Of a DNA stretch of 64,000 nucleotides, positions 1 to 64,000 are shown piece by piece. The translations under genes were made by a program, and so were the position numbers. The notes below the pieces were generated by a model that was given only the letters and a program-made list of their open reading frames with translations, ran no database searches and was not told the DNA's origin. The stretch's first letter is position 1; every line of letters begins with the position of its first letter. The stretch is from a bacterium (GTDB lineage: Bacteria > Patescibacteriota > Minisyncoccia > Moranbacterales > GWC2-37-73). The DNA lies in the NCBI GenBank assembly GCA_037140955.1, contig JBAXDL010000001.1:114319-178318 (forward strand), given 5' to 3'.

Positions 1-101
1 AAGTCCTCAAAGTTTCCTAAAAAAATCTCGTCTTCTTTTTGCTCTGGATGTTTTTCTGCTGGCTTTTCTTGGGTAGGCATTTTTTGTTCTTCAAATTTCA
101 T
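1..101 (-). CDS. partial hypothetical ORF running off the window start (MKFEEQKMPTQEKPAEKHPEQKEDEIF...)
   Basis: ATG at 99-101 on the minus strand, open to position 1; weak RBS; K/E-rich. Confidence 0.2.
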   Translation of the reverse strand, partial: MKFEEQKMPTQEKPAEKHPEQKEDEIFLGNFED

Positions 102-402
102 GGTTTTATTTTTAAATTATTTAAGTTGGTTACTTGCTTTATAAAAAATCTAAACAAAAACGGACACCCGACCTGCGAAACAACAATTGGTATCAATGAA
201 GATCCGTTTGCGTTTTGGTCGGAGTGCCCGATTCCAGTTCGCAAACAGAACTAATAACGCCAAGCGTTAAAAGTTGAGATTCTTCACAAATAATAAATTG
301 TTGTTTCGCACATTAAATATACCATGAGATTGATTTTTCATCAATAAAATCACCTAAAACACTACAAAAACTAACTCGCTATTATGCAATAAATCACTAG
401 TT

Positions 403-1767
403 TTGCATAGTCTTAGCAAAACAAGTGATCTGTGTCATCAATGGTATATGGAAACATATACCACAGCTAGAATTGGCAATGAAGCAACCCAGCCTATCCA
501 GAAGGTCAGGTATGTACTATATGCAAGGAAATCAACCGAATCAGAGGAACGGCAAGTGCTTTCCATTGATTCCCAGGTGAATGAAATGCTCCAATTGGCA
601 GAGCGAGATAGCCTTGATGTGGTTGAGATTAGGCGTGAATCCCACAGTGCAAAAGAGTCTGGCCAGCGACCAGTTTACAAGGAAATTTTGGAGGATATAC
701 GCCGAGGGAGATTCAATGGAATACTAACATGGGCACCTGATCGCCTTTCCCGCAATGCAGGCGATCTGGGTAGCGTTGTGGATCTCATGGATCAACAACT
801 CCTTATGGAGATTCGTACCTACGGGCAAACATTCAAAAACTCACCAAATGAAAAGTTCCTTTTGATGATTCTTTGTAGCCAAGCGAAACTTGAAAACGAC
901 AACAAGAGTATCAATGTAAAACGGGGGCTACGAACAAGAGTGGAAATGGGATTATGGCCTGGCCCTGCACCCACTGGTTACATGAAAGAAAAACGAATGG
1001 ATCGAAAATGCGAAACATTGATTGATCCAGAGCGAGCGCCAGTTATTAAGAAGATGTTTGAGAAAGTCGCCTATGAACATTACAGTGGTCGCAAGATTTA
1101 CAACTGGCTCAAGTTTGATCTCAATTTCAGAAGTGCCTGCGGGAAAAAACATTTGAGCCTCGGAAATATTTACAAACTTTTGGACAATACTTTCTACTAC
1201 GGAATTTTCGAATATCCAAAAAATTCAGGAAACTGGTACACGGGAAAACACGAACCAATAATTACCAAAGAACTTTTCGATCTCGTCAAAAGTCAGATAA
1301 AAAGCCAAGTGTTGCGAGTTGAAGGAAAAGAATTCGCCTTTACAAAAATGATGACTTGCAAACTTTGCGGATCAGGCATATGCGCCGATGAAAAATTCAA
1401 AAAACAGCAAAACGGAAATGTTCATCGTTATGTGTATTATGGTTGCACCAAAGCCAGAGGAGCTGACTGTAAATGTGGTTATACTGAAGAAAAAGAAATC
1501 TTGAAACAATTTGAAGAATTGATAGATAAAATCAGTCTCAATGAGATTGAGATAAAAGCAAGGATTAAAGAAGATATTGAACGGTTTTCCAAAATGCGAA
1601 AATTCTTTTTAGGAGCCAAGGATAAAATCAGTGTTCCAAACATAGATATTCGAGGATATGCAAAGTATGTTTTAAGAGAAGGCACGAACGAAGAAAAACG
1701 AGAAATACTAGGTTGCCTTAAAAGTAGGATCTATCTTGCACAGAAGAAAATTACTTTAGAAAAATAG
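403..1767 (+). CDS. large serine recombinase (resolvase/invertase N-terminal catalytic domain + recombinase domain + zinc ribbon)
   Basis: N-terminal YVLYARKSTESEERQVLSIDSQ catalytic-serine motif; central recombinase domain; C-terminal Cys cluster (CKLCGSGIC...CTKARGADCKC). Confidence 0.85.
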   Translation: MHSLSKTSDLCHQWYMETYTTARIGNEATQPIQKVRYVLYARKSTESEERQVLSIDSQVNEMLQLAERDSLDVVEIRRESHSAKESGQRPVYKEILEDIRRGRFNGILTWAPDRLSRNAGDLGSVVDLMDQQLLMEIRTYGQTFKNSPNEKFLLMILCSQAKLENDNKSINVKRGLRTRVEMGLWPGPAPTGYMKEKRMDRKCETLIDPERAPVIKKMFEKVAYEHYSGRKIYNWLKFDLNFRSACGKKHLSLGNIYKLLDNTFYYGIFEYPKNSGNWYTGKHEPIITKELFDLVKSQIKSQVLRVEGKEFAFTKMMTCKLCGSGICADEKFKKQQNGNVHRYVYYGCTKARGADCKCGYTEEKEILKQFEELIDKISLNEIEIKARIKEDIERFSKMRKFFLGAKDKISVPNIDIRGYAKYVLREGTNEEKREILGCLKSRIYLAQKKITLEK

Positions 1768-1790
1768 ACAAAGAAGAGAAGTTATATAAA

Positions 1791-1821
1791 GCACAAAACA
1801 CGGAAAATCCGTGTTTTGTGC
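1791..1821 (+). terminator. rho-independent terminator after the recombinase
   Basis: perfect hairpin GCACAAAACACGG-AAAAT-CCGTGTTTTGTGC followed by T-rich run. Confidence 0.6.
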
Positions 1822-1867
1822 TTTATATAAAACATTCTTGCAGGAAGCATGTCGTGCTACCTGCTGT

Positions 1868-1925
1868 TGGCGGAGAGGAGAGGATTCGAACCTCCGATAC
1901 CATTTCTAGTATGCCACCTTTCTCA
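1868..1925 (-). pseudogene. orphan 3' half of a type II tRNA (variable arm, T-arm GGAGGTTCGAATCCTCT, acceptor CCTCTCC-G-CCA with encoded CCA)
   Basis: read on the minus strand; lies 9 nt downstream of the intact tRNA-Ser; sequence resembles but differs from its 3' half. Confidence 0.5.
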
Positions 1926-1934
1926 GTTTCAAAG

Positions 1935-2019
1935 CGGAGAGAACAGGATTCGAACCTGCGTAGAGTTGCCCCTAACACGCTTTCCAAGCGTGCTCCTTCA
2001 ACCACTCGGACATCTCTCC
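1935..2019 (-). tRNA. tRNA-Ser (anticodon GGA), type II with long variable arm
   Basis: acceptor GGAGAGA/TCTCTCC with discriminator G; D-loop GAGTGGTTGAA; anticodon stem CACGC/GCGTG with loop TTGGAAA; T-arm GCAGG-TTCGAAT-CCTGT; CCA not encoded. Confidence 0.75.
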
Positions 2020-2267
2020 GCATTGAAACTGAATCAAATTGAATTGGTGCACTCAAAAATTCAACTTTATTTTAAATGAAAACTGTTTTGAATTTTTGCC
2101 TGGGTTGCTTTTGCAACCCGCCAGATGTTCATATTCTTCACATCCAACCCACACTGCAACCTCTCCGTAACTAGTATCATGTATATTGTATAATGTATTA
2201 TGCATAAATACATAATTGCAAAACTCCATACATTATAAACTCTACATGATACATTATACTCAGAATT

Positions 2268-3698
2268 CTAGACTTCTTTCACTCCTACTAATTGCATTTT
2301 TCCGCCGCCAGGAACCATTCCAAGCACCATAATCACTCGCTCTCCTGATTTTAAAAGTTCCTTGCCTTTCACCTCATCAATCATGCCATCAATTGCTTTT
2401 AGCAATTCTGCTTCTTCGGTGTAAAAAGCATTTGCTCCCCAAACCAAAGCTAATTGATTGTAAGTTTTTTTGTTGTTTGTCACAACATACAATTCTTGCT
2501 GCGGTCTGAAGTGCGACATCAATCTTGCAGTAAAACCTGAAACACTAGCAAGCACAATGGCTTTGGCGCTTGAATGCTTGGCCAAATCATAAGCACTTTT
2601 AATCAAGGCTTTAAAATCTCCATAACCATCGAGTGCAATTGCGTGTTTGACATCATCAAAAACTGAAGCTTCGGTGTTTTCAATAATATCCTTCATGGCG
2701 CGCACACTTTCTATTGGATATTTTCCAGAAGCACTTTCCCCTGAAAGCATCACGGCATCAGCATGATCAACCACTGCATTGGTCACATCTGAAACTTCAG
2801 CGCGAGTTGGACGAGGGTTCACAATCATCGAATCAAGCATTTGAGTTGCCACAATCACAGGCCTCATTGCTTGCAAACTTTTCTTCACAATTTGTTTTTG
2901 CAAAACTGCCACCATTGTTCCCTCAATTTCAATTCCAAGATCTCCACGAGCAACCATCACGGCATCAGTGTGTTCAAGAATGTCATCCAAATTTTTGATC
3001 GCCTCTTTTCTTTCAATTTTTGCAATAATCTGAGGAAGATTGTCCTCTCTGCCAAGAATGCTTTTCATCATGTCTCGCAAACTCTCGATGTTTGCACCAC
3101 TGCTAACAAAAGACATGGCCACAAAATCAACATCTTGCCCCAAAACAAATCTCAAATCTTTTTCGTCTTTGGTTGTAATTGGATCGATGTTCAATTTTGC
3201 ATCAGGCACATTCACACCTTTGTGATTTTTCACAGTTCCGCCGTCAACAACCTGACAAACCAAAATTCCCTCTTGTTTTTCTTTAACCACCACCTTCATC
3301 AAACCATCTTCAATCAAAATCTCATTGCCAATTTCAATATCATCAGTGATTTTTGGAACATCCAACAAAATAGCCTTGGGAGCAATTTCACTTGGCACCA
3401 ACTTGTCTTCATGCGCAACATCACCAAACAAGATTTGCTCACCAACCTTCATTTCAACTGGCTGATCAACCACTGTTCTGATTCTTGGTCCTTGCAAGTC
3501 AGCCAAAATTCCCACATTCACATTCAACTCAGCTGACAATTCGCGAATGGTCTTAATGATGCTTCCATGCCATTCATGAGAACCATGTGAAAAATTGAGT
3601 CGCGCAACATTCATTCCATTTTCAATCAATGCCTTCAAAACTTCCTTACTATCAGAAACAAGGCCCAATGTTGCAACTATTTTTGTTTTTTTAACCAT
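2268..3698 (-). CDS. pyk: pyruvate kinase
   Basis: 476 aa; N-terminal KIVATLGP...NVARLNFSHG motif; full barrel plus C-terminal domain. Confidence 0.9.
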   Translation of the reverse strand: MVKKTKIVATLGLVSDSKEVLKALIENGMNVARLNFSHGSHEWHGSIIKTIRELSAELNVNVGILADLQGPRIRTVVDQPVEMKVGEQILFGDVAHEDKLVPSEIAPKAILLDVPKITDDIEIGNEILIEDGLMKVVVKEKQEGILVCQVVDGGTVKNHKGVNVPDAKLNIDPITTKDEKDLRFVLGQDVDFVAMSFVSSGANIESLRDMMKSILGREDNLPQIIAKIERKEAIKNLDDILEHTDAVMVARGDLGIEIEGTMVAVLQKQIVKKSLQAMRPVIVATQMLDSMIVNPRPTRAEVSDVTNAVVDHADAVMLSGESASGKYPIESVRAMKDIIENTEASVFDDVKHAIALDGYGDFKALIKSAYDLAKHSSAKAIVLASVSGFTARLMSHFRPQQELYVVTNNKKTYNQLALVWGANAFYTEEAELLKAIDGMIDEVKGKELLKSGERVIMVLGMVPGGGKMQLVGVKEV

Positions 3699-3751
3699 AT
3701 TTTTAAATATTTTAGTGATTATTCAATACTAATATTGCCATAATAAAAGAA

Positions 3752-3786
3752 AACAAGCAACTCAACTTTGTTGCTTGTTTTTTTGA
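3752..3786. terminator. hairpin terminator downstream of the 3804-4319 gene
   Basis: AAACAAGCAAC-TCAACTT-GTTGCTTGTTT hairpin with flanking T-run. Confidence 0.4.
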
Positions 3787-3803
3787 TTTGGCATCCATCA
3801 ATA

Positions 3804-4319
3804 CTAGTTTTTATACAGCTCTTTAATTTGAAACAAAATATACCAACCAATAACTGCACCTATTATTGTGCCAACAATACCATGCATTGCAATGACATTT
3901 CCAGCAAAACTAATCAAACTAACATAAAAAAGTAAACGCCAAGCAGCCTTTTCTCGCTTAAATAGTCCAGGGACGGCCATTGCCTCAAGAACAATTGAAA
4001 CAACTGCCACAACCAAGGAAATAACACCAGAAAATCCCCAAACATAACCAAGACCAGCACCCATCATTGCAAAGGGAGCAAACACAGCACTAATGCCAAG
4101 TGCCAAGAAGATCAAAGGCAAGGCCATGATTGCAAAGATAATAATCAAATATGGAGAAACTGTCGCGATGAAATCTTTTCCTCCTTGTGGAATCGCAAAT
4201 GGAGCCTTTTTGACCATATATTCATCCAGAAATCCCTCAAACTTCAAAACAAAACCACTTACAGATTCTTTTGATCCATTGTTTTGACCAGCTGATTGCT
4301 GCTTGATGTCTTCTTCCAT
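3804..4319 (-). CDS. small integral membrane protein, function unknown
   Basis: 171 aa, 4-5 hydrophobic helices. Confidence 0.5.
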   Translation of the reverse strand: MEEDIKQQSAGQNNGSKESVSGFVLKFEGFLDEYMVKKAPFAIPQGGKDFIATVSPYLIIIFAIMALPLIFLALGISAVFAPFAMMGAGLGYVWGFSGVISLVVAVVSIVLEAMAVPGLFKREKAAWRLLFYVSLISFAGNVIAMHGIVGTIIGAVIGWYILFQIKELYKN

Positions 4320-4434
4320 AGGACTATTTTATTTTAAATATTAAAAAAACTTTACACAAATTACTACAATCAACTTTCAAACATATTCTATCACCTTTTC
4401 AATAAATAGCTATTATCTGCTAATTCTAAAAAAA

Positions 4435-4890
4435 TCAAAGTATTGAAATGCCCTCAATTTCGTGCAAAATGTCTTCAGGAATTGGATTGTTTTTTGGACT
4501 CACGCCGGGATATCTCCAGGCGGAAATGATTGTAATTTGTTTTTTAGAATTAATAAGCCTTTGCAACTTAGCAATCTTATCATCCTTTTTTTCTCCCAAG
4601 GTTTTGTCTTTGAATTTTTTTTCTTGCGATTTTGTTTGATATAGCACCCATATTTCCTGATTCCAATTTTCTTGCGAAACTTTGGCAAGTGATGAGTCTT
4701 CAACATTTTTGCCAAAAGAAAAAGATGGCTTCCCCCATTTTGATTTTGCAGCTTCCTTGGAAATATTTCCCACCGGAACCATCACCGCCACTGTATTTTC
4801 CACAATGCTAGTTTCAATTCTTTTTGGATTTCTGATCACACCCAAAACTTTTTGCTCGGAAAGCCCATAAAAATGCATCTTTTCTGTCAC
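4435..4890 (-). CDS. hypothetical protein
   Basis: 151 aa ORF, no recognisable motif. Confidence 0.4.
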   Translation of the reverse strand: MTEKMHFYGLSEQKVLGVIRNPKRIETSIVENTVAVMVPVGNISKEAAKSKWGKPSFSFGKNVEDSSLAKVSQENWNQEIWVLYQTKSQEKKFKDKTLGEKKDDKIAKLQRLINSKKQITIISAWRYPGVSPKNNPIPEDILHEIEGISIL

Positions 4891-4945
4891 ATGCGCCGTC
4901 CATCAATATTTCTCATTGTCTTTTGGTTGCTTCCATTGCATAGAG

Positions 4946-5707
4946 TTATTTAATATCATTCCAAATCTTTTTAAAAACTTCTCGCATATTATGCGCCAGC
5001 ACGGCATCATGAATTTCCACCAGATAAAACGGTTTCTGACGAGTGACTATAACAACAAAATAATCCCCGATAGCCCAAGTTGTTGCCGAAAAATCCAAAT
5101 CCTTACCCCAGAATTTAATATTGCGCTCTTTAGGAAATTCTTCTTTGATTTTTTCTTCAATTTCTGATTGATTGCTTAACAGTTTTACATGCATATCAGG
5201 ATATTTTTTCCAAAACCAATCAATCCATTTTATATTATGCTCAACAAAACTTGGATCTTGAAATCCCCAAAATGTTTTGTCCGATCTTCGCATACTTTCA
5301 TACCAACAACGCTCTGTTTGCTTGAAAAGAAAATCCTCTAATTCATCCTCCTCAATAAAGCGTATTTTTGGCACAGAAAAACTTTGACTTTTTGGCATTT
5401 TTTCCAACTCTTCTGCCAACTTATTCGCAATTTTCTTCTTCTCTTTCAATTCTTCTTGCTCGCGATAAAACATTTCTTCTACATCTTCAGGCGATGAAGG
5501 AGAAACATACATGATCCTTGTTGTAATATCCTCAATAACAAGTCCTTTGTCCTTCAATTTTTCCAACAACACATATACCGTTGAACGATTGATATTAGTA
5601 GCTTTGGCAAGCCTTGCTGGCGTTGTTTTGCCTTGTTCAAAAAGGGCGAGATACACCTCGATTTCTTTTTCAGACAAGCCTAATTTTTGCAGTAATTCTT
5701 GTATCAT
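4946..5707 (-). CDS. TrmB-family HTH transcriptional regulator (paralog 1; divergent C-terminal domain)
   Basis: N-terminal LGLSEKEIEVYLALFEQG...RLAKATNINRSTVYVLLEKLKDKGLV winged-HTH typical of TrmB. Confidence 0.6.
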   Translation of the reverse strand: MIQELLQKLGLSEKEIEVYLALFEQGKTTPARLAKATNINRSTVYVLLEKLKDKGLVIEDITTRIMYVSPSSPEDVEEMFYREQEELKEKKKIANKLAEELEKMPKSQSFSVPKIRFIEEDELEDFLFKQTERCWYESMRRSDKTFWGFQDPSFVEHNIKWIDWFWKKYPDMHVKLLSNQSEIEEKIKEEFPKERNIKFWGKDLDFSATTWAIGDYFVVIVTRQKPFYLVEIHDAVLAHNMREVFKKIWNDIK

Positions 5708-5715
5708 ATTACTCT

Positions 5716-5744
5716 ATTTTAGCAGTTTATTAACTTTTTGTCAA
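5716..5744 (-). promoter_or_regulatory. promoter of TrmB paralog 1 (TTGACA-N17-TAAAAT) with duplicated TTGTCAACA direct repeat
   Basis: minus-strand reading TTGACAaagtgTTGACA-17nt-TAAAAT then 8 nt to the ATG; near-leaderless. Confidence 0.4.
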
Positions 5745-5819
5745 CACTTTGTCAACAGTTTTATTTGGCTTATTTAAAGGATTATTTAACAATATTTCTC
5801 TTAATTTGTTTACATACTA

Positions 5820-5848
5820 TTGACTATGTTGATAACTTACTATATACT
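5820..5848 (+). promoter_or_regulatory. sigma70-like promoter TTGACT-N17-TATACT driving the divergent small-ORF operon
   Basis: matches the spacing and -10 TATACT recurring at loci B and C; followed by a conserved ACG..GATGAAT +1 hairpin. Confidence 0.45.
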
Positions 5849-5918
5849 ACGTAGTCATGATGAATTAGCAATAATGATTCATGACCTCACAGTTCATTTT
5901 CAAATAATTAACAATACT

Positions 5919-5930
5919 AGTCGACGGACT
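5919..5930 (+). promoter_or_regulatory. leader hairpin AGTC-GACG-GACT immediately upstream of SD (copy A1)
   Basis: three copies in the window with compensatory stem changes; followed by TAAAACG..AGGAG and an ATG. Confidence 0.4.
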
Positions 5931-5949
5931 TAAAACGAGGAGGTGCGCC

Positions 5950-6168
5950 ATGGCAACACCATACGGGCAAATTACTACTGTAGTGCCGAGACGGGGCGGT
6001 CTCTCCATAGTTACAGAAAACTATGGAGATTCCGAGGACCACTGGGTTTTTGGAGATCGACGATCCAGACAAATTGCCAAAAGGCACTGGGTGCGTCAAT
6101 CAAACAAAGGCTCAGACTCGGGTGGAAACTATTGGCACACTTTCAAAAAATCTCCCATTGGAGGATGA
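5950..6168 (+). CDS. small hypothetical protein (72 aa, G/R-rich)
   Basis: strong SD GAGGAGG 6 nt before the ATG; lies in an unusually GC-rich segment. Confidence 0.4.
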   Translation: MATPYGQITTVVPRRGGLSIVTENYGDSEDHWVFGDRRSRQIAKRHWVRQSNKGSDSGGNYWHTFKKSPIGG

Positions 6169-6591
6169 GGAGATTAATAAACTTGAACTTTGACGGCGCT
6201 TCTGAATTCTCAGATCGCAATGGCTAGCCACCGTTATTGGGCTGCGGGGTGTGAAAGATCCTCGAAAACATAGACCAAGTTCATATATTGGCAAAGTTTA
6301 TGCCTCCATAATGAACCCAGTGGCAACGCATTTGCATAAGACTAATCAATATGTTGATTAGCAGCAGCGTTCTTTTAGTTGCCGAGTCTGTGTAATTCTT
6401 CAATCATTTAATATCTCGTCAATATTTTTTGATTGCGTAGTTTCTCCTGGCTATGTGAGGCCGAACGTTTTCGGTCAACAGGAAAAAAACAAAGGCAAGG
6501 AAAAATCCTTGTCTCTCTAATTGAAATAATTTCTTGAAAATTATTTCATAGGAGATAAAAGTTTTTCACAAACACTCAAAGGAGATGTGCC

Positions 6592-6834
6592 ATGGAAGCA
6601 ATCGTTACACTGTTTGAGTTAACCACGGAGCTGGAACTCTCATTAGCATTGATCAAGCTGGACAAAAAAGTAGAAGCTATATTGTCTGATGACAAACTTC
6701 GCTTTGAGCAATATCCTCATGATGAAAATCCATTTTACACAAACAATGCCAATTTACGTTGTAATGTTAGAGTAGAAGATGTTGTGACAATATTACAGAA
6801 CAAAATATTGATCATCAGAAAAATTTCAGTTTAA
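6592..6834 (+). CDS. small hypothetical protein (80 aa)
   Basis: SD AAAGGAG; acidic N-terminus. Confidence 0.4.
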   Translation: MEAIVTLFELTTELELSLALIKLDKKVEAILSDDKLRFEQYPHDENPFYTNNANLRCNVRVEDVVTILQNKILIIRKISV

Positions 6835-6843
6835 AAAAACTAA

Positions 6844-6855
6844 AGCCGACGGGCT
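6844..6855 (+). promoter_or_regulatory. leader hairpin AGCC-GACG-GGCT upstream of SD (copy A2)
   Basis: covaries with copies A1 and C. Confidence 0.4.
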
Positions 6856-6877
6856 AAAAACGCAAAGGAGTTGCACG

Positions 6878-7045
6878 ATGAATATTTTTGTAATTTTAGT
6901 TATGTGTTGGGCTGCTTGGTTACTATTGGCGCTTATCGTCTTGGTGACACTATACATTTTCCAGATTATTTACTACCTAGCTCTTTTTGGAGCAGGGCTA
7001 GGAATGATAATCGAAAAAGCGACAAGAAAGGAGACTATAAAATGA
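6878..7045 (+). CDS. 55-aa hydrophobic two-helix membrane peptide (MNIFVILVMCWAAWLLLALIVLVTLYIFQIIYYLALFGAGLGMIIEKATRKETIK)
   Basis: ATG 7 nt after AAAGGAG; strongly hydrophobic; preferred over the overlapping TTG-start frame 6871-7053. Confidence 0.4.
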   Translation: MNIFVILVMCWAAWLLLALIVLVTLYIFQIIYYLALFGAGLGMIIEKATRKETIK

Positions 7046-7078
7046 GGCGTTAGTCTATCATGACTATCGCCTTTTTTC
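7046..7078 (+). terminator. rho-independent terminator
   Basis: AGGCG..CGCCT stem followed by TTTTTT. Confidence 0.4.
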
Positions 7079-7121
7079 TTTTCTGCATTTTTACATTATA
7101 CATTATACAAAATACATTATA

Positions 7122-8015
7122 CTATCGTATTTCAATCCCCCTTAATGCCGCCACTCTCTCCTCAATCGGAGGATGTGTGGAAAAAAGTTTTGAAATGTTG
7201 CTACCCTTAAGCGGATTTGAAATGTATAGATGAGCTGTGGCGCGGTTTGCTGCTTCAAGTGGTTCTGGGTCAGCTGAAATTTTTTCCAAAGCCTTGGCAA
7301 GCCCTTCTGGATATCGTGTGAGGAGCGCAGCGGAAGCATCTGCCAAAAATTCTCTTTTGCGTGAGATGGCCACCTGAATCAACATGGCAGCAATTGGAGC
7401 CAAGATTGAAAGCACGATTGCCAAAATGAAAAAAATCATTTGCAATTGCCCGCCACCTTCATTGTCTGAACTTCTTTTACTGAAAATTCCATAGCGAAAC
7501 CAATCTGCCATCAAAGCAATAAATCCAACCAAAACGACAACAACTGTTGAAAGCAAAATGTCACGATTGCCAATGTGTGAAAGTTCATGCGCAATCACGC
7601 CTTCCAATTCGATTTTTTCAAGCTTGTCCAAGAGTCCGGTTGTCACACAAATCACTCCATGTTCAGGATCTCTTCCTGTTGCAAAAGCATTGGGTGCAGA
7701 GTCTTCAATGATATATATTTTTGGCGCCGGAAGACCAGCAGTTATGCACAGGTTTTCCACAAGGTGGTATAACTCCCTATTTTCCTCATGTGTAACCTCT
7801 TTTGCGCTACTCATAGAAAGCACAATTTTGTCACTCCACCAATATGAACCAAAACTCATGGCAATTGAAAACAAAACTGCACCATATAAAATCGAGCTGT
7901 TACCCATTGCTCCTGCAAAAACATAGCCCACGCCAATCACAAAAACAAGAAAACCTGAGATATATAACCAGGTTAATCTTGTGTTTTTGTCTGCTTGATC
8001 GTATAAAGTCGCCAT
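7122..8015 (-). CDS. htpX: zinc metalloprotease HtpX
   Basis: HELSHIGNRD (HEXXH) motif; 4 TM segments; C-terminal STHPPIEERV. Confidence 0.85.
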   Translation of the reverse strand: MATLYDQADKNTRLTWLYISGFLVFVIGVGYVFAGAMGNSSILYGAVLFSIAMSFGSYWWSDKIVLSMSSAKEVTHEENRELYHLVENLCITAGLPAPKIYIIEDSAPNAFATGRDPEHGVICVTTGLLDKLEKIELEGVIAHELSHIGNRDILLSTVVVVLVGFIALMADWFRYGIFSKRSSDNEGGGQLQMIFFILAIVLSILAPIAAMLIQVAISRKREFLADASAALLTRYPEGLAKALEKISADPEPLEAANRATAHLYISNPLKGSNISKLFSTHPPIEERVAALRGIEIR

Positions 8016-8017
8016 AA

Positions 8018-8569
8018 CTAAAATTGTACTTTTACATTTTCTTTTTCTGCCTCATCCGCTGCGAAAAATTCGCGAGCTACAAATCCAAGCATTCCTGCAA
8101 GCAAATTGGTTGGAAAAACTTGAAGCTTGGTGTTGAAGTCTCGCACGTTGCCATTATAAAACCTGCGAGAGGCTTGAATTTTGTCTTCAGTGTCGGCAAG
8201 TTCACGTTGAAGTTCCAAAAAGTTTTGATTAGCTTTCAAGTCTGGATAATTCTCAGAGACTGCAAACAAGGATTTCAATGTTCCAGAAAGCATGTTCTCG
8301 GCTTCCTGTTTTTCGCCTGTTGTTCCTGCGCTCATTGCTGCAGTTCTGGCTTTGGTCACATTTTCCAGCAATTCTTTTTCATGAGTGGCATATCCCTTCA
8401 CAGTGCTAATCAAATTCGGAATCAAATCATAACGACGTTTCAATTGCACATCAATATCACTCCAGGCCTCATCAACACGATTTTTGAGTGTAATTAGTCC
8501 GTTGTACATTCCTACCAAAACAAGTCCCAAAACAACTACCACTGCGACAATGATTAATCCAATTGACAT
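8018..8569 (-). CDS. lemA: LemA family protein
   Basis: N-terminal TM then the LemA signature NRVDEAWSDIDVQLKRRYDLIPNL. Confidence 0.8.
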   Translation of the reverse strand: MSIGLIIVAVVVVLGLVLVGMYNGLITLKNRVDEAWSDIDVQLKRRYDLIPNLISTVKGYATHEKELLENVTKARTAAMSAGTTGEKQEAENMLSGTLKSLFAVSENYPDLKANQNFLELQRELADTEDKIQASRRFYNGNVRDFNTKLQVFPTNLLAGMLGFVAREFFAADEAEKENVKVQF

Positions 8570-8773
8570 AAGAATTTTATGCCTACTGTTGTTGTAGACA
8601 TTGCTACCACAAAAGAGGCAAAATTAATTTATATTTATTATACAGCATATCTAATTATCAACAAACATCCACATCAAAAATACCTTTAAAACATAATACG
8701 CCCAGTGTCGTGCTAAAATTTCAATCTCTTTAATGTGACCACTAAACGTGCTATACTGAAAATGTAAGTACTT

Positions 8774-9244
8774 TTGTTTTTAAATAATTTTAATAAAAAT
8801 ATGCTAAAAGCAATTGCTCCCTATGCCGTGTTTCTCATTCCAATTATTGTTGGAATAATCATTCAGACAATCAAGTTCGCATTGTACAGCATTAAACATG
8901 GTTTCAATATTCGCTATGCCCTGACGCATGGTCACATGCCAAGCGCGCACACTGCCCTTGCTATTTCATTGGTAACTTCCGTTGGACACTATGAAGGATT
9001 TGGCGATGCCTCCTTTGCAATTGCTATGGTCGTGGCTTTCATCATCATTGATGATGCCACCAGACTTCGCATGCATCTTGGTGATCAAGGAAGATACTTG
9101 AACATGTTAATAGAACAGTTAAACATCAGTGAGGAGCAATACCCAAGACTCAAAGAACGCATGGGCCACAGAGTTAGCGAGGTCATCGTTGGTGGAATTG
9201 CAGGCTTCTTTCTGACAATACTCTTGATTCAAATTTTCATTTAA
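8774..9244 (+). CDS. divergent PAP2-like membrane protein (DUF212/YuiD-like)
   Basis: 156 aa; HGHMPSAHTAL motif; 3-4 TM. Confidence 0.5.
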   Translation: MFLNNFNKNMLKAIAPYAVFLIPIIVGIIIQTIKFALYSIKHGFNIRYALTHGHMPSAHTALAISLVTSVGHYEGFGDASFAIAMVVAFIIIDDATRLRMHLGDQGRYLNMLIEQLNISEEQYPRLKERMGHRVSEVIVGGIAGFFLTILLIQIFI

Positions 9245-9277
9245 GAAAAATAAAAGCCCCGGCAATGGGGCTTTTTA

Positions 9278-10606
9278 TTATATGGTTTTTTGCAATTCTT
9301 CTTGAATAACTTGCTTATCGTTCCATGGAATTTTTTTGTCACCCACAACCATGGACTCAAAATTCCCCATGCCAGTGACGCAAATAACGTCATTCTCTTT
9401 TGCAATTTCAAGTGCCTTTGCAATAGCAATGCGTCTGTCTGAAATTTTCCAAAGACTTTGGTTTTCAATCTTATCTTTTATCCCTACAGCAATTTCCTCA
9501 ATGATTTGCTCAGGATTTTCATGATATGGTTCGTCGTTGGTTAGCACAATAAAATCGGCATATTTTGAAACTACTTCACCCATAATCGGACGTTTTCCTT
9601 TGTCTCGATCGCCGCATGAACCGAAAACTGCAATAATTTTTGCGCCCTCTTTTTTCACATCAAAAAGCAGTTTGTACAATCTTTCAAGTGCATTTGGAGT
9701 TAAAGCAAAATCAACCAAAATATTGAGTCCCTTATTATTCTCCACGCTCTCCATGCGCCCTGCCACACCCTTTATTTTTCCAAGCGCCTCTTTGATCATT
9801 TCCAGCTCAATACCTTCACTCAGGGCCACGCAAGTTGCTGCAAGAGCATTCTCGATGTTAAATAAGCCAGGTAGATTAATTTTAAATTCTTCCCTAGGAT
9901 AAGCTTGAAGCAAAAAATTATAAATTTTAAATGTTGAACTAGAAATTCCAAGCTCAATATCCTTTGCAACAACCTTTTGGATTTTGTCATTTGGATTTTG
10001 TTTGGATTTTGTCGTTTGGATTTTGTCATTTGTCGAGTATCCATATGATTTTTCATTTGCATATTGCAGATAATCTTCAGACTTCTCCATATCCAGATTC
10101 ACAATAACCGTGCCCTTGTTTTTTGAGACCACCTCAAAAAGCATTTTTTTTGCTTGGCGATATTTCTCCATGGTTCCATGATAATCCAAATGTTCACGTG
10201 TCACATTGGTGATCACTGCAGTTTGAAATTCAATCCCCCACACGCGATGCTGATCGAGTGAATGTGAAGATGTTTCCAAAATCAAATACTCACAACCAGC
10301 CGAAGTAGCCTTGGAAATAAATTTCTGCAAGGCAAAAGCTGATTCTGTGGTGAAATGCGAAAGATTTTTTTCCTCCACACCATCAATCACAAAATTAATC
10401 GTTGAAGCCATGGCAACTTTCTTTCCAGATTCCTGAAAAATCTTTGTGATCATTTGCACTGTCGTTGTTTTTCCATCAGTGCCTGTCACACCAATCACCT
10501 TTATTTTTTTTGAAGGAAAACCAAAAACAACATTAGCCAGGATTGCCTGAGTTAAATGATAAATATTCTTGAGGGATTGAGGTATTGCCTGCTTAATTTT
10601 GTGCAT
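9278..10606 (-). CDS. Mur ligase family protein (MurE-like)
   Basis: VIGVTGTDGKTTT P-loop; Mur ligase middle and C-terminal domains; carries an in-frame tandem-repeat insertion. Confidence 0.7.
   Translation of the reverse strand: MHKIKQAIPQSLKNIYHLTQAILANVVFGFPSKKIKVIGVTGTDGKTTTVQMITKIFQESGKKVAMASTINFVIDGVEEKNLSHFTTESAFALQKFISKATSAGCEYLILETSSHSLDQHRVWGIEFQTAVITNVTREHLDYHGTMEKYRQAKKMLFEVVSKNKGTVIVNLDMEKSEDYLQYANEKSYGYSTNDKIQTTKSKQNPNDKIQKVVAKDIELGISSSTFKIYNFLLQAYPREEFKINLPGLFNIENALAATCVALSEGIELEMIKEALGKIKGVAGRMESVENNKGLNILVDFALTPNALERLYKLLFDVKKEGAKIIAVFGSCGDRDKGKRPIMGEVVSKYADFIVLTNDEPYHENPEQIIEEIAVGIKDKIENQSLWKISDRRIAIAKALEIAKENDVICVTGMGNFESMVVGDKKIPWNDKQVIQEELQKTI
9975..10040. repeat. imperfect ~12-13 bp tandem repeat (GGATTTTGTCATTT-like) inside the Mur ligase CDS
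   Basis: ttggattttgtcatttggattttgtttggattttgtcgtttggattttgtcatttg; encodes the low-complexity segment TNDKIQTTKSKQNPNDKIQ. Confidence 0.5.
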
Positions 10607-10709
10607 AATTTTTAATTTTTACAATTTTTAATTTTATAAATAAATTATAATGTTTTAATTTCCTTTTCAAAGGATAAGCTTGAAGCAAAAAACATTGAAA
10701 ATTCAAAAA

Positions 10710-11756
10710 TTATTTACGAAATTTCACTGCAAAAGCTTTTGCCGCCTGAAGCCCGCGATAGGCCCAATATTTTCGAGGATTTATGATGATATCATAACTT
10801 CCAGGAAAAACAACTGGTTTTGTTTTTGGTGAAAAACCAAGCTTGAAATCAGTAACACCTCTTAATGAAGAATTTTTATTCGTAATTGGTAAATTTGTGT
10901 TTAATTCGTAATTCGTAGAAATCCCACCGAAGTCATATTTCTTATACCCCAATACTTTAGCATCCAAAATCGCTTGCCATTGCAGCGAAAATGGTGCCAT
11001 CAAATTGCGATGCAAACTTCCAGAAGCTCCATGCAAATATGTCACCGTGTCACCAAAAAACAAAACTAGATTTGCCGCGATAATCTTGTCATCAACTTTT
11101 GCCACATAAATTCGCAGCATTTCACTTGGAAAAACTTCAATCATTTTTTGATAATATTCATCGGGATGTGCCGTGATCCCATGCCTCTGAGCCATTTCTT
11201 TGGTCAATCGCAAAAATGCATGCAAATATTTTTCTTGTTCTTTTTTTCCATTTTCTGATTGCGAGTGATCAATCAGCACACCCTTTTTGATAGCAATGCC
11301 AACGTTGTACCTTGTCTTGGTTTTCATTTCCGCCAAAAGCTGTTCTGATGGTTTTGAAACATCCAACACAAAAAGCTCTCTTGGTTGCATGTCATGCGGC
11401 GCTTTTACAACATTTTCTGAAACATTTTCTTTTATTAAATTTAGAAGCTCTTTATTTGCAGGCTCAATCCTGATCCAGCCAGCATTTTCCTTTTTTGCCA
11501 AATCAACCAGGTCCTGCATTTCATTTTTAATTTTGTCATTTTGATTTGAAAATTCATTGGAAATTGGAAATTGGAAATTGGAAATTGGACCACGAGGGAC
11601 GTATTCGTATTTCCCCACCATCGGAAGAACATGTTCAATAGTGCTCGCCAAAAAATCATCGTTTTCAATTCGATGTGTTTTTCTTCCAACTTTTTCTTGA
11701 AATTTTGCCCAAATCTCCGACTGCAAAAAATCAATATTTTGAATATTTTTTTCCAT
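10710..11756 (-). CDS. FemAB-family peptidyl transferase (FemX-like)
   Basis: 348 aa; FemAB acetyltransferase-fold motifs (LHGASGS...YDFGGI); contains the in-frame GAAATTG tandem repeat (FPISNFQFPISN). Confidence 0.7.
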   Translation of the reverse strand: MEKNIQNIDFLQSEIWAKFQEKVGRKTHRIENDDFLASTIEHVLPMVGKYEYVPRGPISNFQFPISNEFSNQNDKIKNEMQDLVDLAKKENAGWIRIEPANKELLNLIKENVSENVVKAPHDMQPRELFVLDVSKPSEQLLAEMKTKTRYNVGIAIKKGVLIDHSQSENGKKEQEKYLHAFLRLTKEMAQRHGITAHPDEYYQKMIEVFPSEMLRIYVAKVDDKIIAANLVLFFGDTVTYLHGASGSLHRNLMAPFSLQWQAILDAKVLGYKKYDFGGISTNYELNTNLPITNKNSSLRGVTDFKLGFSPKTKPVVFPGSYDIIINPRKYWAYRGLQAAKAFAVKFRK

Positions 11757-11810
11757 GAATAAAGTATACCAGGAAAAAGAAGAAAATAAAAAGATATTAT
11801 TAAGTAAATT

Positions 11811-12983
11811 TTAGTCAGCAATGCAACGAACAGACATGGCTGTTGCTTGAAGGTTGAGATTTGATGATATGATATCACCAGCAGCGTTGCTGCCAAAAAA
11901 CAAAGAAGTAAGAGTAACACTGCTTACGTTTTTTATAGCTGTTGATGAATAATAATGACCGTCAGTGTCCACATGATTTATTGTTCCATTGTAGGTACGA
12001 AATCCAGCAGGAACTAATTTTAGTTTTGAAGAATAAAGCTTACCCTTACAATCAAAGCCGAAGTAACAATTTTTAAATCCTATACCAGTAAGAAGAAAAT
12101 CCCATTCTGCAAATGTTGGAATATGAAATCCGTCAGGGCATGGATTACTGATACCAGGCGTGTTTGAATTTGTCAACCAAAGCTCAGTATTTACCTGCGT
12201 ATCAGGAAGCCAGCTAGAATAACTATAGCCAACCGGAGGTAGCCAAAACGGTGACTCTATAAAGCTTTCAGTATATGGTGCTACTACATTGTAAGATGAG
12301 TCTATTGTGACCTTATCATATTTTATAACACTACTTAATGCTAAAGGCGAAGGCTGCCCTCCCCAGGCTGTATATTGATGACCATCAGCTTTTCTGCCCC
12401 ATTGAAAATACCAACCATAGCCAGCATCATCAGTGGCTGAAGTTGGCAGGTCTTTTGCTCCCAAATTCCTATCCAACCAACATCTACCATCTTCAGCTAA
12501 AACTTTTCCGTAAGTAATTCCATCTTTAGAAACTGTTCCCGTGCAATCAACTCCAACCTTAACACTGACAGACCTGGCTGTTCCATTGTATGTTGCGACT
12601 GATTTAATAATTTTAACATCATTTCCCTTGCTGGTGTTGCAAATAATCGGAACCATTGCTGCTAGATCAGAATATAGATAAAGGTCATATCTTCCTGCTC
12701 CAGGAATTGATAAATTCTTAATCACACCATTATCGCAGGTGCTAAAAACAGGAATAGTATTTATTACTGAAGTTAAATTACTGCCAGCATTAATAGTTTT
12801 GATTGCAAGTTGAGCTCCACTATCAGCTGTTTGCAAAGATTGTACCGAGGAGGATGTTGCACTGGCTGATTTTTTTTCTATTATTGTTGATGAGGAAATA
12901 GCCACTGCAATAGATAGCATCATGCCAAGGACAATGAGAGAATATGCTAGGATGGAACCTTGTTTTTTGTTGCTTTTGAACAT
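11811..12983 (-). CDS. secreted/membrane-anchored protein with C-terminal Fib_succ_major-type domain (paralog A)
   Basis: N-terminal signal-anchor; C-terminus CPDGFHIPT..EWDFL...SVRCIAD resembles the Fibrobacter major paralogous domain. Confidence 0.55.
   Translation of the reverse strand: MFKSNKKQGSILAYSLIVLGMMLSIAVAISSSTIIEKKSASATSSSVQSLQTADSGAQLAIKTINAGSNLTSVINTIPVFSTCDNGVIKNLSIPGAGRYDLYLYSDLAAMVPIICNTSKGNDVKIIKSVATYNGTARSVSVKVGVDCTGTVSKDGITYGKVLAEDGRCWLDRNLGAKDLPTSATDDAGYGWYFQWGRKADGHQYTAWGGQPSPLALSSVIKYDKVTIDSSYNVVAPYTESFIESPFWLPPVGYSYSSWLPDTQVNTELWLTNSNTPGISNPCPDGFHIPTFAEWDFLLTGIGFKNCYFGFDCKGKLYSSKLKLVPAGFRTYNGTINHVDTDGHYYSSTAIKNVSSVTLTSLFFGSNAAGDIISSNLNLQATAMSVRCIAD
12346..12972. repeat. 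627-bp perfect direct repeat, copy 1 (identical to 13517-14143)
   Basis: identity read base-by-base; covers the N-terminal ~209 codons of paralog A. Confidence 0.9.
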
Positions 12984-13023
12984 ATTAGGAAATGAATACT
13001 TAAATTTTTATTGCTTGGAAAAA

Positions 13024-14172
13024 TTAGTCAGCAATGCAACGAAGCGACAATCCAAAATAGCGCCAAAGTGGACCAGCACCAATTTGATTATTATCAATAA
13101 TCGTCCAAAACATTTGATATTCATGACTAAATGGAGGACTAACCGTCCAAAAATAACCAACCTCACCCTTTCTCTCAATGCTCGCATAAGCATTTCCTCG
13201 ATAACCAGCGGATACAAATTTTAATTTTGAATTAAATGCTGGTACTATGCAGTTAGTGTTACAACCATACAGCCCAGCACTATTCAAAAGCTGCGCAAAT
13301 TCTTGCTGAGTTGGAACACGAAAGCCTGATGGACAAGGGTTATTACTACTTGTAAGATCCCAAAGACTATTGTCCTGTAATGTATCAGGAAGCCAATCAA
13401 ATTTACTAAATAGTGCTGGATTTCCATCTGCACCCAAAAAATATGTATTATACGGCGGCTGAACCTCATGATTAACTATGATTGCAAGATTATTCATCAC
13501 AGAGCTACTCAATGCCGGCGAAGGCTGCCCTCCCCAGGCTGTATATTGATGACCATCAGCTTTTCTGCCCCATTGAAAATACCAACCATAGCCAGCATCA
13601 TCAGTGGCTGAAGTTGGCAGGTCTTTTGCTCCCAAATTCCTATCCAACCAACATCTACCATCTTCAGCTAAAACTTTTCCGTAAGTAATTCCATCTTTAG
13701 AAACTGTTCCCGTGCAATCAACTCCAACCTTAACACTGACAGACCTGGCTGTTCCATTGTATGTTGCGACTGATTTAATAATTTTAACATCATTTCCCTT
13801 GCTGGTGTTGCAAATAATCGGAACCATTGCTGCTAGATCAGAATATAGATAAAGGTCATATCTTCCTGCTCCAGGAATTGATAAATTCTTAATCACACCA
13901 TTATCGCAGGTGCTAAAAACAGGAATAGTATTTATTACTGAAGTTAAATTACTGCCAGCATTAATAGTTTTGATTGCAAGTTGAGCTCCACTATCAGCTG
14001 TTTGCAAAGATTGTACCGAGGAGGATGTTGCACTGGCTGATTTTTTTTCTATTATTGTTGATGAGGAAATAGCCACTGCAATAGATAGCATCATGCCAAG
14101 GACAATGAGAGAATATGCTAGGATGGAACCTTGTTTTTTGTTGTTAAAAAAGGTTTTATTTTTTTTGAACAT
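13024..14172 (-). CDS. secreted/membrane-anchored protein with C-terminal Fib_succ_major-type domain (paralog B)
   Basis: N-terminus identical to paralog A; divergent C-terminus NPCPSGFRVPTQQEFAQL...SLRCIAD. Confidence 0.55.
   Translation of the reverse strand: MFKKNKTFFNNKKQGSILAYSLIVLGMMLSIAVAISSSTIIEKKSASATSSSVQSLQTADSGAQLAIKTINAGSNLTSVINTIPVFSTCDNGVIKNLSIPGAGRYDLYLYSDLAAMVPIICNTSKGNDVKIIKSVATYNGTARSVSVKVGVDCTGTVSKDGITYGKVLAEDGRCWLDRNLGAKDLPTSATDDAGYGWYFQWGRKADGHQYTAWGGQPSPALSSSVMNNLAIIVNHEVQPPYNTYFLGADGNPALFSKFDWLPDTLQDNSLWDLTSSNNPCPSGFRVPTQQEFAQLLNSAGLYGCNTNCIVPAFNSKLKFVSAGYRGNAYASIERKGEVGYFWTVSPPFSHEYQMFWTIIDNNQIGAGPLWRYFGLSLRCIAD
13517..14143. repeat. 627-bp perfect direct repeat, copy 2
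   Basis: identical to 12346-12972. Confidence 0.9.
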
Positions 14173-14227
14173 CTTTTTATTTTAGCAGTTACCCAAACTA
14201 AGTGATTGTTTTTCATTATACCACAAA

Positions 14228-14800
14228 CTACTTCCTACCAAGGCTCTTAAGCGCAAGTTTCACTCTCTCTCCAACGTCTTTAATCTCAACAGGAATTAGT
14301 TTGAGCGCTTCGCGTGACTCTGAAACAGAATATCCCATAGCAACAAGTGCCTCAAAGGCATCTGAGTCACTTTCAAGTTGTGCTTTTTCATAAATTGGCA
14401 TTTCTTTGATTTTATTTTTGAGTTCCAAAATAACCCTCTGAGCGATTTTCTTTCCAACACCTGAAACCCTAGTCAAAATTGATGGATCCTCATTCAAAAC
14501 GGCCATACCAATCGTTTTTGGATCAGCAATTGCCAAGATTCCCATCGCAGCTTTTGGTCCAATTCCTGAAATTGAAATCAAAAGCTCAAACATTTCCAAT
14601 TCAGCAATTTCCACAAATCCATACAATGCCAAAGTGTCTTCTCGCACATATGTATGAGTGTATAATTGCACAGATTGAGCGCCGGCAATCATCCCAAAGG
14701 TGTGCACAGTAACAAACACTTTATACCCAACCCCATTCACATCAATAATAGCATAGTTGTCATGCAACAAATCTATCTTGCCTGTTAATTTTGCAATCAT
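14228..14800 (-). CDS. ruvA: Holliday junction DNA helicase RuvA
   Basis: MIAKLTGKI...GVGYKVFV N-terminus; HhH motifs. Confidence 0.9.
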   Translation of the reverse strand: MIAKLTGKIDLLHDNYAIIDVNGVGYKVFVTVHTFGMIAGAQSVQLYTHTYVREDTLALYGFVEIAELEMFELLISISGIGPKAAMGILAIADPKTIGMAVLNEDPSILTRVSGVGKKIAQRVILELKNKIKEMPIYEKAQLESDSDAFEALVAMGYSVSESREALKLIPVEIKDVGERVKLALKSLGRK

Positions 14801-14824
14801 ATCTTTATTTTTTCATTTTTATAT

Positions 14825-17134
14825 TTAAACAGCAGGAACAACAGGTGGAATAACTGGATCCGGAACAACAACAGGATCAGGCTCTGGAATCTTAAAATAT
14901 TCTGATTTACAATCAATAGTTGGCAACGGATCAAGACTTTTATTTTTCTTTTTATTGTCCTTTAGCCAACCTTGTACGCCCTTTTCCCAATTTTTATACT
15001 GCAAATCAGCAGTAGGATCTTTTGGCGCATCGCCACGTGGATTTTCTTTGTTTATGTAATACAAAATATCATGCACATCACCAAATGTTTTTTTCTCGGT
15101 GGTGTCTGATGGGCAAGAATCATTTTGCAAGCAATAATCTCCCTTGTAACCTCTAGCAGTCATTAAGCAAACCTTCACATCTTTTTGAATATTTTCTTCT
15201 CCGTTTAGTACTGGCTTTCCAGTATCCTCTTTTTCATATTTTGGGAATTGCTCAACCATACTGTTTCCCAATGCTTGATTCATGAAAGATCTCCAAATTG
15301 GAGCTGCAACAACAATACCATCAGATCCAACCTTCATTGATGAATTATTGTTGTTTCCAGCCCAAACACCAACAGCAATTGAAGGAGTGAATCCCATTGC
15401 CCAACCATCACGAAATTCATTGGTTGTTCCAGTTTTGGCAGCAACTGGACGATCTGTAAATTTGAATGGATTGTTGTCTCCAAACACCGGAGCGCGATAT
15501 TCATTAGTGGACATGATGTGATCAAGCATGGCAACATATTTTTCTTCCACAACTCTTTGACCAGGATTGTCTTTATATTGTTCAAGCACGGTTCCATCTT
15601 TGTCTTGAATTTTCATGATCGCCACACTATCACGATGCACACCACCAGCAGCCAAAGCGCCATAAGCATTAACATGATCAAGCAAAGTAACCTCTCCTCC
15701 ACCCAACACTAAAGACAAACCGTAACGATCGGGCTCATTCAATCCCTTGATGCCAAGACCTTTTGCAAGAAAAATTGAATCCTTAACTCCTGCCAAATAT
15801 AGGGTCTTAACTGCTGGAATGTTTAGTGACATTGCCAAAGCATTTTTCATTTGCAGTGGACCATGAAATTTTCCATCATAATTTTGCGGAGAATAGTCTT
15901 TTCCAGTATCAGTAGAAAAATTGGTTGGCACGTCATACAGTAATGTTTCTGGAGTATACCCTTTAGTAAAAGCAGTCAAATAAACATACGGCTTGAAAGA
16001 TGAGCCTGGTTGACGATTAGCAAGAGCAACATTAACCTGACCATCAATAGATTTGTCAAAATAATTTTTACTACCAACCATGGCCAAAATTTGACCAGTT
16101 CTTGGATCCTCAGCAACCAAGGCAGCATTTGCTGCTTTGTTAGGAGCATTTTTTGCAGCACCCTCTGAAACAGCCTTTTCTGCAGCTTGCTGCTTGTCCC
16201 AATCAATTGTTGTATAAACTTTCAATCCTCCTTGTTCAACGGCTTGTTCACCATATTTGTTCACCAAATAATCTTTCACATACATCACAAAATGAGGAGC
16301 AGAAATATTGTCTTGCTTTGGATTAACTTCTGCCAAAATATCAACACCCTTAGCATCATCAGCTTGCTGCTGTGTGATATATCCCTGATCAGCCATTTTT
16401 TGCAAAGCAGAACTTTTTCTTCCAACCAATGCATCAAGATGAGAACCAAAAGGAGAATAGTACGTTGGCGCATTTGGCAAAGAAGCAAGCAATGCTGCTT
16501 CCGGCAAAGTCAAATCTTTAGCATTTTTTCCAAAAAAAGTTTGTGCAGCAGCCTCGATTCCATAAGCACTAGAGCCATATGGAATCTGATTCAAATACAT
16601 CGCCAAAATTTCATCTTTTGAATATTTTTGTTCAAGCTCAATTGCTAAGATCAATTCTTTGATTTTTCTGATAATTGTTTTTTCACTAGTAAGCATGGAC
16701 ACCTTAATGAACTGCTGGGTGATTGTGCTTCCTCCCTGCGCCGCTCCACCCTTAATGATATCTTTAAGGGCACTACGCAAAATAGATTTTGGATCAACGC
16801 CATGGTGAGTATAAAACCCCTGATCCTCCAATGCTATGGTGGCATATTTAACATTGTCAGGAATTTCATTGAAAGGAACAATTGTTCTTTTCTCTTCTCC
16901 ATGCACATCATATAGCAAGTGCTCACCTGTTCTGTCGTATATTTTAGTGGATTGAATAATCAACTTTGCATCAAGCGAACTTGCACTTGGCAAATCTTTT
17001 GCAAAATACAAAAAAATACCAACAACAGAAATCACACCCAGAGCAAAAAGTGCTCCCAGAATTTTTGCAGCAAGTTTTAGCTTGCTCTTGTGTGTGCTAT
17101 TTCTAAAATTTTTTGAAATAAAAACTGGTTCCAT
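14825..17134 (-). CDS. penicillin-binding protein 1A (bifunctional transglycosylase/transpeptidase)
   Basis: GT51 motifs (EDQGFYTHHG); SXXK (SSFKP); KTG; Pro-rich C-terminal tail. Confidence 0.9.
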   Translation of the reverse strand: MEPVFISKNFRNSTHKSKLKLAAKILGALFALGVISVVGIFLYFAKDLPSASSLDAKLIIQSTKIYDRTGEHLLYDVHGEEKRTIVPFNEIPDNVKYATIALEDQGFYTHHGVDPKSILRSALKDIIKGGAAQGGSTITQQFIKVSMLTSEKTIIRKIKELILAIELEQKYSKDEILAMYLNQIPYGSSAYGIEAAAQTFFGKNAKDLTLPEAALLASLPNAPTYYSPFGSHLDALVGRKSSALQKMADQGYITQQQADDAKGVDILAEVNPKQDNISAPHFVMYVKDYLVNKYGEQAVEQGGLKVYTTIDWDKQQAAEKAVSEGAAKNAPNKAANAALVAEDPRTGQILAMVGSKNYFDKSIDGQVNVALANRQPGSSFKPYVYLTAFTKGYTPETLLYDVPTNFSTDTGKDYSPQNYDGKFHGPLQMKNALAMSLNIPAVKTLYLAGVKDSIFLAKGLGIKGLNEPDRYGLSLVLGGGEVTLLDHVNAYGALAAGGVHRDSVAIMKIQDKDGTVLEQYKDNPGQRVVEEKYVAMLDHIMSTNEYRAPVFGDNNPFKFTDRPVAAKTGTTNEFRDGWAMGFTPSIAVGVWAGNNNNSSMKVGSDGIVVAAPIWRSFMNQALGNSMVEQFPKYEKEDTGKPVLNGEENIQKDVKVCLMTARGYKGDYCLQNDSCPSDTTEKKTFGDVHDILYYINKENPRGDAPKDPTADLQYKNWEKGVQGWLKDNKKKNKSLDPLPTIDCKSEYFKIPEPDPVVVPDPVIPPVVPAV

Positions 17135-17265
17135 AGTAAAAAATAATAATAGATAAAACGTATATTCATTATAAGCCGATAATGCTTTTTTTCAAAGCTG
17201 CTTTACTATACACTAATTATTAATTTTATCAAGATATCCAACATATATCTTTCTTGATCAATATA

Positions 17266-17290
17266 AAAAATCTGTAACTCACTTGTTACA
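17266..17290. terminator. bidirectional hairpin terminator
   Basis: AATCTGTAAC-TCACTT-GTTACAGATT flanked by A/T runs. Confidence 0.45.
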
Positions 17291-18310
17291 GATTTTTTCA
17301 TACAATTCTAAATAATTTTTTGCCATAACAAGGCTATCAAAATTATCCTTAGCGTATTTCCTACATTCTTTCCTGTCAAATTTGTCAGTGTTCTTCACTG
17401 CGGTAACTAACTCAGCAAAATCATCAGAAAGAAAGGCTATTTTTTCATTTTGTAGCATTTCCGGCAAGGGCCCGATAGTTGTGCCAATAATAGGAGTTCC
17501 GCAAGCCAGGGCCTCTCCCACCACCATAGGGCAAACTTCCGGCCTCCTGATTGGCAAAAGCAAAGCTGATGCACTTTTTAAGTATTCATAAATTTCCACA
17601 TGCGAAACTTCTCCCATATAGATTATATTTATCCCATCCAAAAATGGTTCTATTTTTTCTGCAAAAAATGCTTTTCTCTCCTTGGTGTTTCCGATTCTGC
17701 CAAAAATTAGTAATTTAACACCTGACTTTATTGCAATTTCAATAGCAGTATCTATCCCTTTTTGATCATTCAATCTTCCAACAAACATCAAATACTCCCC
17801 TTTTTCAAAAGAATAGCTTATTTTTTTTGTTGGCACTCCGTTATAAATAATCGCATCTGTTTTTAAAGTTCCTGATTGAGATTGACTGAGTGCATTAGTA
17901 TATAATTTGGTTTTTTCTATAATCTCAAAGGCAGCATCATCAATTCTGTTGTGAAAAGAAAGTAGACATGGAATTGAAACTTTTTCGCACAATGCGCTAG
18001 CATATCGCTGGGAGTGCAAGTGAATGATGTCAAAATCGCTTTCAAATTCTAAAACTTTTTCCTGACTGGCGATTTTTATATCCCTAAAGTCTCTTGGACT
18101 GAGCTTGGAAATGCTTGGCATGTTCCAAATACTTTTTTCTAATGAAACAATGTGTTTTGCTTTTGTGTGCCAATCACCTGGAGCAAACAAAGTCACATCA
18201 ATACCAAGCTCCAAAAAAGCATCTGTTAGATTCTGCGTAACAATCTCAGGACCACCCGTATCACCAAAAGGCGGGGCAACCATAGCAACACGCAGTTTTT
18301 TATTTGTCAT
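17279..18310 (-). CDS. glycosyltransferase family 4
   Basis: GT4 N-terminal and C-terminal Rossmann motifs. Confidence 0.7.
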   Translation of the reverse strand: MTNKKLRVAMVAPPFGDTGGPEIVTQNLTDAFLELGIDVTLFAPGDWHTKAKHIVSLEKSIWNMPSISKLSPRDFRDIKIASQEKVLEFESDFDIIHLHSQRYASALCEKVSIPCLLSFHNRIDDAAFEIIEKTKLYTNALSQSQSGTLKTDAIIYNGVPTKKISYSFEKGEYLMFVGRLNDQKGIDTAIEIAIKSGVKLLIFGRIGNTKERKAFFAEKIEPFLDGINIIYMGEVSHVEIYEYLKSASALLLPIRRPEVCPMVVGEALACGTPIIGTTIGPLPEMLQNEKIAFLSDDFAELVTAVKNTDKFDRKECRKYAKDNFDSLVMAKNYLELYEKICNK

Positions 18311-19260
18311 TATAATAACTCACTTATAGATTCAAAGTTTTCTTGTTTTGTTTTTTCATCTGCAAGCATTGTGACAAGATCAATGCCTGGAGTGGTGTTC
18401 ATTTCAATGAAATATGGTTTTCCGAAGTTATCAAAAATAAAATCCAGTGAATATTGAGGATTGTGAAAAACATTAATTTTCTTGTTTATTCTTTTCAGTA
18501 TTTCTTCTAAGTTTTTTGGAATAAGATCAAGTGAAATCATTTTTCCACTAGCACCTTGATGCAAGTTAGTGAAAAGTGATTTTGGTGCAGCAATACGAGA
18601 AAGAGCATAGGCCAATTTTCCTCCTTGATATACAAGCCTCAAATCTGCAATTTCAGTTTCTTTTGAAATTCCAGGAATTCCTTTTTCGCTCAAAACAAAT
18701 TCCTGCACCAAAACGGGAAAAGAATAATTTTCAGACAATGCTTTTTTTCTTTCTCCAATAAAAATACCAAAACCACCAGAACCATACAGTGGCTTAATTA
18801 CAATTTTTTCAGCTGAAAATTTTCCTATTGCCGCAATAAGTTCAGCTTTATTGTTTGCGACTTTTGACATTGGCATAAACTCACCAAACATCACGTATTG
18901 AGACAACTTATTGTTAAAAGTTGCTCGAAAAAGTGGAGAATTAAAAAGAATAGTTTTTTGTGCCATTTGAAGCTTGAATTCTAGCATTGGATAGTCATAT
19001 TTGCTCAAAATTTTATCATACACCAAATCAGGTGAAATTTCTTTTTCTATTTTTTCCCAAACATTATTTCGATAAGCCCAAGCTTTAGTGAAAACATTTT
19101 TTTCAAGATCATACCATTTAATACTTGCTCTATACAATTCAATATTAGCTTTCTCAGCTCTTTTCATCCAATCTTGCACAGCCAACCTGGTTCCCTCGTT
19201 TGTAATAGGAATTTCTTTTTTCCAATCATCACCTGCATATGCAATAACAATATTTTTCAT
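18310..19260 (-). CDS. ATP-grasp domain protein
   Basis: VIKPLYGSGGFGIFI...LVQEFV ATP-grasp motifs. Confidence 0.6.
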   Translation of the reverse strand: MKNIVIAYAGDDWKKEIPITNEGTRLAVQDWMKRAEKANIELYRASIKWYDLEKNVFTKAWAYRNNVWEKIEKEISPDLVYDKILSKYDYPMLEFKLQMAQKTILFNSPLFRATFNNKLSQYVMFGEFMPMSKVANNKAELIAAIGKFSAEKIVIKPLYGSGGFGIFIGERKKALSENYSFPVLVQEFVLSEKGIPGISKETEIADLRLVYQGGKLAYALSRIAAPKSLFTNLHQGASGKMISLDLIPKNLEEILKRINKKINVFHNPQYSLDFIFDNFGKPYFIEMNTTPGIDLVTMLADEKTKQENFESISELL

Positions 19261-19293
19261 ACTTTTTAGCTAACATTTATTCAATCAAACTAA

Positions 19294-20730
19294 CTATTTA
19301 TTAACATCAATCAAAAATTTTCTCAGATTTCTTTTGCCAACTATTATGGGATATTTTAGATGTGAGCGATTTATCAAGGTCACTCTAGTTGGAATAATAA
19401 GATTATCCATGACTAATGTTATTTTAATGGTTGGTCGATAAGTTGCGCCACTAGCAGACTTGATCACAATGGTGCTTTCAAGATGAGGAATGTGTTTATA
19501 GATATCCCAGCGCTCTTTTTTACTAAGATGAGCAATGTCTGCATATGAAGTTTGAATTTCGCGAAAAGCTTTCACAGTGTCTTCGAAGCCTAGCTGCTCA
19601 GCCAAGTCCATGTCTATTGAAGTAAAGCCAGCCCCCGTGTCAATTTTCGCTTCAACCTCAACAAATTTTCCATTGAGGCCAATCAGCTTCACTTTTTCAA
19701 TTGCAGCAATAACTTTTCTTCCTGAAATTTCCTCCAACTCTTCTTCAATTTCACCACCAAACAAATCTTGACCCACACGAACTCCACGCTGAGCTGTTTT
19801 TATCTTCAAACCCTTGATGCGTTCCAGCCTTTCGCGCAAGCCACTCAAATTGGCAACCTGAATTGAGAGACCTGGACGCGCATTGATTTCCAAAAAAACA
19901 GGACCACGCTCACGATCAATGGCAACATCAGCACCCAAAAATCCCATGCCAGAAATTTCTTGAGCCTTAACAGCCAAAAGCAACATTTCTTTCCAATATG
20001 GAATTTTGATTCCAGAAAGCAACATACGAGTGCCTGGGACATAGTCTATAATCTTTCCCTTTCCAAGCACAGCTGTTGTTGTCACACCAGTTGCCAAATC
20101 AATTCCAATGCCAATTCCACCTTGTTGCAAGTTGGCCTTTCCGCCAGATTCCTTTGTTGGAAGACGAAGCATGGCCATCACCGGAATACGATTAAAAACA
20201 ATCACGCGAATATCAGGAATTCCCTTATAAGCATAGGGCTTGAACAATTTCAAAAGCGTTAGGCGCTCTTCAAAAAATGCAATGTCTGGCATGTTGGCCA
20301 AAGAAAATGCACCATCCAAAATATTTAAAATATGACTTTTTAAGTCTTGCACTGTGACCTTGCTTCCATCTGACTTTATCCAAACAGGCAATGGAAATTC
20401 GGTTTCCCCATTTTCATTGATCAATCCTTTCCCATTGTTTTTCTTTCTTCCATATACAACTAAAATTCCTCCACCACCATATCCACGATTTGGCTTGAGA
20501 GCAAAACTTGCAGGCAAAGAAAACCAATCGAAATTTTCCAATTCATCTGCTGTTCTTATTTTTGCAAGCAATTTTGGCACTGGAATTCCAGCCTTTTTGA
20601 GCATCCTTTTGCTCAAAATTTTGTCATCAGCCAATTTCTTTGCTTTTTTTCTATTGTATGGACGAATATAATCAAGATTGCGAGCATTCATGCCGAGCAA
20701 TTTGTTTCCATTTTTGATAAATTCAAACAT
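19294..20730 (-). CDS. RimK-like alpha-L-glutamate-ligase-type ATP-grasp fused to a retropepsin-like (DUF785) C-terminal domain
   Basis: N-terminal LKPNRGYGGGGILVV ATP-grasp; C-terminal AKIDTGAGFTSID aspartyl-protease-like motif. Confidence 0.6.
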   Translation of the reverse strand: MFEFIKNGNKLLGMNARNLDYIRPYNRKKAKKLADDKILSKRMLKKAGIPVPKLLAKIRTADELENFDWFSLPASFALKPNRGYGGGGILVVYGRKKNNGKGLINENGETEFPLPVWIKSDGSKVTVQDLKSHILNILDGAFSLANMPDIAFFEERLTLLKLFKPYAYKGIPDIRVIVFNRIPVMAMLRLPTKESGGKANLQQGGIGIGIDLATGVTTTAVLGKGKIIDYVPGTRMLLSGIKIPYWKEMLLLAVKAQEISGMGFLGADVAIDRERGPVFLEINARPGLSIQVANLSGLRERLERIKGLKIKTAQRGVRVGQDLFGGEIEEELEEISGRKVIAAIEKVKLIGLNGKFVEVEAKIDTGAGFTSIDMDLAEQLGFEDTVKAFREIQTSYADIAHLSKKERWDIYKHIPHLESTIVIKSASGATYRPTIKITLVMDNLIIPTRVTLINRSHLKYPIIVGKRNLRKFLIDVNK

Positions 20731-20758
20731 AGTTGGAATAATTAAAAAGACAAAAAAA

Positions 20759-21415
20759 CTATTTTAAGTTTTTCAAAACTTCATTGAAGCGAATATATTC
20801 ATTCAAGCGCAACCCATCCCATTTTCCCAAGAAAATATTAATTGGAATAGTGATCAAAATCAACCAGGGAAATGCGACAATGCCAGCAATCAAGAGCGAC
20901 CAACTAGCAAGATAATATCCAACCAAAGAAATGACCAGGGTTTCTATTGCCAAAATCATAGCCGCGCGATTTCCCTTTTCAATTTGCGTTGCCACAAATT
21001 TTTCCACAATTGTGATCATAATCAAAATTGGAAAAATTGAAACAGCAGCCAAGCCTGTCCTGTGCATTGAACCACCAAGACCAAGCAAAATCAAAATTGA
21101 AAATGCAATAATACTAAGAGTAATTGCCACACGTGGAAGATACAAAATGCGCAAACCCTTCAGTGCAAAGCGCAAAAGCATTCCAACCAAGATAACCACA
21201 ATAAAAATAACAACTCCGTAGCGAAGTTGTGGCACTGCCAAAAATGCAAAGGTTACAATAGCAGGAGTGTAGATTCCAAAAGCCTTGATCCCAATCACCT
21301 GACGAAAAAAAGCAATCAAAGTTACAATAATTGGTAACATTAAAAGAAGCACCACTGTGTCAAAAGGCACGCCTTGAGCAATAAAATATTTAATAAGTGG
21401 GCTTACGTTTTCCAT
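20759..21415 (-). CDS. 7-TM membrane protein (7TM_transglut-like, no transglutaminase domain)
   Basis: 218 aa, ~7 helices; gene neighbourhood with the RimK-like ligase and retropepsin-like protease. Confidence 0.4.
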   Translation of the reverse strand: MENVSPLIKYFIAQGVPFDTVVLLLMLPIIVTLIAFFRQVIGIKAFGIYTPAIVTFAFLAVPQLRYGVVIFIVVILVGMLLRFALKGLRILYLPRVAITLSIIAFSILILLGLGGSMHRTGLAAVSIFPILIMITIVEKFVATQIEKGNRAAMILAIETLVISLVGYYLASWSLLIAGIVAFPWLILITIPINIFLGKWDGLRLNEYIRFNEVLKNLK

Positions 21416-21420
21416 AGCTA

Positions 21421-21570
21421 TGCTCAGAATTTTAAATTATAAATTTGAAATTTTAAATAAATGATAAAATTTTCAAATTTAAGAATTAAAACATTTAAAA
21501 TTCAATTAAAATTTAAAATTTGTAATTTAAAATTATAGTCCCTAATTAAAACCAACAACAATAATCATCC
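21421..21570. repeat. AT-rich low-complexity array (AATTTTAAATTT-type) flanking ruvC
   Basis: a similar array lies at 22066-22185 and 10606-10660. Confidence 0.4.
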
Positions 21571-21574
21571 ACCA

Positions 21575-22063
21575 TCAGCCTTTAATCTCCCTCATCTTTC
21601 TACTATTAATATGGCATAGCGCGATTGCAATGGCATCGGCGGTGTCGTCTGGTTTTGGAATTTCCTTGAGTTTCAAAATATTCTTTACCATGAGCTGTAT
21701 TTGCTTCTTCTCTGCCCTGCCATATCCCGTCAAAGCCTGCTTGACTTGGAGCGGTGTATATTCAAATATGCTAACACAAAATCTCTCAAGTGTCAAGAGT
21801 ATTGACCCCCTTGCTTGGCTAACTTTCATGACAGTTTTCACATTTTTAAAGAAAAATAAATCCTCCACTGCAGCCTCCTGGGGCCTATATTTCTCAATTA
21901 TTTGCTCCAGGTCCCTGACAACCTCAAAAAGTCTTTCTGCGGTGGTATTTTTTGGTGAAGTTGTAATATGACCATATGCAACAGCACTAACTTGTCCCTT
22001 GATTTCATCTAAAATAGCCCAACCAACAATAGCAGTTCCAGGATCGATACCCAAAACCCTCAT
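21575..22063 (-). CDS. ruvC: crossover junction endodeoxyribonuclease RuvC
   Basis: MRVLGIDPGTAIVGWAIL N-terminus. Confidence 0.9.
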   Translation of the reverse strand: MRVLGIDPGTAIVGWAILDEIKGQVSAVAYGHITTSPKNTTAERLFEVVRDLEQIIEKYRPQEAAVEDLFFFKNVKTVMKVSQARGSILLTLERFCVSIFEYTPLQVKQALTGYGRAEKKQIQLMVKNILKLKEIPKPDDTADAIAIALCHINSRKMREIKG

Positions 22064-22065
22064 GG

Positions 22066-22185
22066 TTTCAGGTGAATTTTTAATTTTTAATTTTAAATTT
22101 TTAATAAATTTTTAATTTTTAATTTCAAATGTTTCAGACATTTAATCATTGAGGCTTCATTCGAAATTCAAAATTTTTAATTCAA
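22066..22185. repeat. AT-rich low-complexity array (TTTTTAATTTT-type)
   Basis: degenerate tandem AATTTTTAATTTT units. Confidence 0.4.
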
Positions 22186-22215
22186 AATTACAATTTGTAA
22201 TCAGCAGATTACAAA
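22186..22215. terminator. perfect palindrome ACAATTTGTAAT-CAGCAG-ATTACAAATTGT overlapping the yebC stop
   Basis: 30-bp hairpin. Confidence 0.45.
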
Positions 22216-22925
22216 TTGTCGTATATTTCCTGCACATCATCATTTTCATCCAATTTTTCCAGAAGTTTTTCATATTCCAATTGCGTTTTTTCATCAAGCT
22301 CAGTTTTTTGTGTTGGAAAATATACCAACTCAGCACCCTGAACCTTAAGTCCAGCCTTATCAATATTTTCCTTAACATTTTGCAATTGATCCATTTTAGT
22401 ATAAACAATCACAACATCATCTTCAAAAGCAATGTCTTCTGCTCCGGCTTCAATGGCAATCATTTCGAGATCGTCCTGTTTGCTTTCCCCAATTGAAACA
22501 ACAATACTTCCAATCAATTTGAACATAAACTTCACACCACCTTCTGCTGCTGGCTTTCCACCGCCCTTGGTCAAAATGCTTCGCACTTCACTTCCTGTTC
22601 TGTTTCGATTGTCAGTGGCGGTTTTGATTAACATCGCCACATTTCCTGGACCATATCCTTCATAGATAAGCTCTTCAATTTCAGCGCCATCTTTAAGTTC
22701 GCCAGTTCCTTTCTTGATGGCTCTTTCAATGGTATCCTTAGGCATGTTTTCAAATCTTGCCCGATCAATAGCCATCTGCAATTTGAAGTTCATTTCAGGT
22801 TTTCCGCCGCCCTCCTTGGCCGCAATTGTGATCAATCGTCCATACTTAGTAAAAACATTTGCCCTCTTTGCATCATTAACACCTTTTCTTTGCTTTATTC
22901 CAGCCCAATGTGAATGTCCTGACAT
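22209..22925 (-). CDS. yebC: YebC/PmpR family DNA-binding regulator
   Basis: MSGHSHWAGIKQRKG N-terminus. Confidence 0.9.
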   Translation of the reverse strand: MSGHSHWAGIKQRKGVNDAKRANVFTKYGRLITIAAKEGGGKPEMNFKLQMAIDRARFENMPKDTIERAIKKGTGELKDGAEIEELIYEGYGPGNVAMLIKTATDNRNRTGSEVRSILTKGGGKPAAEGGVKFMFKLIGSIVVSIGESKQDDLEMIAIEAGAEDIAFEDDVVIVYTKMDQLQNVKENIDKAGLKVQGAELVYFPTQKTELDEKTQLEYEKLLEKLDENDDVQEIYDNL

Positions 22926-23071
22926 AATTTATATCGCGTATCTTGTATTTTGTATTTTGCATGAAATATCTTCAAACCCAATACCACCTACTGATAACTT
23001 ATTAAATTCTTTATAAGTTTTATACCTATTTAAAGTCTAGCACCATAAACCGCTTATTTCAAGCTATATTA

Positions 23072-23100
23072 TTGACAATAATATTTTTTTCAATTATCAT
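23072..23100 (+). promoter_or_regulatory. promoter TTGACA-N17-TATCAT
   Basis: canonical spacing; upstream of the zinc-ribbon ORF. Confidence 0.45.
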
Positions 23101-23121
23101 AAATCTTCAATATTAATAATA

Positions 23122-23331
23122 TTGAAACACCACTTAAAAAGGAGGCTTGCCATGTTTGAAAAATTGAAAGACTTGCTAGAGGGATTCAAGCCTGAGAAGC
23201 GTTATGATTGTCTCAAATGTGACACGCTGATCAAATCAAGAACCAGACCAACGGAATGCCCCAATTGTGGCGCAACTGCAAAAAGCATTGCTATCAGAAG
23301 AAAGGTTCATCCAATTCAAAAAATTAGATGA
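23122..23331 (+). CDS. small zinc-ribbon protein
   Basis: SD AAAAGGAGG; CLKCD...CPNCG paired CxxC. Confidence 0.5.
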   Translation: MKHHLKRRLAMFEKLKDLLEGFKPEKRYDCLKCDTLIKSRTRPTECPNCGATAKSIAIRRKVHPIQKIR

Positions 23332-23359
23332 GAGTCAAAAAGTGAAATGTCAAAAGGCG

Positions 23360-23395
23360 ATGGGATCCTCCAACGCCTTTTTTATTTGGAAAAAT
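23360..23395. terminator. bidirectional terminator AAAAGGCG...CGCCTTTTTT
   Basis: hairpin with A and T tails. Confidence 0.45.
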
Positions 23396-25379
23396 AATTC
23401 AAAAGCATGTTCAGCTTTAGATTAAATGCGGCAGGAATATTCCTAAGAAAGGTCACTGTATAATGTTCATGCTCTTCATTTTGTGGGGTGAAAAAATAGA
23501 CTCCATCGATTTCATGCATATTTTCCATTTCAAGAGTGCCTGGCTCAACTTTCAATAATTTAATTTTAACACTCTGATTATAAAGCAAAGCAAATTTATT
23601 TTTTTTCTTGATCTCATTTTGAGAAACAACCACTTCTTCTGCTTTATTTTCTACAATCTCCTCATCATTTTGATTATTAAATTGTGCTTCTTGTTGCAAG
23701 GATTGATCTGGGACAAAAATTTCTATTGTTGAATTTTGCATTTTGGGTTTTGGATTTTGTAATATCCATTTCCAGCCCACCCCTTTTACTTTCACATATC
23801 TTTCTCCTTCGGCAATTGAGCCTTCAGCGGCCTTGTATTTAACCTCATGTGCAACTTTTCCGTCAGGATAACGCAATTGTATTTTTGCTTTGGTGTTGTT
23901 GAGCGAAAATCTTGCCACCTCATTGTTGAGTTGTTTTTCTTTTTTCCCTTTGATAATAACGTCTTGTCTGATTGGATGATTCACAAATTTTTTCCAACCC
24001 GTTGCCACACTCCAACCATTTAGATTTATTTTTTTCTTAGTTTTATTTTCCACAGTTATCGATTCGCTGCCTCCATCAGAACCAGCCGGATTAGCATCAA
24101 TGGCCACAATCTTAATTTTTGGATGCGAACATTCTTTCACTTCAACAATAAAATTTTTCACAACATCCTCATTTCCATCAGTGATTTTTACCATTACTTG
24201 ATACTTACCAGTGTTTGAATACTTATGGGTTGTTTTTGCAAGATAACTTTTGTGTCCATCGCCAAAATCCCAAACAACTTTAATGCTTTCACCATCAATG
24301 TCGCCAGTGGAAATAAAAAAACTAGCATAGACATCCACAAAAACATCGTCATCAATTTCAAGCTCACCAAAAGGAAGATTGTTGAAAATATTTTCCAGAC
24401 CTTTTGTTAGAAATTTTGTCCAACGCCAAACAAGTCCATCAAAGCTGAATGATTTTCCCTCTTTGGCGCTTGGATATGTTGCCATTGAGACAGTTTCTCC
24501 ATTTGGATTTTTAAGCTCTACTGTTTCAGTTCCACTATCATTAAGTTCAAGTGTGCAATTTTTTTCAGGTTCATCTTCCACAACCAAAAATTTTTTGTTC
24601 TCAATACTTTTTCCATCAAGCAAACAAACATTTTTTCCATAGTCAACAATTTTCCAACCATCAAGCACAATTTTTTCACCAGAAGAATTGAAAAGTTCCA
24701 CATATTCTCTTTCATTTGTATTTTTGTTTGGATGTGGGTAGAGCTCATTTAGAAAAATTCCATTGGGATATTTTATTTTTTCTTTTTCAGTGAATTTTTT
24801 GTTTTCTTTTCCTGGAGAAGGATTTTCCAAAAGCACAAAATCCTCAGAATTATTGCCGGTGTCTTTTCCATCAAGTCGACCATAACTCTCACCATCCAGT
24901 GGCTGGGTGAAGGGCTTTTCTTTGAAGCTTTTTGCATCTCCCCAACCAACCAAATCAAGCAAGACTCCACTTTTATCAAGAAGACCAACTGTATTGTTTG
25001 CAGCAATTGAATATGACGAACTTGAATAATCCAAATCAGCTTTTATTTCTTGTTTGTATTGAGGATGAGCAATAACAAAAAAATTATGTGCGCCAATTGT
25101 TCCTAAAAAATGAGTTGCACTTACCAAAGAAGAAAAATCATTTCCACTTTCTGTTTTTTTCATTAATTTGTATCCACCTAAAGAAACATCTTCACTGCCA
25201 TCATTATATAGCTCAACAAATTCATTTTTGGTTGATTTTTGGTCGCCTATCAAAATCTCATTGATAACTATTTTCGCCTCGGCAACTCGAAAAACAAAAA
25301 ACACCGCCAAAAGCAGTGTCAGAAAAATTTGATGACAAAAAAATAAGCTGGTTATTTTTTTTCTTCTTTTCTTTTTCAT
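23382..25379 (-). CDS. large secreted lamin-tail-domain (LTD) repeat protein
   Basis: signal peptide; VINEILIGDQ...FVELYNDGSEDVSL and a second LNELYPHP...YVELFNSSGE LTD motif; PKD-like segment. Confidence 0.6.
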   Translation of the reverse strand: MKKKRRKKITSLFFCHQIFLTLLLAVFFVFRVAEAKIVINEILIGDQKSTKNEFVELYNDGSEDVSLGGYKLMKKTESGNDFSSLVSATHFLGTIGAHNFFVIAHPQYKQEIKADLDYSSSSYSIAANNTVGLLDKSGVLLDLVGWGDAKSFKEKPFTQPLDGESYGRLDGKDTGNNSEDFVLLENPSPGKENKKFTEKEKIKYPNGIFLNELYPHPNKNTNEREYVELFNSSGEKIVLDGWKIVDYGKNVCLLDGKSIENKKFLVVEDEPEKNCTLELNDSGTETVELKNPNGETVSMATYPSAKEGKSFSFDGLVWRWTKFLTKGLENIFNNLPFGELEIDDDVFVDVYASFFISTGDIDGESIKVVWDFGDGHKSYLAKTTHKYSNTGKYQVMVKITDGNEDVVKNFIVEVKECSHPKIKIVAIDANPAGSDGGSESITVENKTKKKINLNGWSVATGWKKFVNHPIRQDVIIKGKKEKQLNNEVARFSLNNTKAKIQLRYPDGKVAHEVKYKAAEGSIAEGERYVKVKGVGWKWILQNPKPKMQNSTIEIFVPDQSLQQEAQFNNQNDEEIVENKAEEVVVSQNEIKKKNKFALLYNQSVKIKLLKVEPGTLEMENMHEIDGVYFFTPQNEEHEHYTVTFLRNIPAAFNLKLNMLLNYFSK

Positions 25380-25405
25380 GTTGTCATGAACCCCATTCGA
25401 TAATG

Positions 25406-25993
25406 TTAGTCATCTGCTCCTTGAATTTTTTCCTTTATCATTTCTCCAATTTCTGCCGTGTCATTGTCTTGCTGCTTTCTTTGCAGCTCCAAAATAATAT
25501 TTTTAACATGATATGGATCAGAAACTGTTCTAAAGATGAACTCACCTTCTTCTGCTGCTGTTTGAATTTTCACATCGCCAAAATTTAGCATAGTGGGAAT
25601 TATACCCTCAACTTGAGTGGTCACATCTTGAATTTTTTCATAACGCAGCTCGCTAACCTTTCGCATGAACAGCCCTTTTTGTTCAATATTAACAATGCGC
25701 TGAGCAGTGATCACCCAAACATCAAAATAATAATCAACCCAAATCAAAAAACCAAACAACCACAAAGCAAGCAAAACAACATTTTCAAAAAACAATGTCG
25801 CTGCCCTATAATTGTCCGCCAGCATGTCAGGAAAAAGCAGCGGAAAATACAAAACAGCGCCAACAAAAACAACCAACATCAAAATCAAAAAGAAATATTG
25901 CTGCAAAAGATAAAACCAATTGCGATGATAGACATACAAAATTTCATCGCTTTCATCCAAATCCTTGAAGTGATAATTTTCAAATTCTTTCAT
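25406..25993 (-). CDS. membrane protein with bacterial PH-like domain (YdbS/DUF304-like)
   Basis: two N-terminal TM helices then a PH-like region. Confidence 0.45.
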   Translation of the reverse strand: MKEFENYHFKDLDESDEILYVYHRNWFYLLQQYFFLILMLVVFVGAVLYFPLLFPDMLADNYRAATLFFENVVLLALWLFGFLIWVDYYFDVWVITAQRIVNIEQKGLFMRKVSELRYEKIQDVTTQVEGIIPTMLNFGDVKIQTAAEEGEFIFRTVSDPYHVKNIILELQRKQQDNDTAEIGEMIKEKIQGADD

Positions 25994-26281
25994 ATTTTTT
26001 ATAAAACACCCGAAAACAAGCTCAACAAATTAATCTGAGAAAAAAGAATAAAATTAGTGAAAAGCAAAACGCCCACAACCGGAATAAAAATCCCTAGTGT
26101 TATCAATTTTGAAGATGAGCAATAAGAAAAAGCCGTTATGTGATAAACAATAAAAGCACTCATCACGAACATGGTGAGGAAAAAAAGATAATACAAAATT
26201 TGAAGAATCAAGATCAGCATGCAAAAAATAAATGATATTTATTTTTATATTATAGCACATCTTTTTCAGACAAAAACAAAA

Positions 26282-27292
26282 CTATGACAATTTTTGCAAG
26301 TTTGCTTCTGGCATGTCAATTCCCATGTGCAAATATCCATGCTCGGTGACCATGCGCCCTCTTGGGGTGCGCACAAGAAAACCAAGTTGAATCAAAAACG
26401 GCTCATACACATCTTCAATGGTTTCAATCTCTTCTGATGTTGCAGCTGCTATTGTTGAAATTCCCACTGGTCCACCATTGAATTTTTTGATAATAGTTTC
26501 CAAAATGTAGCGATCAGTTGGTTCAAGACCAAGATGATCGACGTCCATCATTTCAAGTGCTTTTCTGGCAATCACACTGTCAATCAGTGGATGATCATTG
26601 ATTTGAGCAAAATCACGAACTCTTTTGATGATTCTGTTTCCAACACGTGGAGTTTTGCGACTAGAAATTGCAATTTCGCGAGCACCAGTTTCATCTAATT
26701 CTATTCCCAAAATTTTTCCGGAGCGATGAATGATGTTTTTCATCTCATCTTCATTGTAAAATTCAAGTCGATGAATCGCACCAAAACGATTGCGCAGCGG
26801 ATTGGAAAGCGCGCCAAGTCGAGTTGTGGCACCAATCAAAGTGAATTTTGGCAGATCAAGTTGCAATGTTCGCGCTGATGGACCTTTTCCAATAATCACA
26901 TCCAATTTGTAATCTTCCATAGCAGGATATAAAACTTCTTCAATCAATTTGTTCAATCGATGAATTTCATCAATAAAAAGAACATCACCATCTTGCAAAT
27001 TGGTCAAAATCGAGCCAAGGTCGCCAACTCTTTCAATGGCAGGACCAGATGTCACCTTGATGTTAACACCCATCTCTTTGGCGATAATATGAGCCAGGGT
27101 TGTCTTTCCAAGTCCAGCCGGCCCATACAAAAGCACATGTTCAATTGATTCACCTCTTTTCTTGGCAGCATCAATAAACATCTGCAAATTTTTGCGAATT
27201 TTTTGTTGTCCAACATATTCACTCAAGCGCTGTGGACGAAGCGTGTTGTCCAAAATGACATCATCCTCTTGCTCTTCTGAAGTAGTAATCAT
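26282..27292 (-). CDS. ruvB: Holliday junction DNA helicase RuvB
   Basis: [12 protein letters not shown]...[14 protein letters not shown] Walker A; AAA+ RuvB. Confidence 0.92.
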
Positions 27293-27533
27293 ATTTTAAT
27301 CATCTAGTGCTTAATTTTTCTAAAACATACTTTTTTCTAACAATTGCCACCGTCTATTGTATTTATCTTATGTTATCTCAAACAAAAAAGATAGTGATAT
27401 TATTCAAAAATTACATATTTTGAAACAAAAAAAGATTAAGCACGTATTAAAAAATATGAGCAGCCAGCATGCTGGGTTTTTAGCGCAAGAATAAGGATTT
27501 TATGACTTTTACTAAACATAAATCTCAAATATC

Positions 27534-27562
27534 TTGACAAAATTCTAAAGACGTGCTAATCT
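27534..27562 (+). promoter_or_regulatory. promoter TTGACA-N17-TAATCT
   Basis: canonical spacing; precedes a GC-rich ORF-free segment. Confidence 0.45.
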
Positions 27563-27569
27563 CAACAAT

Positions 27570-27780
27570 CAAGTGAAAAAGCTCTTAGACAATATTTGTT
27601 TTCATTAACCTGTAGACAGTTGGGGACTTCTATCTTTTGTCCTCAATATCGGTTGCTTTTTTGTCCAGACATGGGTATGGCGGTTTCGGCGGCTCTACAC
27701 CTCGACACTGCAACTTCCCGGCGGGATCAATCTTGCCGGACATGTCTACAGATTAATGAACACAAGTTGCACTTGTTACC
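27570..27780 (+). ncRNA. candidate structured ncRNA of unknown family (possibly 6S-like)
   Basis: GC-rich island with no credible ORF; closing helix CTGTAGACAG/CTGTCTACAG; internal hairpins (UUGGGGAC/GUCCUCAA, CCGGC/GCCGG); own promoter and terminator. Confidence 0.35.
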
Positions 27781-27782
27781 GA

Positions 27783-27822
27783 AAAAAACCTTCAAGCTTA
27801 GCGCGAGAAGGTTTTTTATTTT
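27783..27822. terminator. bidirectional terminator AAAAAACCTTC...GAAGGTTTTTT
   Basis: 11-bp stem with A and T tails; closes both the ncRNA and the convergent TrmB gene. Confidence 0.55.
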
Positions 27823-27824
27823 GT

Positions 27825-28589
27825 CTAATTCTTTGGCAAGGTGTTCCAAAGAAGATCGAATGTCAGCTTTTGCAAGTCAGCAAGTTCTTTTGACTCAATT
27901 AAGGTCGCCATTTTTTCCTTCCAAGAAACAATAAGTATTTTGTTGTTATAGATGTTTACCTCAGGAGAAAAGCTCATTTTCTCATCAGGCAAAAAACGTG
28001 TATCGCGCATTTCTTCTTGATTAAATGGCACTCTTTCCATTGATAACTTATTTCTTGGAATAATAGCTTTAATAAAAATCTTACTTCCCGCGCGACGTTT
28101 GTAATATTCTGGAAAAAAGTTTGGCAAAGCTGCATGCATTGTTTCAGCATTAGCATATGCCAAAATAATTTCCTTAGATGTCAGCGTGTCTTCATAGGCC
28201 TCGCGCATCCCCTTTTCACCCTCAAAAAACTGCACTTTTGGTTTGCTTGCACTAAAAATATTCTGCATGGATATTAGTTGTGGCAATAGCTGTGAAACTT
28301 TGTTTTTTTGTTTTTCAATTTCTTTTTGTTTTTCTTCTTTTTCCCTCTCAAGGTATTGCAAAAGATTTTTAGGATCAAGTGCATTAAAAAAGGTGCCTGC
28401 TCCCTTTTTATACTTACTTACAAGGCCTTTTTGCATCAAAAGTTCACAAATGTCATATACAGTCGTTCTGTTTAGTCTTGTCTTTTTGGCCAAATCGCCA
28501 GGCTTTTTCGAGCCAACTTCCAAAAGCGCCAAATAAACTTGGGATTCTTTTTCAGAAAAATTCAGCTCTTTTAACAAGTTTTTTATCAT
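27825..28589 (-). CDS. TrmB-family HTH transcriptional regulator (paralog 2)
   Basis: ELNFSEKESQVYLALLEVG...RLNRTTVYDICELLMQKGLV; own promoter TTGACA-17-TATAAT upstream. Confidence 0.6.
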   Translation of the reverse strand: MIKNLLKELNFSEKESQVYLALLEVGSKKPGDLAKKTRLNRTTVYDICELLMQKGLVSKYKKGAGTFFNALDPKNLLQYLEREKEEKQKEIEKQKNKVSQLLPQLISMQNIFSASKPKVQFFEGEKGMREAYEDTLTSKEIILAYANAETMHAALPNFFPEYYKRRAGSKIFIKAIIPRNKLSMERVPFNQEEMRDTRFLPDEKMSFSPEVNIYNNKILIVSWKEKMATLIESKELADLQKLTFDLLWNTLPKN

Positions 28590-28773
28590 ATTTTTTATAT
28601 TGTTGTGGAAAATATTTCAACATTTTTATTATATCAAACAAGCCACTATTTGTCAATATCTATATTTTAAAAACAATATGCTTCCACATAAATTGACAAA
28701 ATAATATATACTACGTTGTTAAGATGAATCAGCAAAAACATCCTAACAACATTTAACCACTAACTTCAAATAT

Positions 28774-28983
28774 ATGAATAATCTACAAAAGCTTGTTGCA
28801 AAATATGAAGATTACAAACTTAGCATCCTAATCAAAGAGATTGAAGATACTGAGAAAGAGAATTTAAGTAAAAGTAAAGAAAAAACAAAATATATAAGCC
28901 CTCGTTCACTTTTTCTTGGAACCCAAACGAATACTGAGAAGATATTTATCATTCTTGAACAAAAAGAGTATTCCCCTGTATAA
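28774..28983 (+). CDS. small K/E-rich hypothetical protein (69 aa)
   Basis: ORF downstream of the divergent promoter and +1 hairpin; weak SD. Confidence 0.3.
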   Translation: MNNLQKLVAKYEDYKLSILIKEIEDTEKENLSKSKEKTKYISPRSLFLGTQTNTEKIFIILEQKEYSPV

Positions 28984-29143
28984 TCGGCAAGAAAAAAATC
29001 ACCTTCTTGCCTCTCCTGTTGAGTTAGTCAAATTTTGATTGATTCATAAGAGAAAAGTTCTTTAAAATTTTTACAACCCATAACGACACGGAGCTCTCAC
29101 TTAGTGAGGCACGATTACGGAATATGGGGAGAGGGAGAACAAA

Positions 29144-29320
29144 ATGAGTGAAGAGTGTAATTGTGATTGGTGTTTGGGATATTCATCCAGTGACGATTTG
29201 TCATTAGCAGCAAAAGAAGTGCGCATAGTTGAAGAGCGTCGCAGGCGGGAAAGCAATATAAGCGACGATGACAGGGTGCGAGTAGGTCGCATCCTTCGAG
29301 ACTTAGGTATTGTGAGGTAG
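29144..29320 (+). CDS. 58-aa Cys-containing small protein (MSEECNCDWCLGY...)
   Basis: SD GGGGAGAGGGAG 7 nt before the ATG; ends at the shared terminator; overlaps the implausible minus ORF 29101-29364. Confidence 0.35.
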   Translation: MSEECNCDWCLGYSSSDDLSLAAKEVRIVEERRRRESNISDDDRVRVGRILRDLGIVR

Positions 29321-29323
29321 CTT

Positions 29324-29357
29324 AAAGGCGGAACGTAAAACGTTCCGCCTCTTTTTT
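29324..29357 (+). terminator. terminator AAAGGCGGAACG-TAAAA-CGTTCCGCCTCTTTTTT (copy 1 of an identical 34-bp element)
   Basis: same sequence at 31446-31480. Confidence 0.6.
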
Positions 29358-29397
29358 GTTTCAATTTCGTATTTTACTAAAAACTAATAATTATAAA

Positions 29398-30174
29398 CTA
29401 TTTAACGCTATTCCAAACAATCTCAAACATTGATTTGTATGTCTGCGCAACATCACTGCTTTCAATTACCACAGCCATAGGCTCATCTTTAAAAGAAAAG
29501 ATGGCCAATTTGTTTCCAAAAATAATATTATCGGTTGGGAAAAGACACTCTTTTGGTGCAAATTTGATCTGATGAATGCCTTGCTCTCTTCTGTTTGTAT
29601 ATTCAATAGATTCCTTGTCTGATTGTAAAAGTTCGCGCACCCTTGTTTGATTTTTGGCAATATCGGCAAAATGTTTTTCTGCTTTTGCCAAAAGCTCTTT
29701 TGGAATTGCACCCAATGAGGCAAAGATGTCGATTTCTTTTTCTTTAAATATTTCATCATACAATTTCACTACGCTTTCACCACCTTGATAATATGTCACC
29801 TTTGGCTTTTCTTTCTTAGTATTGAACATTGCCATAAGCTCTGGCATATTGGCTTTTATAAGTTGCTGTTTCTCTCTCTGCTCTTCCAAAAGTTGTTCAG
29901 GGGAATTGGCAGTATAGAGAACTTTTGCCTTGCGTGGCAAAAGCATTACCAATCCTTTCATGCGAAGTTCTTCCAAGAGCAGATAGGTTGTTGGTCTTTT
30001 TGTCCCAGCTTTGACCGAAATTGCAGGAACTGAGCCTTTTCCCATCTGCAAAACAGCCAAGTATACTTTGGCTTGTTTTTCATTGAGTCCTAAATTCATC
30101 AGCACTTCTTCGAGTTGCATATTCTTTTCTTTGTCATTCCGGGCTTGACCCGGAATCCAGGCCCGCATTTTCAA
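29398..30174 (-). CDS. TrmB-family HTH transcriptional regulator (paralog 3); true start probably at 30120 (MQLEEVL...)
   Basis: LGLNEKQAKVYLAVLQMG...TKRPTTYLLLEELRMKGLV; the first 18 codons of the ORF are read through the MITE-like repeat. Confidence 0.6.
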   Translation of the reverse strand: MKMRAWIPGQARNDKEKNMQLEEVLMNLGLNEKQAKVYLAVLQMGKGSVPAISVKAGTKRPTTYLLLEELRMKGLVMLLPRKAKVLYTANSPEQLLEEQREKQQLIKANMPELMAMFNTKKEKPKVTYYQGGESVVKLYDEIFKEKEIDIFASLGAIPKELLAKAEKHFADIAKNQTRVRELLQSDKESIEYTNRREQGIHQIKFAPKECLFPTDNIIFGNKLAIFSFKDEPMAVVIESSDVAQTYKSMFEIVWNSVK

Positions 30175-30221
30175 TTTTTATCTCAACTTAGAACCTGGAT
30201 TCCCGCCTTCGCGGGAATGAC
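30133..30221. mobile_element. MITE-like palindromic element, copy 1 (GTCATTCCGGGCTTGACCCGGAATCCAGG ... CCTGGATTCCCGCCTTCGCGGGAATGAC)
   Basis: two hairpin arms as terminal inverted repeats around a 32-nt spacer; second copy at 36826-36905. Confidence 0.55.
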
Positions 30222-30342
30222 ATGATTATTACCTATATTTTCATTATATCTCATATCAAATAAAATGTCAATATTACTGACTACATATTCATATTATACT
30301 TTATTATAGCTATATTTTAGCTATTTAATTAGGCACTATAAT

Positions 30343-30371
30343 TGACACTTTTGCTATTTAGCTGTATACTA
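30343..30371 (+). promoter_or_regulatory. promoter TTGACA-N17-TATACT with conserved ACACTGTTAAGATGAATTAACA +1 hairpin
   Basis: same architecture as 5820-5848. Confidence 0.45.
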
Positions 30372-30453
30372 CACTGTTAAGATGAATTAACAAATCTCAA
30401 TAAAAGTTCTTTCAAAATTTAATCACCTAAACCCAAATGAAAGGAGAGCTACC

Positions 30454-30699
30454 ATGAAAGAATTCTCAACTAGTTGCCTAGATTACATTGCTTTCTTAGC
30501 GATTATACCTACAACTGCAATGTCTTTCGTTATTACTGGCGCATTAATTATGGGAGGAAAAAATCACGATACACTCTCATTTATTCAGGCTGTTATTGGA
30601 GCAGCTATAGGATGGATTATTTGGTTTATAATTCAGAGGCTTTTTAAAAAATACTACATTCACTGGGATGAAATACTAAAACTTAATAATGGAAGGTGA
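30454..30699 (+). CDS. 81-aa two-helix membrane protein
   Basis: SD AAAGGAGAG; hydrophobic helices with small-residue (GxxxA/G) motifs. Confidence 0.45.
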   Translation: MKEFSTSCLDYIAFLAIIPTTAMSFVITGALIMGGKNHDTLSFIQAVIGAAIGWIIWFIIQRLFKKYYIHWDEILKLNNGR

Positions 30700-30804
30700 T
30701 TAAATTTCAGGCGAGAAAGTTTAACAAAACTTCTCTCGCCTCTCTCATTGAGTTCATACTAAGGGTGAATTCACAGGAGAATAGTTCATTAAAAACTACA
30801 CAAT

Positions 30805-30816
30805 GGCCGACGGGCC
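30805..30816 (+). promoter_or_regulatory. leader hairpin GGCC-GACG-GGCC upstream of SD (copy C)
   Basis: covaries with copies A1 and A2; followed by TTAAACGAAAAGGAG and an ATG. Confidence 0.4.
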
Positions 30817-30837
30817 TTAAACGAAAAGGAGATTATC

Positions 30838-31413
30838 ATGCGAAATTATCAAATTAACAATTGTGCTGAATGCAAAAAAACTTTGGAAAAAAATGAGAAC
30901 GTAAATATCCGTCATGTATACGGAATGCCAGAAGCTATATGTGATTCATGCTGGAATAAAAGAAAAGTTTTACGGTCTTACATTATTTCCGATCTTCCTC
31001 AGGAAATTTATCACGAAGAAGATGTATACCTAGGTTACTTCCCTGCAGTCATACTAAGTGAAGTTTGTGAAATAGAAGAATTTCAGGGATTAAACAGTGA
31101 TGGTAGAATAAAGAGGGATAATAGTGGCTGTTATTTGGACTGTTATTATCCATCGTGCTCAGAAGACATTCAGAGTGATTTATTTGAAGAAATTTGGAAA
31201 AATAAAAACACTAAAAGTTGGAAGAAAGAGGTTTGGCATTTTGCGGGAGATTCTTCCTGGAGCATTAATGTTTACAGTCAATATTATTCATCGCAAAATA
31301 TTAAAATTGCACGGATTTACCAAGAAGCTAATATGGAAGTAATTTTTCCAGAAAGCTTACGACCTTTCATTTGCAGAGAAGCAATTGAAAAAGATATGTT
31401 CTTTCGAGACTAG
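30838..31413 (+). CDS. Cys-rich hypothetical protein with N-terminal zinc-ribbon-like motif (191 aa)
   Basis: NNCAECKK...CDSCWNK; later CYLDCYYPSC. Confidence 0.5.
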   Translation: MRNYQINNCAECKKTLEKNENVNIRHVYGMPEAICDSCWNKRKVLRSYIISDLPQEIYHEEDVYLGYFPAVILSEVCEIEEFQGLNSDGRIKRDNSGCYLDCYYPSCSEDIQSDLFEEIWKNKNTKSWKKEVWHFAGDSSWSINVYSQYYSSQNIKIARIYQEANMEVIFPESLRPFICREAIEKDMFFRD

Positions 31414-31445
31414 CTTATAAAAAAAATAAAAGGAGGTGATAAAGC

Positions 31446-31480
31446 AAAGGCGGAACGTAAAACGTTCCGCCTCTTTTTTT
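31446..31480 (+). terminator. terminator, copy 2 of the identical 34-bp element
   Basis: AAAGGCGGAACGTAAAACGTTCCGCCTCTTTTTTT. Confidence 0.6.
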
Positions 31481-31529
31481 ATTCTGCTTTTATACAAGAT
31501 ACTTTATACAATATACATTCTACATTTTT

Positions 31530-34500
31530 CTACACCACCCTCTCCACCTCCTCCAAACTCGTCTCCCCTTCCAAAACTTTCAATAATCCATCTTGCTCCA
31601 TGGTGATCATGCCATTTTCAACTGCCTTGTCACGAATTTGTGAAGATGATGATCCTTGCGTGATCAATTCTTCAATGTCGCGATCAACCACCAAAACTTC
31701 GCTGATTGTTGTGCGTCCTTTATATCCAATATTATTGCATTTTTCGCAACCATTAGGTTCAAAAACTTTTTCTATTGCCGGAACGATGATACCTGATTTT
31801 TCTGAAATACTTTCCAAGATTTTTTTCATGCTAGCAACCTCATCTTGATTTAATGCTCTTTCCTTTTTGCAATTACAAAGTTTTCGCACCAATCGCTGAG
31901 CCATCAAAGCATTGACCGCTGTGGCCAAATCATCAGAGCGAACACCCATGTTGATCAAGCGCTGAATTGAGCCAGCAGCATCATTTGTGTGCAGTGTAGA
32001 GAGAATTGAATGACCAGTCAGCGCTGCCTGAATTGCAATGTTGGCAGTTTCCTCATCACGAATTTCACCAATCATCATGATATCAGGATTTTGACGAAGC
32101 AATGCTCGCAAAGCTGTTGAAAAAGAATATCCCTCTTTGTCATTAACAGATGTTTGCAAAATTCCATCCAGCTGATATTCAATCGGGTCTTCAACTGTGA
32201 TGATCTTTACTTCTGGATTGTTCAAAACTTTAAGTGCACTATACAACGTGGTTGTTTTTCCAGACCCAGTTGGTCCAGTGGTCAAGAAAACTCCATTTGG
32301 TTTTTTCGTTTCAGTCAAAATCTTTTCCAAATTTTGTTTCCTGATTCCCAATTTTTCAAGATCAAGCGCAACTGATGATTTGTTGAGAAGTCGCATCACC
32401 ACCGTTTCCCCATATCCTCCCAAAATTATTGAAACACGAACATCAACTTTTGTGTCAGTGATGTGTTTGTATGGCTTTTCCAGGGCAATTGAAAAACGAG
32501 AATCCATCACGCCACCACGCACTTCAGTGGAAAAGCCACTCAAAAACTTGATGCTTCCAAGCAGGCTAGGATATTCATTCAAAGGTATTTCCGCAATTGT
32601 TTGCAAGATTCCATCCATGCGATAACGAACTTTCACACTCTTTTCTTCTGGTTCAATGTGAATGTCACCAACATTCAACAGCAAACTGCTGGCAAAGATA
32701 TATTTAGCACTACTTTTTTGATTTGATTTTTCAATCAATTCCTTGAGATTTTCTCTGGGTGAAATTTTCTCTTCCACAAGCACCATGTCTTCTTCTGAAA
32801 TATCAATTGAGCGAGACATTGATTGTGCCATCAATTTTTCATAAATCTCTTCCAAAAATTCTGTCTGTCCTGTTGCGCGCCAAACTTCATCCATTGATGT
32901 AAGCCCTTCAATGGCTTTCAAAATTCCGTCTTGTGCCATGGTGATCATTCCATCTTCCAAGGCTGTTTGTGCAATTTCTCGTTCTCCACCCATTTCCAAA
33001 ATCAATTTTTCAATGTTCTCTGAAATTGTCAGCACCTCAAAAATTCCAATGCGCCCCTTGAATCCAAGTCCATGACATTTGTCACAACCAACTGGACGAT
33101 AAAGTTTTTCAATATTTTTTGGTATTTCAATTTTTGCTTTGGGAGAAATGATGGCAAGAATTTTCTTGATACTATCAGTAGTTTCCTTGGCTGGAACATA
33201 TTCCTCCATGCAATTTGAGCACAATTTTCGCACCAAGCGTTGTGCAATAAAAGCATTCACAGAAGGAGCAATAATGTTTGGCTTCACTCCAAGTTCAATA
33301 AAGCGAGGAATTGAAGCTGGCGCATTGTTGGTGTGCAAAGTTGAAAGCACAAGATGACCCGTAAGGGCAGCGTTCACTGAAATATCAGCTGTTTCCTCAT
33401 CACGAATTTCACCAACCAAAATAACATCAGGATCTTGACGCACAATCGCGCGAAGACCTTCCGCAAAAGTATAGTTTCGATCTTTGGCAATTTGTGTTTG
33501 TGAAATATTTTTCACTTCATATTCAATCGGATCTTCAATTGTGATTATTTTTACACCGGCTGTGTTTAACTTGTTAACAAGTGCATAAAGTGTGGTCGTT
33601 TTCCCGCTGCCAGTTGGTCCTGTTGTCAAAATCATACCATGCGGTTTTGCAACTTCTCTTTGCACGCTTTCATAGGCCAAGCCTCGCAATCCCAAATCTT
33701 CCACGGAAAGCATAATATCAGCCTGACTCAAAAGCCTCATAACAACTGACTCTCCATGATTTCCTGGAATAATATTTGTTCTCACATTTATCTTACCTTC
33801 ATCCATCTCAACCGAAAAATGACCATCTTGCGCAATGTCGCGAATGTTGATTTTCATCTTTCCCATCATCTTGATGCGGGACAAAATGAAACGATAGGTT
33901 TCGTTTGGAAATTTTCCAACATCCTGCAAAACACCATCGATGCGAAAACGCATTCTGACATCTTCCTCTTGTGGTTCAAAATGAACATCACTGGCCTTCA
34001 TTTTCACAGCGCCAGCCATGATAATTGAAATGATTTGAGTTGTTGGAATTTCCTGAATTCTTTTTTTCAGATCCAGCATGTTTCCAAAGTCTTTTTCAAA
34101 TTTTTCCAAATCTTCACCACTCAAAGTGATTTGCATTGCTTCCAGATTTTCCAACATTGGAATTTCAGCATATCTTTTCCAGATTTTTTCCAGAGAAGAT
34201 TTTGAAATTACATACAAATAAACAACCCAGCCTTTTTCAGACTTGAGCGCTTCAACATATTCGATTGTTTTTTTATTTGTCGGATCAACAACTCCAATTC
34301 TGGCTTCCTTACCTGCTTTTTGAAAAACACAAAGACCAAATTCTCTTGATTCTTTTTCGTCAATAACTCTCAAATCATCCGCGGCAACTGGAAAAATATT
34401 CAAATCAACATAGGAAAGATTGTTAGCATTGGCAACTTGAGCAGCTTGCTCCTCTTCTGATTGCCCTCGCATGCGCTGCATAATCTTTTCAGATTGTTCG

Positions 34501-34556
34501 TCTTTTTCGGTAGAATGTATTAATTTTTTATTTGAAATTTTTACCATATACCTCAA
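31530..34556 (-). CDS. tandem-duplicated GspE/PilB-type secretion/pilus ATPase (two complete ATPase modules in one 1008-aa polypeptide)
   Basis: two sets of N2 domain + Walker A GPTGSGKTTTLY + Asp box + Walker B (DPDVILVGEIRD / NPDIMMIGEIRD) + His box (GHLVLSTLHTN / GHSILSTLHTN) + tetracysteine (CSNC..CDKC / CNCK..CEKC). Confidence 0.8.
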   Translation of the reverse strand: MRYMVKISNKKLIHSTEKDEQSEKIMQRMRGQSEEEQAAQVANANNLSYVDLNIFPVAADDLRVIDEKESREFGLCVFQKAGKEARIGVVDPTNKKTIEYVEALKSEKGWVVYLYVISKSSLEKIWKRYAEIPMLENLEAMQITLSGEDLEKFEKDFGNMLDLKKRIQEIPTTQIISIIMAGAVKMKASDVHFEPQEEDVRMRFRIDGVLQDVGKFPNETYRFILSRIKMMGKMKINIRDIAQDGHFSVEMDEGKINVRTNIIPGNHGESVVMRLLSQADIMLSVEDLGLRGLAYESVQREVAKPHGMILTTGPTGSGKTTTLYALVNKLNTAGVKIITIEDPIEYEVKNISQTQIAKDRNYTFAEGLRAIVRQDPDVILVGEIRDEETADISVNAALTGHLVLSTLHTNNAPASIPRFIELGVKPNIIAPSVNAFIAQRLVRKLCSNCMEEYVPAKETTDSIKKILAIISPKAKIEIPKNIEKLYRPVGCDKCHGLGFKGRIGIFEVLTISENIEKLILEMGGEREIAQTALEDGMITMAQDGILKAIEGLTSMDEVWRATGQTEFLEEIYEKLMAQSMSRSIDISEEDMVLVEEKISPRENLKELIEKSNQKSSAKYIFASSLLLNVGDIHIEPEEKSVKVRYRMDGILQTIAEIPLNEYPSLLGSIKFLSGFSTEVRGGVMDSRFSIALEKPYKHITDTKVDVRVSIILGGYGETVVMRLLNKSSVALDLEKLGIRKQNLEKILTETKKPNGVFLTTGPTGSGKTTTLYSALKVLNNPEVKIITVEDPIEYQLDGILQTSVNDKEGYSFSTALRALLRQNPDIMMIGEIRDEETANIAIQAALTGHSILSTLHTNDAAGSIQRLINMGVRSDDLATAVNALMAQRLVRKLCNCKKERALNQDEVASMKKILESISEKSGIIVPAIEKVFEPNGCEKCNNIGYKGRTTISEVLVVDRDIEELITQGSSSSQIRDKAVENGMITMEQDGLLKVLEGETSLEEVERVV

Positions 34557-34695
34557 GTACTAATTTTTTATTTTTATTTTAGCAAGCATTGTTTCTATAA
34601 AAACATTATACCGCAAATCAACCTTCTCGGCAAAACAAAAAACAACCAAGCAATAAGATTGGTTGTCGAAAAACAATATTCACATGAATTAAGAT

Positions 34696-35874
34696 TTATA
34701 TGACTAGCAATGCTGCTTTTATTTTTTCCACAATGCGTTGTCCCGATTCTTTTGTGTCAGTTGATTGCTCTGAAAATTCGCACATGTCACCCACAATTCG
34801 AACTTCCAAAATTTCACTAATTTTTTTCAACTGTTCATTATTGATGCATTTGACCACGCCATGCACTTGCCCAACTTCTTTGTTGTATAGCACCATAAAA
34901 ATCTTACCAGCAGAGTAATTTTCTTTAATTTTGTCCAAAATAAAAGGCACATCGCTTGGCTTGCTGCGACTTTGCACAAAATCCTCCAAAAAAACAGGTG
35001 CCCAGGCCAAAGCAATTTCATCTTCCCAAAAAAGTCTCGCCATCACACGACCCCAAAGTTTCAAAAGATGTAATGGTTGCGTTTTATACAAATATCGAAT
35101 TATTTTTTGTTGATCAGCGCCTTTTGACATCAGCATTGATGCTATTTGCAATGATTTTGGAGTAGTGTTCTTCTTTTGAAAACTATTTGTTGCATCAATA
35201 ATCCCAGTCAGCAAACTTTCTGCCATGTTTTCATCCAAGTCTTTTTGATTTATTTTGAAAATCAAATCAGCAACAACTTCTGATGTGCAAGATGCTGTGA
35301 TGTCAACAATATTTATCTGTCCAAAATTATCATTTGATCCATGATTATCAATGTTCACCACTGGCACTTCATAAAAAATATCAGGATTTTCCTCATACAC
35401 TTTTCCAAGTGACTCTTTGTCTGGAGATCCAAGCACAATCACCAAGTCATATTTGAACTTCGCAGGAATAAAAGAAAAATCACGAGGATCAATTGATCCT
35501 TTTTCTGGCGTAATGAAAATCCGCAATTCCTCATCAACTCTCTCAGTTCGCACATTAGTGATTTTGTTGAATTTTGTGTTAAAAGCCAACACAAAGTCAC
35601 GCGCACCAGCCAATGAATCAATGATTTCTTCAGGTTTAGTTAAAAACAAAAATCTTTCCAGATATTCCTCGCCGGTGGGAACAACAACTGTCACTTCAAT
35701 ATTATTTTTTTTCAAGAAAAAATAAGTTGCCCAAGCAGCCCCAACAGCATCACCAGAAAAATCTTGCGCCATAAAAACAAGCGCGTGCTTGGAATTTTTC
35801 AAGACATTATTAAATTGTTGAGCATAATCCAAACTCATGAAAAAAATCTCATCTAAAAAGTAATTTTTTGCCAA
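34696..35874 (-). CDS. DHH/DHHA1-family phosphoesterase-like protein (NrnA-like, motif III degenerate DNH)
   Basis: QDFSGDAVGA motif I-like; NIDNHGSN in place of DHH; C-terminal DHHA1-like region. Confidence 0.45.
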   Translation of the reverse strand: MAKNYFLDEIFFMSLDYAQQFNNVLKNSKHALVFMAQDFSGDAVGAAWATYFFLKKNNIEVTVVVPTGEEYLERFLFLTKPEEIIDSLAGARDFVLAFNTKFNKITNVRTERVDEELRIFITPEKGSIDPRDFSFIPAKFKYDLVIVLGSPDKESLGKVYEENPDIFYEVPVVNIDNHGSNDNFGQINIVDITASCTSEVVADLIFKINQKDLDENMAESLLTGIIDATNSFQKKNTTPKSLQIASMLMSKGADQQKIIRYLYKTQPLHLLKLWGRVMARLFWEDEIALAWAPVFLEDFVQSRSKPSDVPFILDKIKENYSAGKIFMVLYNKEVGQVHGVVKCINNEQLKKISEILEVRIVGDMCEFSEQSTDTKESGQRIVEKIKAALLVI

Positions 35875-36026
35875 TCAACTAAGTAATATAAAGTAACAGT
35901 CATTTTGACCTATGTCAACCAAACGCTTGACAATAAGCCACTTTGGGTGTATAATTGCAAGTCAAATTAGTTGTTTTAAATGACAAAAAACCACACCGTG
36001 ACGCCAAGCGTCCAAAGGAGAAGGTT

Positions 36027-36278
36027 ATGAAAAAGTTCGTTTTGTTGGTTTTTGGATCATTGTTGCTGTCTGGCTGCATGGTTAGGATAATTCCGAATGG
36101 ATACGTGGACACGGGAGCTGTGTACTACCAGCAACCACAGGTGTATTATCAGCCACCTCCCGTAGTCTATTACTCACCTCCACCAATAGACTATGGTAGG
36201 CCCACGGGAGTATGGTTTCCGTGGGGAAACTTCAGAGATGATTGTCGAAAAGATGACCGTCACCGAAGGAGGAGATAA
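36027..36278 (+). CDS. small lipoprotein with Y/P/Q-rich repeat region
   Basis: SD AAAGGAGAAGG; lipobox LLLSGC; YYQQPQVYYQPPPVVYYSPPP. Confidence 0.5.
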   Translation: MKKFVLLVFGSLLLSGCMVRIIPNGYVDTGAVYYQQPQVYYQPPPVVYYSPPPIDYGRPTGVWFPWGNFRDDCRKDDRHRRRR

Positions 36279-36339
36279 AAAAATATTGAGGCAGTTTGAT
36301 AAAAATCAAGCTGCCTCCTTTCTTTACTAATTCATCTTT

Positions 36340-36873
36340 TTGAGCTATGTTTTATCCTATATGGAAAACAATCACATTTCACCATCAGCAGCAACAACGA
36401 AAAAACTTGGACAACTTCTTGGCCAAGAACTTTGTGGTGGCGAAATAATTTGCTTGTCTGGGGATCTTGGTGCCGGCAAAACAACCTTCACGCAAGGACT
36501 TTTGAGTGGATTGAAAATAAAAGGACCCTACACGAGCCCAACCTTTGCAATTCTCAAGCAGTATAATGTATTAAGTAAAAAGTATAATGCAAAATCCATT
36601 ATACATGATGTATATCATATTGATGCATATCGCATTACATCAAAAGATTTACTAGAACTTGGCTTTAAGGATTTTGCAAATAAAGAAGATTCCATAGTCA
36701 TCATTGAATGGCCTGAGAATGTCAAAAAAATAATCCCCACCACCGCACTATGGATTAACTTCGAGTGGCTGAGCGAAAAAGAAAGAAAAATTACACTATC
36801 AACAAAAAAAGAGCAGCATGGCAATGTCATTCCGGGCTTGACCCGGAATCCAGAGAGTTTCACTAAAAAATAA
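36340..36873 (+). CDS. tsaE: tRNA threonylcarbamoyladenosine biosynthesis ATPase TsaE
   Basis: LSGDLGAGKTTFTQGLL P-loop; the C-terminal 12 codons are read out of the MITE-like element. Confidence 0.8.
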   Translation: MSYVLSYMENNHISPSAATTKKLGQLLGQELCGGEIICLSGDLGAGKTTFTQGLLSGLKIKGPYTSPTFAILKQYNVLSKKYNAKSIIHDVYHIDAYRITSKDLLELGFKDFANKEDSIVIIEWPENVKKIIPTTALWINFEWLSEKERKITLSTKKEQHGNVIPGLTRNPESFTKK

Positions 36874-36905
36874 AAAACCTGGATTCCCGCCTTCGCGGGA
36901 ATGAC
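36826..36905. mobile_element. MITE-like palindromic element, copy 2
   Basis: same terminal hairpins as 30133-30221, 24-nt spacer. Confidence 0.55.
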
Positions 36906-36998
36906 AAAATTTTAAAACAAAAAAAGAGTACCCAACTCTTTTTTTGTTATGCATTTTCTTGATGAACTTTATGAACTTGAAAAACTTGATGAACTTTT

Positions 36999-38048
36999 TT
37001 AATTGACCTCAATATCAATATGTCTGACTTCTGGAATTTCATCTTTAATTTTCTTTTCAACATCGTCTATTCTTGTACCGATCATACGCGGAACCCTGTC
37101 TGCATAGTCCACACAAAAGCGCAAAAATTCATCATAATCACCATCAATCTCCTCAAATTCCCTTTTGAGAGCATCTTTGCGATACATCTTTCTCATCAGT
37201 GCACTGCCATTTATCTCCACCTCGCACTTTATGTGATATTTTCCAATATCAATAACAACTGATTTAAAATCAATAACTTTTTCAATAGCAGGATCACCCT
37301 CCAAGATTTCAATCACTTTTTCTTCGATCTCCTCAGGAATTGATTTGCGCATCAAAAAACCACGATTGATGTTGATAAGGACAATTGCCATCGCCCCCAA
37401 AAGAACACCAATAACAATAGAACCCATAGCATCCCAAATAGGATTTCCAGTGTACCTAGATAGCAGAATGCTAAAAAAAGCCACGCTCACACCAAGCACT
37501 GCCACTGCATCTTCCAAAAGAACTGCGATCGTGGTGGGATCGCCATAAGAAAAAATGTCTTTCCATTTTCTTTTTTTGTTGTTTGCTCTAAGTTCGCGCA
37601 GTGCAATAAAAAAGGTTCCCAATTCAATCACAAAAGATGTAGCCAAAATGAAAAGCGCAATTGATCCAACATGCACATCTTCTTTGTGCAAAAGCCCAAC
37701 AACTCCATGATAAATCGTTATGCCCGCACCCAAAAAGAAAATACTACAAGCAGAAATAAGTGCCCAAAAAAATCTTTCATTGGAATATCCATAATGAAAA
37801 TCACCATCCGACGGTCTTTGTGATTTCTTGATTCCCACCATCAAGAGAATTTGATTGAAAACATCAGCCACGCTGTGCACAGCCTCAGAAAAAAGAGCTC
37901 CGCTGCCAGTAGAGAAAAAACCAAACCATTTTATGATCATAATAAAAACATTTCCAGCCAAAGCTGCAAAAACAGGCAAGAACCCATGAGAATTTTTTGT
38001 ATTCATGTTTGCATTATAGCAGCATTTGTCTGCATTGACAAAAAACAA
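36999..38048 (-). CDS. cation diffusion facilitator family transporter
   Basis: 6 TM; HSVADVFN motif; C-terminal cytoplasmic domain. Confidence 0.8.
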   Translation of the reverse strand: MFFVNADKCCYNANMNTKNSHGFLPVFAALAGNVFIMIIKWFGFFSTGSGALFSEAVHSVADVFNQILLMVGIKKSQRPSDGDFHYGYSNERFFWALISACSIFFLGAGITIYHGVVGLLHKEDVHVGSIALFILATSFVIELGTFFIALRELRANNKKRKWKDIFSYGDPTTIAVLLEDAVAVLGVSVAFFSILLSRYTGNPIWDAMGSIVIGVLLGAMAIVLININRGFLMRKSIPEEIEEKVIEILEGDPAIEKVIDFKSVVIDIGKYHIKCEVEINGSALMRKMYRKDALKREFEEIDGDYDEFLRFCVDYADRVPRMIGTRIDDVEKKIKDEIPEVRHIDIEVN

Positions 38049-38063
38049 AATATATTATATTCT
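38035..38063 (+). promoter_or_regulatory. promoter TTGACA-N17-TATTCT
   Basis: upstream of the 38105 ORF. Confidence 0.4.
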
Positions 38064-38104
38064 ATTTATTCAATATAAAAATACCATCCCAAAGGAGGAT
38101 TGTC

Positions 38105-38368
38105 ATGGAAGAAATGGCATGCTTGGCAAAAAGAATCTCATCACAAGAAGAGCTTAATGATGCTTATTGTATGTGCGTAGAGCTATTTAATATTTTTTTT
38201 AAAAAAAATACACAAAATAGCGATACAGAGAACACGAATTTATTTGAAGAAGCTTGCGACGCACTCAGAGCAGAATTAAAAAGAAATTATATTGAAAATG
38301 ATTTCAGCAACGTAGAACTGTGTAAACTTACACATGAAGTACTTAGAATACGATTGCAAAAATTATGA
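38105..38368 (+). CDS. small acidic hypothetical protein (87 aa)
   Basis: SD AAAGGAGG; terminator follows. Confidence 0.4.
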   Translation: MEEMACLAKRISSQEELNDAYCMCVELFNIFFKKNTQNSDTENTNLFEEACDALRAELKRNYIENDFSNVELCKLTHEVLRIRLQKL

Positions 38369-38382
38369 CCAAGACGCTTATA

Positions 38383-38414
38383 GGCTTTCGCGAATCTGCG
38401 AAAGCCTCTTTTTT
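38383..38414 (+). terminator. terminator GGCTTTCG-CGAATCTG-CGAAAGCC + T-run
   Basis: 8-bp stem. Confidence 0.55.
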
Positions 38415-38538
38415 ATATATTAAAAAAGCGGATCACAATAATATGTGTCCGCCTTGTTTTGAATCTTCGTTGACCTCCACGATGATTAGTAAAGGAGCGC
38501 TCTATTGAGGTTAAGCGCATGAAACCCTGGTCCAGATT

Positions 38539-38869
38539 TTAGAGTGGTTCAAAAACAACCTTTATCTCTTTAATCTGAAACCATCCGGCATGTGAAAATG
38601 TTACCTTCGTATTGTCAGCCGGATCGACAATGCGGTCATTCTTGCAAAAAATAACAGGTTTGCCCTTTGCGAGGTGCAAGAATTCCTGCTGCAAAGGAAG
38701 TGGCGCCACAATTGCGATAACATCGGCCACTTCGATGTCATCGAGGATTTCGGTAGCTCTGGTGATAGTCTTATTGATCTGACCAACCTCAACCTCTCCA
38801 AAAATCCGCTTCAAGTCAGACAACTGCTCAACAGACAACGGATGACGCGAAAACCAAAGAACTTTTTTC
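38539..38869 (-). CDS. hypothetical alpha/beta (flavodoxin-like?) small protein; likely start MKKVLWFSRHPLS
   Basis: SD AAGGAGG before the internal ATG at 38869; the listed ORF extends to 38955. Confidence 0.4.
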
Positions 38870-39071
38870 ATAACAAACCTCCTTGCTGCCTTTTTCACTG
38901 AGTGAAATAAGGACTTACAACAATAGCAACTTACGCTGCCTCGAGAACAGCGCAAATCACTCGAGATGTTTTTTGAAAAACTTTCACTCTGAATTTACAT
39001 TTTTGAAAAAAATATAAACTCGGAAAAAAGTGGGAATCGTCTTTATTAAGAGATTCCCAATTTATATCGCA

Positions 39072-39278
39072 CTATGTCCGTGGTGATTTTTCACCCAAGA
39101 TTAATACGATAAATCCTACTGATGCTGTAGCACACAAATACAATGCGACAACAGCAAACAAGAAACTATACTGCTTGAGAGCATAGACTTTCATCATTGC
39201 TACACCGAAAATACCAGTGCAGGAAATGAAAGCCACAACAAGCAATGCAAAGATCATTGCGTTTCTGTGTATGGTCAT
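39072..39278 (-). CDS. 68-aa two-helix membrane protein
   Basis: SD GGGAGGTGG before MTIHRN; hydrophobic. Confidence 0.4.
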   Translation of the reverse strand: MTIHRNAMIFALLVVAFISCTGIFGVAMMKVYALKQYSFLFAVVALYLCATASVGFIVLILGEKSPRT

Positions 39279-39392
39279 TTTGACCACCTCCCTTATTTTT
39301 AATTTTGTTTTTAAAAAAGGATTGACCGCCACCCCAAGGAAATTTCTTTTTGAGATTTCTCTCAGGCAAAAATTAAAAAGCCTAGTATGGAG

Positions 39393-39839
39393 CTATCTCG
39401 TTATTGACTTGAGAGCCGCGCTCCAATCCTTGCTACCATCATTGGTTAGACGTGCATGCAAATAAAAAACATTTGCGCCGTTTGCAATGAGTGGCTCACA
39501 TAGAAAGTCCATGATCGCACTTGCTGGATGGTCATGATGACCAGTGTCGGTCACAACTCCAACAAGTTTGACACCAGACATTGCCAGGAAAATTGAAAGT
39601 GGATATCCGACCATTATTTCTTGGCCGAAAAATTCCATTCCCCTTTCTCCGAGCGTCATCGATTCTGCCGGCATCAGCAGATCAATCAAGGCAACATCGA
39701 ACGAGTTGTCTTTCAGGATATGCCCACGAAAAACATCCGTATACCCACCAGTGATCACAACCTCGTGCCCAAGTGTTTCCAATTGCTTGCGAGCTGCCTC
39801 ACGATGCTTCTTTGAGTCATCCACGATCAGAATTTTCAT
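39393..39839 (-). CDS. receiver (REC)-like single-domain protein, atypical C-terminal half
   Basis: MKILIVDDS...FDVALIDLLMP matches the CheY-like acidic pocket and phospho-Asp position; remainder diverged. Confidence 0.45.
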   Translation of the reverse strand: MKILIVDDSKKHREAARKQLETLGHEVVITGGYTDVFRGHILKDNSFDVALIDLLMPAESMTLGERGMEFFGQEIMVGYPLSIFLAMSGVKLVGVVTDTGHHDHPASAIMDFLCEPLIANGANVFYLHARLTNDGSKDWSAALKSITR

Positions 39840-40176
39840 CTCTCATTCCTCCTTTTTCAATAAGATAAATATTAATTTCTTTGTCTTCTGGAGAAAAAGC
39901 AATCGCGTGACATTCATCAACGCGCCCAGGAAAACTCCTCGAAAGTGCTTTAGCAGCTAATTTTGCCTGACGTTCGCCAGGAAAAATAAGCATCGCCACA
40001 ATAACACCTTCTTCGTCCTTGAGCGCACTAAGTGCAAACTCAGGAGAATTTGTCATCACAATCTCAGCATCATCAGTGCTTTCAGTGAGCACATGCCCAT
40101 AAGCAACAATAATTAGCTTGATCGTTTTTTCCAGCACGTCTTTTTCTCCATATTTCATTTGAAGAAATATTTTCAT
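39817..40176 (-). CDS. hypothetical protein (119 aa), first gene of a two-gene operon with the REC-like protein
   Basis: SD GGAGGTG; overlaps the downstream gene by 23 nt. Confidence 0.45.
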   Translation of the reverse strand: MKIFLQMKYGEKDVLEKTIKLIIVAYGHVLTESTDDAEIVMTNSPEFALSALKDEEGVIVAMLIFPGERQAKLAAKALSRSFPGRVDECHAIAFSPEDKEINIYLIEKGGMRDENSDRG

Positions 40177-40207
40177 CTTACACCTCCGTTTTTTTTGATT
40201 TTTATTT

Positions 40208-40252
40208 CCCTCTCAAAACCAACTTTAAAAAAAATTAATTTTGAGAGAGAGG
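40208..40252. promoter_or_regulatory. 45-bp inverted-repeat leader element, copy 1 (CCCTCTCAAAACCAACTTT...TTTTGAGAGAGAGG)
   Basis: copies at 41436-41480 and 42616-42660; each is followed on the minus strand by an A-run, CGGAGGTG SD and an ATG. Confidence 0.55.
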
Positions 40253-40985
40253 CAAGAAATTTTTCTTACCCTTATATCAACAGTTCATTTGAACTGAAAA
40301 ATTCGCGGGCAGATGAGAGTGTGCAACTCTCTTTTGAACTTAGCATTCTCGATGGACATAGTGTCGATCAATAAGTGCGTGCGTTCTAAGTAGTCTGTCA
40401 TCTACTTATTATGAATTGGAGTCTTAAACCCCTTCCATCTTAAGATGAGGGCGCATCATAAGTAGCCCTGCATGATTGAAAAGCGCGCTAGTCAACCAGC
40501 CCGATGTGCACATTCACCAGGACTCGATACTAAAAATAAAATTACTCCGCCAATAAACAGCGACAAAGATTCCCTATTGAAATCACGCAATTTAACTTTT
40601 AGCTTTTAAAATTACAAGGATGTCTTTCACCCTTATCCCTTCCTGTTTAATTTCGCCACCAAGACGAAATTAGCAAACCAGGATTCCATCTCTCGGGATC
40701 AAGAACAAATTAAACACTATCTTAATTTTTTATTCACTTCACTCAAGCCTCACCACCCATTAATAGTTATGTTCGCAACAAGAGCGAAAATTCCGGGTCG
40801 CACGGAAATCATAAAAATCTTTAGATGTTAAGTTTCCATGAGCGTTCGCACAATTCCTTGTGCAAGGGGAGTGAATGTTCTCCCTTATCCCTTCCTATCC
40901 ATCCAAATATTTTTTAAAAAAGCACAATTGCTTTTAGAAAATTTATTTGGTTATAGGAAAAATCACCCGGGATCAGGACTCTGAC

Positions 40986-41413
40986 TTAGCCTAGCAATGC
41001 TTCGGCATTTTGCGGTAAGCGTCTTATTGGAACAACCCAAAAGCGCTCCCACCTTGTATCACTACCCTCAATATGTTTTTCAGCATTTTCTTTACTGATA
41101 AATGCATCATGAGCATACCAAGAACTTCCACCATAACTATCCCTTCCATTGTAATAGTAGCCATTCAAAAAAATAATGACATACATAATCTCGGGAATCA
41201 TTTGTCCATCAAAATCAAGCACAGCAACCGACTGACTAAATTGCCAACTAGGCCAATTTTTTTTGTCATCAGCGCTATCAGGATCTAGAAAACCACACAC
41301 GCTAATGCGTGGACAGTATTCCTTTTCCTTGTTCCAGTCGATTTGGTAATCGATCCGTCCATTGCGACTAAGTGACATAAAAACTGTTACCCTCTTCTTT
41401 GATTCTGCCATGG
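40986..41413 (-). CDS. hypothetical protein (142 aa from MAESKK)
   Basis: SD CCGGAGGTG before the ATG at 41413; the listed ORF extends upstream through the leader element. Confidence 0.45.
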
Positions 41414-41435
41414 TGACACCTCCGGTTTTTTGTTT

Positions 41436-41480
41436 CCCTCTCAAAACCAACTTTTTGAAAAAATTAATTTTGAGAGAGAG
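41436..41480. promoter_or_regulatory. 45-bp inverted-repeat leader element, copy 2
   Basis: near-identical to copy 1. Confidence 0.55.
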
Positions 41481-41673
41481 ACGCAGAAAGAGAAGTGTTG
41501 TCTCCCCTACGACATTTGTCACGTTTTGACGCGCTGGACTTACACAAGATTGTGTCGTTCGCGCAACTTGAGACTGACATCACATTGGTTATTCGTTTTC
41601 ACCAAGTGGCTCAAGATTATTCCAGGATTATTTTTCGTCGCCTTTGACCTGGGCGCGACTAGCCACGAATGTG

Positions 41674-41992
41674 CTATCGGCTCGCAGAAACTTTCAGTTT
41701 CAGTTTGAACTTATTCAGTTCAGACTTAACTTCCGGTTTTGCGAAATCCGACAGAAACACACGAAGAGACTGAATCTCAGCGTTCCGCTTTTCAGCTTCA
41801 CGCTTTGAACCATCGATTCCGAAAAATCGAAGTGTCTTTCCTTGTGTCCGCATTTCTCTTTCCAGAGATTTGCGGCATCCGCTGCATACAAGTGGTGCTG
41901 ACCAAAGCTTGGTCACCTTGTCTCTTTTCAGAGCCAATGTGAACTTTGGCAGTCCCTTGCAGCCTGGCAGGATGTTGCAGGAATCGGTCATG
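41674..41992 (-). CDS. hypothetical Cys-containing protein (106 aa from MTDSCN)
   Basis: SD AAAGGAGGTG before the ATG at 41992; CNILPGC...CSGC. Confidence 0.4.
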
Positions 41993-41995
41993 CTA

Positions 41996-42349
41996 TCACC
42001 TCCTTTCTTGGACCTGGTTAGGGTGAACTTCAACAGTCGATATGGGTTCGGAATCTTCTTCCTCATCCCACACGAACACGGACGTTATGAAATAATACTG
42101 TGGTTTTTCTTCGAAATTCAGTCCCACGCGTACTATCCATATCAGATCTTCAAATTCCTCGCATCCTTCACCAGCATAAAGCTCTGGTGTACTCAGAATG
42201 AAAAATGGTCCACTTATGCGACCAGCATCATCAAATACATAGACTTCCGATCCAAGTGGATACTTGTGCGTGAAGTCAACATATTGATTCTGCATTTCCA
42301 GGCTCAAAAGTTGAAACTGGTGATCTTCCATTGGAATCACATGATTCAT
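41996..42349 (-). CDS. hypothetical acidic protein (117 aa from MNHVIP)
   Basis: SD AAGGAGG before the ATG at 42349. Confidence 0.45.
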   Translation of the reverse strand: MNHVIPMEDHQFQLLSLEMQNQYVDFTHKYPLGSEVYVFDDAGRISGPFFILSTPELYAGEGCEEFEDLIWIVRVGLNFEEKPQYYFITSVFVWDEEEDSEPISTVEVHPNQVQERR

Positions 42350-42514
42350 GGCATCCTCCTTGGATGGTTTGAAATTTTTCTCATAGAAAATCATTACCCA
42401 ATGTAACAATCTTCATAAGAGAGGCGAAAGATTCTTCGCCAAGATTGATCAGTTCTGTTGACAGGTTGATCAAACCCCGCTTGCCACCTTTCGGCGCAGC
42501 AGATGAAGGAGTAG

Positions 42515-42589
42515 TTACTTTCCCTGCTTAGCTGCATTTGCAGCTTCGCGCGAAAAGTATACTACGCCATTAACGACGTAATAACTCAT
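42515..42589 (-). CDS. 24-aa peptide MSYYVVNGVVYFSREAANAAKQGK directly downstream of leader element copy 3
   Basis: SD CGGAGGTGA plus ATG in the same arrangement as the other two leader copies; very short, so uncertain. Confidence 0.25.
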   Translation of the reverse strand: MSYYVVNGVVYFSREAANAAKQGK

Positions 42590-42615
42590 GCGGTCACCTC
42601 CGTTTTTTATGAAAT

Positions 42616-42660
42616 CCCTCATATATACCAACTTTAAATCAAAACGAGCATATATGAGGG
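42616..42660. promoter_or_regulatory. 45-bp inverted-repeat leader element, copy 3 (CCCTCATATATACCAACTTTAAATC...ATATATGAGGG)
   Basis: arms differ from copies 1-2 but remain mutually complementary; ACCAACTTTAAA core conserved. Confidence 0.5.
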
Positions 42661-43212
42661 AAAAATTGTTAAAGTCCAGTCGTGAGTGAACAGCGAATCA
42701 AAAACCATAGAAGTGCACAAGGCACAACTTGGGAAAAAATAGTCAAAAAAAACCTTTGCTTATATACAGATCTTTTTTACTCAGATATGTGGCCAATATA
42801 TATATGTGCCAATATGGTAATGAAATCTGAAAGCGCTCCAAGATGCCGACTGTGCTTTGTTTCTCCATATTCTGTGATATTCTCCTTCAAAGCTGCGCAC
42901 ATCTCAGTACTCTTAACTACCTATCTTTTTGAGGAACTCGCTGTCCGCTTTTCTTAGCATGACTCCGTAGTATAGCGCATGATAAACGTTTTGTCAAGTG
43001 TCTTTGACAAAATAAAGTAAATTACTTTATTTCAGCTCTAATTAAAGCCTTTTAATCTTAACATTTTGATATATTTTACTAACATATTTCAGCAGAAAAG
43101 ACTCATAATTTTGTGAAAAAATAGTGTTTAAGCTATAAAACAGTTTTAATTTGAATATAAGCCAATAAAAAGGCACTCCTTATATAGCAATGAAAAAATA
43201 AGTTTATATCTA

Positions 43213-43241
43213 TTGACAAATTTCCCACAATCTGCTAGACT
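43213..43241 (+). promoter_or_regulatory. promoter TTGACA-N17-TAGACT
   Basis: canonical spacing; no long ORF downstream. Confidence 0.4.
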
Positions 43242-43249
43242 GTTTTGTA

Positions 43250-43527
43250 ACGTTAGTTATTTGAAAAAAGTATTTTGGGTTTTGAAGTTAACCCCTAACC
43301 GCCAGTACGGACCCACGAAAGGGGGTGAGATCATGGACGATTAACTTTCCTCATTAAAAGCAATTTATTTGTGAGAGGAAAAAATCGTTCAATGAGAAGT
43401 ACAAGAAAAAATAAAAAGGAGGAAAGGATCATGAATGACTAGACTAGTGAAGATTATTATTGTATTTGCAAGGCTCGAACTCAACGACACATAATGTGAG
43501 TCGTGCCAAAAAATTTCTACTCAGACA
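43250..43527 (+). ncRNA. candidate small RNA / leader transcript containing minimal ORFs with strong SD
   Basis: between the promoter and terminator; AAAAGGAGGAAAGGATCATGAATGACTAG (MND-stop) and AGGGGGTGAGATCATGGACGATTAA (MDD-stop). Confidence 0.3.
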
Positions 43528-43567
43528 AAAGCCCCGAACGAAATCGTTCGGGGCTCATTTTTTTATA
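43528..43567. terminator. bidirectional terminator GCCCCGAACG-AAAT-CGTTCGGGGC with A/T tails
   Basis: 10-bp GC-rich stem. Confidence 0.6.
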
Positions 43568-43577
43568 AAAGCATATT

Positions 43578-44324
43578 TTATTGATATTTTTCAGCGCCCT
43601 CCCATGCAAGCTTCATTATTGCCTGAAGTGAGTTTGCAATTTCAACATCCTCAATGACAATTCCAGCTAACCTGTCCTTCAGAGAAGCAATTCTCAATTT
43701 ATTATCATAAATAGCTATATCTATACTGATTGGAAATTTATCAAATGGAACCTTTCTTCTTTCTCCATCTGGCGTATTTTCAAGTTTTCCATTTTTATAA
43801 GTATATATTACCTGCGTTGTTATCTTATTATTAATCCTTCTTGCGCGTGCTCTTTCGCGATCCCTTGGAGTAAAAACCGAATTTACTTCATCAACTGAAT
43901 AAGCCATGTAAACTTTTCCTTTTGCACTTTTTGTAAACTCCTCAACTGTTGCTAAAATTCCCTCTTTTCCCTCATAATATTTCACAACAGGCTTATCAGC
44001 GTTTTTATTGTTCAAGCTTTGCAATTGTGGCAACAATTTTTTCAAATTTTCCTTCTTTTTTTCAATACTTTCTTTTTCTTGTTCCAAAATTTCCAGCAAA
44101 CGCTCCGGATCAGCAGCAATGAAATATTGCTTTTTGCCTTTATAAAAACTTGAAACCAAACCTCTTTGCATCAAAGCATCAATAATAAAATATGCTGTGG
44201 CCCGATTCACCGCTGCTTTTTGCGCAACCTGTTGAACAGTTGATTGTCCCAATTCAAGTGTGGCCAAATATATTTTGGCCTCTTTTTCATTGATTCCAAT
44301 ATTAATAAGCTCTTGTTCTAGCAT
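43578..44324 (-). CDS. TrmB-family HTH transcriptional regulator (paralog 4)
   Basis: IGINEKEAKIYLATLELG...AVNRATAYFIIDALMQRGLV. Confidence 0.6.
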   Translation of the reverse strand: MLEQELINIGINEKEAKIYLATLELGQSTVQQVAQKAAVNRATAYFIIDALMQRGLVSSFYKGKKQYFIAADPERLLEILEQEKESIEKKKENLKKLLPQLQSLNNKNADKPVVKYYEGKEGILATVEEFTKSAKGKVYMAYSVDEVNSVFTPRDRERARARRINNKITTQVIYTYKNGKLENTPDGERRKVPFDKFPISIDIAIYDNKLRIASLKDRLAGIVIEDVEIANSLQAIMKLAWEGAEKYQ

Positions 44325-44380
44325 ATTTTTTCTATTTAAGTTTAAAAAGTGTCAACCTCTTTAAACATTTTAGCACGTTT

Positions 44381-44959
44381 TTAAGAAAAAATCAAATATT
44401 TTTCTTCTTCAATCTTATAAATCGGTAATTTTTCTTTATAGTTATCCAGTTGCTCAAAAACCTCGCCATATTCATCTAAATAATGACAGATAAGCTTTAT
44501 TGGCAAAATTCCAACACCTTCCCTGATTTCATTGAATGTGTTTGCATAATAATATCTGGAAAGAATGTTGGCACCCGCGCTGATTCCAACAACAACCTTG
44601 CCATCAATGAGCTCAGAAAAATTTTCCAAATTTTGAAGTGTTTCTTTGAGGCAGCCTCTTCTGCCACCATTAACAAAAACAACATCAGCATTTTTTATTT
44701 GCTCAACCAATTCCTCCTTTTCCAGAACTGCCATTTTTATCTCCAGATCTTTTTTTGTTGCAAGGTTCAAAAAAATTGCTTGATCTTCATCGAATGAATC
44801 TTCCCATCTGTCCTCGAGCCTCGCGAAATAGACGCACAAAATCTTGACTGTTTCTGAACTTACGCTGTTTATAATTTCATGAAAAAACTTTTCATTGTCA
44901 TCACTTTTTTTGCTTGAATTTCCCCCTTGCAAAATAAATTTTGTTTTCATGTTTTTCAA
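44381..44959 (-). CDS. type-1 glutamine amidotransferase-like / peptidase S51 (PepE-like) protein
   Basis: 192 aa; FILQGGNS...VVGISAGANIL pattern. Confidence 0.45.
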   Translation of the reverse strand: MKNMKTKFILQGGNSSKKSDDNEKFFHEIINSVSSETVKILCVYFARLEDRWEDSFDEDQAIFLNLATKKDLEIKMAVLEKEELVEQIKNADVVFVNGGRRGCLKETLQNLENFSELIDGKVVVGISAGANILSRYYYANTFNEIREGVGILPIKLICHYLDEYGEVFEQLDNYKEKLPIYKIEEEKYLIFS

Positions 44960-45039
44960 GATAATATAACAAATTATTATTTCTCAATAAAAAATTCTCA
45001 ACCTCCTTTTCATCTCTTAAGAAATAAACTTATCCTTTT

Positions 45040-45651
45040 TTAAATGCTTCTTATTGTACCAACAACTTCATCAAAGCTGGAAACAATTTTAAATGGACTA
45101 CCCTTTTCTAGCCTATCTCTTTCATGGAAACCAAAATCAACAGCAATGGTTTTGACACCAACCTTATTGCCCTCCAAGATATCACCCAGTGTATCTGTGA
45201 CAAAAACGCAATCATTCACATTCAAATTATATTTCTCAAACAAAAGCTTAAATTTTTCAACCTTCGATCGATGAGTTTCTGCACCCAACACCTCCTTAAA
45301 AATATGAGTGAAATTATTATTTTGAAAATATGTGTTCAGTGTTTCTTCCCAATTAGAAGAAACGACAAACAAAATATGGTCCTTAGATAGTTGTTCTAAA
45401 TTATTTTTAATGTTTTCATCTATTTTCAAATATTTAAATGCTTCTTTTTGTAACTCATAAAATTTATCAATTTGGGTTTTTGCTTTTTCCTCATCAACCA
45501 CAACTCTTTCAAAAATATTTCCACTAAAAAAATCCCTATGTTGCTCTCGAGTCAAATCTCCACCTGAAGACTCACGGTCGATTTGATATGCCATTTCATA
45601 TGTGTCATGAATCACTCCATCAAAATCAAAAATAATTGCTTTCATGATCAT
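45040..45651 (-). CDS. HAD-superfamily hydrolase (subfamily IA)
   Basis: AIIFDFDGVIHDT motif I; later HAD motifs. Confidence 0.8.
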   Translation of the reverse strand: MIMKAIIFDFDGVIHDTYEMAYQIDRESSGGDLTREQHRDFFSGNIFERVVVDEEKAKTQIDKFYELQKEAFKYLKIDENIKNNLEQLSKDHILFVVSSNWEETLNTYFQNNNFTHIFKEVLGAETHRSKVEKFKLLFEKYNLNVNDCVFVTDTLGDILEGNKVGVKTIAVDFGFHERDRLEKGSPFKIVSSFDEVVGTIRSI

Positions 45652-46202
45652 TATTTTGAATAACTTAATCTTTCCATTTCTAATATATTCTTTCTTTGCT
45701 GAAATTCTTGTATTTTTTGTTTATTTTCATCACTCAAACTTTTCTCCTCAAGTAATGATTCGATATAATCTGAAATAAATTCAAGCTCACTATCGATATT
45801 TTCAAGCCGTTCTACTGATTCCTTCTTGCGATTCACATCCATCGCATGAATAAAATACTGTTGCCATCGTTGCGTTTCTCGTTGCTCAATGTCATTACAA
45901 ATAATTTCACCATCAATAATAAGCATCTCATTTTCAAGAGATTCAACCTCATACAATAAGGCACTTTGTTTGTCACCTTGCTCAAGAGCAATCTTTTTCC
46001 ACTCTTCATATTGTTCTTTCGTTTCTTGCAGAGAGATAATCCCTTTTTGTATCTGATCAATTTCTCGTTGCTCTTTTTTCTCTTTTAGTTCTAGACCCTT
46101 GCTGATTCCCACGACATTTGGTTTTTCAAATTGATTTTTCATATTTTTAACTATTAATATTTTACATGCATCAATCTTAACAAAATAAAACAATGCCTGC
46201 AA
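45651..46202 (-). CDS. coiled-coil hypothetical protein
   Basis: 183 aa, E/K/Q-rich heptads. Confidence 0.4.
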   Translation of the reverse strand: MQALFYFVKIDACKILIVKNMKNQFEKPNVVGISKGLELKEKKEQREIDQIQKGIISLQETKEQYEEWKKIALEQGDKQSALLYEVESLENEMLIIDGEIICNDIEQRETQRWQQYFIHAMDVNRKKESVERLENIDSELEFISDYIESLLEEKSLSDENKQKIQEFQQRKNILEMERLSYSK

Positions 46203-46275
46203 TTTTTTATTATTTGCTTTTAAAAAGTAGTCTTACATAGTTAAATGGCCACCGCAAGTTTGCGATGGCCATTTT

Positions 46276-46536
46276 TTAGATAATCTCAAATATGCATTCA
46301 TATTTGAGGTGCTCAGGAACGTCATGTCGCTTAAGGATTACCCCAAACATACGACTAATCATAAACAAAAAATGAAATACTTCTGACAAATCACGCACCG
46401 GAAGAATCATCTTATTATCCCCGTGCGGCCAATGCTGAATGCAACTATCTGTTTGCCATAAAATCAGATAATCTCCACCAAGCTTCTCGACCAGCAAAAT
46501 TTGTCCCCTTTTCATTTGAAACTTTTCTTTTTTCAT
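46276..46536 (-). CDS. hypothetical protein (86 aa)
   Basis: SD AAGGAGGAAG before the ATG. Confidence 0.4.
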   Translation of the reverse strand: MKKEKFQMKRGQILLVEKLGGDYLILWQTDSCIQHWPHGDNKMILPVRDLSEVFHFLFMISRMFGVILKRHDVPEHLKYECIFEII

Positions 46537-46651
46537 AACTTCCTCCTTTTTTAAAATACGAGAGCATTTTTCTCCTATGAAACCACCACAATGATGAACT
46601 CGATAAGAGAGGCAATAGAAATAGATTCATTTCCCTTGCTCAAGAAATTTC

Positions 46652-46930
46652 TCAACCTAGCTTTAAAATATCAGCATCATCAGGTACATAAGCAGGCTCT
46701 CCGGTCGTTGTGATTGCGGTATATGGTTTATTTCTGCCACACACCACAATTAAGCATGCCGCCTTTTCATTGTCTGACTTAGATGACTCGTTCATTTGAG
46801 TTAAGGAATTGTAGCAGGTTACTGGCTTTTGCAATTTTATATAACACGAAATTCCATATCTCATTTCTCCATCTGCAATTGCACATTCATAAATAAACTT
46901 ATCCCCTGGTTTCAAATTTTTAAATAACAT
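46652..46930 (-). CDS. hypothetical Cys-containing protein (92 aa), divergent from TrmB paralog 5
   Basis: SD AAAGGAGAG; promoter TTGACA-17-TATTAT and a GTTAAC..GTTAAC +1 hairpin on the minus strand. Confidence 0.4.
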   Translation of the reverse strand: MLFKNLKPGDKFIYECAIADGEMRYGISCYIKLQKPVTCYNSLTQMNESSKSDNEKAACLIVVCGRNKPYTAITTTGEPAYVPDDADILKLG

Positions 46931-47138
46931 AGCAGCTCTCCTTTTTGTTTTTATTGCATTTGTTAACTCATGTTAACGGTCAATAATAACACCTATTTTA
47001 AATATTGTCAATAATAAACGTCAAGTATCACAGCAATATAAAAAGTATAATAATAATATATTGCCTAAATTAAGCATAATATTGACAAAAAAGCTGATTA
47101 TGCTATACTGATAATGTTGACGATAAACATCGACATAT

Positions 47139-47885
47139 ATGGAAATAAAGCAAATATTGGAACAACTTGGACTTTCCGGCAAAAAAGCTGATGTATATTT
47201 GGCTGCTTTGGAATTAGGAAGTTCAACCGCAATTGAAATTTCAAAAAAGGCCGGAATCAAAAGAACCACCTGCTATGACATCATTCAAGATTTGATTAAC
47301 TATGGATTGATTTCGCAAACCCACAAGGGCAAAAAACATTTGTTCGTAGGAGAAGATCCGGAAAAAATTCAAAGGAATCTCAAAAACAAAGAAAGATTGT
47401 TTTCTGAAATCCTTCCCCAACTGCAATCTATTCACAATGCAAACGACTCAAAACCAAAAATCAGATTCTATGAAGGCAAAGAAGGGATCAAGGAGGTTTA
47501 TGCTGACACACTGAAATATGGCGGAGAAATCTTGGGCTTTGCATCATATGATGTGATTGGAATTCTTGGAAAAACTTGGGCTGATGAATATTTGCAAAAG
47601 CGCATCAGAGCTGGAATATATGCCAAGGGAATAATTCCTGGCAGTGAACTGATGATGAAAGAATTTATTTCCAAAGATCAAGAGCAACGACGCTCAACCA
47701 AAGTCATTGATACTAAAAAATATCCATTCACGATTGAAATAAATGTTTATGGTCACAATCGTGTGGCTCTCATGTCAGCCAAGGAAGAAATGGGCCTCAT
47801 TATTGAAGGAACAGAAATTCATAGCACCATGAAACTTATTTTTCAATTGATTTGGGATTTATTACCAGAGATTAAGGTGAAATAA
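47139..47885 (+). CDS. TrmB-family HTH transcriptional regulator (paralog 5)
   Basis: LGLSGKKADVYLAALELG...GIKRTTCYDIIQDLINYGLI; promoter TTGACA-N17-TATACT upstream. Confidence 0.6.
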   Translation: MEIKQILEQLGLSGKKADVYLAALELGSSTAIEISKKAGIKRTTCYDIIQDLINYGLISQTHKGKKHLFVGEDPEKIQRNLKNKERLFSEILPQLQSIHNANDSKPKIRFYEGKEGIKEVYADTLKYGGEILGFASYDVIGILGKTWADEYLQKRIRAGIYAKGIIPGSELMMKEFISKDQEQRRSTKVIDTKKYPFTIEINVYGHNRVALMSAKEEMGLIIEGTEIHSTMKLIFQLIWDLLPEIKVK

Positions 47886-47943
47886 AAAACAGGAATTAAG
47901 CACTGCAGTTGTATTATTTATCCAAAGCTATATACTAAATTAC

Positions 47944-50691
47944 ATGAAAAATACTAAGAAAAAACTGATCCTCATCGATGGAAATGCCATCATTCATCGG
48001 GCATATCATGCGCTTCCACCGTTTACCACCAAAAAGGGAGAATTGGTCAATGCGGTCTATGGTTTTGCTTCAACGCTGCTCAGCGTGATTGCTGAATTTT
48101 CACCGGACTATGTCGTGGCATCTTTCGACTTGGCTGGCAAAACTTTTCGTCATGAAAAATTCGAGGAATATAAGGCAACGCGAGTCAAAGGTGACGATGA
48201 GCTCTATGCTCAAATCCCCCGCGTGAAAGAAGTGGTCACAGCTTTCAACATTCCAATTTTTGAGGTGGCTGGGTTTGAAGCTGACGATGTGATTGGAACA
48301 ATTGCCACTCAAGTCAAAAAACTTGGTGAGGAAATTGAAACCATCATTGTCACTGGTGATATGGACACCCTGCAGCTTGTGAATGACTCAACAAGCGTCT
48401 ACACCATGCGCAGAGGTCTTTCTGATTCAATCATGTATGACAGCGAAAAAGTTTTTGCGCGCTATGGACTTTCGCCTGATCAGATTATTGACTACAAGGC
48501 ACTGCGAGGAGATCCATCTGACAACATTCCAGGAGTCAAAGGAATTGGAGAAAAAACAGCTGTGACCTTGCTTCAAAAATATCTCACACTTGATGGTGTC
48601 TATGAAAATATTGAGGAAATTAAAGGTGCCGTGAAGGACAAATTGGTTCGTGACAAAGCTCAAGCCTATCTCAGCAAGGATTTGGCGACCATTGCACTTG
48701 ATGCTCCAGTTGAACTTGAGTTGGAAAAAGCAGTGCTCAAAGATTTTGATCGCGACACAATTGTGAAACTTTTTTCTGAACTCAATTTTTTCAGTCTCAT
48801 CAAGAGACTGCCTGGCTCAAATGAGCAAATTGATTCTTCAGAAAAAAAAGAAGTTGCTGGAGTGAAAGATTTCAAATATACCATTGCGGATGAAAAAAAT
48901 TCAACTGAATTGATTGCTGAATTTGAAAATGCAACTGAAATCTCAATTGCAACAGAAGAAAGCGAAGAAAAATTGAGTGGAGTTGCAATTTCCTGGAAGA
49001 TTGGTCGCGCTGCTTTTTTTCCAGTTTCAGCAAATTCTTTTGGTGAGATAAAAAGAATCTTGGAAAATGCTGAAATCAAAAAAATTGGTCACGATTTGAA
49101 AACAATTTTCAAGCAACTTCATACTGCAGGAATAAAACTTAATCTTGGAGATTTTTCCGCCAAAGGCGCCGTGTCCGCCTCTGGCGTGAGACCAGCCTCT
49201 GGCTGGGACACCATGATTGCTGCCTATGTTTTGAGTCCTGGAGAAAAAATTGATTTTGAAAAAATGATTTTTTCAGAGCTTGGAGAAGAAATTGTTTTTG
49301 AAAAAAAATCCAAAGGACAACTCTCCTTGGTTGCAGATCCAGAAGATGAAAAACTTGCTTTGAATTTGGTTTGCCAAAAAGCTGACTATACCCTGAAATT
49401 GAAACTTGCCTTGGAAAAAAGAATTTCAGAAATTAGCGCCGAGCAAAAACAAGCAAATCTCACTGATGGGACACTGCAAACTCTTTTTGCCCAAATGGAA
49501 ATGCCCATGGTAGAAATTTTGGCCAAAATGGAACTGACTGGCATTGAACTCAACACCGTTATTTTCAAGGGAATCTCTGAAAAAATCACAACAACATTAA
49601 AAAACTTGGAAATATCAATTCACCAAATGGCCGGCAAAGATTTCAACATCAATTCACCTTCGCAGCTTTCAGAGATTTTGTTTGTAACCATAGGCTTGTC
49701 AACAGCTGACATCAAAAAAACCAAGAAAGGACTTTCAACTGCGGCAGCAGAACTTGCAAAACTTCGCGACTCTCACAAAATCATCGCAAAAATCGAAGAA
49801 TATCGCGAGCTTTTCAAATTAAAAACAACTTATTTGGATGCAATTCCAAAACTTGTCGATTCCAATTCTCGCATTCACACAACATTCAATCAAGCTGTGG
49901 CATCAACTGGCAGACTTTCTTCAACAGAACCGAATTTGCAAAACATTCCTATCAAAACTGAATTGGGACAATTTCTCAGAACTGCATTTGTTGCCAAAGA
50001 AGGATACAAGTTGGTCAGTGCTGACTATTCCCAAATTGATTTACGCTGTGTGGCACATGTTTCCGGTGACAAGAAACTCATTGAAGCCTTTCATCGCGGC
50101 GATGACATTCACAAAATCACAGCGGCTCAAATAAATGGAGTCACAATCTCACAGGTCACTGAAAAAATGCGTTCAAGCGCCAAGGCTCTTAATTTTGGAA
50201 TTATTTATGGCATGAGCTCTTTTGGATTTTCACAGTCAGCTGGAATTTCCAGACAGGATGCTCAAAAATTCATTGATGCTTACATGGAAAAATTTTCAGG
50301 TGTGGCCAATTACATGAAAGAAACTCGCGAATTTGCGCGCACTAATGGATATGTAGAAACATTGCTTGGCAGGAGAAGAAATCTTCATGAAATCAACTCA
50401 CCGAACTTTCAGGTGGCTGCTGGTGCAGAGCGCATGGCGATCAACATGCCTATTCAAGGCCTTGCAGCCGACATCATGAAGCTTGCCATGATTGCGACAC
50501 AGAAAACTTTTTCTGATGACGACGATGTGCGCATGATTTTGCAAGTACATGATGAAATTATTCTTGAAGTAAAAAATGAAAAAGCTGACATGGCTGCAAA
50601 AAAATTGAAAGAGGCTATGGAACAAGTTCACCCTCTTGCTGTGCCACTTATTGTAGATGTTAAAATTGGAGATAATTGGGGAGAAATCTAG
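47944..50691 (+). CDS. polA: DNA polymerase I
   Basis: 915 aa; 5'-3' exonuclease, 3'-5' exo-like and family A polymerase motifs (RRxxKxxNFGxxYG, QVHDE). Confidence 0.95.
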   Translation: MKNTKKKLILIDGNAIIHRAYHALPPFTTKKGELVNAVYGFASTLLSVIAEFSPDYVVASFDLAGKTFRHEKFEEYKATRVKGDDELYAQIPRVKEVVTAFNIPIFEVAGFEADDVIGTIATQVKKLGEEIETIIVTGDMDTLQLVNDSTSVYTMRRGLSDSIMYDSEKVFARYGLSPDQIIDYKALRGDPSDNIPGVKGIGEKTAVTLLQKYLTLDGVYENIEEIKGAVKDKLVRDKAQAYLSKDLATIALDAPVELELEKAVLKDFDRDTIVKLFSELNFFSLIKRLPGSNEQIDSSEKKEVAGVKDFKYTIADEKNSTELIAEFENATEISIATEESEEKLSGVAISWKIGRAAFFPVSANSFGEIKRILENAEIKKIGHDLKTIFKQLHTAGIKLNLGDFSAKGAVSASGVRPASGWDTMIAAYVLSPGEKIDFEKMIFSELGEEIVFEKKSKGQLSLVADPEDEKLALNLVCQKADYTLKLKLALEKRISEISAEQKQANLTDGTLQTLFAQMEMPMVEILAKMELTGIELNTVIFKGISEKITTTLKNLEISIHQMAGKDFNINSPSQLSEILFVTIGLSTADIKKTKKGLSTAAAELAKLRDSHKIIAKIEEYRELFKLKTTYLDAIPKLVDSNSRIHTTFNQAVASTGRLSSTEPNLQNIPIKTELGQFLRTAFVAKEGYKLVSADYSQIDLRCVAHVSGDKKLIEAFHRGDDIHKITAAQINGVTISQVTEKMRSSAKALNFGIIYGMSSFGFSQSAGISRQDAQKFIDAYMEKFSGVANYMKETREFARTNGYVETLLGRRRNLHEINSPNFQVAAGAERMAINMPIQGLAADIMKLAMIATQKTFSDDDDVRMILQVHDEIILEVKNEKADMAAKKLKEAMEQVHPLAVPLIVDVKIGDNWGEI

Positions 50692-50779
50692 AGAGTGAAA
50701 AACTCAAAGTGTAAAACGCAAAACACTCCCACTTTTTACACTAAATTATTATTTTTAGCTTTTAGCTTAAAACTTTCCT

Positions 50780-51598
50780 ATGCCTGAATTGCCTGAAGTT
50801 CAAACTGTCGTAAACGATTTACAAATAATTCTGGGTGACACCATCATCTCTTTTTGGAGTGACTTTGAAAAGGCCATAAAATCAAAAGATTTTGAAAAAA
50901 ATATTCTGGGCAAAAAAATAATAGACATAAAAAGAATCAGCAAAAATATTGTTCTTGAACTTGAAAATAACAGTCACCTCATGATTCACCTGAAGATGAC
51001 GGGGAAAATTCTCACTAACAAAAATTTCAAACCAGCAAGAACGTCAGAAAAGCACCTGCACCATGTTTTTTATTTGAAAAAAAATGGCGTGCTTGAATTT
51101 CATGACATACGCAAATTTGCAACACTAGAACTACTCACCAACGAAAAACTGCTAGAAATAGTGGCCAGCAAAGGAATGGACCCATTTTCTGCTGATTTTG
51201 ATTTGGCAAATTTTGAAAAAATTGTAGCCAGCAGAAAAAACAAAAATGTCAAAAGCCTGCTCATGGATCAAAAGGCTATTTCCGGCATTGGCAATATTTA
51301 TGCTAGTGAAATTCCCTTTTCTGCAAAAATTAACCCGCTGCGAAAAAATAGCACTCTAACCAAAAAAGAAATTGCGGCTCTGTACAATTCAACCATCAAG
51401 ATTCTGACCAAAGCGATCTTGCTTCGTGGCACATCGATTAGTGATTATCGCGATGCAAATGGCAAAAGAGGCAGCTTTCAAAATGAATTAATGGTTTATG
51501 GAAAAGTTGGCGACAAATGCAAAAAATGTGATACAATAATTCAAAAGGCTATTGTTGAACAAAGAAGCACTTTTTATTGTCCAACTTGTCAACACTAA
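50780..51598 (+). CDS. mutM: formamidopyrimidine-DNA glycosylase (Fpg/MutM)
   Basis: MPELPEV N-terminus; C-terminal zinc finger CxxC...CxxC. Confidence 0.9.
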   Translation: MPELPEVQTVVNDLQIILGDTIISFWSDFEKAIKSKDFEKNILGKKIIDIKRISKNIVLELENNSHLMIHLKMTGKILTNKNFKPARTSEKHLHHVFYLKKNGVLEFHDIRKFATLELLTNEKLLEIVASKGMDPFSADFDLANFEKIVASRKNKNVKSLLMDQKAISGIGNIYASEIPFSAKINPLRKNSTLTKKEIAALYNSTIKILTKAILLRGTSISDYRDANGKRGSFQNELMVYGKVGDKCKKCDTIIQKAIVEQRSTFYCPTCQH

Positions 51599-51682
51599 AA
51601 TTGTTAAATGAAAAAATTGCTAAATCCCTAGATTTTTCTATGTTTTAACAATTTAACAGCTTAACAATGTAAAAAAAATCAA

Positions 51683-52786
51683 ATGAACAGAAAACAAATA
51701 GGTCTGATTGTTCTTGCATCTGCCATAATCGTTGGCATTGGTTTCTACCTAACAAGAGGCAAGAAAAATGTAACAGTAAAACAAATTCAGGTTAATGGAA
51801 CACCAGAAAGCACAGTGCCCGCTAATGCTGAAAATGTTAGTCCAATCTCCGGAATTGCTTGCGACAATTGGAACAAGCGCACTTTCTCCGTGATGCAACC
51901 AGCAGATGTTGCTGCAAGACCATTGGCAGGACTTTCTCAGTCAGACATGACTTTTGAAATGGTTGCAGTATATGGCAGCATCACACGTTTGATGGGCGTG
52001 TATGGCTGCACATTACCAGAGGAAGTTGGTTCTCTTCGCAGTGCTCGTCATGATTTTGTGCACCTTGCAAAAAGTCTTGATTCAATTTATGTTCACTGGG
52101 GACGAGCCGACATTGAACAATTCAAAGAAGTTCTTAACAGTGGAATTATTGATGACATGAATTGCAATGATGATGCTGGAAAATCTTCTGGCAAATATTG
52201 TTTCAGAAAAACAGCCGAGGGAAACATGCGTGGAGTTGACACTGGTTATGCAAAATTTGCCAGCCTTATTGATGGAGCAAAAGCTTTTGGCTATAAACTA
52301 GATAGTAACAAGTTTTTAGGATACCCTCATCAAGCGGACGCAGCTATTGATCAGCGCCCAACAGGAGGACATCTTCGCGTGGCCTATGCCAAGCCATTTG
52401 ATGTTGAATATGACTATGACAAAGCTAGCAACTCATATTTTCGAACATGGGGTGGAACAGCAGACACTGACAGAAACAACAAGCAACGCATCGCACCAAA
52501 AAACATTGTTGTCATGATTGCAGATGCTGCTCCAATCAAAGTTGGAGAACAATATGCAAACGTTCAAATTGGTGATCCATGGTTTGATGAAAAAGATTCT
52601 GGTAGCGCTTTTTATTACCTAAATGGACAACAATACAAAGGTACCTGGAAAAAAGACAGAACAAAAATTGATAGCAAGCTTTTGTTTTTAGATGAAACTG
52701 GGCAAGAAATAAAATTCGTTCCTGGACAAATATGGGTTGAAATTATTGATCCAGGTCAAGCTCTTCGCTGGACACCAAGTGCATAA
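51683..52786 (+). CDS. membrane-anchored DUF3048-like protein
   Basis: N-terminal TM; ARPLAGLSQSDMTFEMVAVYGSITRLMGVY resembles the DUF3048 core. Confidence 0.5.
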   Translation: MNRKQIGLIVLASAIIVGIGFYLTRGKKNVTVKQIQVNGTPESTVPANAENVSPISGIACDNWNKRTFSVMQPADVAARPLAGLSQSDMTFEMVAVYGSITRLMGVYGCTLPEEVGSLRSARHDFVHLAKSLDSIYVHWGRADIEQFKEVLNSGIIDDMNCNDDAGKSSGKYCFRKTAEGNMRGVDTGYAKFASLIDGAKAFGYKLDSNKFLGYPHQADAAIDQRPTGGHLRVAYAKPFDVEYDYDKASNSYFRTWGGTADTDRNNKQRIAPKNIVVMIADAAPIKVGEQYANVQIGDPWFDEKDSGSAFYYLNGQQYKGTWKKDRTKIDSKLLFLDETGQEIKFVPGQIWVEIIDPGQALRWTPSA

Positions 52787-52800
52787 TCTAGATTGAAAAT

Positions 52801-53766
52801 ATGTATATTTTTCTTTATGGTGCTGACAATTTTCGCTCATTAGAAAAACTCAGCACCATCAAAAATGAATATTTGCAAAAGAATAGCTCAGGCACAGACC
52901 TGAGCATTCTTGATTATGGAGATGGTGCCTCCTCAGAATCATTTGCAACTGCAATCTCTGCGCAAGGACTGTTCTCAACCAAACAGCTAATCATAGCAAA
53001 GGGTTGCATGCTAAATGGCTCATTGGAAACGCAAAAACAAATACTCACGCTGCTCAAGTCAAACACTGACCTAGAAAAAAACCCAGATACTATTGTCATT
53101 TTTTATGAAAATAATACTCCCAAAAAAAATGGAGCACTTTATAAGTTTCTATTCAAAACTGCAAAAAAACAAGAATTCACACCATTAGAAGGATCTACAC
53201 TATCAACATGGGTAATGGAAACCACAACAAAACTTTCCAGTGATATCTCGTTTTCAAGAAGCGCACTAAACATGCTCACAGCTGCCACCGGTAATGATCT
53301 CTCACTGCTGAGTAATGAAATCATCAAATTAGTCAATTACAAGAATATAGGAGAAATAACAGATGAAGACATTGTGCTTTTGGTTAAATCAAAAATCGAT
53401 TCAACTATGTTTGAAACCATTGAAGCTTTGACGAGCGGCAACAAAGCCAGAGCCATAACGCTCTTTCATCAGCAACTAGCAAAAGGAGAAGACATTTTTT
53501 ATATCCTCTCCATGTATACATATCAAATTCGCACCCTACTCAAAATTGGAGACTTTTATTGGCAAGGTATAACAAATGCGCCCCAAATAGCGCAATCATC
53601 TGGTCTGCACCCCTATGTTGTGCAAAAATCACTTGGTCAAATCAGAAATCTTTCACAAGAGAAAACAAAAAAAATGCTACGCGATCTGGCTGAAATAGAC
53701 CTGCAATCCAAAACAACAAAATTTGATCCAGTTCTAGCTATCGACACCTTCATTGTTTCAATCTAA
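52801..53766 (+). CDS. holA: DNA polymerase III delta subunit
   Basis: MYIFLYGADNF...; the size and location are consistent with holA. Confidence 0.6.
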   Translation: MYIFLYGADNFRSLEKLSTIKNEYLQKNSSGTDLSILDYGDGASSESFATAISAQGLFSTKQLIIAKGCMLNGSLETQKQILTLLKSNTDLEKNPDTIVIFYENNTPKKNGALYKFLFKTAKKQEFTPLEGSTLSTWVMETTTKLSSDISFSRSALNMLTAATGNDLSLLSNEIIKLVNYKNIGEITDEDIVLLVKSKIDSTMFETIEALTSGNKARAITLFHQQLAKGEDIFYILSMYTYQIRTLLKIGDFYWQGITNAPQIAQSSGLHPYVVQKSLGQIRNLSQEKTKKMLRDLAEIDLQSKTTKFDPVLAIDTFIVSI

Positions 53767-53776
53767 AAAGCCCACA

Positions 53777-53809
53777 AAAAAAACCAACAAAGTACTTTGT
53801 TGGTTTTTA
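53777..53809. terminator. bidirectional terminator AAAACCAACAAAG-TAC-TTTGTTGGTTTTT
   Basis: 13-bp stem. Confidence 0.6.
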
Positions 53810-53822
53810 ATAAGCTTTGAAA

Positions 53823-54095
53823 CTATTTTTTCAATGCAAGCTTTTTAACTGCAGCATTCAATCTTGATTTCTTTCTGGCAGCAGTATTTTTCTTAATAAC
53901 TTTCTTTTGAGCAGCTTTGTCTAGGGCCTTGATAGCTCTTTTAAGCAATTCTTGTGCTTCAGCTACTTTTCCGGCTGCAACATTTTCCTTTGTCTCCTTG
54001 ATAGCATTTCGGAAAGTTCCTTTCACTATTTTATTGCGAACTGTCTTGCGATCAGTAACTCGCATGTATTTTTTTGCAGATTTTTTGATTGGCAC
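53823..54095 (-). CDS. rpsT: 30S ribosomal protein S20
   Basis: IKKSAKKYMRVTDRKTVRNK...; likely GTG start, so it is shorter than the listed 102-aa ORF. Confidence 0.8.
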   Translation of the reverse strand: MPIKKSAKKYMRVTDRKTVRNKIVKGTFRNAIKETKENVAAGKVAEAQELLKRAIKALDKAAQKKVIKKNTAARKKSRLNAAVKKLALKK

Positions 54096-54220
54096 GTCAG
54101 TATTTGTGATTTCACTTTCTCCTGAGAGCATTAGGAAAAGGCAAATTCAATAAAATTAATTGTTTATACTTATTTACTTCTATATATTATTAACACGCTT
54201 TAAGTCTTTTGACAAGAGTC

Positions 54221-54505
54221 TTATTGACTCATTGCCAAATCAACAATTTCCTCGCCACCCAATTCTCTGTTGACCCTTGCAACTATTTGTCCTCTTCTAA
54301 GCCAAATTTCGCTTGCCCAGGTTGAACTTGAAGCCTTAATAAAAATCTTTTTTTCTTTGAAAAACACTGGTGTTATGTTCTCAATACCCTGTTTTCCATA
54401 CTCTTCCTTTATTATGAGTTGAAAAACATAAAAAACACTTTGCTGATCAATAATGGTGCGCTTAACCAAGCTTTTCTTGTTTATAAAAGATCCTAATGTT
54501 TGCAT
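54221..54505 (-). CDS. DUF721/DciA-like protein
   Basis: 94 aa; SSSTWASEIWLRRGQIVARVNRELG motif; sits immediately downstream of dnaN, as DciA typically does. Confidence 0.5.
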   Translation of the reverse strand: MQTLGSFINKKSLVKRTIIDQQSVFYVFQLIIKEEYGKQGIENITPVFFKEKKIFIKASSSTWASEIWLRRGQIVARVNRELGGEEIVDLAMSQ

Positions 54506-54519
54506 GATATGAAAACAGG

Positions 54520-55668
54520 TTAGTTTTTAATTGGCATGATGATGTAGGTATAATTCAAAAGTTCCTCCCTTTTCTCTCCTTGCACCATGCGCAAAACAGC
54601 TGGTGAAGAACCTGAGTTCATCAACAAGACCAAATGTTGTGTTGAAATTGCAGTAAGACCATCAGCCATATAGCGAGGATTGAAAAGCGCCTCTTGAGAT
54701 GGACCTTCAATATCTGCGCTTAAAATAGTTTTGTTTTCACCAACCTCTTCAGCCTTGGATTGAACAAAAACTTCCTTGGTTTCACCACTAACAATAAATT
54801 TAACCTCGCCAGATTTGCTATGTGTAAAAATTCCAGCAATTTTAACCGCACGCAAAACATCATCCTTGGAAAGAAAGACCTTAGTAGTAAATTCCTGAGG
54901 AATTATTTGTTGATATGGTGGATATTTACCATTAATCAAGCGTGAAACAATTCTAACATTATCAATTTGGAAAAAGATTTGACTTTCCTCGATGCCAATT
55001 TTAATTTCTTGTGTTTCTGGATTTATGACACGAAAAACTTCTGAAATTGTGTTTAGTGGTACAATCACAGATTGTGTTTTTTCAACAAACAAGTCATAGG
55101 CCTGCGAATTGTCTCTTATAAGAGTCACAACAGCCTCTGCCAAACGAAAACTGTCAGTTGCTGCCAAGCGCACTTCTAATTTGTTTAGCACAAAGTTAAG
55201 ACCTGTAAGTTCTGGTCTGGTGCTATCAAGAGAAACACAAATTGCCAAGCGCGGAATTGCCTCTTTCATTTCCTGAGCTGGCAAAGAAAACAAGAACTCG
55301 CCTTCCATTTCGGGAATAATTGGAAAATCAGTTGCTTGCAATCCATTTATTTGAGCCTTTGATGATCCGCTTTCAATATAAAGTGTTTGCCCAATGACAC
55401 TAAGCGAAACAGTTCCAACATTAGGCAAATTGTTCACAAAATTACTAAGCAAACGAGCAGGAACAGTTATTCTTCCTTCTTCTTCTATCTTGGCTCCTAT
55501 TTTCAAAAAAACTCCAATTTCAAGATTTGTTGCTGAGATTTTCAGCATTCCATTGTCTGTTTCAAGTAAAATATTTTCCAAAATTGGCAAAGTTATTTGT
55601 TTTCCAACAACTCTTTCGGTGCTATAAATAGCCTTTTTAAAGTTTTCCTGTGTACATGTTAATTTCAT
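54520..55668 (-). CDS. dnaN: DNA polymerase III beta sliding clamp
   Basis: 382 aa; three-domain clamp; N-terminus MKLTCTQENFKKAI. Confidence 0.9.
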   Translation of the reverse strand: MKLTCTQENFKKAIYSTERVVGKQITLPILENILLETDNGMLKISATNLEIGVFLKIGAKIEEEGRITVPARLLSNFVNNLPNVGTVSLSVIGQTLYIESGSSKAQINGLQATDFPIIPEMEGEFLFSLPAQEMKEAIPRLAICVSLDSTRPELTGLNFVLNKLEVRLAATDSFRLAEAVVTLIRDNSQAYDLFVEKTQSVIVPLNTISEVFRVINPETQEIKIGIEESQIFFQIDNVRIVSRLINGKYPPYQQIIPQEFTTKVFLSKDDVLRAVKIAGIFTHSKSGEVKFIVSGETKEVFVQSKAEEVGENKTILSADIEGPSQEALFNPRYMADGLTAISTQHLVLLMNSGSSPAVLRMVQGEKREELLNYTYIIMPIKN

Positions 55669-55734
55669 AAATATAATTGGCTAAAGGTTTTCTTAGTTAA
55701 GGTTTGACAACATCCTTGTCCCGATTAAACATTC

Positions 55735-57156
55735 TTACACTGCATAGATGCGTTCTCGCAAAATTGCAACATCTTCTCTGACTTTTTCATCTGTCTCTAT
55801 TTCCCTATTAATTTTCTCATATGCATGCAGTGCTGTTGTGTGGTCCCTGCCACCAAATTGAGTGCCAATGCTTGGATAAGAAACGTTGAGCTCGCTGCGC
55901 ATCAAATACATTGCAATATGACGCGCATAGGCTATTTCCTTTTTTCGTCCTTTTTCAATTAATTCTTTAGTAGAAATATTAAAATATTGCGAAATAGCTT
56001 CAATCACATTTTGTGGCTGCACTCCCTTCTTTTTTCCACTTGAAATTATCTCAGAAAGCGCTCCTTGAACAAATTTCAGCGTTGGCAATTTTTTGTTAAA
56101 CTCGCAGGCAGCTATGATGCGATTCAAAGCGCCTTCCAATTCGCGAATATTATTTTTTACATTCTCAGCAATAAATCTGATCGCCTCCTCGTCCATGTAG
56201 AAATTATTTTCCACTGACTTTGTTTTCAAAATTGCAATTCTTGTTTCTATGTCAGGCTTTCCAATATCTGCAATCATGCCGCCTTCAAAGCGCGATCTCA
56301 AGCGATCCTCCAGGGTTGCAATTGCTTTTGGAGGGCGATCTGAGCTTATTACTATCTGCTTATTGATTTGATATAGGGCATTAAAAATATGAAAAAATTC
56401 ATTTTGTGTTTTTTCTTTTCCTGCCAAAAACTGAACATCATCAATAATCAACAAGTCTATAGCCTGATATGCTGATTTAAAGTCATTTACCGTCTGATTT
56501 CGGATAGAATCAATAAGCTCATTAGCAAAACGCTCAGAGGTGATGTATTTAATCCTTCTGGTTGGGTCATTTGCTAGCACCTCATTGCCAATTGACTGCA
56601 GCAAATGGGTTTTTCCAAGGCCAACACCACCATAAATAAAAAGTGGATTATATATTTTTCCTAGATTCTGAGAAACGGCATAGCAAGCAGCTCTAGCCAG
56701 CTCATTGTTTTCGCCAATAATAAAATTTTCAAAAGTATATCGTGCATTGATATTATTTTCAAAAGCAGCACTTGCATGCTGTGGGCTAACATTGTGCTGA
56801 ACTTGCTGCACTGAGTTATTTGCCCCCTGATATGCTTGCGGTGAGGATTGATTTTCCTGATTAAAATTAGGCTGATTAACCTTTTTAATCTCATTTAAAG
56901 GCGCTTGTTCATTACTATAAATAACACAACTAATTTCCTTGATATCATCCTGCGAATTCCTGAGTGCCTTAAAAATATACGTATTATATTTGTTTTCTAG
57001 CCACTCCTTAGCAAATCCATTTGGCACACCAATAACAACCTTGCCACCCTCGTTGGAAAGAATTTTTGTATTTTTAAACCAGGTGCTAAAATTTGCCTTT
57101 GAAATAGAAAGCTCTATTTCTCCCAGCGCAGCCTGCCAAAGTTCCGCATTATTCAT
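55735..57156 (-). CDS. dnaA: chromosomal replication initiator DnaA
   Basis: AAA+ Walker A GGVGLGKTHLL; C-terminal DNA-binding domain. Confidence 0.95.
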   Translation of the reverse strand: MNNAELWQAALGEIELSISKANFSTWFKNTKILSNEGGKVVIGVPNGFAKEWLENKYNTYIFKALRNSQDDIKEISCVIYSNEQAPLNEIKKVNQPNFNQENQSSPQAYQGANNSVQQVQHNVSPQHASAAFENNINARYTFENFIIGENNELARAACYAVSQNLGKIYNPLFIYGGVGLGKTHLLQSIGNEVLANDPTRRIKYITSERFANELIDSIRNQTVNDFKSAYQAIDLLIIDDVQFLAGKEKTQNEFFHIFNALYQINKQIVISSDRPPKAIATLEDRLRSRFEGGMIADIGKPDIETRIAILKTKSVENNFYMDEEAIRFIAENVKNNIRELEGALNRIIAACEFNKKLPTLKFVQGALSEIISSGKKKGVQPQNVIEAISQYFNISTKELIEKGRKKEIAYARHIAMYLMRSELNVSYPSIGTQFGGRDHTTALHAYEKINREIETDEKVREDVAILRERIYAV

Positions 57157-57571
57157 ATGACTTAGCCTGTTAATAGTGCAAAAAAATTATATCATGTCTT
57201 CCCTTCTTCTACTAATTGTTACTAATAACAACTGTTGATAACATGTGGATAAGTGCATAAGTATCTTTTTTAGCTTTTATAAGCCATAATTTGTATTTTT
57301 TTGAAGGAAAAGAAGCTTGCTTACCGCACTTAAACTTAGAATATCCTCTCTTATCCCCTCTTGTCAATCATTTTTAATGAATTTTTAAAAAATTGACCGC
57401 TATTGCGCCTTTTTTCAGTTAGATGCGGGTTGACTTTTCTGCACGTGCTGCTACACTTATCTATAGTATTACCTAATGTCCTACCTATTTTAAATAAATA
57501 AGTTTTTTTATTTAAACGGCGATCGAAGGAAAATGCCTATTTCATATTAATAATTTAATCAAAAACATATT
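57157..57571. promoter_or_regulatory. oriC region with DnaA boxes
   Basis: consensus TGTGGATAA at 57244-57252; variants TTATCCCCT at 57351-57359, TTATCTATA at 57458-57466 and TTGATAACA at 57231-57239; AT-rich; lies between dnaA and rpmH. Confidence 0.6.
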
Positions 57572-57706
57572 ATGAAACGTACATATCAACCAAAAAAAGG
57601 ACGTCGAAAAAGCCGTCATGGATTCCTTGAGCGCATGAGCACAAAAAATGGTATCGCTGTTATCAAAAGACGCAGACAAAATGGTCGCAAAAAACTTTCA
57701 GTTTAA
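57572..57706 (+). CDS. rpmH: 50S ribosomal protein L34
   Basis: [18 protein letters not shown]... Confidence 0.85.
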
Positions 57707-57730
57707 AAACATCACGAGAAAAATGCCAGC

Positions 57731-58072
57731 ATGCTTTCAAAAAAATACAGACTAACAAGACGCGAGGACTTTTCAAAAGTATTTTCCAAGGGTGCATATG
57801 CCAGGCAAGATGAACTTTCCATTAAGTATGCGAAAAATTCATTACCATTAACCAGAATTGGATTTCCGATTGGGAAAAATTATTCAAAGAAGGCGGTGGT
57901 CAGAAACAGAACACGAAGAGTACTGCAAGCTGCTTTTGATGAAATTACCAGCAAAATAACACCAGGTTTTGATATCGTCGTCATAATAAGCCCAGGCTAT
58001 CAAAAAATAGAACTTAAAAAAATCTCCGGTCAGTTACAGAAAATTTTGTATAAAGCTAATTTATTCATGTAA
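57731..58072 (+). CDS. rnpA: RNase P protein component
   Basis: 113 aa; RnpA basic motif; position after rpmH. Confidence 0.85.
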   Translation: MLSKKYRLTRREDFSKVFSKGAYARQDELSIKYAKNSLPLTRIGFPIGKNYSKKAVVRNRTRRVLQAAFDEITSKITPGFDIVVIISPGYQKIELKKISGQLQKILYKANLFM

Positions 58073-58110
58073 CATTTCCTTGATAATTAAGGAAATAATA
58101 AAAAAACAAA

Positions 58111-58845
58111 ATGCTAGCTCTCTTTCACACAATCATATATCAACCATTATATAACATACTTATTCTTCTTTATAACATTGTTCCCGGGAAGGATTTCGGT
58201 ATTTCAATTATCCTAATCACCATCCTCCTTCGAACAATTTTAATCCCGCTTTACAAAAAGCAAATCGAATCGCAGAAAAAACTTCAAGCATTGCAACCCA
58301 AAATAAAAGAGTTGCAAGAAAAAACAAAAGGAGACAAGGAAAAACAAACCAAGCAATTAATGGAACTTTACAAGGAACACAAGACGAATCCATTTTCTGG
58401 TTGCTTGCCACTGATTGTGCAATTAATATTTTTAATTGCTATTTATCGCGTTCTGATAAACATTTCCGACTCTGGTTTAATTGCTGATCAGGCACAGCTA
58501 TATTCCTTTGTTTCCGATCCTGGAAAAATAAATCAATTTTTTCTTTTTATTGTTGATTTAACAAAGCCAAGCATTGTCATAGCTGCTCTTGCCGCTATTG
58601 CTCAATATTTTCAAACAAAAATGCTTATGGCTAGTCAGCCAGCACCAACAAAAGAAACTGAATCAGACAAGCCTGATATGGCACAAATAATGAGCAAACA
58701 AATGCTATACCTTGGACCATTTTTAACGTTTTTCATTGGTGTAAAATTTCCAGCAGGATTATCCCTTTACTGGCTGGCTGGAACATTATTCATGTTAGTG
58801 CAACAAATTTCAATTGAAAAAAAATCAGGGGTCGCAAAGCAATAA
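58111..58845 (+). CDS. yidC: membrane protein insertase YidC (short form)
   Basis: conserved PLY..Q...K...LQP.IKELQEK and GCLP motifs. Confidence 0.85.
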   Translation: MLALFHTIIYQPLYNILILLYNIVPGKDFGISIILITILLRTILIPLYKKQIESQKKLQALQPKIKELQEKTKGDKEKQTKQLMELYKEHKTNPFSGCLPLIVQLIFLIAIYRVLINISDSGLIADQAQLYSFVSDPGKINQFFLFIVDLTKPSIVIAALAAIAQYFQTKMLMASQPAPTKETESDKPDMAQIMSKQMLYLGPFLTFFIGVKFPAGLSLYWLAGTLFMLVQQISIEKKSGVAKQ

Positions 58846-58908
58846 AAAAATAATCATTTTCAATAAGAACTTTCTGGGCAAATTGCCTTTAAATTTCTAT
58901 CATAGAAT

Positions 58909-59385
58909 ATGGATAAGAAAACAACAGACATCATAAAGCAAACGATAGAAGAACTGATAACCAAAATGGGCTTCGATGGTCAAGTTACCATTTCTGCTTC
59001 AGTAGATGGTGACGATAGCATTAATTGTGATATTACAACAAGCACTGATTCTAATTTTTTGATTGGACAACGCGGAATCAATCTGCAAGCACTGCAACAT
59101 CTTTCAAGATTAATTGTCAGAAAACATGTACCAGAAAAAATTCGCTTCACTTTGGACATAAACAACTACAGACAACAAAAAAATCAATCAATAGTTGAGC
59201 AAGCGCATAGTGCTGCAGATGAAGCAATCACTCAAAATTGCAGTATTTTCATGCAACCAATGTCAACATATGAGCGGAGAATAGTGCACTTAGAGCTTTC
59301 TGGCAATGAAAAAGTAACAACTGACAGTGTTGGAGAGGGAGAATCAAGAAAAATAGTTATTAAGCCCATAGGACTTGTTGAATAG
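58909..59385 (+). CDS. Jag/KhpB-type KH + R3H RNA-binding protein
   Basis: position after yidC; C-terminal R3H region YERRIVH. Confidence 0.7.
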   Translation: MDKKTTDIIKQTIEELITKMGFDGQVTISASVDGDDSINCDITTSTDSNFLIGQRGINLQALQHLSRLIVRKHVPEKIRFTLDINNYRQQKNQSIVEQAHSAADEAITQNCSIFMQPMSTYERRIVHLELSGNEKVTTDSVGEGESRKIVIKPIGLVE

Positions 59386-59416
59386 TTTTGGCTTAGCTTT
59401 TTAATAAGACAACTAA

Positions 59417-60832
59417 ATGGCCATCGCAAGAAAAATTGCTTATAATGTGGTTTTTAATGCAATCACAAAAATACTCTCAACAATTCTAGCATTAGTTGGG
59501 ATAGGTTTTATTACGCGATATTTAGGGAAAGAAGGTTTTGGTGATTATTCAACTGTATTGGCTTTCTTTGCTTTTTTCGGATCAGTTGCTGATCTTGGAT
59601 TATATGCGATCACGGCGCGTGACATCTCAAGACAAGGAGCTGATGAGGGGAAAATTCTTGGAAATGCTTTTTCACTAAGACTACTTTCCTCTCTTTTTGT
59701 TTTTATTCTAACGCCTGCATTGGTTTTTTTCTTACCATATTCTCAAAATGTTAAAACTGGCATTCTCATTGCTGCAGCTTCATTTGTTTTCTCCTCAACC
59801 TACATGGTCCTAAATGGCGTTTTTCAAAAAAATCTTGCCATGGACAAGGTTGCAACAGCAGAAGTTCTTGGAAAAATAATTCAGATTGGTATAATTGTTT
59901 TTGCAGTCAAAAACGATCTTGGATTCATAACCATCATCCTTTCAATCTTAGCTGCAATGATTTTCAATTTCAGTGTTGTCTTTGTTTTAGTGCAAAAATA
60001 CATACCAGTGAAATTGCAATTTGATTTTGTCTATTGGAAAAAATTCCTCAAAGAGTCTTCCCCACTTGGTTTCTCTGCTATTGTTATTTTTATTTATTTC
60101 AAAATCGACACAATCATTCTTTCAATACTCAAGACAAACACTGAGGTTGGAATTTATAATGCAGCCTACAAGGTAATTGAAAATGTTTCTTTTTTTCCAG
60201 CCATGATCACTGGCCTCATGTTTCCCATGTTTTCAAGGCATATTTTTTCAGACAAAAAACACTTCTCCCATCTTGCTAATGAAACATTGAAAGTTTTTAT
60301 GTTAATAATAATTCCAATTATAATTGGAACATTATTTCTTGCAGAAGGAATTATACATCTTATTGGTGGAGCAGCTTTTATCGAGGCTGCCAACACTTTG
60401 CGCATACTAATCTTCGCACTTGCTTTTATTTTCTTTGGAGGATTTTTCAACAACATCTTGATTGCAGCTAATCAACAAAAGAAGATGCTCTGGATGCTTA
60501 TAGTGTGTGCAATCTTTAATGTCACCGCTAATATAATTTTTATTCCAGCCTTTTCATATACTGCAGCGGCAATAATCTCAACCGCAACTGAATTTATGGT
60601 TGCAACAATAGGACTACTTTTAACACTTAAATACACCGGGTATAGACCACGATTAAAGCATGTCTTTCGTATTCTTGCGGCAGGATTGATCATGACAGCC
60701 TTTCTCTTTATTTTTGCCAAGACTAGCTTTATCATACTTGCAATTGGAAGTTCTTTGATTTATATAATATCACTTTGGCTAACAAGGGCTATTACAATCA
60801 AAGATTTACGCAGCATCATCACAAACAAATAG
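59417..60832 (+). CDS. MOP-superfamily oligosaccharide flippase (Wzx/MurJ-like)
   Basis: 471 aa, 12-14 TM, polysaccharide-biosynthesis protein N-terminal motif. Confidence 0.65.
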   Translation: MAIARKIAYNVVFNAITKILSTILALVGIGFITRYLGKEGFGDYSTVLAFFAFFGSVADLGLYAITARDISRQGADEGKILGNAFSLRLLSSLFVFILTPALVFFLPYSQNVKTGILIAAASFVFSSTYMVLNGVFQKNLAMDKVATAEVLGKIIQIGIIVFAVKNDLGFITIILSILAAMIFNFSVVFVLVQKYIPVKLQFDFVYWKKFLKESSPLGFSAIVIFIYFKIDTIILSILKTNTEVGIYNAAYKVIENVSFFPAMITGLMFPMFSRHIFSDKKHFSHLANETLKVFMLIIIPIIIGTLFLAEGIIHLIGGAAFIEAANTLRILIFALAFIFFGGFFNNILIAANQQKKMLWMLIVCAIFNVTANIIFIPAFSYTAAAIISTATEFMVATIGLLLTLKYTGYRPRLKHVFRILAAGLIMTAFLFIFAKTSFIILAIGSSLIYIISLWLTRAITIKDLRSIITNK

Positions 60833-60860
60833 CATTTATAAAAAATAAATATTTTTCAAT

Positions 60861-61727
60861 ATGGCAAATAATAATTTTCCAAAGGTTTTTATCATAGTAT
60901 TAAACTTTAATGGATCATCTGTCTTAAGCAACTGTCTAAAGTCAATAATGCAATCGGATTATCCAAACTTTGAAGTGGTGCTTGTTGATAACAACTCCAC
61001 AGATAGTTCGTTTGAACAAGCAAAAAATGATTTTTCTCGCTTTCATTTTATAAAAAATTCTGAAAATATTGGTTTTTCAAGGGGAAATAATATTGGTATT
61101 CGTTTTGCACTTGAAAAATTTGCCGATCTTGTTTTTATATTAAACAATGACACCATCATCGACAAAAATACCATCTCAACTTTAGCCAAAACAAGTAAGC
61201 AATACAAGAAGTCTGGAATAATAACCCCACTAATATTAGAGGGAGACAATAAAAAAGTTTGGTTTGCTGGTGGAAAAATCAATTGGTGCACCATGAAAAC
61301 ATCCCATGTGACAAAAGTATCTTCAAAAAAACCATACAAATCAGAGTATCTAAGTGGTTGTGCGATGCTAATCAAAAAAGATGTATTCAAAAAGATAGGT
61401 TTATTTGATGAAAGGTTTTTCCTGTATTATGAGGACACTGATTTTTCCATGCGCGCAAAAAAGGCAGGATTTGATCTCTTAATAGACCCAAGTGCGACAA
61501 TACAGCACCTTGAACAAAGCGAATTAAATGCCGAAAAAATATATTATTTAGTAATTTCAGGACTTCTTTTTTTCAAAACACATGCTTCTTTTTTACAAAA
61601 AATATGGCTCTACTTTTACATACTGCTGAGAAAAATTAAAAATACCATTGATGTTCTTGCATTCCACAAGCCTATTGCAACTGAAGTTAGAAGAGCATAT
61701 GGGGATTACAAAAAATTGTTAAACTAA
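60861..61727 (+). CDS. glycosyltransferase family 2
   Basis: VLNFNGS...VLVDNNSTD motifs. Confidence 0.75.
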   Translation: MANNNFPKVFIIVLNFNGSSVLSNCLKSIMQSDYPNFEVVLVDNNSTDSSFEQAKNDFSRFHFIKNSENIGFSRGNNIGIRFALEKFADLVFILNNDTIIDKNTISTLAKTSKQYKKSGIITPLILEGDNKKVWFAGGKINWCTMKTSHVTKVSSKKPYKSEYLSGCAMLIKKDVFKKIGLFDERFFLYYEDTDFSMRAKKAGFDLLIDPSATIQHLEQSELNAEKIYYLVISGLLFFKTHASFLQKIWLYFYILLRKIKNTIDVLAFHKPIATEVRRAYGDYKKLLN

Positions 61728-61731
61728 AAAA

Positions 61732-63795
61732 ATGGATATTTCTGTTATTATTTTGAACTATAAAAGCCAGCGATATCTTCCTGCTTGTTTGAAGTCATTA
61801 GAAAAATTTCTACAAGAAATTTCTCATGAAATAATAATCATAAACAATGATCAAAGCCAAATAACAAGCATTGCAACCAACAATAAAATAAAAATAGTAC
61901 AAAACGATATTAATTTTGGTTTTGCAAAAGCCTGCAATATAGGGGCAAAAATTGCAAATGGCAACACACTTCTATTTCTAAATCCTGACACCAAAATATT
62001 ACAAGGGAAAGCAAAATCAATCATCGATACTTTAAACAATACACAAATTGGAGCAGCGTCTCCCACTATTTTATCTACTGATGGTAAGATTCAGAAATGG
62101 AGTAATGGCTTTGTCATAAACCTATGGACAATTGCGCGCAATAATCTTGGACTTTCAAAAGACAAGAAACTATGGAGCAATTCCTCAAAAAGTAATCCTG
62201 ATTGGATTAGTGGGGTTGCAATGTTTATTAAAAAAAATACCTTTGACAAGCTTTGCGGCTTTGATGAAAATTTTTTTATGTATTTTGAAGATGTTGATTT
62301 ATGCAAAAGAATCAAAGATATGAACTTGTTCATTGTTATGATCCCAAACGTTAAGGTGCTACATCTTGGGGGTAAAAGTTCAACGAACAAGAGCCTACAA
62401 AAAAAGATTTATTATGAATCTCAGGATTATTATTTCAAAAAACACTTTTCCCGTCTTTCCCTGCTTGCACTTAAAACATTAAGAATTATGGCAAGAAAAT
62501 TTACAAAAAAACCAACACGGGAGAATATTGCATATTATTGTCTTATTTTTATTTGCGCATTTCTGCCTTTTCAGTTTGCACTCAACCCAGTGGAAGGATC
62601 TGATTTAGCAATAATAAGAATACTTATTCCACTTGTTTTTATTGGATGGTCATTTGTTCAAGTTAAAAACAAAAAACCACTTTGGAAAAATGACCGCACA
62701 ACACACTTGTTGATGGCTTTTTTATTCATTTCTGTTGTGTCTTTGATTTTTTCACAAAACATTTCTTGGTCAATCAGGAAATTATTATTTTTCTTTTCAA
62801 TAATTCCAATTTATTTTATTGGAGCTTCCATGTTAAACACAGAAAAAAGAAAAAAAACAGCAATAAAGATGCTTCTACTTGGATCATTTTTTCTTTCACT
62901 TATTTCCATGATTCAATTTTTAGCCCAATTTGTTTTTGGCATAGATATTGTGTATGCCTTTATAGGTAAAAATATTGCACCATTTTTTCTGGGAAATTCT
63001 TTTTCCAAAGCCGTATTGGCCTACCCTAGCTGGCTTGTTAATGTTGGAGGGACAACTTACTTTCGAGTTATTGGAACATTTCCAGACCCTCACATGTTGT
63101 CATATTATTTTGGAATGCTACTTCCCTTTGCAATTGCAATGTGGCAACTTTCCAAAAGACATTCCTGGTTTTATTTACTAATAACTACTCTCCTACTGAT
63201 AGCCGACATCTATACCTTTGCGCGCAGTGGGTATGTCGCACTTATTGCTGGCATATTAATAACGCTACCACTTGTTTCAAAAGCTGGAATAAAAAAAATA
63301 ATCATGTCCGTACTATTTCTTTTTTGCATACTAATGCTAACACCAAGTAGTCCAGCCACTGGAAGACTTACCTCATCTTTTGATATTAAAGAAGGTTCAA
63401 ATCAAGGAAGAATTTCTAATTGGAAGCAGGCACTTATAATTGTTAAAGAAAATCCACTGGGTGTTGGCATTGGAATGTATCCTCTTGCGATTGATCCAGA
63501 TGCTGATTATCGCAAGCCTATTTATGCGCATAATTTGTATCTAGACATTGCAGCGGAATTAGGAATTCCGGCATTGCTTGTTTTTGTATCAATATTACTA
63601 CTGGTTTTTATTTCTTTTTGGAAAATGGCAAAAATAAATGCCTTTTTTATTGCAGGCGTTTCAAGTATAACAATTTTTGCCACCCAATCATTAGTCGAAA
63701 CACCTATCTACTCCGTTCATATACTCACACTACTGATGCTGCTTATTGTTATTAGTTTGCCAATAAAAAACAATGAAGAAAATATTATCCACTAA
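61732..63795 (+). CDS. GT2 glycosyltransferase fused to an O-antigen-ligase-like polytopic membrane domain
   Basis: N-terminal ISVIILNYKS GT2; C-terminal ~400 aa multi-TM with a Wzy_C-like loop. Confidence 0.6.
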   Translation: MDISVIILNYKSQRYLPACLKSLEKFLQEISHEIIIINNDQSQITSIATNNKIKIVQNDINFGFAKACNIGAKIANGNTLLFLNPDTKILQGKAKSIIDTLNNTQIGAASPTILSTDGKIQKWSNGFVINLWTIARNNLGLSKDKKLWSNSSKSNPDWISGVAMFIKKNTFDKLCGFDENFFMYFEDVDLCKRIKDMNLFIVMIPNVKVLHLGGKSSTNKSLQKKIYYESQDYYFKKHFSRLSLLALKTLRIMARKFTKKPTRENIAYYCLIFICAFLPFQFALNPVEGSDLAIIRILIPLVFIGWSFVQVKNKKPLWKNDRTTHLLMAFLFISVVSLIFSQNISWSIRKLLFFFSIIPIYFIGASMLNTEKRKKTAIKMLLLGSFFLSLISMIQFLAQFVFGIDIVYAFIGKNIAPFFLGNSFSKAVLAYPSWLVNVGGTTYFRVIGTFPDPHMLSYYFGMLLPFAIAMWQLSKRHSWFYLLITTLLLIADIYTFARSGYVALIAGILITLPLVSKAGIKKIIMSVLFLFCILMLTPSSPATGRLTSSFDIKEGSNQGRISNWKQALIIVKENPLGVGIGMYPLAIDPDADYRKPIYAHNLYLDIAAELGIPALLVFVSILLLVFISFWKMAKINAFFIAGVSSITIFATQSLVETPIYSVHILTLLMLLIVISLPIKNNEENIIH

Positions 63796-64000
63796 TAATC
63801 TATCATTATTAACTATTTTCTGTGCTCCACTTTATCTTATAAAGTTAAGCCTTTTTGGTGTGCCATTTAATATTCTAGAATTACTAATCATAATAACAAC
63901 CTTAACTATTTCTTGGAAAGAAAAAGGTACCATATTAACAAAGTTACAAAAATTACCAAAAATGTTATTTCTAGGCATGTTACTTATTCTTTTTGGTTTA
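63774..64000 (+). CDS. partial membrane protein (runs off the window end)
   Basis: ATG overlapping the upstream stop; hydrophobic. Confidence 0.3.

Follow-up and report, generated by a model that had tools for sequence, protein, structure and literature searches.

A mosaic small-gene island punctuated by tandem hairpins in a Moranbacteria-like bacterium may be a promoter-led, shuffling cassette array

The 64-kb stretch of DNA analyzed here (the window) comes from an uncultured CPR (Moranbacteria-like) bacterium and carries, on the minus strand, a chromosomal, hypervariable array of small genes. The first of these is H24 (42515..42589), a putatively coding 24-aa ORF that follows GGAGGTG and has no homolog among the related islands. 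It is followed in the ORF list by G117 (41996..42349), a 117-aa ORF for which profile searches found no known family and which is a singleton among the islands compared, and by F105 (41674..41991), whose 105-aa sequence shows CxxxxC...CxxC and a basic C terminus and is 96% identical in L004 and 75% identical in L014 (such labels denote related genomes throughout). E141 (40986..41411), a listed 141-aa ORF of no known family, has a 43% identical homolog at another array position in L014. Farther along lie D119 (119 aa, 39817..40176), C148 (39393..39839), the 68-aa two-TM protein B68 (39072..39278), and A110 (38539..38871), a member of an uncharacterized family of ~110-aa domains with 287 cluster representatives at E ≤ 1e−3. 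The A110 domain is elsewhere fused to LRR, HEAT, and DarA_C domains, and A110 itself is 92 to 95% identical in L004 and L006. The original prediction gave 119, 24, and 117 aa correctly; the lengths of 142 and 106 aa are corrected here to 141 and 105 aa.

Searches of Pfam, PHROGs, PADLOC, and NCBIfam recognized none of the island products except C148, and the earlier description of them as unrecognizable therefore stands for all but this protein, which is a stand-alone receiver (REC) domain. Its AF2 model (pLDDT 84.6) has receiver domains as 50 of its top 50 PDB matches, while its score against Pfam Response_reg (24.8 bits) falls below the 30.2 cutoff. Invariant residues comprise DD, D53, T97, and K137 together with a conserved His cluster (H101/H102/H104). 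D119 is its partner, always found directly upstream of the C148 homolog in six genomes. Of the structure predictions proposed at the outset, the D119 model was unusable (pLDDT 53). Between D119 and E141 lies a conserved, ORF-free stretch of ~715 nt (40271..40985, minus strand; longest ORF ≤38 aa), a candidate large ncRNA or decayed cassette. It is 86% identical to L011, compared to 72% for the B68 DNA of the same two genomes, its indels are not multiples of 3, and its MFE z score is −4.3.

Three inverted repeats of 44 to 45 nt (HP2) precede an SD and an ATG on the minus strand, as predicted: w1 (40207..40250) before the start at 40176, w2 (41435..41479) before that at 41411, and w3 (42616..42660) before that at 42589. 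The first and third starts were placed correctly; the second has its leader and ATG, at 41411 and not 41413. On the 3′ side of each copy come an A-rich spacer, CGGAGGTG, and the ATG. The w3 copy (CCCTCATATATGC..GGTATATATGAGGG; −25.1 kcal/mol, z −4.0) defines type A, in which both arms have changed with complementarity kept, as had been noticed. Type A is retained in L004 and L006, where a U-to-C change turns G·U into G-C, and L014 carries a diverged A′ form. The other two copies are of type B: w2 forms a 21-pair fold with a covariance model (CM) score of 74.5 bits in sense versus 42.3 in antisense, and w1 forms 20 pairs including four G·U (77.8 versus 35.1 bits; dG −22.2 versus −8.6). The ACCAACTTT core, described as fixed, is so in the three leaders but not universally: L006c, L014b, and L014e have altered versions, and the L014 A′ copy and types C, D, and E lack it.

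As whole elements, these leaders are not chance occurrences. The 9-mer AAAGTTGGT occurs exactly three times in the 64 kb, each time inside a leader, a count that is weak evidence by itself because 1.05 occurrences are expected and three were reached in 9 of 100 shuffles. The sense RNA folds of the three HP2 copies have energies of −25 to −26 kcal/mol (z −3.9 to −5.6), and 0 of 200 shuffles were as stable. With the covariance model, the scores of w1 and w2 correspond to E values of ~1e−18, compared to 16.8 bits for the best other sense-strand match in the window. The leader elements were also found again in related genomes; they are gene associated and conserved and do not behave as a generic repeat scattered across the genome.

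As the second of two halves, the 45-nt inverted repeat belongs to a tandem module consisting of HP1, HP2, an A-rich single strand, and the SD. HP1 is GC-richer and has 8 to 13 bp; HP2 has 18 to 21 bp and is AU-rich with G·U pairs. In the window, HP1 directly adjoins HP2 at w1, w2, C, and E; the related genomes L004, L006, L011, L014, L018, L021, and L022 add more than 25 such junctions. The island has at least five junction modules, two of which contain HP2 of other sequence types (C and E) that had been overlooked. At the H24/G117 junction, an HP1 (GGCGAAGAATCTTTCGCC, 42423..42440) that was flagged as terminator-like folds as the first of two adjoining hairpins. The second is HP2-C (42379..42422), an 18-pair hairpin with four G·U before G117 (z −4.3 for the HP1+HP2 fold); it matches 49 nt of L006 (6968-7016) at 100% identity, with further copies at L006 6642-6700, in L011, and in L014. 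The HP1 found after F105 by a tandem-hairpin scan (CGTAGGGGAGAC..CTCTTTCTGCG, 41482..41511) recurs after F105 in L004 and L014. Upstream of A110 lie an HP1 revealed by the scan (GGGAATC..GATTCCC, then ACTTTTTT; 39032..39058) and HP2-E (38980..39031; 19 WC and four G·U pairs, dG −15.1 in sense versus −8.7 in antisense), of which L006 has three copies and L004 one, with compensatory differences. An extra 16-pair hairpin between HP2-E and the A110 SD (38925..38961) is kept in L006. All of these elements lie on the minus strand.

The island is compositionally distinct and mosaic. As predicted, it is GC-richer than its surroundings: the GC content of 38500-42700 is 0.413, compared to 0.366 for the window; no 4.2-kb sliding window reaches a higher value (sd 0.0165), those not overlapping it stay at or below 0.390, and its GC3 is 0.405, compared to 0.313 in backbone genes. 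The slot between TrmB and CDF/TsaE/DHH holds different gene content in every relative, and 23 of the ~55 island ORFs compared are singletons, G117 and H24 occurring only in this genome. Island ORFs do have conserved counterparts in relatives, but D119 and C148 are the sole widely recurring pair, found also in places that lack these leaders, and the remaining genes are not conserved as a set; the idea of a self-contained, coregulated system is not borne out. Whereas the backbone is ~73% identical to L004, the F105 segment (42033-41427) reaches 95%, a jump consistent with horizontal exchange and with the suggestion that the island was horizontally acquired. This block stops just past HP2 and the A-run. 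At the end of the ORF-free stretch, folding and the scan place an HP1 (GGTAAGAAAAATTTCTTGCC, 40251..40270, minus strand) that also ends the homologous L011 stretch, and HP1 stays with the upstream unit while the HP2 type switches from B in the window to C in L011. The G117/F105 breakpoint is a plain gene boundary with no hairpin.

HP2 looks like a sense-strand RNA structure of 18 to 21 pairs with G·U wobbles, judging from its folds and its variation. In 17 of 18 instances, and for eight of nine sequence types, folding is more stable in sense than in antisense (by −6.8 kcal/mol on average; Wilcoxon P = 5e−5), and G·U pairs number 48 in sense folds versus nine in antisense folds. CM scores range from 66 to 80 bits in sense versus 29 to 42 in antisense, so that the covariance model check suggested earlier favors an RNA hairpin. 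Hairpins of at least 19 pairs with small loops occur on the island sense strand only, with essentially none elsewhere in 58 kb. The stems covary across about nine sequence types from eight related genomes. In the B/D-type alignment, 98.5% of positions are paired, compared to 63 to 67% in slid registers, with five double changes that come mainly from the single sequence L014d (0 of 500 shuffles). All 10 B/D copies retain one particular U·G pair, and G-to-A and U-to-C substitutions turn G·U into A-U or G-C. Types A, B, C, D, E, F, and G share an architecture with unrelated stem sequences, a cross-type comparison that presumes position-by-position comparability. The strand asymmetry would be no different for a hairpin formed by single-stranded DNA of the sense strand.

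The array runs in this order: an invariant sigma-70 promoter, a structured leader RNA, co-oriented small ORFs with modules between them, and a canonical terminator. The promoter, TTGACA-N17-TATACT (42969..42997; −35 at 42997-42992, −10 at 42974-42969), matches at 11 of 12 positions, is the top minus-strand site within 38000-43600, and is the sole canonical promoter, heading the whole array. Its hexamers and spacing are invariant in L004, L006, and L014, and the distant L018 and L022 show the same TTGACA-N17-TATACTAC..AGTC. From there to the first hairpin runs a leader RNA of ~290 nt (42678..42964, minus strand), for which RNAalifold on four genomes gave 53 pairs, 96.7% paired, 13 of them with compensatory double changes; 0 of 500 shuffles were as good, slid registers were 29 to 42% paired, and no Rfam match was found at E ≤ 5. 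The closing element is a canonical hairpin with a T-run (38421..38453, minus strand), within a 46-nt block that shows 88 to 91% conservation where the islands of L004 (7001-7047) and L006 (10513-10554) end. A scan found no sigma-70-like site (≥9/12) overlapping any module, although it may miss promoters because those of CPR bacteria are poorly characterized. With at least five modules and a single invariant head promoter, the proposed division into three transcription units is not supported. At junctions C and E, a fair T-tract comes after HP1, which could be an efficient terminator; the genes beyond would then need promoters, and none was detected.

We hold it somewhat probable that the locus is a hairpin-punctuated, promoter-led, shuffling array of small-gene cassettes and not a coherent three-unit system. 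From the head promoter, the array would be read mostly into a single RNA. HP1 may act as a leaky attenuator and as a protective 3′-end hairpin of the upstream cistron, and HP2, of a size suited to RNase III, may serve as a signal for processing, as a 5′ stabilizer, or both. HP2 would also insulate each cistron and keep its SD and A-rich tract free of pairing, so that translation is efficient whatever the context. The repeated modules could supply DNA homology for swapping, gaining, and losing cassettes, and such exchange would yield a mosaic between relatives.

In polycistronic mRNAs of phage T7, Dunn and Studier (1983) reportedly described intercistronic hairpins processed by RNase III. Cutting at these sites caps the upstream RNA with a protective hairpin and frees the translation-initiation region downstream, and the sites have characteristic internal loops. 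Here, too, stem-loops of ~20 bp occupy intercistronic positions of a putative long transcript, with cleavage likewise putative; unlike the T7 sites, the element is chromosomal, belongs to a CPR bacterium, and is a two-hairpin unit. No RNase III gene lies within the window. Phage "morons" are said, by Hendrix and coworkers, to be small autonomous gene units in prophages with their own promoter and terminator. The array is similar in placing small gene units of deviant GC content between conserved genes with regulatory hairpins at their borders, but searches found neither phage genes nor phage DNA similarity.

Among the alternatives, it is unlikely, but least so, that the modules are DNA operators or portable promoters whose arms bind a dimeric repressor, such as the adjoining TrmB-family regulator, with all units coregulated at initiation. 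There is precedent in Neisseria REP2 and Borrelia IR-A/IR-B, two-stem-loop intergenic repeats that lie directly upstream of many unrelated ORFs and include the RBS, REP2 also carrying its own promoter and ATG in 23 to 26 copies scattered through the genome, with the downstream genes coregulated (Delihas 2011, PMC3184786). The array modules likewise place two stem-loops and an RBS before unrelated ORFs. Unlike REP2, they lack a detectable promoter, cluster in cassette arrays behind one promoter, have many covarying stem types, and show no sequence relationship, in a different phylum. If the HP1 hairpins are terminators, a promoter would be needed downstream of them; in the conserved core, xAAAGT retains the A2 and T6 of a −10 hexamer, and in type C a possible promoter, TTGCCT-N16-TACATT, extends across HP1 and the loop of HP2. 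Against this, no site of ≥9/12 overlaps a module, type B has no −35 at a suitable distance, and the w2 SD is too close for a downstream −10. Nor are the arms true DNA palindromes, as three to five positions per hairpin pair only as G·U on one strand, and at least seven unrelated arm sequences would require equally many cognate repressors. A TrmB-family gene does flank the island in the window, L004, L006, L014, L019, and L022, but this adjacency is weak evidence because TrmB paralogs are numerous in these genomes (four in 20 kb).

It is quite unlikely that the hairpins are attC-like single-strand DNA substrates of a site-specific recombinase, making the array an integrase-less cassette cluster (CALIN-like). 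The layout does resemble that of an integron, without any integron machinery: behind one promoter, co-oriented, promoter-less small ORFs of unassigned function alternate with structured imperfect palindromes conserved more in structure than in sequence. Repeats are highly similar within one array, close relatives differ in gene content with homology breakpoints at modules, and strand-specific folding also fits a single-stranded DNA substrate. Core sites are missing, however, with no R″/R′ pair (RYYYAAC...GTTRRRY) in any of four islands or in any module on either strand. No tyrosine recombinase or integron integrase occurs in the 64 kb, the lone recombinase being of the serine type and 37 kb away beside tRNA-Ser. 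Unlike attC, the stems are near perfect, with wobble pairs favoring the mRNA-sense strand and no layout of bulged bases and unpaired spacers, and certain breakpoints fall at hairpin-free gene boundaries, such as G117/F105.

Least probable is a selfish miniature repeat (MITE-, REP-, or BIME-like) spread through the intergenic spaces with no dedicated function, its hairpin being terminal inverted repeats: modules are present or absent at orthologous junctions (none between C148 and B68 here; HP1+HP2-B upstream of the L011 B68 homolog, 61% identical in aa), and a 72-nt module is 94% identical between different contexts, but the orientation is strictly single, an SD and start codon always follow at a distance of 11 to 45 nt, changes that compensate or that preserve wobbles maintain the pairing across types and genomes, the window has no transposase/RAYT gene, and 596 Gb of species-representative genomes, as well as viral contigs, gave only chance matches to coding sequences. 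REP/BIME and MITEs (Correia, ERIC) are palindromic intergenic repeats that behave alike, being cotranscribed, influencing mRNA stability, and serving as recombination hot spots (PMC3184786). REPs are GC-rich, measure ~35 nt, and number in the hundreds across a genome, whereas the array hairpins are 40 to 45 nt, AU-rich, and local; MITEs have terminal inverted repeats, target duplications, and either orientation, whereas the array hairpins are single-orientation and SD proximal.

The modules are limited to two small-gene islands in the 64 kb. A sixth tandem HP1+HP2 module, supported by its fold and a CM score of 16.8 bits, lies outside the array on the plus strand (6494..6555), upstream of an 80-aa ORF (6592-6834), and an HP2 resembling its own is present in L021.

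To our knowledge, gene regulation and gene acquisition are almost wholly unexplored in the CPR/Patescibacteria, whose genomes are tiny. The locus described here has a reproducible architecture, in which an invariant promoter and a structured leader RNA are followed by hairpin-punctuated small-gene cassettes and a terminator, and it occupies a fixed chromosomal slot where content turns over faster than the backbone. Two candidate new structured RNAs emerge from it, as does a divergent receiver subfamily with a conserved His cluster; the leader RNA and a conserved ORF-free stretch are the most promising leads.

The island (38500-42700) comprises eight minus-strand ORFs, named by a letter and their length in amino acids (in transcription order H24, G117, F105, E141, D119, C148, B68, and A110), and five junction modules. 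Three of these modules had been claimed as leaders, and all are present as 44-45-nt inverted repeats on the minus strand, followed by an A-rich tract, CGGAGGTG, and an ATG. The predicted unit starts at 40176 and 42589 were borne out, as were the products of 119 aa and of 24 and 117 aa; the receiver-like protein has 148 aa, the second start codon lies at 41411 rather than 41413, the second unit encodes 141 rather than 142 aa, and the last protein has 105 rather than 106. Within the 64 kb, AAAGTTGGT occurs at the three leader sites only, a bare 9-mer count without significance, since 9 of 100 shuffles reach three. The full leader elements are significant: their RNA folds at -25 to -26 kcal/mol (z -3.9 to -5.6), and their covariance-model scores are 74-78 bits, versus 16.8 for the next sense-strand match elsewhere in the window. 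Folding with more upstream sequence revealed that another hairpin (HP1), GC-richer and variable in sequence, lies directly 5' of each of these repeats (HP2), with a gap of 0-1 nt. Two such tandem modules on the minus strand had been overlooked: one of type C (42440-42379) before G117, which separates H24 from G117-F105, and one of type E (39058-38980) before A110. A sixth, on the plus strand (6494-6555), belongs to a second small-gene island, which adjoins a further TrmB gene.

Across eight genomes, more than 30 junction modules, each HP1 and HP2 leading to GGAGG, carry at least seven unrelated HP2 stem sequences (types A to G) in the same architecture. The modules are linked to genes and are of several types with one architecture, so the module is neither a generic repeat scattered without gene association nor tied to one gene set. 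The core ACCAACTTT, originally described as fixed, is common to types A and B; it is altered in three single copies from related genomes (L006c, L014b, and L014e) and absent from types C, D, and E and from A', a diverged A form in L014. A metagenome scan with the leader pattern recovered one genuine relative, L011; two further hits were chance matches in coding sequence (L009 and L012) and two were unconvincing (L010 and L013). The same scan of viral contigs gave only chance matches within coding sequence (L003), and so did that of species-representative genomes (L008, in an exonuclease gene of Polynucleobacter).

Four lines of evidence favor HP2 as a structure on the gene-sense RNA. Each HP2 stem contains one to five G.U pairs, which become A.C mismatches on the opposite strand; the folds hold 48 G.U pairs in sense versus 9 in antisense. 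The sense fold is the more stable in 17 of 18 instances (mean -6.8 kcal/mol, p 5e-5), and covariance-model scores are 66-80 bits in sense versus 29-42 in antisense. The alignment of types B and D is 98.5% paired with five double changes, a value equaled by none of 500 shuffles and compared with 63-67% in slid registers, and single G-to-A or U-to-C changes turn G.U into A-U or G-C with pairing kept. Small-loop hairpins of at least 19 pairs occur in the islands, on their sense strand, and are essentially missing from the remaining 58 kb. HP2 was rejected as a rho-independent terminator, as A-runs rather than U-runs lie 3' of it. As to HP1, an intrinsic terminator has a GC-rich stem running straight into a U-tract; the HP1 stems are present, and the terminator scan was passed by the HP1 at 42440-42423 only; ACTTTTTT lies 3' of the junction-E HP1 and TCTCTCTC 3' of the B-junction HP1, the latter differing from the canonical terminators of this genome. 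In Rfam searches of the window, tRNA-Ser alone passes its gathering score, and at E<=5 nothing in 38000-43600 comes near one. A tmRNA was likewise rejected: ARAGORN finds none, and the alpha_tmRNA match (23.4 bits, E 5e-4) falls short of its gathering score of 50. This weak match spans 42444-42588 on the minus strand, that is, the H24 ORF and sequence 3' of it, and was treated as noise.

These strand properties also bear on whether the leaders could be operator or promoter modules on DNA. The nearest upstream repeats of this kind are Neisseria REP2 and the Borrelia IR (PMC3184786). Like REP2, HP1 plus HP2 places two stem-loops and a ribosome-binding site directly upstream of diverse ORFs. REP2 carries a promoter inside the repeat, whereas none was detected in the modules here: no sigma-70-like site overlaps any of them within 38000-43600 (the scan used the consensus sigma-70, from which CPR-specific promoters may differ), manual inspection of the type B modules gave no -35/-10 pair at workable spacing, and a sigma-54 or sigma-70 promoter in the TTGGTA/TTGGCA core was rejected for want of a consistent second element. 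The operator reading is weakened by this, by arms whose only pairing on one strand is G.U, and by the many unrelated arm types. A selfish MITE- or REP-like repeat is weakened as well; MITE and REP-BIME elements are typified by many copies spread over the genome in both orientations, with a cognate transposase or RAYT. The modules are strictly in sense orientation and SD-proximal, their pairing is maintained, and within the 64 kb their copies are confined to the two small-gene islands, always in gene sense; no transposase or RAYT was found in the window.

One strong promoter, TTGACA-N17-TATACT (42997-42969, minus strand), heads the island; it is invariant in the related loci L004, L006, and L014 and also heads the islands of the more distant L018 and L022. 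No internal promoter of at least 10/12 was found in the island. Directly 3' of the head promoter is a structured leader RNA of ~290 nt (42964-42678, minus strand) without an Rfam match. Across four genomes its 53 pairs are 96.7% paired with 13 compensatory pairs, a level that none of 500 shuffles equals and that falls to 29-42% in slid registers. This RNA could be an sRNA in its own right or a leader with a regulatory role, such as antitermination. The array ends in a hairpin and T-run that are kept in L004 and L006.

From this layout we infer how the parts would work. The head promoter would drive a single transcript, in which HP1 would serve as a leaky attenuator and 3' protector, while HP2 would act as a processing signal, 5' stabilizer, and insulator, with the A-tract and SD kept unpaired; the repeated modules would supply homology for cassette exchange. 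The length of HP2 (18-21 bp) suits RNase III, making it a candidate processing signal: its 18-21 pairs and 3-6-nt loops match the intercistronic, near-perfect dsRNA of about two turns that characterizes RNase III sites. No rnc gene lies in the 64-kb window. If the modules act as proposed, they would constitute a compact natural way to express arbitrary incoming genes from one promoter and would mark the accessory-gene sites of these episymbionts.

Gene content was compared across syntenic loci obtained by exact-protein look-ups, from four related genomes (L004, L006, L014/15/16, and L011) and from more distant ones (L018/19, L021, and L022/23). The flanks are constant, with TrmB (43578-44324 in the window) on one side and CDF/TsaE/DHH/T2SSE on the other, and the small-ORF set between them differs in every genome; of the roughly 55 island ORFs in the comparison, 23 are singletons. 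The self-contained system originally envisaged is not supported. Six of the eight ORFs do recur in relatives (C148 and D119 in six genomes, A110 and F105 in three, B68 and E141 in two), while G117 and H24 recur in none. Backbone DNA is 70-76% identical, whereas the F105 segment is 95% identical to L004, in a block that ends just 3' of HP2 and its A-run. HP1 travels with the upstream unit: that of F105 is the same in three genomes, and the HP1 that closes the ORF-free stretch leads into HP2-B in the window and into HP2-C in L011. This stretch of ~715 nt (40271-40985, minus strand; longest ORF at most 38 aa) is 86% identical to L011, versus 72% for coding DNA of the same genomes. Indel lengths in it do not keep to multiples of three, and it folds with an MFE z-score of -4.3. 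Two 19-nt direct repeats, AGGAAGGGATAAGGG(A/T)GAA, lie within it at 40896-40878 and 40644-40626, a spacing of 252 nt; the stretch may be a large ncRNA or a decayed cassette. The predicted GC enrichment is real: 38500-42700 is the GC maximum (0.413 versus 0.366 for the window, with other non-overlapping 4.2-kb windows at most 0.390), and GC3 is 0.405 versus 0.313 in backbone genes. The whole island had no BLAST match in phage and plasmid collections.

Such cassette behavior would fit hairpins that are attC-like recombination sites, and the locus shares with integrons and CALIN its co-oriented, mostly promoter-less cassettes divided by structured repeats. An integron requires an integron integrase, a tyrosine recombinase, which is by definition absent in CALIN. 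The attC-like reading fails on both the defining sites and the integrase. There are no pairs of the R''/R' core sites (RYYYAAC / GTTRRRY) that mark the hairpin base of attC on either strand in the islands of the window, L004, L006, and L014, and none in the three original leaders or type C; among ORFs of at least 130 aa in the 64 kb there is no Phage_integrase-type match, and the sole recombinase is a serine recombinase (403-1767). Our literature search turned up nothing relevant on attC or hairpin elements in Patescibacteria/CPR. Also among the nearest kinds are integron cassette arrays, T7-type intercistronic RNase III hairpins, REP/BIME elements, MITEs, and phage morons. In its workings the locus resembles a mixture of known kinds and has the defining features of none. 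An anti-phage defense system and a prophage were dismissed, PADLOC giving no match apart from a weak REC and PHROGs only weak matches to families of unknown function. The most far-reaching reading of this cassette array, which we consider rather unlikely as a whole, is a CPR/Patescibacteria-specific, integrase-independent cassette platform, in which the conserved promoter and the new ~290-nt leader RNA would carry transcription through a series of terminator-like hairpins, perhaps through processive antitermination. In this reading, the tandem hairpins would be both RNA punctuation and crossover points for cassette shuffling between genomes, and one of the cassettes, the ORF-free stretch, would be another new large structured RNA.

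The original view that no product is recognizable is true for all ORFs except C148. C148 (39393-39839, minus strand), predicted as receiver-like, is a bona fide, divergent receiver domain: the top 50 PDB matches to its AF2 model (pLDDT 84.6) are all receiver domains, at target-normalized TM-scores of at most 0.73, and D7, D8, D53, T97, and K137, corresponding to the acidic pair, phospho-acceptor Asp, Thr/Ser, and Lys of the CheY-like (beta/alpha)5 fold, are invariant in 18 homologs. It falls below the Pfam PF00072 cutoff (24.8 versus 30.2 bits), the match covering residues 3-58 only. It represents a divergent subfamily with an insertion and an invariant TDTxHHxHP motif (T97-D98-x-x-H101-H102-x-H104-P105, plus K137-x-W139; alignment A5), a His cluster that hints at metal binding or at some non-canonical activity. 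Upstream, C148 is constantly partnered by D119, also in genomes without these leaders; the D119 structure model was unusable (pLDDT 53). A110 (38539-38871, minus strand) belongs to an unannotated domain family of ~110 aa with 287 cluster representatives at E<=1e-3 (proteins P0044-P0193). Elsewhere this domain is sometimes duplicated or fused to BspA-type LRR, HEAT, or DarA_C (anti-restriction), and A110 has weak matches to PHROG families of unknown function. None of the remaining island ORFs belongs to a family of Pfam, PHROGs, PADLOC, or NCBIfam, and a concatenated 684-aa query of seven island proteins gave no matches in protein search. A 67-aa piece of C148 is also shared by proteins from L018 and L022 (232 and 256 aa).

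The contig with the D/REC island in L018 also has LemA and Peptidase_M48 genes. These distant relatives carry another short motif just 5' of start codons, GCAACCGC(T/A)CCTCGGG..(N)..GGGG, a small hairpin that overlaps the SD region and is independent of HP1 and HP2 (L018 ~180-230 and ~1495-1540; L022 ~1310-1346 and ~3190-3226). The second small-gene island of the window (5900-7100, plus strand) contains ORFs of 72, 80, and 55 aa and its own module; it is flanked by the TrmB gene (4946-5707, minus strand) and by an HExxH protease-like ORF (7122-8015) with an adjoining ORF (8018-8569), and the two 1-kb windows over 6001-8000 have GC of 0.39 and 0.41.

A 51.6-kb ENA metagenome contig and a Logan contig are 100% identical to the window, its proteins are deposited as MEI7890490-96 (NCBI MAG), and a Candidatus Moranbacteria MAG is among the close relatives. 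Gene content is typical of CPR/Patescibacteria (many TrmB paralogs, T2SSE, DHH, TsaE). The segment is chromosomal and near the replication origin (DnaA 55735-57156, DnaN, YidC, Jag); dnaN, dnaA, yidC, and a jag-like gene (54520-59385) place the origin near 57-58 kb and hence the variable island ~15 kb from oriC/dnaA. At the other end, the large serine recombinase (Resolvase and Recombinase domains, plus strand) is followed by a perfect 23-bp palindrome (1782-1830) and, beyond it, tRNA-Ser(GGA) (1934-2019, minus strand); the stretch 403-2019 may be the edge of an integrated element. Finally, adjacent minus-strand ORFs of 390 and 382 aa (11811-14172), both without a Pfam family, are identical to each other over more than 110 nt (near 12440 and 13611), which marks them as recent tandem paralogs.
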